From a virus (Duplodnaviria; Caudoviricetes), in the IMG/VR virus record IMGVR_UViG_3300027772_000071, positions 1 through 37,154 of that record: DNA of 37,154 nt. The stretch is one strand, 5' to 3'. Positions 1 through 37,154 of this stretch are shown here, one piece after another. A program made the translations under genes and the position numbers. The notes below the pieces were generated by a model. That model saw only the letters and a program-made list of their open reading frames with translations. It was not told the origin of the DNA and searched no databases. How positions within the stretch are numbered: the first letter of the stretch is position 1; each line of letters opens with the position of its first letter.

Positions 1-195
1 GCAGCATTCTATTGCCCATACATTCCATTGATGAGCAGTGGTGTTGTTCTTGACCCAGCAACTTTCGAACCAGTCGTGTCATTCATGACACGTTATGGTT
101 ATGTTGAGTTGACAAATACAGCTTCTTCTCTAGGTAACGCAGCTGACTACCTAGCGACTGTTGCTGTAACATCCGCTAACCTACGTTTTGCTTAA
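1..195 (+). CDS. gp23: Major capsid protein, T4 gp23-like, C-terminal end (partial, starts before the window)
   Basis: Frame 1 reads AAFYCPYIPLMSSGVVLDPATFEPVVSFMTRYGYVELTNTASSLGNAADYLATVAVTSANLRFA*. The YCPY..L...DP..F.P...F.TRYG pattern is the gp23-family C-terminal signature. Not in the supplied ORF track. Confidence 0.9.
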   Translation, partial: AAFYCPYIPLMSSGVVLDPATFEPVVSFMTRYGYVELTNTASSLGNAADYLATVAVTSANLRFA

Positions 196-220
196 TCTGT
201 AATACGTATAGTGAAAGTTC

Positions 221-248
221 AAAAAGCACCTTCGGGTGCTTTTTGTTT
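221..248 (+). terminator. Rho-independent terminator after the capsid gene, with a C(UUCG)G tetraloop
   Basis: AAAAAGCACC-TTCG-GGTGCTTTTT is a perfect inverted repeat followed by GTTT. The A and T tracts on either side suggest it could work in both directions. Confidence 0.92.
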
Positions 249-252
249 GACT

Positions 253-258
253 TAAATA
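253..258 (+). promoter_or_regulatory. Late-promoter-like TAAATA box
   Basis: TAAATA lies just after the terminator and 5 nt before the ATG at 264. It resembles the T4 late promoter TATAAATA. Confidence 0.6.
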
Positions 259-263
259 TCAGG

Positions 264-533
264 ATGAAAGTAGAATCAGAACAGGATTTCAAACAACTTC
301 GTGAACAGTTTACGGCATGGCGACATCGCTTTCCTATGTTTATTCATGATGTGCAACGCATTGAAAAAATAATAAATCATCACATTACTGCGCACAGTAA
401 AATAATGGTCATGTACAGACAGACCAAGAATCGCAGTTACTTGGAAAAAGCACAACTAGAAATCGACACTATCAACACGGTATTAGCCACAGTGGAAAAA
501 ATGGAACTGATGAGTCTACTGAGCCGCGGATAA
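264..533 (+). CDS. Hypothetical protein (89 aa, probably helical)
   Basis: ORF MKVESEQ...LLSRG. The ATG at 264 is preferred to the TTG at 243, which overlaps the terminator. Confidence 0.7.
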   Translation: MKVESEQDFKQLREQFTAWRHRFPMFIHDVQRIEKIINHHITAHSKIMVMYRQTKNRSYLEKAQLEIDTINTVLATVEKMELMSLLSRG

Positions 534-604
534 ATAAAGTATCTAGAATTTATTATGCGGTACCCACCGCGTAGACCTAGAACGTCAAATAAAGGAGAAA
601 TCAA
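531..604 (+). promoter_or_regulatory. TAAATA box plus structured 5' leader and RBS
   Basis: TAAATA at 531-536. Hairpin TATGCGGT-ACCC-ACCGCGTA at 554-573. GAC-CTAGAAC-GTC at 574-586. AAGGAG RBS before ATG 605. Confidence 0.55.
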
Positions 605-1000
605 ATGGGACGTCCAGTAAAAAGAGATGTAAACGGTATTCAAGTTTTTGGCACATATGCATCAACTAATGTAGGTATTAGAGTTGTTGCTAATATCGGC
701 GGTACAATCAGAGATGATGTGTATATTCTTAAACAAGCAGGTACAAGAGCATATAGAGTGTTTGATGTATCAGATAGTGCAACAGGACTATGTAGATTGG
801 TCAACAAAGACAACGACAAACTATCAACAGGCGAAATGGTGATGTCAGGTCGTGTAGCTGCTGATGCTAGTGAAGCCACCAACGGTCGTAGAATTAGGAA
901 GTTGACCAAGCGTATAGCTACAGATTTTAGTGGCATTCGTTACAAATGGTATATGGCAGACGACTCTGGATCAGACGATATTTTATTAGTTGCACTATAA
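605..1000 (+). CDS. Hypothetical protein, probably virion-associated
   Basis: 131-aa ORF with a strong RBS. First gene of the structural run. Confidence 0.7.
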   Translation: MGRPVKRDVNGIQVFGTYASTNVGIRVVANIGGTIRDDVYILKQAGTRAYRVFDVSDSATGLCRLVNKDNDKLSTGEMVMSGRVAADASEATNGRRIRKLTKRIATDFSGIRYKWYMADDSGSDDILLVAL

Positions 1001-1013
1001 TCTAGGACCGTAA

Positions 1014-2066
1014 ATGGGACAGTTTCTCAGAGTCAACGGTGACTACAACATTCGAGCAGGCGATGGTGCCAAGATAACACTTGACACTGGCCCTGCTGCG
1101 AGTGGCGGGTTGGTTAGAGTCACTGGCAATCTTGTGGTTGAAGGTGATACCTTTAATATCAGCACCACTAACTTGACCATCGAAGACAACATTATCTCGC
1201 TGAACACCGGAGAAGTTGGTCCAGGTGTATCACTGATATATTCAGGTATTGAAATTGAACGTGGCAACACATCTGCAGTAACACCGCAGAACAATGCCAG
1301 CTTTCTCTATGATGAAAGCACCGACTCATGGATACTGGCACACGGGTCAGCACCTGGTCCGTTTAACTTTGATGCTAGCAGTCTAAGACTCAAACAGATA
1401 CTTACAAACAGCACCACTGATTCAGGCGACCTTACCCTTATAGGTACAGGCACAGGAGTAGTCAAAGTCATAGGTACTACAACCTATGAAGCTCAAGTCA
1501 CACACGATGATGATCTTCCTAATAAAAAATATGTAGATGACGCTATTCAAAACAATCCCACATTTCAGATTGTAGCACCACAAAGTCAAGACACCAAGGT
1601 TGTTATTGCAGATAAAGAAATAACACCTAACACTTCGGGTACAGCTGGCTCTCTAGCCTATTTCACAGCCACAACTACTCACAGCACCTACGGTGAAAGT
1701 GCGGTGAGTATCATTGTTGACAATGCTTTGGTAGGACAGTTCTATACTAATAGATTTGAAATAGGCGATTTAGAAGTTGGCGGTGGGCCTGATCGCAATG
1801 AAATAACTTCTAGAGCCAGTATCACCAACGAAAACATCTATGTTCGAACACAGGGCACAGGCAAACTACAAACCAACTATGCAATCCAAGTAGAAAACAT
1901 TGGAGTGGTTCCCAGCTACGTGTCAAACAGTGTGTTGTTGTATGCTGCTGCGCCTAGTATAGGAACCACCGGATTATATTTTGTCAATGACAGCGCAGAA
2001 GTAGCTAAACAGAACGGCGAGTTGATAAGTAAAAACAAAGCACTGGTATTCAGCATGCTATTTTAA
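1014..2066 (+). CDS. Putative virion structural protein (beta-rich, fibre or baseplate-like)
   Basis: G/T/S/N-rich 350 aa. VTGNLVVEG...TIEDNIISLN...GIEIERG and NKKYVD motifs are typical of phage fibre proteins. Confidence 0.7.
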   Translation: MGQFLRVNGDYNIRAGDGAKITLDTGPAASGGLVRVTGNLVVEGDTFNISTTNLTIEDNIISLNTGEVGPGVSLIYSGIEIERGNTSAVTPQNNASFLYDESTDSWILAHGSAPGPFNFDASSLRLKQILTNSTTDSGDLTLIGTGTGVVKVIGTTTYEAQVTHDDDLPNKKYVDDAIQNNPTFQIVAPQSQDTKVVIADKEITPNTSGTAGSLAYFTATTTHSTYGESAVSIIVDNALVGQFYTNRFEIGDLEVGGGPDRNEITSRASITNENIYVRTQGTGKLQTNYAIQVENIGVVPSYVSNSVLLYAAAPSIGTTGLYFVNDSAEVAKQNGELISKNKALVFSMLF

Positions 2067-2075
2067 GAGACACAT

Positions 2076-2477
2076 ATGATAAGAAATTATGAAACCCCAG
2101 AAGGCACACTATCACTGATTGATTCTACCAGTGTTGCAGTACCTGTAAAAGTTTTTACCAGTTCAACCACAGGCGGTCCAATCGCAGGCGGTGTAACGGG
2201 TAGAGAAAATGCTGTGACTACCATAGCATTGTGCAACACACTAGCACCGGATGCTGCAGACGAAACAACTAATTCAGTCACAGTTAATATATACGTGGTA
2301 AGAAGCGGACTGAGTTATGGCCCTGGAAATCTTGTAGTTAGTAGTTTAGTTGTGCCTGCAGGCGAAACTGTGTTCTTCTCAGAAGAACGCATGGTGTTGG
2401 CCAGTGGTGATGCTATATGGGTCGGAACATCATCGTCTGCGAGGTTAGCTGTTACTGTGAGTGTTCTAGCAGTATGA
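2076..2477 (+). CDS. Small virion protein (paralog family with 6307 and 20274)
   Basis: Pattern IALCN...V.IY......VPAGET.....MVL..GD is echoed in ORFs 6307 and 20274. Confidence 0.65.
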   Translation: MIRNYETPEGTLSLIDSTSVAVPVKVFTSSTTGGPIAGGVTGRENAVTTIALCNTLAPDAADETTNSVTVNIYVVRSGLSYGPGNLVVSSLVVPAGETVFFSEERMVLASGDAIWVGTSSSARLAVTVSVLAV

Positions 2478-3199
2478 AATTCCTAAAGACCAAAAATATT
2501 TCGCAGTTCAGCATCAACGATCGTGCGTTAATTTACTATCCAGCTGGCAATGGTCCTGGTAATAGAGTAGTAGTTAACGCCAACGGTGGCATGATGCTGC
2601 CCAAAGGCACAACTGCACAACGTCCACAGTTGACCAGTGTTCGTCAGCCCACAGATGCCAACGGTACAATTAGATACAATACAACAATTCCTGCACTAGA
2701 AGCCTATGTAGGAGGCGCTTGGGTCACAGTGGCCAGTCCATTTGCTGCTGCTATTACCAAACAAACACTGGGCCCTGGTGACGGTGTATCTACTATTTTT
2801 GGACCGTTGAACACCACCTTTGCGGCATCATACGCTGCCAGCGCAGACAACGTACTTGTGTTGGTAGAAAACGTCATGCAGATTTCTACCACAAACTTTA
2901 CAATAAATCAAAATCCCACAAGCACAGGCACAGGCGCTGAAATCAACGCCACTGCATTAAGTAGTGGCAATAATGGTACCAGTTATGTAATCACTTCAGT
3001 AGGAACCACAACATTTACATCGTTTGGTGCAGGAGCAAACACCGTAGGCACAGTATTCACAAAAAGTGGAGCAACACCTACAGGCTCTGGAACAGTTCGA
3101 ATTGCTGGATATTATATTACATTTACATCAGCAGTACCAAGCACAGGAGGGGGCGGTAATCCAGTTTACGTAACTGTATACTACGGATACGCCAACTAA
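2474..3199 (+). CDS. Putative virion structural protein (241 aa)
   Basis: Start moved to ATG 2474, an ATGA overlap with the upstream stop. Contains the LPKGTTAQRP...GTIRYNT...EAY.G..W module and a GDG.ST.F...LVLVENVMQ domain. Confidence 0.7.
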   Translation: MKFLKTKNISQFSINDRALIYYPAGNGPGNRVVVNANGGMMLPKGTTAQRPQLTSVRQPTDANGTIRYNTTIPALEAYVGGAWVTVASPFAAAITKQTLGPGDGVSTIFGPLNTTFAASYAASADNVLVLVENVMQISTTNFTINQNPTSTGTGAEINATALSSGNNGTSYVITSVGTTTFTSFGAGANTVGTVFTKSGATPTGSGTVRIAGYYITFTSAVPSTGGGGNPVYVTVYYGYAN

Positions 3200-3201
3200 C
3201 C

Positions 3202-5118
3202 ATGAGTCAATTGGGGCGCATAGGCGGACAGGTACTCACAGACAATCTACTACGTGCCGGTGTTGATCTTGCGTTTGAAACTGATCTATTATACATCGAT
3301 GTAAACAATCTGAGGATTGGAGTTAAAGATTCAACTCCTGTATACGATCTTGATGTAAACAACAACATCTACACCAACGAACTCACAGCGGTCACCCAAC
3401 TTGCTCCGGGTAATTTACGTTTTAATTCTCCAGAAACTATTACCACTAGTGTGGGCGGCATTGATGTTTATATTAATGGCGGTGGCGAAATCTTTCATGA
3501 TAGACTTGCTACAGCTAATCTTGTACTAGATGGCAATCTTATATCTAGCGTATCAAACTCAAACATAGTGTTAGACCCTAACGGCACCGGCACAGTTGAG
3601 TTGATGGCTAACACCAATATTACCGGAGACCTTGCAGTCAGCGGTAATATTTCAATGAGTGGAAATCTTACAGGTCTAGGCACACTGACCATCGGTGATC
3701 AGACCATCGATACAGTGACCATAAACACCGATTTTACACAGAGCATTATACCTGGTGATGATGTAACATACGCCATGGGTGCAGATGCTGGAGATTCATC
3801 ACAACGTAGATGGGCAGAGCTGCATTCGCCACAATGGCAGTACATCACCGACGGAGCGTGGCCCGGAAGCGGTATTATACCACTGTCTGCTACGATCAGT
3901 GATCAAATAACTATAGATGGTGTTTTAAATAAAATATCAACTATACAATCTAACGAAGATATATTGTTAAGTCCAGATACAGATATTACAGACATTGAAT
4001 CACTGAAGTTTTATAGAGATATAATCTACGGTATAGCCTCGTCCGGACAAATGTTAAGTGCCCCGGCCACAGCAAGAACTCTAAGAGGAATATTTTTTAA
4101 ATCTGACGGAACTGTGGCATTTTCTTATAACAGTCGCAACGTGGTTTCTTATCCTCTATCGACGCCATGGGATATTTCGTCAATCGGAGATCATACAACC
4201 TTTTCAATTCAAGATCTAAATGCTATAACCGTTGGAGGTATGGGGACGTTAAACAATATGGGACCCTATTTTAAATACGACGGCACAAAATTTTGGGTTA
4301 TGGGCGCCGGTGGTGGATTTTTTAATTTTAATATTTTTGTTTTTGAATATAGTTTATCAACCCCTTGGAATATAACAACGGCTAGCCATATCAACAAAGT
4401 AAATATTGGAATAGGTGTGTTATCTCAACCTTGGTTCAACTCTGACGGAACAAAATTTTATGAAATAAATTGGAACACTGTGGTAAGTCAAGTATCATTT
4501 CAGGTATACACCTGTGTGACAGCTTGGACAATAGTTGGTATGACTGGACCAACAACATATACTTTCTCACTACCTGCAGGATATTATGCTACAGGTCAAG
4601 CGTTTAATGACGACGGAACTGTATTTTGGGCCATTATAAGCAACGGATCAAACACATTTATAAGAAACTATACTCTAGGCACAGCTTGGGATGTTTCGAC
4701 AATGACTTTTGTTATTGACTATCCTAGTTCTTTATCATACACTGAAGGCATTTATCAAAGAGCATCGTCGACTGATCTATATCTACATACCTCAACCACT
4801 ATTTCAAAATTCGCACTGGATACCCCAGATACCAGTAATCAATACATACAAAATCTCAGTAACACTGCTCTGACCGTAGCAGGTACAGGCACAGGTTATT
4901 ATCTGTTTGCAGGCACTAACGGAATGATAATACCTGCTGGGCCAGACATTGATCGAAGAGCAAGTCCGGAAATAGGCGAAACTCGTTGGAACACAGATCT
5001 AGAATATCTTGAATGTTATGATGGCGCAGTGTGGGCAGTAAGCACTGGTGGAGGTATTGAAGTTACCCAAGAAATCATGGAAGATCTCAGCCACGTCTAC
5101 ACCCTCATGCTAGGATAA
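3202..5118 (+). CDS. Virion structural or fibre protein with an inserted beta-propeller-like repeat region; paralog of 5250
   Basis: N- and C-termini align by eye with ORF 5250 (NLLRAG..LAFETDLLY; GTGY....GTNG...P.G). The middle has F..DGT / Y.L.T.W repeats. Confidence 0.72.
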   Translation: MSQLGRIGGQVLTDNLLRAGVDLAFETDLLYIDVNNLRIGVKDSTPVYDLDVNNNIYTNELTAVTQLAPGNLRFNSPETITTSVGGIDVYINGGGEIFHDRLATANLVLDGNLISSVSNSNIVLDPNGTGTVELMANTNITGDLAVSGNISMSGNLTGLGTLTIGDQTIDTVTINTDFTQSIIPGDDVTYAMGADAGDSSQRRWAELHSPQWQYITDGAWPGSGIIPLSATISDQITIDGVLNKISTIQSNEDILLSPDTDITDIESLKFYRDIIYGIASSGQMLSAPATARTLRGIFFKSDGTVAFSYNSRNVVSYPLSTPWDISSIGDHTTFSIQDLNAITVGGMGTLNNMGPYFKYDGTKFWVMGAGGGFFNFNIFVFEYSLSTPWNITTASHINKVNIGIGVLSQPWFNSDGTKFYEINWNTVVSQVSFQVYTCVTAWTIVGMTGPTTYTFSLPAGYYATGQAFNDDGTVFWAIISNGSNTFIRNYTLGTAWDVSTMTFVIDYPSSLSYTEGIYQRASSTDLYLHTSTTISKFALDTPDTSNQYIQNLSNTALTVAGTGTGYYLFAGTNGMIIPAGPDIDRRASPEIGETRWNTDLEYLECYDGAVWAVSTGGGIEVTQEIMEDLSHVYTLMLG

Positions 5119-5132
5119 TTCTTCAAAACTGA

Positions 5133-5249
5133 TAAATAACTTTAATTGCAGGAACGACCATTTTTGCAAGATCCGACTGTGGTAAACCGACAAAGAGCGT
5201 GAGCTGAAAATCTGGTTAACGGTGAAACACCGGGGTTATTGGAGAGCAC
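5133..5249 (+). promoter_or_regulatory. TAAATA box plus multi-hairpin 5' leader (candidate structured RNA)
   Basis: TAAATA at 5133-5138. Hairpins at 5146-5169, 5196-5205 (GTGA, a GNRA loop) and 5220-5232. GGAG RBS before ATG 5250. Confidence 0.55.
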
Positions 5250-6302
5250 ATGGCTATTGGTCGTATTTCCGGTCAGCTCTTAAAGTCTAACTTACTCCGT
5301 GCGGGTGAGAATTTAGCCTTTGAGACAGACTTACTCTATCTGGATGTTGTGAACTCTCGTATCGGGATAAAAACAGCAGCCCCTACCACTGACCTAGATG
5401 TTAACGGACACACTCGTTCCACAAACATCACCGTAGACAATCAACTGAACATTGGTAACCTACACTTTACTGGTAATACCATAACCAGTGATTCCAACAC
5501 CATAAATTTCTCAGCGGCTGCAGGCGAAGCCACTGTTTATCATTCAAGACTACAGATAGATGATCTGCAACTTCAAGGCAGCACTATTTCAACCACGGTC
5601 AGCAACAGCAGTATAGAGCTTGACCCGAATGGCACCGGTACAGTTAATATCATATCCAACACCAATATCACTGGCAATCTTGTGGTCACAGGTAACGTCA
5701 ATGCCACTGGAAATATAGTCATCGGTGGTAATATAACCATCGGTGATGCACTCACAGACAACATTGTAATCAACGCCAGCATCCGCAGTGATCTAGTACC
5801 TGAAACTGATAACACTTACGATTTGGGTTCTGTGGCATATCGTTGGAGAGCTATTTACTCTTATAATCTTTACACCACTGCAATAACAGTTCCAACACTT
5901 GATGTTGGAAATTTGATGTTCCGCGACAATGAAATTACAACAACCACTGGACAAGATCTGTATCTTGACGGCAACGGTGCAGGTGGCGTAAGATTAGGCA
6001 ACTTTCGTATAGTTGATAATGTGATTACTAACGTGGTGTCAAACGCGGTATCACAAATTGCTCAAACTGGCACTGGCTATTTTAAAATACAAGGCACCAA
6101 CGGATTTGTACCTCCTGTGGGAGCAGATGCGACTAGACCAACTGCTTATGCTGTGTTAGGGATGACACGATTTAACACAGATTCTGCTGCTTTAGAAATT
6201 TGGGACGGAGCAGACTGGGCAAGTCCTGCAGGTGCAGCAGGTGCTGTATCTGTTGCAGAAGCCAACGACATCGCAGCACAACTAGCACTTACACTAGGAT
6301 AA
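5250..6302 (+). CDS. Virion structural or fibre protein; paralog of 3202
   Basis: 350 aa with TGNL.VTGN beta-repeats and a C-terminal P.G....RP.....GMTRFNT....E.WDG..W module. Confidence 0.72.
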   Translation: MAIGRISGQLLKSNLLRAGENLAFETDLLYLDVVNSRIGIKTAAPTTDLDVNGHTRSTNITVDNQLNIGNLHFTGNTITSDSNTINFSAAAGEATVYHSRLQIDDLQLQGSTISTTVSNSSIELDPNGTGTVNIISNTNITGNLVVTGNVNATGNIVIGGNITIGDALTDNIVINASIRSDLVPETDNTYDLGSVAYRWRAIYSYNLYTTAITVPTLDVGNLMFRDNEITTTTGQDLYLDGNGAGGVRLGNFRIVDNVITNVVSNAVSQIAQTGTGYFKIQGTNGFVPPVGADATRPTAYAVLGMTRFNTDSAALEIWDGADWASPAGAAGAVSVAEANDIAAQLALTLG

Positions 6303-6306
6303 TAAA

Positions 6307-6639
6307 ATGCCAACAGTATTTAAACACGCACTAGTTACACAAATAGGAACTAATCCCACAGATGTGGTAGAAATTGGCGGCGGGGTTAGAGCCACAGTGA
6401 TCGGTTGTAATCTAGCCAACGTTACGGAATACGATACTGTGGTAGTAGACATACAAGTAATAGGAGCAGATACCACTTCTTCATATTATGTCAAAGGATT
6501 GTCTATTCCTCCAAATACCAGTGTGAAGGTAATAACTCAAGGTGAAAAATTGATCCTTCCAGAAAACACAGAATTACGAATTGTAACAAACACCGCTGAC
6601 AGTGTAGATGCCACTATCAGTTACGTAGAGATATCTTAA
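6307..6639 (+). CDS. Small virion protein (paralog family with 2076 and 20274)
   Basis: 110 aa: IGCNLAN...IPPNTS......GEKLIL...YVEIS. Confidence 0.68.
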   Translation: MPTVFKHALVTQIGTNPTDVVEIGGGVRATVIGCNLANVTEYDTVVVDIQVIGADTTSSYYVKGLSIPPNTSVKVITQGEKLILPENTELRIVTNTADSVDATISYVEIS

Positions 6640-6649
6640 GGAGCGGATC

Positions 6650-7024
6650 ATGGCAGGAATATCAAGTTCATATTATCTAGGTACAACACCATCCGAGTCA
6701 TTAGGAGACTCTCCTCGCTATTGGTATGCTCTTCGAAGAAACGAAGATGGAGAAATATTTTTAGTTAGAAGCGATCAGATTACAGATCTGGATGCTTACG
6801 AATTAAATATCCCCGGACCTCCAGAAGAAGATTTTGAAGATTTTGAAGTTGGAGTTGATTTTTTTGACGGCATTGATTCAACCCATGAAACTCCAAAAGA
6901 AAACATGTATTATCCACAATACAAATGGGATAATAGATCATTATTTTATTATGTTGACAGCGAAGGGATGTTCATTATGAGAATTAATAGAGGATATTCA
7001 TATCCGACCGGAATAAGTTCATAA
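6650..7024 (+). CDS. Hypothetical acidic, aromatic-rich protein, probably structural
   Basis: 124-aa ORF with a TAAGGAG RBS, inside the structural operon. Confidence 0.65.
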   Translation: MAGISSSYYLGTTPSESLGDSPRYWYALRRNEDGEIFLVRSDQITDLDAYELNIPGPPEEDFEDFEVGVDFFDGIDSTHETPKENMYYPQYKWDNRSLFYYVDSEGMFIMRINRGYSYPTGISS

Positions 7025-7038
7025 ACTAGGATCAAGAA

Positions 7039-10000
7039 ATGGCAGAGTTTAAGATAACACGATTTAGATATACCTGGACAGGTGACTGGGATACCACCGT
7101 AGCCACATATTATAAAGATGATGTGGTCTATTATCAAGGATCCTCTTGGGTGTGTATTAGACAGCATTCTCCAACTGTGTTTGTCACTGATCAATCATAC
7201 ACGCCCGCCGGTGAAACAGATGCAGTGCCGGCCTGGACAAAAACCACAGAAGGCAGAAAGTTCCTTGGTCAGTGGGCAAGCAGTACCAGATATGATCCGG
7301 GAGTGTTGGTAATTTCGGGAGGAAATTTATACCTGTGTATAATTAGTCACGAATCGTCAACATATTTTAATACAAATGCAGATAAATTTGAAATATTTGC
7401 TACCGGACATAATTTTAGAAATACATGGACTGCTAGCACAAGATACAGTGTGGGTGATGCTGTGCGATACAACGGCTATACCTATCAATGTACCTTAGAA
7501 CATACTTCAGGCACAGCCTCTGAAGGTATTATAATAGGCAACAATGATGCAAATGACGACAGCACAGCAGAAACATGGTCTGTGATTGTTGAAAATTATA
7601 CATATGTCGGAGGATACCAACCTTCAACCAGATATCGACAAAATGATCTAGTGAAATACGGAGGTAGTATATTAAAATGTATCACTGAACATACATCGTC
7701 GTCTCAAATTACAAACGTAAATTTTCAAACATATCTTTCTGGATTTGAATTTGATAATCAATGGAATTCGTCAACCTATTATGCCATAGGTGATATAGTT
7801 AGACACGGCGGTGTAGTTTATGTGGCCGCCACAAATAATTTAAACAACCAGCCCGGTCAGTCTCTACTATACGATTACGGTCCAGGCGATCCTAATTGGA
7901 CCGTTGTGGCCAAAGGAATAAGATTCCGTGGAGAATACGATGCTCAAAGTAGTATCCAATACCAAGAAGGTGATGTAGTAAGGAGAGGTGGAGCATTGTG
8001 GGTTAGCTTGACCAATCAATTCACTGATGACAGCTCATTGAGATCGTTGGACACATCTAATTGGCAAGTAGTGATTGCTGCGCAGAATATTACAGGGGGT
8101 TGGAGAGACAATCAATATTATAATCTATATGATATTGCTTATTTTAGAGGTGTAACATATGTTGCCAGTACTCCCCACTTTAGTTCTTTTGAAAATTCTC
8201 CTGGCGATAATGGTGAGGGTGTAGATTATTGGACCACGTTAGTAACGGGCAATGAAAGTAATGCATTAACAGTTAAAGGTGACATACTATCGTTTGGACT
8301 TAGAAGAAATATTTTAGAAGATGGCAGTACAGTTTTTACACTAGGTGACGGCAGTACCTACGGGAACATCAGCGTACCTATCGGTGCAGAAGATCAATTG
8401 TTGTATGTTGAAAACAATCAAGGTGACCTAGATTACACCAATTGGGGTACTTTAAACCGAATATATTATGTTGCAACCACAGGTGTTGATAACGACGATC
8501 CCCAGCGAGGCGTAAACTATTTTAAACCATATCGTACTGTGAAATTTGCATTGGAAAAAGCCAACGATGGGTATTCTGGTACAACTTCGATACAGGTCTC
8601 TACTGGAGAATATCAAGAATTATGTCCTATGATTGTTCCTGCTAGAACCGCAATCATAGGAGAAGAGTTGCGATCAGTGTCTATACGTGCCAGTGAGCCT
8701 GTTGCAGAATACGTTCAAGATACAGACAAATTTTTAGAAAGCATAATCAATATAGGAACTAAGCTAGGTAATATTATTCAAGGACTCAATGCAAATTTGT
8801 CGTTGGGTAACAATATATCACAAATTACTGCCGGTGCAGCCACAGCTACCGAAGCAGCAATAGTTAACTCTTTGTGGTCTAGCATAATTTCAGTTATAGA
8901 GTACAAAGTAAATGATAGTGGCGCAATGCCAGCAGTAACTGGCTCAAATACATTAACAGCTGGCGGAAGATTAGTAGCTGTCAATATATTAGAAGCAAAT
9001 AGAGCAGTGATTAAAGCAGAATCTGCAGCATGGATGGCCAATACCTATGCACTTTATATCTATGATTTAGAACAGTGGAGCACAGATATAGATAGACTGA
9101 TTAACGCTGTGCAATATGATTTGCAATATCCTGGAAATTACAAATCTGTGTTAGAAGCAAAATGGTATGCTAACAAAGTCATCGGCAGTCAGCTCGAAGA
9201 TATGTTTTATGTGAGAGATACCACTGGTATTAGAAACATGACTCTTAGAGGTCTAGAAGGTACACTGCCTGCAATAGCCGCAGGCAATGTCTATAGTATT
9301 CCTACCGCAGGTGCATTTGTGAGTCTTGATCCAGGTTGGGGTCCAGCCGACGAAAGAACCTGGATTATCAATAGAAGTTGCTATGTTCAAAACGTCACCA
9401 CCATTGGCACAGGCGCTGTAGGACAAAAAGTTGACGGAGCATTGCACAACGGAGGAAACAAATCAATAGTTTCTAATGATTTTACACAGGTAATATCAGA
9501 CGGCATAGGTGCATGGATGTTAAACGGCGGCCGCGGAGAATTAGTATCCGTGTTTAGTTATTATGCACATATAGGAATGTTTTCCCAAAATGGTGGTATC
9601 ATTCGTGCAACCAACGGTAATAGTTCTTACGGTGATTTTGGGGCAATTGCTGACGGAATCGACCCCACTGAAACTGTGAGATACGGATCTGTTAATACAC
9701 AAACTGAACAGGCAGTGGTGGCCGCTGCCTACGCTGGAGAGATTTTAGACTTTATCTTAGGATTAGAATTTTCAAATTGCGGACAAAATTATACCACAGC
9801 CTCATATGCTATAACAAGTTCCGGTTCAGGAGCTGTAGCCATACAAGAAGAATTCCGAGACAACTCTATGTTTGAATGTCAAGTGCTTACTGGCGGCACT
9901 GGATTTACACAACGAGGTAACCAAGCACAGTCTGGTAGCCCAACAACCATAACACTGGCCTCTGCAGAATCGGCCACTGAAGCACAGATATTAGGCATGC

Positions 10001-12558
10001 GGATCCTGATCATATCCGGAGAAGGAACAGGACAATATGCATATGTACAAGCCTACAACAGCGGCACCAAAGTTTGTACAGTGTATAGAGAAAGTGATGA
10101 TTTGCCCGGATGGGATCACGTGTTACCAGGCACGCCATCGGCGACATTATTGACCACAGGCACACGATATCGTATTGAACCAAGACCTACATTTAGCGCA
10201 CCAGGATTTACCGCTACCACTGTTACATTTGCCACTGCCGGCGCTTGGGCAGCTGTGGTATATGGAGAAACCAGCCAAACATTTACTAATGTATCAGGAA
10301 CTGTTGGCACAGGCACTACTGTAGAAGTTGTGCCAGCACCTGCTAGATTCACAGTAGTAAAAACAGGAAGAACTTATTCGATTACACAGACCGACGGCGG
10401 TGCAGGATACGCTGTAGGCAATATAATAACCATCAACGGCAACGATGTCGGCGGCACAATAGTAGAGCATGACATTGTATTAACAGTCACTGATATTTCA
10501 GACGACAGCACCAACTCAGTTGTAACATATGTGATAGCTGACACCAGTTTAATTGCTGCCAGTGGTAGATTTGTAATTACTCCAACATCAGGCCATTTTG
10601 GCAGATACTCGTCCGACGGCGAAAATTTTATTGTTTGTGATCTACCAAATGACGGAAACTGGAAATGTCTTGCAGCAGGCAACAATAAATTTGTTGCAGT
10701 TAAATACGGCAGCTCAGATGCTGCTAGTAGCACCAATGGTATAGATTGGACCTTACAAACTATGCCGGCTTCGAGAAACTGGTCAGGTGCTGTTTACGGA
10801 AAGCCATCAACAGCAAGTACAGGGATATTTGTAGCAGTAGCAGATAATTTAAATTCTGCAGCATATTCTATCAATGGCACATCTTGGACATTTTCTGCAT
10901 TGCCTACATTTGGTGATTCTACTTTAAACGAATACGTAGATGTTGCGTTTGGATCAAACGTGTTTGTGGCCGTTGCCAACTCCAGCAACATAGCTGCGGT
11001 AGGCACCTGGAACGGAACAGCTCTGTCTTGGCAAGGCACTATCATGGATGTGGTTGCTGATTCATCATCGAAAGACTGGGTCAGTGTTGCATACGGTAAC
11101 AGAAGATTTGTTGCTATTTCTTCTACCGGTGATGTAGCGTATAGTTTCGATGGGTTCTCATGGCTCCCAGCTACCATGCCATCGCAGGACGGATCTACAG
11201 CACATAACTGGAAGCAGATTAGATACGGACAAGGAGTTTTCTTTGCAGTAGGAGATACGGGCTCTAGAGATATCGGAGCAGATCCAACTGCCGGAATTAC
11301 TACATATGCAGCAACATCATATGACGGTATAGTGTGGACTCCGAGAACACTAACATCTGCAGAAAACTGGGGAGTGGTAGCTTTTGGAAATCCAGATATC
11401 ACACTAGGCGATAGCACCTTGTCAAACAACAAACCAACTTGGCTTGCCTTGCCCGGTACGACTTCTTACACGTTTAATAAAATTTACACAGGTGCTAGAG
11501 CACTAGGAAGAATTGTATTAGGTGGTGTCACAGTTGGCTCGATTAAAATTTGGGAACCAGGCAGCGGCTACGATTCAGCCCCTACACTAACCGTTACTGA
11601 TCCCAATAACACTGACGACCCAACGTTTAGACCAAGGTTAGCCGATGGTTCATTGGCCCAACCGACATTTGTATCCAAGGGTGTTTCATACAAAACCAGC
11701 ACCACTAGCATTGTTGTCACTGGTGATGGATTTGCAGATAAAACTCCTGTTGGAAAATTTCTTACCGTAGACGGCCTCACAGTGATGCCTGGACCAGGCG
11801 CACAGTTTTATATCGCTGGTAGTTCATCGTATAGAGTAGCGGTTATAGTAGGAATCAATGAGGAACTACTACCAGATGGAACTACACGATCTACATTCCA
11901 GATTAGTCCTAGTTCCACTATAGCTCAGTTTATTGAACACGGAATGGAAGTACTGATTCGTGAAAAATACAGCCAGGTTCGCATAACTGGTCATGATTTC
12001 TTAGATATCGGTACAGGAAACTTCTTAGAAACCAACTATCCTGAGTTGTATAAAAACTACGATTTTACAACACAGCCGTTCCAAGAAGTTCAAAATCTAA
12101 ATGGTGGACGGGTATTCTATACATCCACTGACCAGGATGGTAACTTCCGCGCAGGAGAACAATTTGCTGTAGAACAAAGCACTGGTATTATCACAATCGC
12201 TGCAGAGTTCTTTGATCTAGCAGGCCTTACAGAATTAAGATTGGCAGGAATTAACGTAGGATCTACGGCTGTTATTAGAGAATTTTCTAAGGACGGACTA
12301 TTCTTGCAGAACTCTAATAATATAATACCTACACAGCGAGCAGTTAGGTCATATTTGAGTAGTAGATTAAACGTAGGTGGTGAAGATTTGCTCACACCTA
12401 GTATTACCGCTGGTACAGTTAAGATAGGGCCAACGTCTATTGAATCCACAGCAGGATTAACAATAAACATACCTGTTGTTGCAGACTTCTCTGGATCCGC
12501 AAGTGGAGTAGGTTACGGTTATGTGGCTCAGACCATGTTTTACCGTAGAGTGAATTAA
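7039..12558 (+). CDS. Giant multi-domain virion protein (1839 aa): 7 CBM5/12-like repeats, beta-helix-like core, propeller; paralog of 12586
   Basis: Seven W....Y...D.V...G..Y.C...H repeats. Shares SLDPGWGP, GQKVDGALHNGGN.SIVSNDFTQ, GHDFLDIGTGNF.ETNYP and GGRVFYTSTDQDGNFR with 12586. Has S.DG..W repeats. Confidence 0.8.
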   Translation: MAEFKITRFRYTWTGDWDTTVATYYKDDVVYYQGSSWVCIRQHSPTVFVTDQSYTPAGETDAVPAWTKTTEGRKFLGQWASSTRYDPGVLVISGGNLYLCIISHESSTYFNTNADKFEIFATGHNFRNTWTASTRYSVGDAVRYNGYTYQCTLEHTSGTASEGIIIGNNDANDDSTAETWSVIVENYTYVGGYQPSTRYRQNDLVKYGGSILKCITEHTSSSQITNVNFQTYLSGFEFDNQWNSSTYYAIGDIVRHGGVVYVAATNNLNNQPGQSLLYDYGPGDPNWTVVAKGIRFRGEYDAQSSIQYQEGDVVRRGGALWVSLTNQFTDDSSLRSLDTSNWQVVIAAQNITGGWRDNQYYNLYDIAYFRGVTYVASTPHFSSFENSPGDNGEGVDYWTTLVTGNESNALTVKGDILSFGLRRNILEDGSTVFTLGDGSTYGNISVPIGAEDQLLYVENNQGDLDYTNWGTLNRIYYVATTGVDNDDPQRGVNYFKPYRTVKFALEKANDGYSGTTSIQVSTGEYQELCPMIVPARTAIIGEELRSVSIRASEPVAEYVQDTDKFLESIINIGTKLGNIIQGLNANLSLGNNISQITAGAATATEAAIVNSLWSSIISVIEYKVNDSGAMPAVTGSNTLTAGGRLVAVNILEANRAVIKAESAAWMANTYALYIYDLEQWSTDIDRLINAVQYDLQYPGNYKSVLEAKWYANKVIGSQLEDMFYVRDTTGIRNMTLRGLEGTLPAIAAGNVYSIPTAGAFVSLDPGWGPADERTWIINRSCYVQNVTTIGTGAVGQKVDGALHNGGNKSIVSNDFTQVISDGIGAWMLNGGRGELVSVFSYYAHIGMFSQNGGIIRATNGNSSYGDFGAIADGIDPTETVRYGSVNTQTEQAVVAAAYAGEILDFILGLEFSNCGQNYTTASYAITSSGSGAVAIQEEFRDNSMFECQVLTGGTGFTQRGNQAQSGSPTTITLASAESATEAQILGMRILIISGEGTGQYAYVQAYNSGTKVCTVYRESDDLPGWDHVLPGTPSATLLTTGTRYRIEPRPTFSAPGFTATTVTFATAGAWAAVVYGETSQTFTNVSGTVGTGTTVEVVPAPARFTVVKTGRTYSITQTDGGAGYAVGNIITINGNDVGGTIVEHDIVLTVTDISDDSTNSVVTYVIADTSLIAASGRFVITPTSGHFGRYSSDGENFIVCDLPNDGNWKCLAAGNNKFVAVKYGSSDAASSTNGIDWTLQTMPASRNWSGAVYGKPSTASTGIFVAVADNLNSAAYSINGTSWTFSALPTFGDSTLNEYVDVAFGSNVFVAVANSSNIAAVGTWNGTALSWQGTIMDVVADSSSKDWVSVAYGNRRFVAISSTGDVAYSFDGFSWLPATMPSQDGSTAHNWKQIRYGQGVFFAVGDTGSRDIGADPTAGITTYAATSYDGIVWTPRTLTSAENWGVVAFGNPDITLGDSTLSNNKPTWLALPGTTSYTFNKIYTGARALGRIVLGGVTVGSIKIWEPGSGYDSAPTLTVTDPNNTDDPTFRPRLADGSLAQPTFVSKGVSYKTSTTSIVVTGDGFADKTPVGKFLTVDGLTVMPGPGAQFYIAGSSSYRVAVIVGINEELLPDGTTRSTFQISPSSTIAQFIEHGMEVLIREKYSQVRITGHDFLDIGTGNFLETNYPELYKNYDFTTQPFQEVQNLNGGRVFYTSTDQDGNFRAGEQFAVEQSTGIITIAAEFFDLAGLTELRLAGINVGSTAVIREFSKDGLFLQNSNNIIPTQRAVRSYLSSRLNVGGEDLLTPSITAGTVKIGPTSIESTAGLTINIPVVADFSGSASGVGYGYVAQTMFYRRVN

Positions 12559-12561
12559 ACA

Positions 12562-12567
12562 TAAATA
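12562..12567 (+). promoter_or_regulatory. Late-promoter-like TAAATA box
   Basis: ATAAATA in the 27-nt gap between the two giant genes, followed by a GGAG RBS. Confidence 0.55.
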
Positions 12568-12585
12568 TAGATACTGGAGTGTACG

Positions 12586-15500
12586 ATGGCAGAATTTAAA
12601 TTAGGTAGAATTAGATTTGTTTGGAAAGGTGCTTGGAGTGCAAGCACGGTCTATTACAAAGATGACGTGGTTCGCTTTGGCGGAAAGGTGTATCTGTGTC
12701 AAACTGGACACACTGCTAATGCTAATTTCAATGTTGATTTGGATATTAATCCGACCAAATGGAATCTAATGGCCGATGGCCAACGTTGGAGAGATGAGTG
12801 GTCCACAGTTACAGTATACGAGGAAGGCGATTTAGTAAAATACGGCGGCATAGTATACGTTTGCATAGACGGCCATACATCCGCAGCCACAGCTACTCTA
12901 GGATTAGAAAACAACTCTGCTGCCTGGAATCAATTTGTTGAAGGAACAGACTGGAAAGGTACTTGGACTGTTTTAACAAGATATAAATTAAATGACATAG
13001 TTAGATACGGCGGTATTAACTATATCTGTATCACAGGGCACACAAGTGCGGCTACAGCAGCATCAGGATTAGAAGACAATTCTGCTAGTTGGCAAGTGTA
13101 TACACAAGGACAAGAATATCTAGGAACTTGGGTTACAGCCACTCGTTACAAATTAAACGACGTTGTAAAATACGGTGCTGGTCTATGGATCTGTACAACA
13201 CAACACTCTGCCGGCGCAAGTTTTTCAGGAGATTCTGCAAATTGGGCACAGTATGTTGAAGGCTTAGAATATGAAAGTAACTGGAACAATGTTACTGCCT
13301 ATCAGCCGGGTGATGTGGTCAAATACGGCGGCAACAATTATGTGTCAAAGACACAACATCTCAATTCAAATCCTCTAACAGGCACCACAGATTGGGATCT
13401 GTTCGCAGAAGGTTTAAGCTTTCAACAGAGTTGGGCAGGAGGTACTTCTTATAAAATAGGTGAAGTGGTCACACACGGCGGCAACAACTACATAGCGATA
13501 GCAGATAGTCCGAGTGCAACTTATACATTTACAGCAGCTACCGCATCCAATGATCGATTTACTGCTGCATCAACTACAGGAATTGTAGTTGGTATGACTG
13601 TGAGATTCACAGGATCCACATTCGGAGGAGTATTTACTAGTGGTAGATATTATGTTAAAACAGTAGCAGCTGGTTACATTACAATCAGCACCACTTCCAG
13701 CGGAACAACATTTAACGTTGCAGCGGATGCCAGCGGATCAATGACTGCCACAGTCAGCGGGGAGCCACCAAACACAGCATACTGGGCAGCGATCTCAACC
13801 GGAATGAACTGGAGAGGCGCATGGGCAGACGACACAGAATACAACGCCGGCGATACAGTTAGTCATGGAACAAACAGTTATATCTGTGTATCACAACACA
13901 GATCAGAAGGTGACGATGGCTCTACATTGGGTACCGAGGGCGGTGGTCAAGCATTAAGTCGCCCAGACCTTGATGCCACAGGCACATATTGGAATGTTGT
14001 AGCTGTAGGCAGCGAAGCTTCAGTGCTAACTACCACAGGTGATTTGGTATATTACGGTGGTGCAGGCCCAACAAGACTACCAGTCGGGACCGAAGGACAG
14101 GTACTGCGTGTGAGTTCTGCAGGTACTCCAGAATGGGTTACATGGGGCAGCACTAGTCACGTTTATTACGTGTCTACAGAGGGAGAGGATCGTCCTTGGC
14201 CAGACTGCGGCGCATCATTAGACAAGCCGTGGAAAACCATACGATATGCCTGCGAACAGATAGACAACGGGCCAAGAAATCCTAACGCACAACATCTACT
14301 AGAATTAAATCGAGCATTCATACAAAAAGAAATTACCAGCTGGACTGATTATCAAATCACTAACAATATTGCGCCATTTACATCAGCATTTGACTATGAC
14401 GAATACAAGTGTGAGCGAGATGTTGGATTTATCATTGATAGATTAATCTGGGATTTAGGCCACGGCGGCAACTTAAAAATACGTGCCGCAGCTTTTAGCT
14501 TGCTAGGAGCATTTGGTGAAGCTGGAGAATTCTCTGCAGGAGAAGAAAGTGTTCCATATGTAACACTGGCAGCAGAAGCAGACGAAGGTGTTGCAGCCTA
14601 CGAACAATTAAAATTAGTAGTAGCAAAGGTACTAGCTAATCAAGCGCCAACCACTGCTTATCAAACACTGGCCTTGGACTCTACAGCGATTGTCGCTCAA
14701 TATATCAACACTGATTATGTGGCCGAACCTGGAACTACTACAACTAGTGACGAATTAATTGACATTGTTATTACAGCTCTTACAGATTTAGACACTGATG
14801 CTCTTCCAGCAAGACGTGTACCTAATAACACAATTAATATTAAAACTGGACAGTACAGAGAAACATTGCCTATTATTGTGCCTGTAGAAACTGCACTAGT
14901 AGGTGATGAAAAACGTTCTGTGAACGCTGGCCCAGCAGGCAGTTTAACCAGTGGAGATGATGCAAAATACAGCATTGGTGCTTTGACTAGACTAGAAACT
15001 GTGGTTGGACAGATTATTCTTGGAACAAATGTAACAGAATCATCTGGTAACACTGCTACACAGAGTGCTGACTTTCCTTATGCTAGTTCTGTAGAAGTAA
15101 CAGACATCAAGAGACTAGTTAGAACAATGCAGCACCAGATTGATTTTAAAATCGGAACCACCCACATGGAGAGTTCTGCGAATCCCACAGGATATAATAC
15201 TGTATTCCTGGTAGGGTTCGGTGATGCACGAACTCTAATACGTGAAAACAAAGAATTTATCAAGGAAGAAATCACTGCTTATTTGACTGCAAATTTCAGT
15301 TCAGTGAAATACAGCAAGACTAAATGCAAGCGGGATGTAGGTTTTATCATTGATGCTATGATATATGATTTGACCTATGACGGAAAATGGGCCACTCTTA
15401 ACGCAGGCACAGCATACTTTGACGGCGAGAACAGCGTTGATCTACAAATTGACAGCACAGAAATAGCTGCTACTGTGGCCGCTTACGGTAGATTAAAAAC

Positions 15501-18500
15501 AGTGGTACAGCAGATCATTGCCAACACCACAGTAACTAAATCTGCTGCCAACACTGCTACTCAATGGACTGACTCAACAAACTTGTCAGGTGGTTCAGCT
15601 GCTAATGCCACAGTAGGCGCATTAGTTGACATAATCACCAACATCATACAAGGCGATTCTACTGAATCTACAACGCCACAGATCAATGTTACTACTATAG
15701 CCACATTAAACACACTGACATCTATTGCTCACGGATTGGCTGTAGGCGATGCAGTGATCCCAAGAACCACTGCCAACGGACTGGTCAACGGAACAAAATA
15801 TTGGGTGGTAACAGTAGGCTCTGTCGATACATTCCAACTTGCAGCCACATATGGTGGCGCAGTGCTGGCTTCATTTACTAACGGAGCTGGCCTCGACATT
15901 GATTTAGAAGTTATTGATTATCCAACAGCAACAAATGCAGTGACATCAACCACTGCATTGATAGCAGCCGCAGTAACATTAGATGCTGCACAAGAAACCA
16001 TAGTCACTGCTGCCACAGCTTATATCACTGCTAACTATCCCACATTGGTCTATAACTCTGCTAAATGTGAAAGAGATGTGAGATTGATTTTAGAAGCGGT
16101 GATGTTTGACTTTATGTTCAACAGTAACTTTAAAACTAGAGAAGCAGCATACTCATATTTGAGAGCCACGGCTGCTGATGTATTCACACTGAATCAGAAG
16201 ACTGCTACTAGAGCTTCATTTACCTATGTTAAAGGATTGGCCAGCGCCAACGTAGGTGGCAACGCCACTGCACAGGCTCGTATTGAAACACTGATGACAC
16301 TGTTGGATGACATTGTCTACGGTGCTACCAACGAAGGATCTATATGTCAAACAAGTATTAGAAGTGCTGATTGGGCTAGACTACAACTAGAACGTAATCG
16401 TGCTTATATCTCTGCTGAAATATCAGCTTATATCGGCGCAACTTATACAACTACAGTAACGGTGGCTACAGCAGCCACAGACATATTCACATGCACAGAC
16501 ACTAGCTGGATGGTAAGAAATGCAGCCATTAGATTCACAGGCACAGTATTTGGTGGAATAACTACCGGCACAACTTATTACATACAGAATGTGGTAAGCG
16601 CCACAACATTTAAAATTTCAACAACCAGGAACAGCAACACTGCATTCGATACTCAGCTTAATGAGTCAGGCTCAATGACTGTGAGTCTATACTACGACAG
16701 TGCGGCATGCCTGCGAGATGTAGATAGATATGTTGATGCGTTGAAATTTGATTTGCAGTATCCTGGCAACTATAAATCTAGATTAGCAGCGAGATATTAT
16801 GCTAACGCAGTAACCGGAAGTCTTGAAGAAGACATGTACTATCTACGCAACGGTACAGGCTTACGCAATCAAACACTTCAAGGCCTAACCGGAGATTTAT
16901 TAGCACCAAACGCATATGGTACTTCGAGAGTAAGTGCAGGCGCATATGCTTCATTGGATCCAGGTTGGGGCCCAGATGACTTCCGTACATGGATTATTGG
17001 ACGTTCCCCTTATGTGCAAAACGTAGCAACATTTGGTTATGCTGCAATCGGTCAGAAGATTGACGGCGCACTACACAACGGCGGCAATGATTCTATTGTG
17101 TCCAATGACTTTACCCAGATTATATCAGACGGTATCGGAGCATGGATTACCAACAATGGTCGCGCTGAATTGGTATCTGTGTTCTCATACTATGCACACA
17201 TAGGTTACCTTGCTGAAGCAGGCGGTCGTATTCGCGGCACCAACGGCAACAACTCCTACGGTGACTTTGGTTCTGTAGCAGAAGGATTCGACGTCACAGA
17301 AACTCCAATATTATGTGAGGTAGATAATAAATCATACCTAGCAGATGTGGGCAGTGTTATCACCGACGGTGTTGATAAGATTTGGCAGTTTGAATATGAC
17401 AATGCCGGATCTGATTATACCGAAGTCACCTGGACGGTGTCAGGTGGCGGCGCAGGTGCCAGTGTTGAACAAGATGATTTCCGTGACGATGCTGTATTCC
17501 AAGTAAGATTGATAGACAACGTAGATGATTCAACTACAGCTCCTGAAGCTGACGGTAACCTAGGGGGTAGCGGATATCTATCCAATGCCAACACTGCCCA
17601 AAGTGGCACAACCACTCAACTAACACTAGCAGCCACTGATGACGAAATCAGCAATGCCTATGTAGGTATGAAGTTGATTGTAACTTCGGGCGCTGGAGCA
17701 GGACAGGTTGGTATTGTAGATGCATATTCCTCTGGTACAAAAATTGCCACTGTGACCAAAGAAAGCACTGGGGGTGCAGGTTGGGATCATTTGGTTCCGG
17801 GAACTGCTATAGTAGCACCAGATGCTTCATCAACCTATGTAGTTGAGCCAAGAGTTACATTTACTTCACCAACCTACAGCAGTACTGCAAGAACATTAGG
17901 CACAGCTCAGAGCTATACCGATGCAACTTACGCTCCGACTTCTGCAGTGTACTCGCCGATTTCAACCACAACCAGCGGCAGCGGCACAGGCGCTACGTTC
18001 ACTGTGGCAAGAAAAGGTGTAAAATATTCAGCTGTGGTTATTGTTAGTGCAGGAACAGGATATGCAAGACTAGACACACTAACTATTGTTGGCACCAATC
18101 TTGGCGGTGCGCCAAGTGCCAATGATGTTACTGTCACAGTAACAGCAGTTAACGCTACCACTGGAGCAATTACTGCATTTGAATTCACAGGTGTGGGTGC
18201 TGGTAGTAAATTTGTAGCAATAGCCAGCGGTTCAAGAACCACTAATACTTCTACCAACGGTACCACCTGGAGTCAAAACTTGTTGGCATTGCCTAGTACT
18301 TCAGACTGGACATCAATAGCTGCAGGTAAATTAACAACAGTAGAAACTGCAGGTGCATTCGTCATAGGTAGATCCTATGTTATCACTTCACTGGGTAATA
18401 CTGTGTACACCAGCATAGGATCTGCAGCCAATCTAGTCGGCACATATTTTGTGGCCACTGGTATAGGTTCGGGTACAGGTACAGCAACCCCGATTGCCAA

Positions 18501-20262
18501 CCATTTGGTAGCGGTGAGTACTAGTACCACAGTCAATGCATATTCAACAGACGGCGGAACAACATGGACTGCGGGCGGCGCATTGCCAGGAGCTTTAAGT
18601 GGACAAGCTGTTGGTGTTGCCTATGGCAATATCAATGGTGCTGCACGTTGGGTAGTTATAGGATTCGACGGAACCACATGTTATTCAACCAACGGTGGCC
18701 AATCATGGGTCGCAGGAGCCAGCACACCAGGCGGCACAGGAACCAGCATCGCTTATGGTCAAGGAGTATGGATAGTAGTCAGCTCTCTCTTTAACACCAC
18801 TGCCTACAGCGCGGACGGCGGCGTGACATGGACTGCGGGCGGAACATTACCATCTGCTTCATCATGGAGCGGCATAGCCTATGGTTCTAACAAATTTGTT
18901 GTAGTATCTAGTGACGGGTCTGTGAATCCAGTATGGAGCGTAGACAAAGGCGTAACATGGAGTTCAACTGGTTCCAGCGGCTACATCGGATCAGGCACAA
19001 CAACTCGTGTAAACTACGGACAAGGTGTTTTCTTAGTCACACAAAGCAGTAGCAACAACATGAGCAGCTCAGAAGACGGCATAGTATGGACCACCAGAGC
19101 AATCACTCGTGCTTCAGGCACAGGAGCTCTTGAAGCTGTGAATGGTAATCCTAGTCAAACAAGCATATGGGCTATTATTCCTTCAGCATCAACCACAGCA
19201 GCATCTAGTGCCATACTAGGCGCCACTGCCAAAGCTCGTGCATTTGTTTCTGACTCAAAGATATTTGCTATCAGAGTCACCGATCCAGGATCAGCCTATG
19301 CCTCAGCACCAACTATTACCATAACTGATCCCAACAATCTGTTTGAAGCTCCTACCACAGTGAGAATAGGTGATGGTGCTTGTGCCAACGTCAGCTTTAA
19401 AAATCGCGGCACAGGATTTGATTCAGCTATAATAGAGCAAGATACAGGCAACGGCTACGGGAATAATTTCCAAAGTGGTAGATTTATCGGAGTTAAGAGA
19501 CTAACAGGTATACCTAGGGCAGGTGCCAACGTGGTTTTTGCCACACAGCCTAATACTGTATACAAATTGGTTCAGGTGCTTTCAGAAAGCGGAACGTTTG
19601 ACGGTGCAAGATCTGCATTCTTCCAGCTGTCACCAAGCATGAGTGAGTTTAATGCTCCTGCAGATGGCACAGCAATAACCACACGTATTCGTTACAGTCA
19701 AGTGAGACTCACCGGACACGACTTCTTAGACATAGGTACAGGTAACTTTGTAGAAACCAACTATCCAGGAATTCCTACACAGCCTGCTATACAGGCCAAT
19801 GAGACTGTGGACAACAACGGTGGTCGTGTATTCTATACCTCCACTGACCAAGACGGTAACTTCCGAGTTGGTGAATTGTTTACTATCGAACAAAGTACTG
19901 GTGTTGCAACATTGAATGCTGATGCATTTAACATTGCAGGTCTAGCAGAACTAAGTTTGGGTAACATAACATTGGGCGGAAACTCAGCAACAATTACAGA
20001 ATTTAGCACAGATCCATTCTTAACAGCTAATTCAGATAACGTTGTTTCTACACAGAGAGCAATTAGATCTTACATTTCTGCACAAATTGGTGGTGGTGGA
20101 GCTGCTTTGAACGTAAATAGCTTGGTAGCTGGTTTTATCAATGTGTCGGGTACACAGATCACAACTACCACAGGCGGTACCATAGCTATGAAAGCTAACT
20201 TTAATTTCCAGGCAGGGGTAAGAGGTTACCCAGTGGCATGGAATTACTTTTTAAATAATTAA
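12586..20262 (+). CDS. Giant multi-domain virion protein (2558 aa): 7 CBM5/12-like repeats, CxRD helical repeats, beta-helix-like core, Asp-box propeller
   Basis: Colinear paralog of 7039. Asp-box motifs YSTDGGTTW, YSTNGGQSW, YSADGGVTW and SVDKGVTW. Four C..RDV helices. Confidence 0.8.
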   Translation: MAEFKLGRIRFVWKGAWSASTVYYKDDVVRFGGKVYLCQTGHTANANFNVDLDINPTKWNLMADGQRWRDEWSTVTVYEEGDLVKYGGIVYVCIDGHTSAATATLGLENNSAAWNQFVEGTDWKGTWTVLTRYKLNDIVRYGGINYICITGHTSAATAASGLEDNSASWQVYTQGQEYLGTWVTATRYKLNDVVKYGAGLWICTTQHSAGASFSGDSANWAQYVEGLEYESNWNNVTAYQPGDVVKYGGNNYVSKTQHLNSNPLTGTTDWDLFAEGLSFQQSWAGGTSYKIGEVVTHGGNNYIAIADSPSATYTFTAATASNDRFTAASTTGIVVGMTVRFTGSTFGGVFTSGRYYVKTVAAGYITISTTSSGTTFNVAADASGSMTATVSGEPPNTAYWAAISTGMNWRGAWADDTEYNAGDTVSHGTNSYICVSQHRSEGDDGSTLGTEGGGQALSRPDLDATGTYWNVVAVGSEASVLTTTGDLVYYGGAGPTRLPVGTEGQVLRVSSAGTPEWVTWGSTSHVYYVSTEGEDRPWPDCGASLDKPWKTIRYACEQIDNGPRNPNAQHLLELNRAFIQKEITSWTDYQITNNIAPFTSAFDYDEYKCERDVGFIIDRLIWDLGHGGNLKIRAAAFSLLGAFGEAGEFSAGEESVPYVTLAAEADEGVAAYEQLKLVVAKVLANQAPTTAYQTLALDSTAIVAQYINTDYVAEPGTTTTSDELIDIVITALTDLDTDALPARRVPNNTINIKTGQYRETLPIIVPVETALVGDEKRSVNAGPAGSLTSGDDAKYSIGALTRLETVVGQIILGTNVTESSGNTATQSADFPYASSVEVTDIKRLVRTMQHQIDFKIGTTHMESSANPTGYNTVFLVGFGDARTLIRENKEFIKEEITAYLTANFSSVKYSKTKCKRDVGFIIDAMIYDLTYDGKWATLNAGTAYFDGENSVDLQIDSTEIAATVAAYGRLKTVVQQIIANTTVTKSAANTATQWTDSTNLSGGSAANATVGALVDIITNIIQGDSTESTTPQINVTTIATLNTLTSIAHGLAVGDAVIPRTTANGLVNGTKYWVVTVGSVDTFQLAATYGGAVLASFTNGAGLDIDLEVIDYPTATNAVTSTTALIAAAVTLDAAQETIVTAATAYITANYPTLVYNSAKCERDVRLILEAVMFDFMFNSNFKTREAAYSYLRATAADVFTLNQKTATRASFTYVKGLASANVGGNATAQARIETLMTLLDDIVYGATNEGSICQTSIRSADWARLQLERNRAYISAEISAYIGATYTTTVTVATAATDIFTCTDTSWMVRNAAIRFTGTVFGGITTGTTYYIQNVVSATTFKISTTRNSNTAFDTQLNESGSMTVSLYYDSAACLRDVDRYVDALKFDLQYPGNYKSRLAARYYANAVTGSLEEDMYYLRNGTGLRNQTLQGLTGDLLAPNAYGTSRVSAGAYASLDPGWGPDDFRTWIIGRSPYVQNVATFGYAAIGQKIDGALHNGGNDSIVSNDFTQIISDGIGAWITNNGRAELVSVFSYYAHIGYLAEAGGRIRGTNGNNSYGDFGSVAEGFDVTETPILCEVDNKSYLADVGSVITDGVDKIWQFEYDNAGSDYTEVTWTVSGGGAGASVEQDDFRDDAVFQVRLIDNVDDSTTAPEADGNLGGSGYLSNANTAQSGTTTQLTLAATDDEISNAYVGMKLIVTSGAGAGQVGIVDAYSSGTKIATVTKESTGGAGWDHLVPGTAIVAPDASSTYVVEPRVTFTSPTYSSTARTLGTAQSYTDATYAPTSAVYSPISTTTSGSGTGATFTVARKGVKYSAVVIVSAGTGYARLDTLTIVGTNLGGAPSANDVTVTVTAVNATTGAITAFEFTGVGAGSKFVAIASGSRTTNTSTNGTTWSQNLLALPSTSDWTSIAAGKLTTVETAGAFVIGRSYVITSLGNTVYTSIGSAANLVGTYFVATGIGSGTGTATPIANHLVAVSTSTTVNAYSTDGGTTWTAGGALPGALSGQAVGVAYGNINGAARWVVIGFDGTTCYSTNGGQSWVAGASTPGGTGTSIAYGQGVWIVVSSLFNTTAYSADGGVTWTAGGTLPSASSWSGIAYGSNKFVVVSSDGSVNPVWSVDKGVTWSSTGSSGYIGSGTTTRVNYGQGVFLVTQSSSNNMSSSEDGIVWTTRAITRASGTGALEAVNGNPSQTSIWAIIPSASTTAASSAILGATAKARAFVSDSKIFAIRVTDPGSAYASAPTITITDPNNLFEAPTTVRIGDGACANVSFKNRGTGFDSAIIEQDTGNGYGNNFQSGRFIGVKRLTGIPRAGANVVFATQPNTVYKLVQVLSESGTFDGARSAFFQLSPSMSEFNAPADGTAITTRIRYSQVRLTGHDFLDIGTGNFVETNYPGIPTQPAIQANETVDNNGGRVFYTSTDQDGNFRVGELFTIEQSTGVATLNADAFNIAGLAELSLGNITLGGNSATITEFSTDPFLTANSDNVVSTQRAIRSYISAQIGGGGAALNVNSLVAGFINVSGTQITTTTGGTIAMKANFNFQAGVRGYPVAWNYFLNN

Positions 20263-20273
20263 CGGAGAATAAT

Positions 20274-20603
20274 ATGGCAACAGGAAGATTAGGCGCTTTT
20301 AACATAACAACCACAGCAGATACCACGGTGTACACAGTACCCGCAGCTTCATTCAGCGTAGTTTCTGTAAATATATGTAATCGCAATTCAAGCACACCGG
20401 CTAACATACGTTTAGCAGTGTCAGCATTAGCAACACCAACAGTGGCAGAATACATAGAATACGATTCGTCGTTGGTAGCCAACGGTGTACTAGAACGCAC
20501 CGGTATCGTAATGAAGACCGGAGACCTATTAGTGTTTTCGACACCGACCGGGACTCCCACATTAAGTGTTGTGGTCTACGGCATAGAAACATCAACAGCA
20601 TAA
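20274..20603 (+). CDS. Small virion protein (paralog family with 2076 and 6307)
   Basis: 109 aa: VYTVPA....VVSVNICNR...LERTGIVM..GD...YGIE. GGAG RBS. Confidence 0.7.
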   Translation: MATGRLGAFNITTTADTTVYTVPAASFSVVSVNICNRNSSTPANIRLAVSALATPTVAEYIEYDSSLVANGVLERTGIVMKTGDLLVFSTPTGTPTLSVVVYGIETSTA

Positions 20604-20615
20604 GGCGGATATAAT

Positions 20616-21578
20616 ATGGGACGAAGAACAAGCGGAGGCACAGTAGGCCAAGAGAAAATTGGAAATATCTCTGCCACTGGCGCAACCTTAACAACATCAC
20701 AATTAAATCAAGATCTCACGCTGGATCCCAATGGCACTGGCGGAGTAATAGTTGCTGCTGATATTACTGTTGCAGATCAAGGTGATCTTCGACTCAGAGA
20801 AGCCACAGCCAACGGCACTAACTACATTGCTCTACAAGCTGCGGCTGTTATGGCAGCAAATTATACTCTTACTTTTCCAGCCGCAGTAGCGGCTAGTGCT
20901 GGATTTGTTCTAACTAGTGATGCTGCCGGAGTTTTATCCTGGGCCAGTGCAGGCGGAAATATTTCTGTTGCAGATCCAGGATCAACGGCCACTGTTCATT
21001 ATCCGTTTTTTGGAACTGCTTCTGGTTCGCTGCCCACAACACTAGCACCACTGGCTAGAACAAACCTAGCATTTGTGCCCAGCACTGGTGAGCTAACTTC
21101 TACCATTGGTAGCTTTGTCAACATATACGGTGCCACAACCAACGGTGCCACGATTACTATTAGAGGTACCAGTTCAGGCACCAAGGGTGCAGCCAGCGTG
21201 TTGATGACAGATGGTGTGGCATCATCAACTACAGGTACTGGTACATTGGTAGTCACAGGCGGTGTTGGAGTTTCAGGACAAGTAACTGCCACAACACTGG
21301 TTGAAACATCTAGTATTGTGTTTAAAGAAAATATCAATCCAATTGAAAATGCATTAGAATCTGTATTGATGTTAATGGGTGTTACTTACGATCGCAAAGA
21401 CAACAAAGAACACGAAGCTGGATTAATTGCCGAAGATGTTTATAAAATTATTCCAGATCTAGTCAGTTTAGATGCTGACGGCAAACCTCATGGTATTAAA
21501 TACACCAAACTAACAGCCTATTTGTTAGAAGCAATTAAGTCGTTAAACAAAGAAATTAATGACCTAAAAAAGGTATAA
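20616..21578 (+). CDS. Tail fibre or spike protein with a C-terminal intramolecular chaperone (peptidase S74-like) domain
   Basis: C-terminus SS..FKENI..I..AL......GV.Y.......GLIAEDV....P.LV.......Y..L...L.EAIK.L..EI..LK (about 21309-21578) matches the S74/CIMCD pattern. GTLVVTGGVGVSG fibre motif upstream. Confidence 0.85.
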   Translation: MGRRTSGGTVGQEKIGNISATGATLTTSQLNQDLTLDPNGTGGVIVAADITVADQGDLRLREATANGTNYIALQAAAVMAANYTLTFPAAVAASAGFVLTSDAAGVLSWASAGGNISVADPGSTATVHYPFFGTASGSLPTTLAPLARTNLAFVPSTGELTSTIGSFVNIYGATTNGATITIRGTSSGTKGAASVLMTDGVASSTTGTGTLVVTGGVGVSGQVTATTLVETSSIVFKENINPIENALESVLMLMGVTYDRKDNKEHEAGLIAEDVYKIIPDLVSLDADGKPHGIKYTKLTAYLLEAIKSLNKEINDLKKV

Positions 21579-21583
21579 AATAA

Positions 21584-22648
21584 ATGGCAAATTTACAGGC
21601 AACCACATTTACTGACCTTACCCTACCAAGGGGAACAACAGCTGAGCGGCCTGCTACTCCTGCTACAGGAATGGTAAGATACAATACCAGTTTTAATTTA
21701 TTAGAATTTTGGGACGGCACAAATTGGCGGCCAGTGACTGGCTACAGTGCAGGCACAATTGGCACCGGTGGAAACTCTATCACAAAAGTTAATAATAATA
21801 TTGTACACACTTTTACCTCAGTAGGCGCTGCAACATTCACGCCATCATTTAACGGCTATGTACAAGTACTAGTTCTTGCAGGCGGTGGAGCATCTTCAAG
21901 CGGTTGGGGTGGTGGTGGTGGTGGTGGTGGCATGATATTCAATCGTGCATTTCCAGTTAGTAGCGGAACTGCTTATCCTGTGACTGTTGGCGCTGGCGCC
22001 GGTGTAAATTCAAATGCAAACGGTAGCCCTACCACCTTCAGCACCATAACCGCCAACGGTGGCGGTGTAGCTGGCTCATGGGATCAACAAAATCCAGGCG
22101 GCCCGGGCGGTTCAGGTGGCGGTGGCGCAAACACAAGTATTGACAGCAGTAGACTTCGAGTATTTGGCGGTATTGGTATTACAGGACAAGGATTTCCAGG
22201 TGGTTCAGGAGTGCGTTTCAACGATGACAGCGAAAACACACACAACGGTGGTGGTGGTGGTGGCGCCGGCGGCCCTGGTTGGGCCAGCCAAGACGAAAAT
22301 CAACAAACTGCCACTCATGGTGGCCCTGGTGCAGCCAGTGATATTCTAGGCGATATACTATACTGGGGCGGTGGTGGTGCCAGTGGCCCACACATCTGTG
22401 ATGGTGGTGGTGGTGATGGCGGAGTTGGTGGTGGAGGTGGCGGAGCTGCTCACTATGTTCCAGGATACCCCACAGTGGGTAACGGCTTCGGTGGCGGACA
22501 ATCATTAAACAAAGGTCAGCCTGCTAGTAATAATGACGGCCATGCTCGATATGGCGGCAACGGCGCTGCTAACACTGGTGGCGGTGGTGGAGGTGGTGGC
22601 TCACAACACGGTGGTGGCGGTTCCGGAATTGTAGTAATTAGATATTAA
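21584..22648 (+). CDS. Glycine-rich adhesin-like virion protein, paralog 1
   Basis: VHTFT....F, VLVLAGGG, GGGGGGG blocks, FPGGSG, NTGGGGGG and a GSGIVVIRY terminus. Confidence 0.8.
   Translation: MANLQATTFTDLTLPRGTTAERPATPATGMVRYNTSFNLLEFWDGTNWRPVTGYSAGTIGTGGNSITKVNNNIVHTFTSVGAATFTPSFNGYVQVLVLAGGGASSSGWGGGGGGGGMIFNRAFPVSSGTAYPVTVGAGAGVNSNANGSPTTFSTITANGGGVAGSWDQQNPGGPGGSGGGGANTSIDSSRLRVFGGIGITGQGFPGGSGVRFNDDSENTHNGGGGGGAGGPGWASQDENQQTATHGGPGAASDILGDILYWGGGGASGPHICDGGGGDGGVGGGGGGAAHYVPGYPTVGNGFGGGQSLNKGQPASNNDGHARYGGNGAANTGGGGGGGGSQHGGGGSGIVVIRY
21908..21928 (+). repeat. (GGT)7 in-frame trinucleotide tract (polyglycine)
   Basis: Seven perfect GGT units. A (GGT)6 tract lies at 24542-24559 and shorter tracts occur throughout 21.9-24.9 kb. 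Confidence 0.9.
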
Positions 22649-22658
22649 GAGAGAATAA

Positions 22659-23795
22659 ATGGCAACGCTTAAAGACACAACAATCAATGACACGGGATTT
22701 ATTACACTACCTGTAGGAGCCACTGGTTCACGGCCTAGTCCTACACCTGGAATGATTCGATTCAATACCGCAAACACTCTATTAGAATTTTATGATAACA
22801 CAGGCTGGAGACCGATCACTGGCGTTAGCAAAGGGTCAATTGGTACCGGCGGCAACACGATATTGTATGCAGGCTCAAATGTTGGCAGAGCCAGCGGTGT
22901 AGTACATATGTTTACTACTGTAGGCAGTCAAACATTTACACCAGCATTCACAGGAACTGTTGAAGTATTGGTGATTGGTGGTGGTGCATCAGGCGGCGGC
23001 CACCTAGGTGGCGGTGGTGGCGGTGGCGGGTTTACCTACAATAGAGCATTCCCAGTTAGTTCCGGCACTGGATACCCAGTGACCGTAGGCAACGGTGGTG
23101 CAGCTAACACCTACGGACAAAGTCCTCCAGGATACACAGGCGGAAACTCAGTGTTTTCAACTATCACATCCAACGGTGGTGGCGGTGGCGGATCATGGGA
23201 CGGGAATGCAGCCCGTCCTGGCGGCTCAGGTGGCGGCGGATGTACCGGTTCAAACGGTGCTGGATCAAACGGCCATACTGGACCAAACGACAGCCGCAAC
23301 ACAAACATGGGCGGTCGAGCAGTGTCTGGTCAAGGATTCCCAGGCGGATCAGGCATTAGATTTAACCGTCAAAGTGAAGACAGTCACAAAGCAGGTGGCG
23401 GTGGCGGAGCAGGTGGACCTGGATTCAGTTCAGAAGATGACTGCCACGAAGGCCGCATGGGCGAAGGTGGTCCAGGAGCAGCCAACGATATTCTAGGATA
23501 TACTCTGTATTGGGCAGGTGGTGGCGGTGGCGCTTGTCACCAAGGAAATACCACCAATGGATCAAGTGGCGGAATTGGTGGTGGGGGTGGCGGTACATTA
23601 AATCACGGAAACCCAAGATACCCTAGCACAGCTGGTAGCAGCAGTGGCGGTGGGCAAGCATTAAACAGTGGCGGTGGCGTCGCTAACAGCGGCTATGAAG
23701 GCGGCACAGCTGGCGTAAACACAGGCGGCGGATCAGGCGGTGCATACGGTTCTGCAAAAATTGGCGGCACTGGCATAGTAATTGTCAGATATTAA
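22659..23795 (+). CDS. Glycine-rich adhesin-like virion protein, paralog 2
   Basis: Colinear with 21584 and 23810. Ends GTGIVIVRY. Confidence 0.8.
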   Translation: MATLKDTTINDTGFITLPVGATGSRPSPTPGMIRFNTANTLLEFYDNTGWRPITGVSKGSIGTGGNTILYAGSNVGRASGVVHMFTTVGSQTFTPAFTGTVEVLVIGGGASGGGHLGGGGGGGGFTYNRAFPVSSGTGYPVTVGNGGAANTYGQSPPGYTGGNSVFSTITSNGGGGGGSWDGNAARPGGSGGGGCTGSNGAGSNGHTGPNDSRNTNMGGRAVSGQGFPGGSGIRFNRQSEDSHKAGGGGGAGGPGFSSEDDCHEGRMGEGGPGAANDILGYTLYWAGGGGGACHQGNTTNGSSGGIGGGGGGTLNHGNPRYPSTAGSSSGGGQALNSGGGVANSGYEGGTAGVNTGGGSGGAYGSAKIGGTGIVIVRY

Positions 23796-23809
23796 AGAGA
23801 AAAATACAA

Positions 23810-24955
23810 ATGGCAACACTAAAAAATACAACACTTAGCATTGCTAGTGCGGTGGTTACCCCAGACAACACTTCTAGTACAGTAGCCGGAACTGGCAAAA
23901 TTCGATATAACACAACCAACAGTCAAAATGCTTTGGAATTTTATGATGGCACAGCGTGGCGTCCAGTAACAGGATACAGTCAAGGACTTGTGGGCACAGG
24001 CGGAAACACCATATCATATGTGCTAGGAAATATTGTGCATCAGTTTACTGCATTAGGTGCTCATACATTTACGCCTGCACACTCCGGAACTGTACAAGTG
24101 CTAGTGGTCGCCGGCGGAGCCGCCAGCGGTTATGATTGGGCAGGTGGCGGTGGTGGTGGTGGTGTTATCCTTAATAGAGCATTTCCTGTTACTTCAGGTA
24201 CTGGTTACTCAATAACAGTGGGTGATGGATCAAAACAATATGACGGTGGTGGCTCACCATCGGGTCCTACTGTGTCTGCAGCCAACGGCGGAAACTCAGT
24301 ATTCTCAACTATCACTGCCAGTGGTGGTGGTGGCGGTGGATCGTGGCAGTCAGCTGCGCCACCTTCGATGGACAACGGAAGAACTGGCGGTCGCACCGGA
24401 GCATCAGGTGGTGGTGGATCAAACACAGGTGACGGTGTTGATAGTCGCCAGCGTAACTATGGTGGCAGAGGCATTGACGGTCAAGGATATCCCGGCGGTT
24501 CAGGTCTTAGATTTAATGCAGACACTGAAAATACACACACCGGTGGTGGTGGTGGTGGTGCTGGAGGTCCTGGAGCAAGCTCTCCTGACGGTCGTCAGCG
24601 TTATCGTTCATCATTTAGAGGCGATCAGATTTCAGGCGGCCCTGGCCGTGCAACAGATATTCTAGGCGGAACACTGTACTTTGGTGGCGGCGGTGCTGGC
24701 GGTGGTCATCTAGGTTGGAACGTTAATGGATCGGCTGGAGGCATTGGTGGTGGTGGTGGCGGAAGTTTTCACCATAGCGGACCCTACGGCGGTGATCGAA
24801 AATTTGGTCAAGGCGGTGGCCAATCACTAAACAATGGCACTGATGGATTTGCCACAGCACGTGGCGGCGAAGGCGGTGCCAACACCGGAGGTGGTGGTGG
24901 TGGTGGACAACATGGCCGTAATGGCGGATCAGGTGTAGTTATTATTAAATACTAA
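23810..24955 (+). CDS. Glycine-rich adhesin-like virion protein, paralog 3
   Basis: Colinear with the previous two. Ends GSGVVIIKY. Confidence 0.8.
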   Translation: MATLKNTTLSIASAVVTPDNTSSTVAGTGKIRYNTTNSQNALEFYDGTAWRPVTGYSQGLVGTGGNTISYVLGNIVHQFTALGAHTFTPAHSGTVQVLVVAGGAASGYDWAGGGGGGGVILNRAFPVTSGTGYSITVGDGSKQYDGGGSPSGPTVSAANGGNSVFSTITASGGGGGGSWQSAAPPSMDNGRTGGRTGASGGGGSNTGDGVDSRQRNYGGRGIDGQGYPGGSGLRFNADTENTHTGGGGGGAGGPGASSPDGRQRYRSSFRGDQISGGPGRATDILGGTLYFGGGGAGGGHLGWNVNGSAGGIGGGGGGSFHHSGPYGGDRKFGQGGGQSLNNGTDGFATARGGEGGANTGGGGGGGQHGRNGGSGVVIIKY

Positions 24956-26517
24956 TCTTTATATACAGTGTCGTTAAGATACTGATATAACGAAGGGGCT
25001 GTTTCTACAGCCTTTTTCCATTTTGTTTTCTTTTGTTCAAGTTTTTGAATCACAATAGAAAACTCTTGTTTAAGATCTGTACCAACAGGAAAAATATGGT
25101 TTAATAATGCTATATCGTTGGCATTCCAATTCATGCCAGCTGCTAGACAATTAATTCCTGGATCTTCTTGAAAATATCTCACAAAGTTTTTCTGATACAT
25201 TGTTTGATAATACAATCCCTGAGTTTGTAATTGATTGACCACAGGAGCCAATTTTGTATAGGACTTTTTACCTATATCTTTCCAATAATCTGAATCATCT
25301 CGATGGCTTAGAGCATAATGCATTGATACAAAATGTGCCCAGTAGTTAAATTCATCTTGGCATTTTAAATTAAATTCATCTCGATCCCATTGACTAACAC
25401 TGCCTCTAAGCAGTACACTGCACAATGTTCTGGCAAATTCGTGAGTAGTAAGTAGGCCTGTGCTTTCTAAAGGTTCAATAAATGCCGCACTTAATCCCAA
25501 TGCCACAACATTCTTTTCCCAAAGTTTTTCATGCATGCCTACCCGCATATTAATATCTCTAAATTCACAATTAGTGGTATCGTAACCTTTGGATATTAGA
25601 TATTTTATAAAATCTGCTTTGGCATCTTCCGGAGAGATATACTTGTCACTGTACACGTATCCAGTGCCTACTCTACTCCATAGTGGAATATTCCATACCC
25701 ACCCGTTATCTAATGCTGTGCATTCAGTAACTGTGGTAAGTTGAGTTTCTTTATCGGTGTAGTTGATCCTAGTAGCCCATGCTCTGTTATTAGGCAACAG
25801 ATGTTCGTAACTGTTAAACGGTACACCTAATGCTTCGCCTAATAGCATGGATTTAAATCCAGTACAATCCACAAATAAATCCGCTGAAACTTGTTCGCCG
25901 GTATCCAACGTTAACAACTCTATACCATTATCATTGGTAGTAATCTTAGTAACTTCTGCAGAAATATGAGTAACTCCTCGAGGCTTGCAATGACTATCTC
26001 TTAACCAAGCTCCAAGTTTGGCTGCATCAAAATGAAATGCAGTATCGTTATAAAAATTAAAATTATCTAGTTCTCTACTATCCGTTAAAATTTTATTAGC
26101 ATTGACCAATGCCATCTGAGAGTAATAACAGTTAACATAGTCATCGGTAGGCGTCTTTGGGTATAGAGCTTTCTTAATAAACCAATCATCTCTAAGATGT
26201 AGATTGCCATCCAAACAAGGAAGCCCAAACGGATAATACCACGTACCGCTATCTTTATTATAAAAATTATTAAATTTGATGGCAATTTTATAAGAAGCAT
26301 CGGCGGCCTTCATGAAGTCTCGATCAGTGATTCCGACCATTCGCAACCACCCACGGATACCGCCTACTGTGCTTTCACCAACTCCTACTGTGGGAATACT
26401 AGGACTTTCGATCACTGCGATATTTGTGTCTTTCAATTGAGTAACCAGCGATGCAGCCACAATCCACCCAGCACTACCGCCTCCAACAATTACAATATTT
26501 TTAATCTTTTGACTCAT
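24952..26517 (-). CDS. Flavin-dependent halogenase, tryptophan halogenase (PrnA/RebH) family, copy 1
   Basis: IVGGGSAGW (FAD binding), GVGEST, ASYKIAIKF (catalytic Lys position), AFHFDA, DCTGF, GWVWNIPL (WxWxIP) and FIEPLESTG. Confidence 0.9.
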   Translation of the reverse strand: MSQKIKNIVIVGGGSAGWIVAASLVTQLKDTNIAVIESPSIPTVGVGESTVGGIRGWLRMVGITDRDFMKAADASYKIAIKFNNFYNKDSGTWYYPFGLPCLDGNLHLRDDWFIKKALYPKTPTDDYVNCYYSQMALVNANKILTDSRELDNFNFYNDTAFHFDAAKLGAWLRDSHCKPRGVTHISAEVTKITTNDNGIELLTLDTGEQVSADLFVDCTGFKSMLLGEALGVPFNSYEHLLPNNRAWATRINYTDKETQLTTVTECTALDNGWVWNIPLWSRVGTGYVYSDKYISPEDAKADFIKYLISKGYDTTNCEFRDINMRVGMHEKLWEKNVVALGLSAAFIEPLESTGLLTTHEFARTLCSVLLRGSVSQWDRDEFNLKCQDEFNYWAHFVSMHYALSHRDDSDYWKDIGKKSYTKLAPVVNQLQTQGLYYQTMYQKNFVRYFQEDPGINCLAAGMNWNANDIALLNHIFPVGTDLKQEFSIVIQKLEQKKTKWKKAVETAPSLYQYLNDTVYKD

Positions 26518-27235
26518 GTGGACACCTTGTAATTTTTTTATCTTTTAATTCTTCATATCGTTCTTTAAGAGGCCTAAACGCATTTTCTTGTCTAATAGAA
26601 TTGCATAATTTAATTTCAGACCACGGAGTGCTGGCTGGAACTAATTTAATCAGTTGATCTGTGTTAAATTTAAAATAGGCAACAGCATCGCCTTTGTTAA
26701 TAACTATCTTTTCTTGATTCGATTTAACTTCGAATACTATTTCAACAGGCCTAGTCCATTTTCCTATATCAAACTCGCCTGGGATCACAGTTGCTGACTT
26801 TGAGAATTCCGTGTGATGCATAAATGCAGGTAATACCTGTAGCAATAATGAATCGTTGCAAGTGAATATGTTGAGCCAATCTATGCCAATAAGCGGATAC
26901 GGATTTGTTTGATTATCGTAATCTTCTAAGAATCTAGTATCGATTAAATTATCAAACACTGCTTGACTTAAATTTTCACTTAGTATTGATCTGTTAGCAT
27001 CAGTAATATTAATATCTAAAGTAACATCAAACGGTGCTAGAAATACAAACGTATTTTTCAAAAAATCAGTATGTGCAGGGCATTTTAAAAACGTTGAACC
27101 TTTTCTAGTTGTTGCTATTTCTTTAGATAAGTGCTCATACGGATGTACTGCGACATCAACTAATGGTCTAATACAGCTTAAATGATCAGTGTCCCATTCG
27201 TGACTAGTAATAAAAGACCAATTGACTAGTTTCAT
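26501..27235 (-). CDS. Conserved phage hypothetical protein (KCPA motif; possibly DUF6065 or dUTPase-like fold)
   Basis: 244 aa with KCPA...F.....PFD, PG..DIGKW.RP and I.KGD.....F. Overlaps both neighbouring halogenase genes. The fold guess is from memory only. Confidence 0.6.
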   Translation of the reverse strand: MKLVNWSFITSHEWDTDHLSCIRPLVDVAVHPYEHLSKEIATTRKGSTFLKCPAHTDFLKNTFVFLAPFDVTLDINITDANRSILSENLSQAVFDNLIDTRFLEDYDNQTNPYPLIGIDWLNIFTCNDSLLLQVLPAFMHHTEFSKSATVIPGEFDIGKWTRPVEIVFEVKSNQEKIVINKGDAVAYFKFNTDQLIKLVPASTPWSEIKLCNSIRQENAFRPLKERYEELKDKKITRCPHESKD

Positions 27236-28701
27236 AGTTTGTTTAATTCGGTAATTCGATCAACTTCAGCACTATGCGGTCTACCCCAAATATGTCGATG
27301 CTTTTCGTGCTCAATGTAATTTTTTACTAATAATTCTCCCGACGCTTCTGGTGGTATGGGGATATTCCTAGAAGCCAGTTTATATCCTAACTGAATTAGC
27401 ATCAAACTCCAGTTAGATCCGCCAAACATATAATTATACTTGCCGGCATTAGGAACAGCAATACTAGGATTGATTAACTCATTAACAAAGTGATTCATCC
27501 GAGCTGATGGCGCAAACTTATCTTTAACATAATCCCAAAATTTACTAGATCTTGAATTATTTGCATAATGCATACTTACAAAATCCACACAGTCTTCAAA
27601 CAGAATTTTCATTTGTAAATTAAAATTTGTTCTATCAATATCACTAAATCGTCTTTCATAGATCGCACTGTTTAGTTGTCCAATGGCATAGGTGATCAAG
27701 CCAATGCCTGTGCTTTCTAATGGTTCGATAAATCCAGCACTTAACCCAACAGTTACTACATTACCAGCCCACTGATCTTCATTATAAAATGGATCCCAAT
27801 GTATGACCCTAACATTTTCTTTGTTGATTCGGTTGTTCCAATGGTTAACAAAATACTCTTTGGCTTCCTCTATGTCAGTGATATGTCGATTAAAAACCAT
27901 ACCGCTACCAATCCTAGAAGCCACTCCTATCTTCCATATCCATCCATGATCAACTGCTTCACACACTGCATAAGGTTTGAATTCGCTTGCTCTATCCTGA
28001 TACTGCACAGGACATGCCACTGCGGTATTAACAAACAGTCGATCGCTTAAATCAATTCGATTGGTTGGTTTTCTTAAAATATTTTGGAAACCTGTACAGT
28101 CAACATACAAGTCACTAACTATACGATCTGTATTTTTTAATTCCAATGACTCGATAATATCGTTATCTTTATAGTGTACCTTTACAACATCGGAACGAAC
28201 AATTTTAATTTTATCTTTTAGCCTGTCTTGTAAAAAAATTACCAACTTATTGCAATCTACATGAAATGCATAATTATCTATCGCATTGGAATCGAGTGAA
28301 TTATGATCCACTGAATTTTCATAACTTGACAATGCATATTTTTTAAAATCAAAGCTCTGATCGCAAGACCAAACATCCCATATATTCGTGGTGTTGAATA
28401 ATTTCCTATTCCCTTTATAAAACGGATGCCATATGTCGTCTTTGGGCTCACGCCAATTAGCAAATAGTATTCCAGACTTGTACCCGGTGTCTATGGGAGT
28501 AAACCAGTCTTCAAGTTTAAATCCGCATTCATCCATAAATGGTTTAAAACTTAGTAGAGTAGCTTCGCCAACTCCAATAGGAGTTCCGACTTCCTTGTCT
28601 ATAACTGTTATCGCTATATCGGGTTGATTCTTATATAGATATGCAGCAGCAAGCCATCCGCTAGTTCCGCCACCTACAATAGTTATACTGGATACATTCA
28701 T
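27232..28701 (-). CDS. Tryptophan halogenase family protein, copy 2
   Basis: Start moved to ATG 28701 (GAGGA RBS). IVGGGTSGW, GVGEAT, GYKSGILF, DCTGF, GWIWKIG and FIEPLESTG. Confidence 0.88.
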   Translation of the reverse strand: MNVSSITIVGGGTSGWLAAAYLYKNQPDIAITVIDKEVGTPIGVGEATLLSFKPFMDECGFKLEDWFTPIDTGYKSGILFANWREPKDDIWHPFYKGNRKLFNTTNIWDVWSCDQSFDFKKYALSSYENSVDHNSLDSNAIDNYAFHVDCNKLVIFLQDRLKDKIKIVRSDVVKVHYKDNDIIESLELKNTDRIVSDLYVDCTGFQNILRKPTNRIDLSDRLFVNTAVACPVQYQDRASEFKPYAVCEAVDHGWIWKIGVASRIGSGMVFNRHITDIEEAKEYFVNHWNNRINKENVRVIHWDPFYNEDQWAGNVVTVGLSAGFIEPLESTGIGLITYAIGQLNSAIYERRFSDIDRTNFNLQMKILFEDCVDFVSMHYANNSRSSKFWDYVKDKFAPSARMNHFVNELINPSIAVPNAGKYNYMFGGSNWSLMLIQLGYKLASRNIPIPPEASGELLVKNYIEHEKHRHIWGRPHSAEVDRITELNKL

Positions 28702-28727
28702 ACTTTTCCTCAATTTACCATACACTG

Positions 28728-28768
28728 TACTTATATTTTTTGAGAAGCCTCTTAGAATTTCATAAATA
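28728..28768. promoter_or_regulatory. Divergent late-promoter-like boxes
   Basis: TATAAGTA on the - strand (28735-28728) upstream of halogenase 2. TAAATA on the + strand (28763-28768), 7 nt before ATG 28776. Confidence 0.5.
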
Positions 28769-28775
28769 TTGCCAC

Positions 28776-29363
28776 ATGATACACATTATCGACAACCTCA
28801 TCTCAACGTCATTCCAAGAAGAAATTAAAAACACATTACTTGGACATAGTTTTCCTTGGTATTTTGCCGAAGATATTACATTTGGAAAATCATTAATTGA
28901 AGCTGAAAATTTAGGACAACCACACCCTGCACATGCACATCTATTTTGCAGAAATAAAAATCCAACAAGTAATTATTTTGATTTAATCATGCCTTTGGCC
29001 CATATCGGATCATCTGAAGTTAATTTTAAATTTAATGAAGTTGTGCAATGCCGAAGTTTTCTACAATACCCATTAAACAACACATTTTTAAAAAAACAAG
29101 TAGATCGTTTACACATAGATTTACCATACGATCATTTGGTCGTACTTTATTACGTAGTTGATTCTGATGGTGATACACTGATAGTGGATAAAACTAGAGA
29201 AGGGAACATTGAAGAGTATCATCATAATATTGAGGATTATAACATAATTCAACGAGTCAAACCAAAACGAGGCAGGGCAGTGATATTTGACGGTAAGTAT
29301 TATCATACAGCAGAGCAACCAACACAAAATATGCGTTGCATTATTAATTTTAACATTATATAA
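28776..29363 (+). CDS. 2OG-Fe(II) oxygenase, HxD type
   Basis: Start moved to ATG 28776 (MIHIIDN). FPWY, HID, LYYV.DSDGDT, YYH and R.IINFN give the HxD...H triad and the 2OG-binding Arg. Confidence 0.82.
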   Translation: MIHIIDNLISTSFQEEIKNTLLGHSFPWYFAEDITFGKSLIEAENLGQPHPAHAHLFCRNKNPTSNYFDLIMPLAHIGSSEVNFKFNEVVQCRSFLQYPLNNTFLKKQVDRLHIDLPYDHLVVLYYVVDSDGDTLIVDKTREGNIEEYHHNIEDYNIIQRVKPKRGRAVIFDGKYYHTAEQPTQNMRCIINFNII

Positions 29364-29971
29364 TGAATAATAAAATTCATGTAATAGATAACTTTTTGCC
29401 AGATCTTGAATTTGAAAAATTACAAGAACATATTCTATCGGTTAATTTTCCTTGGTTTTATTGCGAACATGTGTCTTTACCGCCCGAGGAAAACGAAATC
29501 GTAGATCCGCTGGCCGTCGAAACTGATGGTTTCCATCACATCTTTTATGACAAAGAATACGATGTTGAAAGTTTTGCTGCCGAGTATTTGAATGATTTTT
29601 TTAAAAGATTACAAGAAAATCTAGGATTTACAAAAGATCATTTTATTAGGATTAGGTCCAGCATGAAAAGTCCTAAACTTGAGTTTACTTCAGAAAATTA
29701 TAATCTACCGCACGTTGATTATTTTTTCCCTCATGAAACAATGATATATTATCTTAATGACTCTGACGGAGATACTCGTATTTTTGATCAAGAGTTTACA
29801 CAAACTAAAGATAGTTGGGACAAAGAACCGGAAAAGTTTACAACCAAATGCAGGATCACACCTAAGGCAAACAGACTGGTATGGATCAGTGGATTTAGAT
29901 ATCATACTGCTAGCAATCCTATAGAATCAAAAAGAAGAATTATCATCAATATTAATTTATTACCATTATGA
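29363..29971 (+). CDS. 2OG-Fe(II) oxygenase, HxD type
   Basis: FPWF, PHVD, IYYLNDSDGDT, YHTA and RRIIININ. Paralog of 28776 and 35197. Confidence 0.82.
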   Translation: MNNKIHVIDNFLPDLEFEKLQEHILSVNFPWFYCEHVSLPPEENEIVDPLAVETDGFHHIFYDKEYDVESFAAEYLNDFFKRLQENLGFTKDHFIRIRSSMKSPKLEFTSENYNLPHVDYFFPHETMIYYLNDSDGDTRIFDQEFTQTKDSWDKEPEKFTTKCRITPKANRLVWISGFRYHTASNPIESKRRIIININLLPL

Positions 29972-30582
29972 GATTAGATCACTTATTTCCTATTCCGATA
30001 GTTAGAATAACAGTTGACCCTGCAATAGTCGAGTCTACTACAGCTCTAGTTGATCAGTATATCGAATCTGAAAAACTATTAGAAGCGGAACAACCGAATC
30101 AAGAATTAGTAACAACTTTTTACAATCATAAAGATTTTTTAGGAAAACTCGATGACAAAACACTTTTGAATTACATAAATTCAAAAGCAAGAGAATTTTT
30201 AAATCTTCGAGGATTTAATCCCAAGTGTTATTTAGAAATTACTTCTTGGCTACAACTATACCCAACAGGAACTCATTTTAACAAGCACGATCATTACGGT
30301 GCAATAATCAGCGGTGTGTTATATTTAAAAGCACCAAAAGATTGTGGAAATATAAGATTTTATAATCCTATCATAGGAAGGCGAGCAACTGATGTGTTTT
30401 TTGAAAACATAAAAATAACATCGAACGAATATAATTATCATTACGCTGAGTACACACCAATAGAAGGAGAAATGATCATGTTTGAATCTTGGCTTGAACA
30501 TTCAGTTGATATGAATTTATCACCTGAAAATAGAATTGCTGTTTCGTTTAATATTTGGGGAGATAAAGATGTCCCAAGTTGA
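29968..30582 (+). CDS. 2OG-Fe(II) oxygenase, HxH type (TIGR02466-like)
   Basis: LFP.PI, HDH, ISGVLYL, FESWLEHSV and RIAVSFN. Confidence 0.82.
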   Translation: MRLDHLFPIPIVRITVDPAIVESTTALVDQYIESEKLLEAEQPNQELVTTFYNHKDFLGKLDDKTLLNYINSKAREFLNLRGFNPKCYLEITSWLQLYPTGTHFNKHDHYGAIISGVLYLKAPKDCGNIRFYNPIIGRRATDVFFENIKITSNEYNYHYAEYTPIEGEMIMFESWLEHSVDMNLSPENRIAVSFNIWGDKDVPS

Positions 30583-31150
30583 GATGTGGTTTCCTGTCGC
30601 AATATATAAAGAAGATAATTTAATATCAGTAGAAGAAAATGACGAGTTAGTGAAATACTCGTTGAGTCTTAGAGATAAAATTCCTTCTGGAGGAGAAGAT
30701 TGGTACGGAGATACCTACAATACTCACGGAACATACGACCTGCAAAAAGATATAAAATTTAGACCGTTATTAAATTTGATATCAATGCATGTGAATAGCT
30801 TTGCTAAAATGCATAATTCCAACGGAACCTATGGAATTAGTTATGCATGGCTAAACATAAACAATACAAATACCTATCAAGAATTACACACTCACAATGC
30901 TGCTATTTTTAGTTGTTCGTATTATCTATTAGCTCCGGAGGGTTCTGGAGGCATCGTATTCGAAGATCCAAAAGAACCTGATATGTTCCCATTAAAAGCA
31001 ATCTCAGATAAAAATCAATTGAGTTTTACAAGAATAAAATATCCTGCAACTGAACGAACCTTGATAGCATTCAGATCTTATCTAAGACACATGGTTCAAC
31101 CTGGAACTAATATTGAACCTAGAATTTCAATTGCCGTTAATTTTATCTAA
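30569..31150 (+). CDS. 2OG-Fe(II) oxygenase, HxH type (TIGR02466-like)
   Basis: Start moved to ATG 30569 (GGGGAG RBS). AWLN, HTH, FSCSYY, F.SYLRHMV and RISIAVN. Confidence 0.82.
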   Translation: MSQVEMWFPVAIYKEDNLISVEENDELVKYSLSLRDKIPSGGEDWYGDTYNTHGTYDLQKDIKFRPLLNLISMHVNSFAKMHNSNGTYGISYAWLNINNTNTYQELHTHNAAIFSCSYYLLAPEGSGGIVFEDPKEPDMFPLKAISDKNQLSFTRIKYPATERTLIAFRSYLRHMVQPGTNIEPRISIAVNFI

Positions 31151-31152
31151 GT

Positions 31153-31794
31153 TTATCTGTTATATTTTATATTTGGATTAATTTTTTCTAGTACAAACAT
31201 ATACCCCAGGCAGTTTTCAAAATTAGCATCAGTTATAAAAGGTACCTCTTTTGCCAATACTATTTTAAAAAAGTTAGAAGAGTAGTATTCTATTTCTCCT
31301 AAAAATATCGGCGGCGGCATACATGACTCTATAATAGGCTGACACGGACTGCCTGTTATAATAATTAGTTTTCCGTTGTCAGTCAATAATGCATTTAATT
31401 TTTCAAAAATTTCTTGTAATCTATTTTTATAGTTGTGTAGGAATCCTCTATCATAAATTACATCAAATTTTTTGTCTGTGCTATCTTGAAAAAAATCTAC
31501 TGCTATAAAATTTACTTTAGAATTTACATGTATTTTTTTTGATAATTCTATCACATCCTCTGAAACATCGATGGCGGTAACATCGAATCCGTGATCAGCA
31601 AGATATACGCTATCGTATCCGCTTCCAGACCCTAATTCTAAAAGTTCTCCGGTATTTAAATCAATAGAATCTAAAAATTGTTTTAGATTTGGATCAACAG
31701 TTTTAATTTCCCAAGGAATAACATCGCTGTTATTTTTAGAAGCAAATTTTACTTTTCCTCTATAAACATTTTTCCAGTAGGTGTTATCATCCAT
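31153..31794 (-). CDS. Class I SAM-dependent methyltransferase (TPMT or thiol/halide methyltransferase-like)
   Basis: IPWE, LELGSGSG (motif I), VTAIDVS and FDVIYDRGFLH. Confidence 0.85.
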   Translation of the reverse strand: MDDNTYWKNVYRGKVKFASKNNSDVIPWEIKTVDPNLKQFLDSIDLNTGELLELGSGSGYDSVYLADHGFDVTAIDVSEDVIELSKKIHVNSKVNFIAVDFFQDSTDKKFDVIYDRGFLHNYKNRLQEIFEKLNALLTDNGKLIIITGSPCQPIIESCMPPPIFLGEIEYYSSNFFKIVLAKEVPFITDANFENCLGYMFVLEKINPNIKYNR

Positions 31795-31806
31795 AATATT
31801 TTTCCA

Positions 31807-33276
31807 TCAAATTTGTTTGTTTCGAATTGTAGAAATAAATTCTTTATGTCCTATACTCAGATTCATTTTTTCAAAAGTCCTAGTTTCTCGTATAAAATTT
31901 TCAGCAACATTTTTTATATCATGGTGCATCATGTCATACTCTTGTTTTATTTTTTCTTGATCAAATAAATCTAATCCAGCAAGTACCTGAAGATAATGTG
32001 CGTCTCGAAACAAAACATATGCTGTCTGGCTGTTGAAGTCATCTGCAATTGGCAAATTAGTACGCCATTGTTTTAACTTTTCCTTAAGAGAATCTGGAAT
32101 CTCCATCTGAGAAACATCTCTCCAAAACTGTGTATTAGTTTTACTTGTGATATAATGCAGTATTACAAAATCTCGAATATTAATCATAATGTCATTCACA
32201 TCATTATTATATTTTTCAATAGTTTTTTCGGTATAGTTAGGTAATCTATGCATTAATAAAAATGCCTGCTGGATACTAGTTCCTATAGATGTAGCTTCTA
32301 ACGGTTCTATGAAATTAGCACTGAGACCAATAGCACAGCAATTCTTGATCCATACCCGATCCAAATGTCCCGGATCAAAATTAATATGCTTTCCAATTGT
32401 TATTGCTTTACCTAAAAACTTTTCAACTTCTAGCTTTGCCTGATCAGCAGTGATATAATCGCTGTCAAAGATGTATCCGTTACCACACCGACCCCACACA
32501 GGAATATTAAACATCCATCCGTAATCCATGGCCTGTGCAGTAGTCCACATATTGTATTCTTCTTTTTCTTCTGTAGGGAAAACAATTGCAGATTTCATCT
32601 TAAGATATTTTGCGTGAGATTTCCAAGTAGCACCTAATTTAGATATTAGCAACTTTTTAAAACCTGTGCAGTCAATATAAAAATCAGATGTATAAGAATT
32701 TTGTTCTCCGACTAATTTACCGATATCACCTAAATCGTTAAGTTCTATATCTAAGATTTCATCGTCGATGACATCGATACCCCGTATTTCTGCAATCTTT
32801 GTAAGAAAATCATTTAATTTATTAGTATTAAAATGGTATTGATTAAACGGAGAACCGCCATCCGGGTCAAGATGCTTGGCATATACCTTATTCTTCCAAG
32901 TTAAACTGGGATTAAATGTGTGGTTAGGAGAACCGTCGCTTAATAATTTTCCGTAAACTGTGGGGTATTGTCCGTTTTTAATATCGTTTTCAGGACCAAT
33001 ACTGTGCATATAATCTTTCTTACCCCAACCTTTAAACATAATCCCACATTTAAAAGTAGCATCGCAATGACGAATTACTGCTTGGAATGGAATACTAATA
33101 TATTTCATAAATTCATTCCAATGCTCGGTACTGCCCTCTCCAACTCCAATAATCCCTATTTTTTTAGATCTAATTACTTCGACCGTTACATTCGGGAATC
33201 GAGTCTTAAGAATTAGAGCAGATGTAAACCCGGCAGTTCCGCCACCAACTATTGAAATTTTTTCTAATTTATTCAT
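31807..33276 (-). CDS. Tryptophan halogenase family protein, copy 3
   Basis: Start moved to ATG 33276 (MNKLEK). IVGGGTAG, GVGEGS, ATFKCGIMF, DCTGF, GWMFNIPV and FIEPLEATS. Confidence 0.88.
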   Translation of the reverse strand: MNKLEKISIVGGGTAGFTSALILKTRFPNVTVEVIRSKKIGIIGVGEGSTEHWNEFMKYISIPFQAVIRHCDATFKCGIMFKGWGKKDYMHSIGPENDIKNGQYPTVYGKLLSDGSPNHTFNPSLTWKNKVYAKHLDPDGGSPFNQYHFNTNKLNDFLTKIAEIRGIDVIDDEILDIELNDLGDIGKLVGEQNSYTSDFYIDCTGFKKLLISKLGATWKSHAKYLKMKSAIVFPTEEKEEYNMWTTAQAMDYGWMFNIPVWGRCGNGYIFDSDYITADQAKLEVEKFLGKAITIGKHINFDPGHLDRVWIKNCCAIGLSANFIEPLEATSIGTSIQQAFLLMHRLPNYTEKTIEKYNNDVNDIMINIRDFVILHYITSKTNTQFWRDVSQMEIPDSLKEKLKQWRTNLPIADDFNSQTAYVLFRDAHYLQVLAGLDLFDQEKIKQEYDMMHHDIKNVAENFIRETRTFEKMNLSIGHKEFISTIRNKQI

Positions 33277-33919
33277 CTTTATTTTTCTCTGGAATTTGAA
33301 ATTTGTAATTCCCTGACACACTTATGCGATACTTATCAGATGTATAGAAAGGAGCAACTGAGTGATTTAATTCTGCGGGAAATAAGAAAAAATGATTTTC
33401 CATGCTTTTGTCTGCGTCTATGTCTTGACGCCATATTTTTCCTAAACTGTTGATGTAGTAAAATGTAAATTTTCCTGCTAACGGATTTGAAGATTCAGCG
33501 CCTGGGGAGTACATATTTTCATCCCCTATACTATACGGGATTTCTATCCAAATTACAAATGACAACACGCCGCTATGATTATGAAATGGATTGAATTCGT
33601 GCTTCTCTTGAAAGTTGACCCATGCAGAATCTAAAGTTAACAAACAATCCGAAGTTAACATAGATTGTGAACTAAGATATCCAAACGAGTTATCAAACTC
33701 CCAAATGTACGGTTCGAGTATTTTTTTAATATGTTCTTTAGATTTAATTAATTCAAATTCTTTTTTAATATGCCCAACAAGTTTTTTATTATGTTTTTTA
33801 GCTAGATTAAAATTATTTTGAATTTCTAAAATTTCTTCTTTGAGGGGAGCTAACTCTTCGTCAGTGAAGACAGCAGTTATTACACCAATATTGGGAAATT
33901 GTAAAGTTTTTAAATTCAT
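33269..33919 (-). CDS. 2OG-Fe(II) oxygenase, HxH type
   Basis: AWVNFQ, NPFHNHSG, SFVIW, FPAELNHSV and RISVSGN. Confidence 0.82.
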   Translation of the reverse strand: MNLKTLQFPNIGVITAVFTDEELAPLKEEILEIQNNFNLAKKHNKKLVGHIKKEFELIKSKEHIKKILEPYIWEFDNSFGYLSSQSMLTSDCLLTLDSAWVNFQEKHEFNPFHNHSGVLSFVIWIEIPYSIGDENMYSPGAESSNPLAGKFTFYYINSLGKIWRQDIDADKSMENHFFLFPAELNHSVAPFYTSDKYRISVSGNYKFQIPEKNKDE

Positions 33920-34539
33920 ATTGCCTCAATGTTTAAATTGTCTATGGTTGAGTCAGATCCAAACTTTCCAGAAGTAAACGAGTTGAATCCTATAATTCGT
34001 CGATCGGCTGTACTTAGATTTGGACTGACACGATGACTCACCCAGCTTGGAAATATCACTAGCATCCCTGATTTTAAACCCAAAGACCAACTCTTTGAAT
34101 TTAATAGGTTGTATTCTTTTATCGTATAGTCAAATTGAAAATTTTTAGAAAATACCGGTTCAAATAATAATTCTAAATCTCCGCCGTCGACATCGACATA
34201 TAGTACACCAGAAAAAATACTATTCCCGTGAAAATGCTCTGCATGAAAAGTATTTTGAGGATTCCGTGTGGACCAACTGTCAGTTATAAAAAACTTATTT
34301 TCTAGTTTTAAAATATCATGCACGTAATGATCTAATGCTGCTTGAAAGCTAACTTTTAAATCTTTAAATTCTTCTAACTCTAATAGCTGGCGATTTAATG
34401 AAATGAAGTTATTGCCACCTCCACCGGACAGCTTTTCTCCTAAATTTACTAACGTAGTATACTCTATCTCAGACAATTTTTTAAAATCTTCCGAAACAAA
34501 CAGCGGAATACTAGCCAACGGTATTAACAATTCTTTCAT
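33916..34539 (-). CDS. 2OG-Fe(II) oxygenase, HxH type (TIGR02466-like)
   Basis: HFHGNSIFSGVLY, IFPSWVSHRV and RRIIGFN. Confidence 0.82.
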   Translation of the reverse strand: MKELLIPLASIPLFVSEDFKKLSEIEYTTLVNLGEKLSGGGGNNFISLNRQLLELEEFKDLKVSFQAALDHYVHDILKLENKFFITDSWSTRNPQNTFHAEHFHGNSIFSGVLYVDVDGGDLELLFEPVFSKNFQFDYTIKEYNLLNSKSWSLGLKSGMLVIFPSWVSHRVSPNLSTADRRIIGFNSFTSGKFGSDSTIDNLNIEAI

Positions 34540-34565
34540 TTTATATTTTTTATGTTATCACACTC

Positions 34566-34573
34566 TATAAATA
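34566..34573 (+). promoter_or_regulatory. Perfect T4-type late promoter box TATAAATA
   Basis: TATAAATA lies 4 nt upstream of ATG 34578, in the divergent gap. Confidence 0.6.
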
Positions 34574-34577
34574 ATCA

Positions 34578-35195
34578 ATGTTCACTTTAACTGAAAACCT
34601 GCTGTTTGTAACATCATGCTTTATTACTTATATCAACACTACAGACCACAAAGGCATAGTTGATGCTATAGAAAAAATACAATCCACTGATGTTGGCAAT
34701 CAGCGCAGCAACGAAGGCGGATTCCAATCAAAAGTGATTCATTCGCCAAATTTTGATAACTCAGCAACGGCTGATTTATTTGATAATGTCATTTGTCCAG
34801 CAGCTGGCATGGCGGCCAAATCTTGGTCATTACCATGTAAAATGGATCAAGTTGGATATTGGTACAATGTCAATTACAAGTATTCTTCGAATAGAGAACA
34901 TACACATCCTAATGCTTTTTTAAGTGGAGTATACTATATCAAGGTTCCCGAAAACAGCGGAAATATAACATTTTTACGAGCTAATTCAGAGCACGATAAA
35001 ATGGAATTTATACATAACAAGATCTCAGAAGAGAATCTTGAGATCGATAATAACAGAATCAATACCGAGCATTGGTATGCTCCGGTAGAAGGAATGTTAA
35101 TTTTATTTCCAGGCCACTTGTCTCATTATGTACGACAAAATTTAACTAACGAAGTTGATGATAGAAGAATATCACTGTCGTTTAACTTTTACTAA
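34578..35195 (+). CDS. 2OG-Fe(II) oxygenase, HxH type (TIGR02466-like)
   Basis: RSNEGGFQS, HTHPNAFLSGVYY, LFPGHLSHYV and RISLSFN. Confidence 0.85.
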   Translation: MFTLTENLLFVTSCFITYINTTDHKGIVDAIEKIQSTDVGNQRSNEGGFQSKVIHSPNFDNSATADLFDNVICPAAGMAAKSWSLPCKMDQVGYWYNVNYKYSSNREHTHPNAFLSGVYYIKVPENSGNITFLRANSEHDKMEFIHNKISEENLEIDNNRINTEHWYAPVEGMLILFPGHLSHYVRQNLTNEVDDRRISLSFNFY

Positions 35196-35196
35196 T

Positions 35197-35841
35197 TTAT
35201 TCAAAGTCAAAATTAATTACAATTCTAGAACTGTGATTAACTGGATAATTGCCTGCGTGGTATCGATGCCCGTTGAAAAATAATCCTTGCCCTTTCTTTG
35301 GTGTTATTCTTGCCAGTTCTGGCAGTGGCTGTGCAAAGATGGGATTGTACTCTTCTTCTTGAGGATTAAAGATCTTGTCAAATATAATAGTATCTCCGTC
35401 GCTGTCGTCTACGTAATATACCAGAGTACTGTACGGGTGTCCTGTGTTAAAATCAACATGCGGCGCAGCATATTTGAATCCGTCGTGTCCCCGACCTTTG
35501 TGAGTATATCGCAGTCTTATTCTTAAAACATTGTTTACTTTGATATTTGTTTTTTCTGTAAAAAATTCTAATATTGCTCTAAAGAAATCATAATGAGTCG
35601 ATGCCGAGCTTCCGTCAAACGCCATGTGGAAAAATCCAACATCGTCTGTGATGTTAGGATCAAGATATTGCGGTGTTGTTCCTACACCGTAATGATCTGG
35701 ATGACCAATTCTATGCAATAGGAACCAAGGAAAGTGTTGATCTCCTTGGATTCTATTAACTATTGCATTTTGAAAAGACTCGGGTACTACGTTATCAATA
35801 ACTAGTATCTCGTCTTTGATTTTATTAATTCGATAATCCAC
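35197..35841 (-). CDS. 2OG-Fe(II) oxygenase, HxD type
   Basis: GTG start. FPWF, PHVD, VYYVDDSDGDT, YHAG and RIVINFD. Confidence 0.82.
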   Translation of the reverse strand: MDYRINKIKDEILVIDNVVPESFQNAIVNRIQGDQHFPWFLLHRIGHPDHYGVGTTPQYLDPNITDDVGFFHMAFDGSSASTHYDFFRAILEFFTEKTNIKVNNVLRIRLRYTHKGRGHDGFKYAAPHVDFNTGHPYSTLVYYVDDSDGDTIIFDKIFNPQEEEYNPIFAQPLPELARITPKKGQGLFFNGHRYHAGNYPVNHSSRIVINFDFE

Positions 35842-37154
35842 GATCTTCTCTAATCTTTCTAAAATAATTTATAAACTGTTCATAAGATTGATAGTTTCTA
35901 ATTTCTCTAGCAAACTCATCTTGTAAATCATAATATGCCTGGGCAGTAATATCTCGTAGATTACCATGCATTGGCACAGCAAGATCTAATTCAGTTAATG
36001 CATTAGCATTGTTTAGTCGATTTATACCAGCCATCACATAGCTGTATAAGGCCCATCCTGCAGATCCTGCATATCGAGGAAAATCGTGAGATGTAGGCAA
36101 TCGATGTTTGGCCATTTCTAACAGGTCTTCAACGTAGGGAGTTTTTGTAACTCCGGTGTTGATATACTTCCAAAATTCAGTATCGCTTCGACCACCCATA
36201 TAATGTATTACTAAAAAGTCTTTGACATCATCAAACATTTTTCGAGTTCGTTGATTGTAAATGTTTTGTGATCCCAAATTTACTGTATCGTCGATAGTAG
36301 ATTTAATGTATTCAAATATCAATGTTCTACCCTGTACTATTGTTGAATGAATAGACGTTGCTTCTAGGGGTTCTAAAAACGCAGAACTAAGCCCAATGGT
36401 TATACAATTATTGATCCATGCAGAATCTTGGCGACCAGTATCAAATTTAATAACTTTGATAGGATCAATTTCTTGGCCTAGGATAGTTTCAATTTCTTCT
36501 TGAGCTTTATCCGGAGTTGTAAATGCATCACAAAATACATAACCGCATCCTTTGCGATCCATTAACGGAATTTGCCACATCCACCCATTCTTTTGAGCCC
36601 ACGCAGTGGTATATGGTTCGGGAACCTCATGTTGTTTATATTTTAATTGAAAAGGTAACCCAGTATTCAACGGAAGATTTTTCTGATAGCTAACCCACTT
36701 GTTTCCTGGCATGTGTTTCATTAGTACCTTGCTGAACCCAGAACAGTCAATGAATAGGTCTCCCTCAACAACTCCGCCACTTTTTAACACAACTGATTTA
36801 ATAAATCCGCGTTCATCTAAAATTGCATCAACTACTTCATCGTCGATATGCCTAGCATTTTTTTCAATTAGACATTTTTTCTTAAAATATTTCCCAACCA
36901 ATACTGCATCAACGTGCATGGCATGTCTATAATTGGCAAATTGATTAGTATCTTTTTCAAAATTTGATACGCCCTTGTCAATCCAGTATCCGCACTGCGA
37001 CACATTAACTAGTTCTTTTGGATGTAATCGATTTACTCCGTATGCAAATAATGCATCTGGAGTGGCTTCCTTAGTTTGGCTGCCGTCAATCGGTCCAAGA
37101 TAGTAATCGTCGATATCATTGGTCCAACCTTTGTGTTTAATTGCATATTTTAGT
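35825..37154 (-). CDS. Tryptophan halogenase family protein, copy 4 (partial, N-terminus beyond the window)
   Basis: The frame stays open past the called start at 37003 to the window edge (LKYAIKHKGW..., which includes the catalytic Lys position). DCSGF, GWMWQIPL and FLEPLEATS. Confidence 0.88.
   Translation of the reverse strand, partial: LKYAIKHKGWTNDIDDYYLGPIDGSQTKEATPDALFAYGVNRLHPKELVNVSQCGYWIDKGVSNFEKDTNQFANYRHAMHVDAVLVGKYFKKKCLIEKNARHIDDEVVDAILDERGFIKSVVLKSGGVVEGDLFIDCSGFSKVLMKHMPGNKWVSYQKNLPLNTGLPFQLKYKQHEVPEPYTTAWAQKNGWMWQIPLMDRKGCGYVFCDAFTTPDKAQEEIETILGQEIDPIKVIKFDTGRQDSAWINNCITIGLSSAFLEPLEATSIHSTIVQGRTLIFEYIKSTIDDTVNLGSQNIYNQRTRKMFDDVKDFLVIHYMGGRSDTEFWKYINTGVTKTPYVEDLLEMAKHRLPTSHDFPRYAGSAGWALYSYVMAGINRLNNANALTELDLAVPMHGNLRDITAQAYYDLQDEFAREIRNYQSYEQFINYFRKIREDRGLSN

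Follow-up and report, generated by a model that had tools for sequence, protein, structure and literature searches.

Halogenases and oxygenase arrays are common in aquatic phages, and the cited literature, in its accessible parts, assigns them speculative roles in antibiotic synthesis, at the capsule or as a nitrogen signal. According to Iyer (2010, PMC2938197), Syn9 gp41-gp54, described in 2010, is a dioxygenase/tryptophan-halogenase/dUTPase-fold array for which a secondary metabolite was proposed. Sections 11-12 of that article leave the Gly-rich neighbours of the array unmentioned; the array lies directly after the Gly-rich genes gp36, gp38 and gp39. The same article predicts co-encoded collagen-like and tail-collar proteins as the substrates of bacterial beta-hydroxylase/sulfotransferase operons. 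The carbamoyltransferase-halogenase-oxygenase cluster of S-SSM6a and S-SSM7 was read as capsule decoration or antibiotic synthesis (Iyer 2021, PMC7824862, accessible part), and in S-SSM7 it comes after three Cys/Gly-rich genes. As reviewed in PMC8407142, the halogenase VirX1 halogenates small arenes in vitro and has a large, accessible active site; the accessible part of this review names no natural substrate. On the structural side, the Pam3 fibre gp24 is a virion component for which receptor binding by the distal loops is proposed, with no modification mentioned in the accessible part of the paper (PMC9608196).

The window, i.e. the whole stretch of 37,154 nucleotides analysed here, contains three polyglycine tip genes followed by 14 ORFs: four PF04820 halogenases, eight oxygenase-type genes (five PF13759/phrog_81 and three phrog_274), one SAM methyltransferase and one unassigned gene (phrog_17480) (Table 1). 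An earlier reading made from sequence only had counted 13 of these 14 consecutive genes as modifying enzymes, which is borne out by the Pfam and PHROG family profiles. Its statement that scaffold-building enzymes and transporters are missing also holds, the 30 window proteins having no match to an NRPS, PKS, ligase or transporter family; this absence covers one 37-kb contig, and the array continues past the contig end. Judged from relatives, the whole genome is probably about 360 kb. The GC content of the array is 34.5%, versus 43.2% for the structural genes. Gene order is kept in all six loci retrieved via the tip alignment, while the methyltransferase gene is retained in locus L004 and missing from that place in L005 and L008. 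The locus is probably best explained by late-expressed enzymes that modify loops in the three polyglycine tips next to them, the halogenases most likely acting at histidine.

Table 1. Features of the window from the tip-gene slot to the contig end
Feature	Position	Strand	Support or remark
Small conserved structural gene, first of tip-gene slot	20274..20603	+	phrog_11338 tail fibre; same position in L004-L009
Fibre protein, S74 chaperone domain	20616..21578	+	PF13884
Polyglycine tip protein 1, predicted adhesin	21584..22648	+	PF21722; model pLDDT 87
Polyglycine tip protein 2	22659..23795	+	PF21722; 49% identical to tip 1
Polyglycine tip protein 3	23810..24955	+	PF21722; 4-base overlap with halogenase 1
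Flavin-dependent halogenase 1, VirX1-like	24952..26517	-	PF04820; VirX1 best PDB match, E 2e-100; model TM 0.91
Cys-Pro motif protein, no assigned function	26501..27235	-	phrog_17480; CP motif
Halogenase 2, separate deep clade, likely start near 28701	27232..28725	-	PF04820; tree
Back-to-back late-type boxes	28728-28734 and 28762-28768	- and +	ATAAGTA (-), ATAAATA (+)
Oxygenase, phrog_274 type, likely start 28776	28740..29363	+	HxD...H...R
Oxygenase, phrog_274 type	29363..29971	+	HxD...H...R
Oxygenase, PF13759 type	29968..30582	+	HxH...H...R
Oxygenase, PF13759 type	30536..31150	+	HxH...H...R
Class I SAM methyltransferase, TPMT-like	31153..31794	-	Family match; LELGSGSG
Halogenase 3, separate clade, likely start 33276	31807..33321	-	Box 33330-33336
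Oxygenase, PF13759 type	33269..33919	-	
Oxygenase, PF13759 type	33916..34539	-	Box 34625-34631
Oxygenase, PF13759 type	34578..35195	+	TATAAATA box 34566-34573
Oxygenase, phrog_274 type	35197..35841	-	HxD...H...R; without Pfam match; 26-29% identical to the other two phrog_274
Halogenase 4, separate clade, N-terminus beyond contig end	35825..37153	-	PF04820; tree

All three tip proteins consist of 28.5-29.9% Gly and score above the PF21722 cut-off. In the tip alignment A1, residues H220 and W166 of tip 1 are invariant and H270 is 94% conserved. The model of tip 1 matches the Pam3 gp24 fibre (Z 12.3, rmsd 3.6, 173 aligned) and the Bxb1 tail-tip chain 9D93_Qa (Z 11.7, rmsd 4.5, 178 aligned). The A1 profile gave no match among PDB sequences, and a tblastn search with tip 1 against cultured phages matched its N-terminal part alone because of the low-complexity filter. 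Based on their position in the fibre operon and on Pam3, we infer that the tips would be part of the virion and bind receptors.

The catalytic Lys (K77) and Glu (E348/E351) are invariant in the halogenase alignment A2, which includes all four window enzymes, and FxEPLE is likewise present in all four. The flavin-binding motif GxGxxG is found in all three complete halogenases (the fourth is truncated by the contig end), and WxWxIP is exact in halogenases 1 and 4 and deviates at one position in each of halogenases 2 and 3 (GWIWKIG and GWMFNIP). The earlier claim of intact catalytic motifs is qualified by these points and by the oxygenases, only three of the eight of which carry HxD...H. In the tree, the four halogenases fall into four separate deep clades. 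Halogenase 1 is about 34% identical to VirX1 of cyanophage Syn10 (PDB 6QGM) over the structural alignment. The weakest among the 30 PDB matches of the halogenase search is 5UAO, which we take to be MibH, a peptide-acting halogenase of a RiPP pathway.

All eight oxygenases, which had been called 2OG-Fe(II) enzymes from the start, share the distal His followed by an Arg for 2-oxoglutarate. Three of them carry HxD...H, and the other five show HxH...H instead, the pattern of PF13759. Among solved structures, the HxH type has clear relatives only in two proteins, both uncharacterised, and a search for solved relatives of the phrog_274 type returned none. The PHROG label ‘DNA endonuclease V’ (phrog_274) was dropped because the three window members bear oxygenase motifs, and the label ‘ferrochelatase’ was rejected as well. 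The unassigned protein with the CP motif is possibly a dUTPase-fold partner like Syn9 gp43, as it occupies the same place; a profile search with this protein missed gp43. No MINA/JmjC member like Syn9 gp49 occurs among the window proteins, the array going on past the contig end.

Next, the boxes upstream of these genes were considered. The motif ATAA(A/G)TA occurs nine times in the window versus 22 expected, and all nine copies sit 11-118 bases upstream of a same-strand start. Five lie in the array (two ATAAATA, three ATAAGTA), in agreement with the sequence-only reading that at least three island genes share the TAAATA-type box of the structural genes. The back-to-back pair at 28728-28768 recurs in L004, L005 and L008, and boxes were found at 30 of the 38 divergent junctions listed, which come from overlapping loci. 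With a late sigma factor gene found in the relative G001, the TATAAATA-like boxes predict that the array is a T4-type late transcription unit. In cyanophages, an own late box precedes 0/18 halogenases, 7/200 oxygenases and 13/38 tips; the scarcity before halogenases fits read-through and adds no support. The accessible supplementary tables of PMC7238727 give no timing class for these genes, and the accessible text of PMC6224464 has no match for glycine, oxygenase or halogenase. In four freshwater RNA runs, contigs contain exact pieces of tip and enzyme genes, which speak to habitat and presence only, since contigs give no timing and a silent control was lacking.

Co-occurrence of adhesins with halogenases and oxygenases, proposed earlier as a check, was found in independent samples. 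Of 80 loci anchored on a halogenase, 41 have a polyglycine gene no more than 6 kb away; among the remainder, 29 end early and 10 have long flanks, four of these with other tip-like genes. In complete cultured genomes with a halogenase, it lies within five genes of a polyglycine gene in 7/13 (rotation null 1.3, p ~1e-4) and of no tip in 6/13. Counted from the other side in cultured genomes, 18/34 polyglycine genes have a halogenase within five genes versus 0/26 long fibre genes away from polyglycine genes. On tip-anchored contigs, oxygenases are found downstream in 18/51 and upstream in 1/39. A halogenase is present on just 1/66 of these contigs, and tips therefore do not need one. The tie between enzymes and tips is seen repeatedly, across tip families and phage groups that are unrelated to each other.

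The array type is already known from Syn9; the covariation evidence is the new part. Using the small structural gene at 20274..20603 as a neutral anchor, the same slot of the clade was compared between tip types, a Cys-poor/Cys-rich split chosen after the data were seen. Cys-poor tips go with a halogenase in 14/18 cases and with a carbamoyltransferase in 1/18; for Cys-rich tips, the counts are 1/31 and 30/31, respectively. A search of the whole Cys-rich contigs, 21/31 of which extend at least 20 kb downstream, revealed no hidden nearby halogenase. Tip type switches eight times on the anchor tree, and a test of tip type against enzyme with tree-based independent pairs had just three pairs and was underpowered.

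Block inheritance of genes gives such covariation without any enzyme-substrate tie. The enzymes might then be island passengers without a common substrate, tip and neighbours recombining en bloc; as an example, Sullivan reportedly proposed in 2010 that cyanophage oxygenases drain 2-oxoglutarate. The underpowered pair tests and the difference in GC content suit this explanation, as do the 148/200 cyanophage oxygenase genes lying more than eight genes away from a tip and the known hypervariability of the island (PMC7029224, accessible part). It is nevertheless quite improbable: the four halogenases stay together across relatives at 55-90% identity despite belonging to four deep clades, the array keeps its own late-type boxes at most of the listed divergent junctions, and the tie repeats across these unrelated phage groups and tip families but not at long fibre genes.

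As for the residue that may be modified, the one that seems to track halogenases is histidine, with tryptophan doing so far less. Median His content is 1.64% in tips with a halogenase, 0.38% with oxygenase only and 0.0% with neither (n=53, 68 and 33). Tips next to a halogenase exceed their nearest halogenase-free relatives in 34/35 pairs (9/9 at >=50% identity), and the 16/38 versus 5/97 tips with His in the first loop were counted in support of the halogenase link. The five starred tree-based independent pairs were too few (median p 0.25), and in the unbiased Pro-motif sample His did not differ between 3 halogenase loci and the 26 compared with them (p 0.8). In the structural-anchor sample, the difference went from p 0.002 to 0.05 and 0.2 on dereplication at 70% and 50%. 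Tryptophan was rejected as a general halogenase target, halogenase-linked and enzyme-free tips showing no difference (p 0.11-0.13); nearest-neighbour pairs were 17 versus 8 overall and 2 versus 3 at >=50% identity. It may be the target in single cases such as S-SRM01, where the tip adjoining a halogenase contains 9 Trp and no His. The idea that oxygenases generally target proline was also rejected: the raw 89/114 versus 5/40 was lost in tree pairs as well as in the same-slot sample (p 0.24), and the link, being inseparable from clade, was excluded as support.

Histidine could instead follow a different member of the array, or reflect a metal site. The enzymes might help the tips indirectly, by making or loading a small ligand or metal cofactor for His-rich loops or by aiding folding, the tip chain itself staying unmodified. 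This accounts equally well for linkage, late boxes and His covariation. The His-rich tips of S-RIM2 (11 His) and P-RSM1 (9 His), two phages with no halogenase, speak for it and against modification of the tips by halogenases; the three-His site in five oxygenases would suit it as well. Still, the window holds no ligand-scaffold enzyme and the halogenase motifs are intact in the three complete genes, leaving such help with little probability.

Another possibility might be that the product of the array is a small molecule bearing halogen and hydroxyl groups, or that its enzymes decorate the surface of the host, and that it lies beside the tips through a shared host-recognition island. Readings of this kind are published for cyanophage arrays (Iyer 2010, PMC2938197; Iyer 2021, PMC7824862; accessible parts), and the in vitro activity of VirX1 on small arenes (PMC8407142, accessible part) suits them. 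Some halogenases are found among non-structural genes (L016, L026, L027, L061, S-MbCM6 and S-B64, in the last 85 kb from the tip), and the GT9-like gene that Cys-rich cassettes hold besides the carbamoyltransferase would fit glycans. It seems unlikely, as neither the window nor, as a large ORF, the fully seen array of G001 has a scaffold enzyme or exporter, and it does not predict an enzyme set that follows tip type or tip histidine.

Since the enzyme set varies with tip type and tip His, the likely targets of the enzymes are the host-binding tips of the phage itself. Linkage, the virion-tip fold of tip 1 and late-type boxes kept in relatives partly support the adhesin-tailoring interpretation of the sequence-only reading, in which the virion proteins are putative substrates. 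A gp55-type sigma factor would read the boxes late in infection, and the enzymes would encounter tip chains while these fold or assemble. FADH2 would come from a host flavin reductase, none being encoded in the window. The oxygenases could act on further loop residues by hydroxylation, the methyltransferase could attach a methyl group, and such marks may change how the tips bind receptors or metals, or how stable they are. Enzymes and tip genes would travel between phages as a single cassette. The term ‘RiPP-like’, applied earlier to this cluster, holds as an analogy only, because no leader-core precursor, leader protease or exporter family was seen among the 30 window proteins and the putative substrates here are structural proteins of full length.

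More tentatively, and with somewhat less than even confidence, aquatic phages in general might bear swappable tip-plus-enzyme cassettes that rewrite receptor-binding loops after translation: VirX1-type enzymes would have the natural role of halogenating His of polyglycine tips, cysteine-rich tips would receive carbamoyl or sugar groups, and the oxygenase arrays would hydroxylate. Were this the case, virion tips would be edited chemically in the manner of RiPPs, sequence-based prediction of host range would overlook a chemical layer beyond the 20 amino acids, and biocatalysis could draw on a large number of halogenases and hydroxylases that act on proteins. The covariation makes tip modification sharply testable in cultured phages.

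Compared to known systems, the tip 1 model shares the TNF-like sandwich and polyglycine bundle with Pam3 gp24, Bxb1 9D93_Qa, S16 gp38 and the ALK glycine-rich domain, but the window tips differ in a short tailspike-like head domain, longer His-bearing loops, three paralogues and the adjoining enzyme array. Halogenase 1 has its closest match in VirX1 by both sequence and fold, whereas halogenases 2-4 fall in other clades. Like MibH-type RiPP halogenases, the window enzymes would be flavin halogenases acting on a ribosomal chain, but the window lacks RiPP precursor anatomy. The bacterial beta-hydroxylase/sulfotransferase operons follow the same substrate logic; they are bacterial, use other enzyme families with no halogenase named, and are themselves a prediction. 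S-SSM6a and S-SSM7 have a mixed modifying-enzyme cluster, ordered in S-SSM7 like the Cys-rich cassettes of the clade, and the window part is without a carbamoyltransferase. The Syn9 array is alike in its tandem oxygenases of several families and at least two halogenases behind Gly-rich genes. In contrast to Syn9, the window comes from a roughly 360-kb freshwater T4-like phage, with four halogenases from four clades, both strands used with their own boxes, a methyltransferase, and the array following the tips without a small helper gene in between.

The window, a whole viral contig of 37,154 bases, begins with structural genes and continues with two long fibre genes, the small structural gene at 20274, an S74-chaperone fibre and three Gly-rich genes (tips 1-3), after which comes a 14-gene array, which is a real, conserved module. 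As the sequence-only reading had held, 13 of the 14 array genes are modifying enzymes (four halogenases, eight oxygenase-type genes and one methyltransferase), the remaining one having no assigned function. The GC content is 34.5% in the array versus 43.2% in the structural genes. A relative's contig (G001; 85.6 kb, 23% complete according to CheckV) encodes T4-like major head, portal, sheath and terminase proteins and a late sigma factor; its stretch matching the window-start ORFs comes after the major head gene. Exact pieces of the tip/enzyme region are present in contigs from four lake or freshwater RNA runs.

Coordinates of features in the window, in related loci (L-numbers) and in cultured phages
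Feature	Position	Observation
Six ORFs at contig start	window 243-533 and 605-5118	only one with a family assignment at the cut-offs applied
Two long fibre genes	window, upstream of 20274	CBM5/12, phrog_9851
Small conserved structural gene (neutral anchor)	window 20274..20603 (+)	heads the tip-gene slot
Tips 1-3	window 21584-24955 (+)	polyglycine (PF21722) genes
Array	window 24952-37154	14 genes
phrog_274 members	window 28740-29971, 35197-35841	oxygenase motifs versus family label 'DNA endonuclease V', which also appears for Syn9 and S-H38 in GenBank, where it has spread
Lone halogenase	L093 / S-SRM01 41680-44261	flanked by a fibre gene and a gp38-like tip annotated as adhesin tip
Five PF12810 (ALK-type) Gly-rich genes	L056:4379-9977	immediately upstream of a halogenase
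Three tail-collar tips	L014:9061-13586 and L037:14344-18834	same clade as window phage; replace polyglycine tips; adjoin halogenases, a carbamoyltransferase and three genes of 245-253 aa that resemble one another and have no Pfam family
Tip paralogue	S-CREM1 54758-55282	broken
Halogenase	S-PM2 121319-122608	one internal stop
Slot after the 20274 gene	L568-L647	downstream of Cys-rich tips: tail chaperone, GT9-like gene, carbamoyltransferase

The claim that the catalytic motifs are intact stands in part. GxGxxG is found in all three complete halogenases, and the aligned catalytic Lys and FxEPLE in all four; WxWxIP is exact in two and changed at one position in the other two, and the oxygenases carry HxD...H in three cases and HxH...H in five. 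One query for each oxygenase type found no characterised solved relative, so the chemistry of these enzymes is putative. The four halogenases share 26-32% pairwise identity and fall into four deep clades, one for each, all with orthologues in relatives. The viral halogenase VirX1 is closest to halogenase 1 by sequence and by fold (TM 0.91), followed by TM values of 0.78-0.83 between the halogenase 1 model and the other halogenases listed.

Structural matches to the tip 1 model (pLDDT 87) include the Pam3 fibre at Z 12.3, a Bxb1 tail-tip chain at Z 11.7 and the glycine-rich domain of ALK at Z 7.9. According to the accessible text of PMC9608196, Pam3 gp24 is a virion protein with receptor binding proposed for its distal loops. 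Because of these matches and that proposal, the label 'adhesin' is well founded as a prediction for the Gly-rich genes. Among polyglycine genes called by composition, 57/62 were assigned by Pfam to PF21722 or PF12810 (E 0.01 or better).

ATAA(A/G)TA occurs nine times in the window against 22 expected, each box lying 11-118 bases upstream of a same-strand start. Five of these precede array genes, bearing out the TAAATA-type boxes claimed earlier for at least three of them, and a late-type box is found at 30 of the 38 divergent junctions listed in relatives, from overlapping loci. In T4, boxes of this kind are read late. From this and the sigma gene in G001 it follows, by analogy, that the boxes would be read late in infection. 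The array switches strand five times within 12 kb with hardly any spacing between genes, and its gene order differs among relatives (L007), which suggests that sub-blocks with their own boxes were often inverted.

Probably, the enzymes covalently tailor the tip loops. They would be produced late in infection, with a flavin reductase provided by the host, and would modify the loops, His being the most likely halogen acceptor; we infer every step from gene to chemical mark. The predicted linkage of halogenases and oxygenases to Gly-rich adhesins was recovered across phages. The tip-then-array order is repeated in all six loci fetched with the tip alignment. Among the best 80 of 591 halogenase-anchored loci, not dereplicated, a polyglycine gene occurs no more than 6 kb away in 41; another 29 loci are truncated, and the other 10 have long flanks yet no such gene (four with other tip-like genes, four amid non-structural genes, two unassigned). 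Of 17 complete cultured genomes, chosen from tblastn lists and not random, 13 carry a full-length halogenase; in seven of these it lies within five genes of a polyglycine gene (null 1.3, p ~1e-4), in six it does not. Of 200 oxygenase genes, 52 are at most eight genes from a polyglycine gene (null 23 +/- 6.5) and 148 farther. A metabolite or host-surface pathway seems unlikely. The tip-halogenase tie runs one way, a halogenase being present in just 1/66 tip-anchored contigs, where oxygenases lie downstream of tips in 18/51 and upstream in 1/39. In a subgroup of tip loci, the Pro-motif sample (L418-L474), oxygenases follow in 34/34 with at least 2.5 kb downstream, which makes these loci well suited to a test of proline hydroxylation. 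A Pro-oxygenase link was lost under clade controls.

The neutral-anchor test was designed to separate genomic place from tip partner. Flanks were obtained for 80/120 loci, of which 53 with at least 9 kb downstream were counted, one false match being dropped and four lacking a tip call; a complete contig from this sample measures 364 kb. Under a split recognised post hoc from data already inspected, the genes after Cys-rich tips include a carbamoyltransferase in 30/31 loci and a halogenase in 1/31, and those after Cys-poor tips include a halogenase in 14/18 and a carbamoyltransferase in 1/18 (dereplicated halogenase counts, 10/13 Cys-poor versus 1/20 Cys-rich). The Cys-rich tip and carbamoyltransferase set is a candidate second tailoring cassette in the same slot. 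A whole-contig search of 31 Cys-rich and four halogenase-free Cys-poor contigs found a halogenase in 3/35, two of them more than 100 kb away. Block inheritance can mimic covariation of enzymes and tip type; on the anchor tree, tip type changes eight times and close sisters differ, with only three well-supported independent pairs. That the enzymes are passengers within a mobile block is, on balance, very unlikely.

Tailoring of the tips is also consistent with their residues. Median His in polyglycine domains with a halogenase within 6 kb, oxygenase only or neither is 1.78, 0.38 and 0.00% (n 46, 36, 31; 42 short-flank clusters put aside), and 1.64, 0.38 and 0.0% in a second sample (n 53, 68, 33; 84 put aside), most halogenase-linked domains having entered through a VirX1-like query. 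First-loop His is found in 16/38 halogenase-linked domains versus 5/97. The effect holds per contig with the window clade and cultured phages removed (p 1e-8), and in nearest-neighbour pairs with His masked the halogenase-linked tip is richer in His in 34/35. Trp follows halogenase far less. Tree-based pairs were underpowered, the effect is weaker after dereplication in the same-slot sample, and the Pro-motif sample, with three halogenase loci, gave no His effect. In L056, the domains of four of the five PF12810 genes contain 18-24 His each, more than any others observed. The tips of S-RIM2, P-RSM1 and S-B64 are His-rich with halogenase absent or distant. We give little chance to enzymes serving the tips indirectly, via a ligand or metal. 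The S-SRM01 tip adjoins a halogenase and has a Trp- and Cys-rich central loop without His, so that Trp halogenation could be tested there in a simple setting.

In the accessible parts of the literature, Iyer (2010; PMC2938197) described the Syn9 array, proposing secondary metabolites as its role, and proposed Gly-rich or tail-collar proteins as substrates of bacterial hydroxylase-sulfotransferase operons. Iyer (2021; PMC7824862) interpreted the S-SSM6a cluster as decorating the capsule or making an antibiotic. Sullivan (2010; PMC3037559), a cyanophage review (PMC2984593) and a pelagimyophage paper (PMC7029224) between them raise 2-oxoglutarate control, a host-recognition island and, as speculation, antibiotic protection, and VirX1 is covered in a review (PMC8407142). 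In the accessible text of the open-access literature searched, no paper tests or puts forward the idea that such enzymes modify phage tips. The new elements here are an enzyme set that varies with the tip and a named residue, His; therefore, what viral halogenases act on becomes directly testable in cultured phages. The array, which had been read as a RiPP-like cluster, is instead a variant of the Syn9-type array, from which it differs in being larger and lying on both strands.
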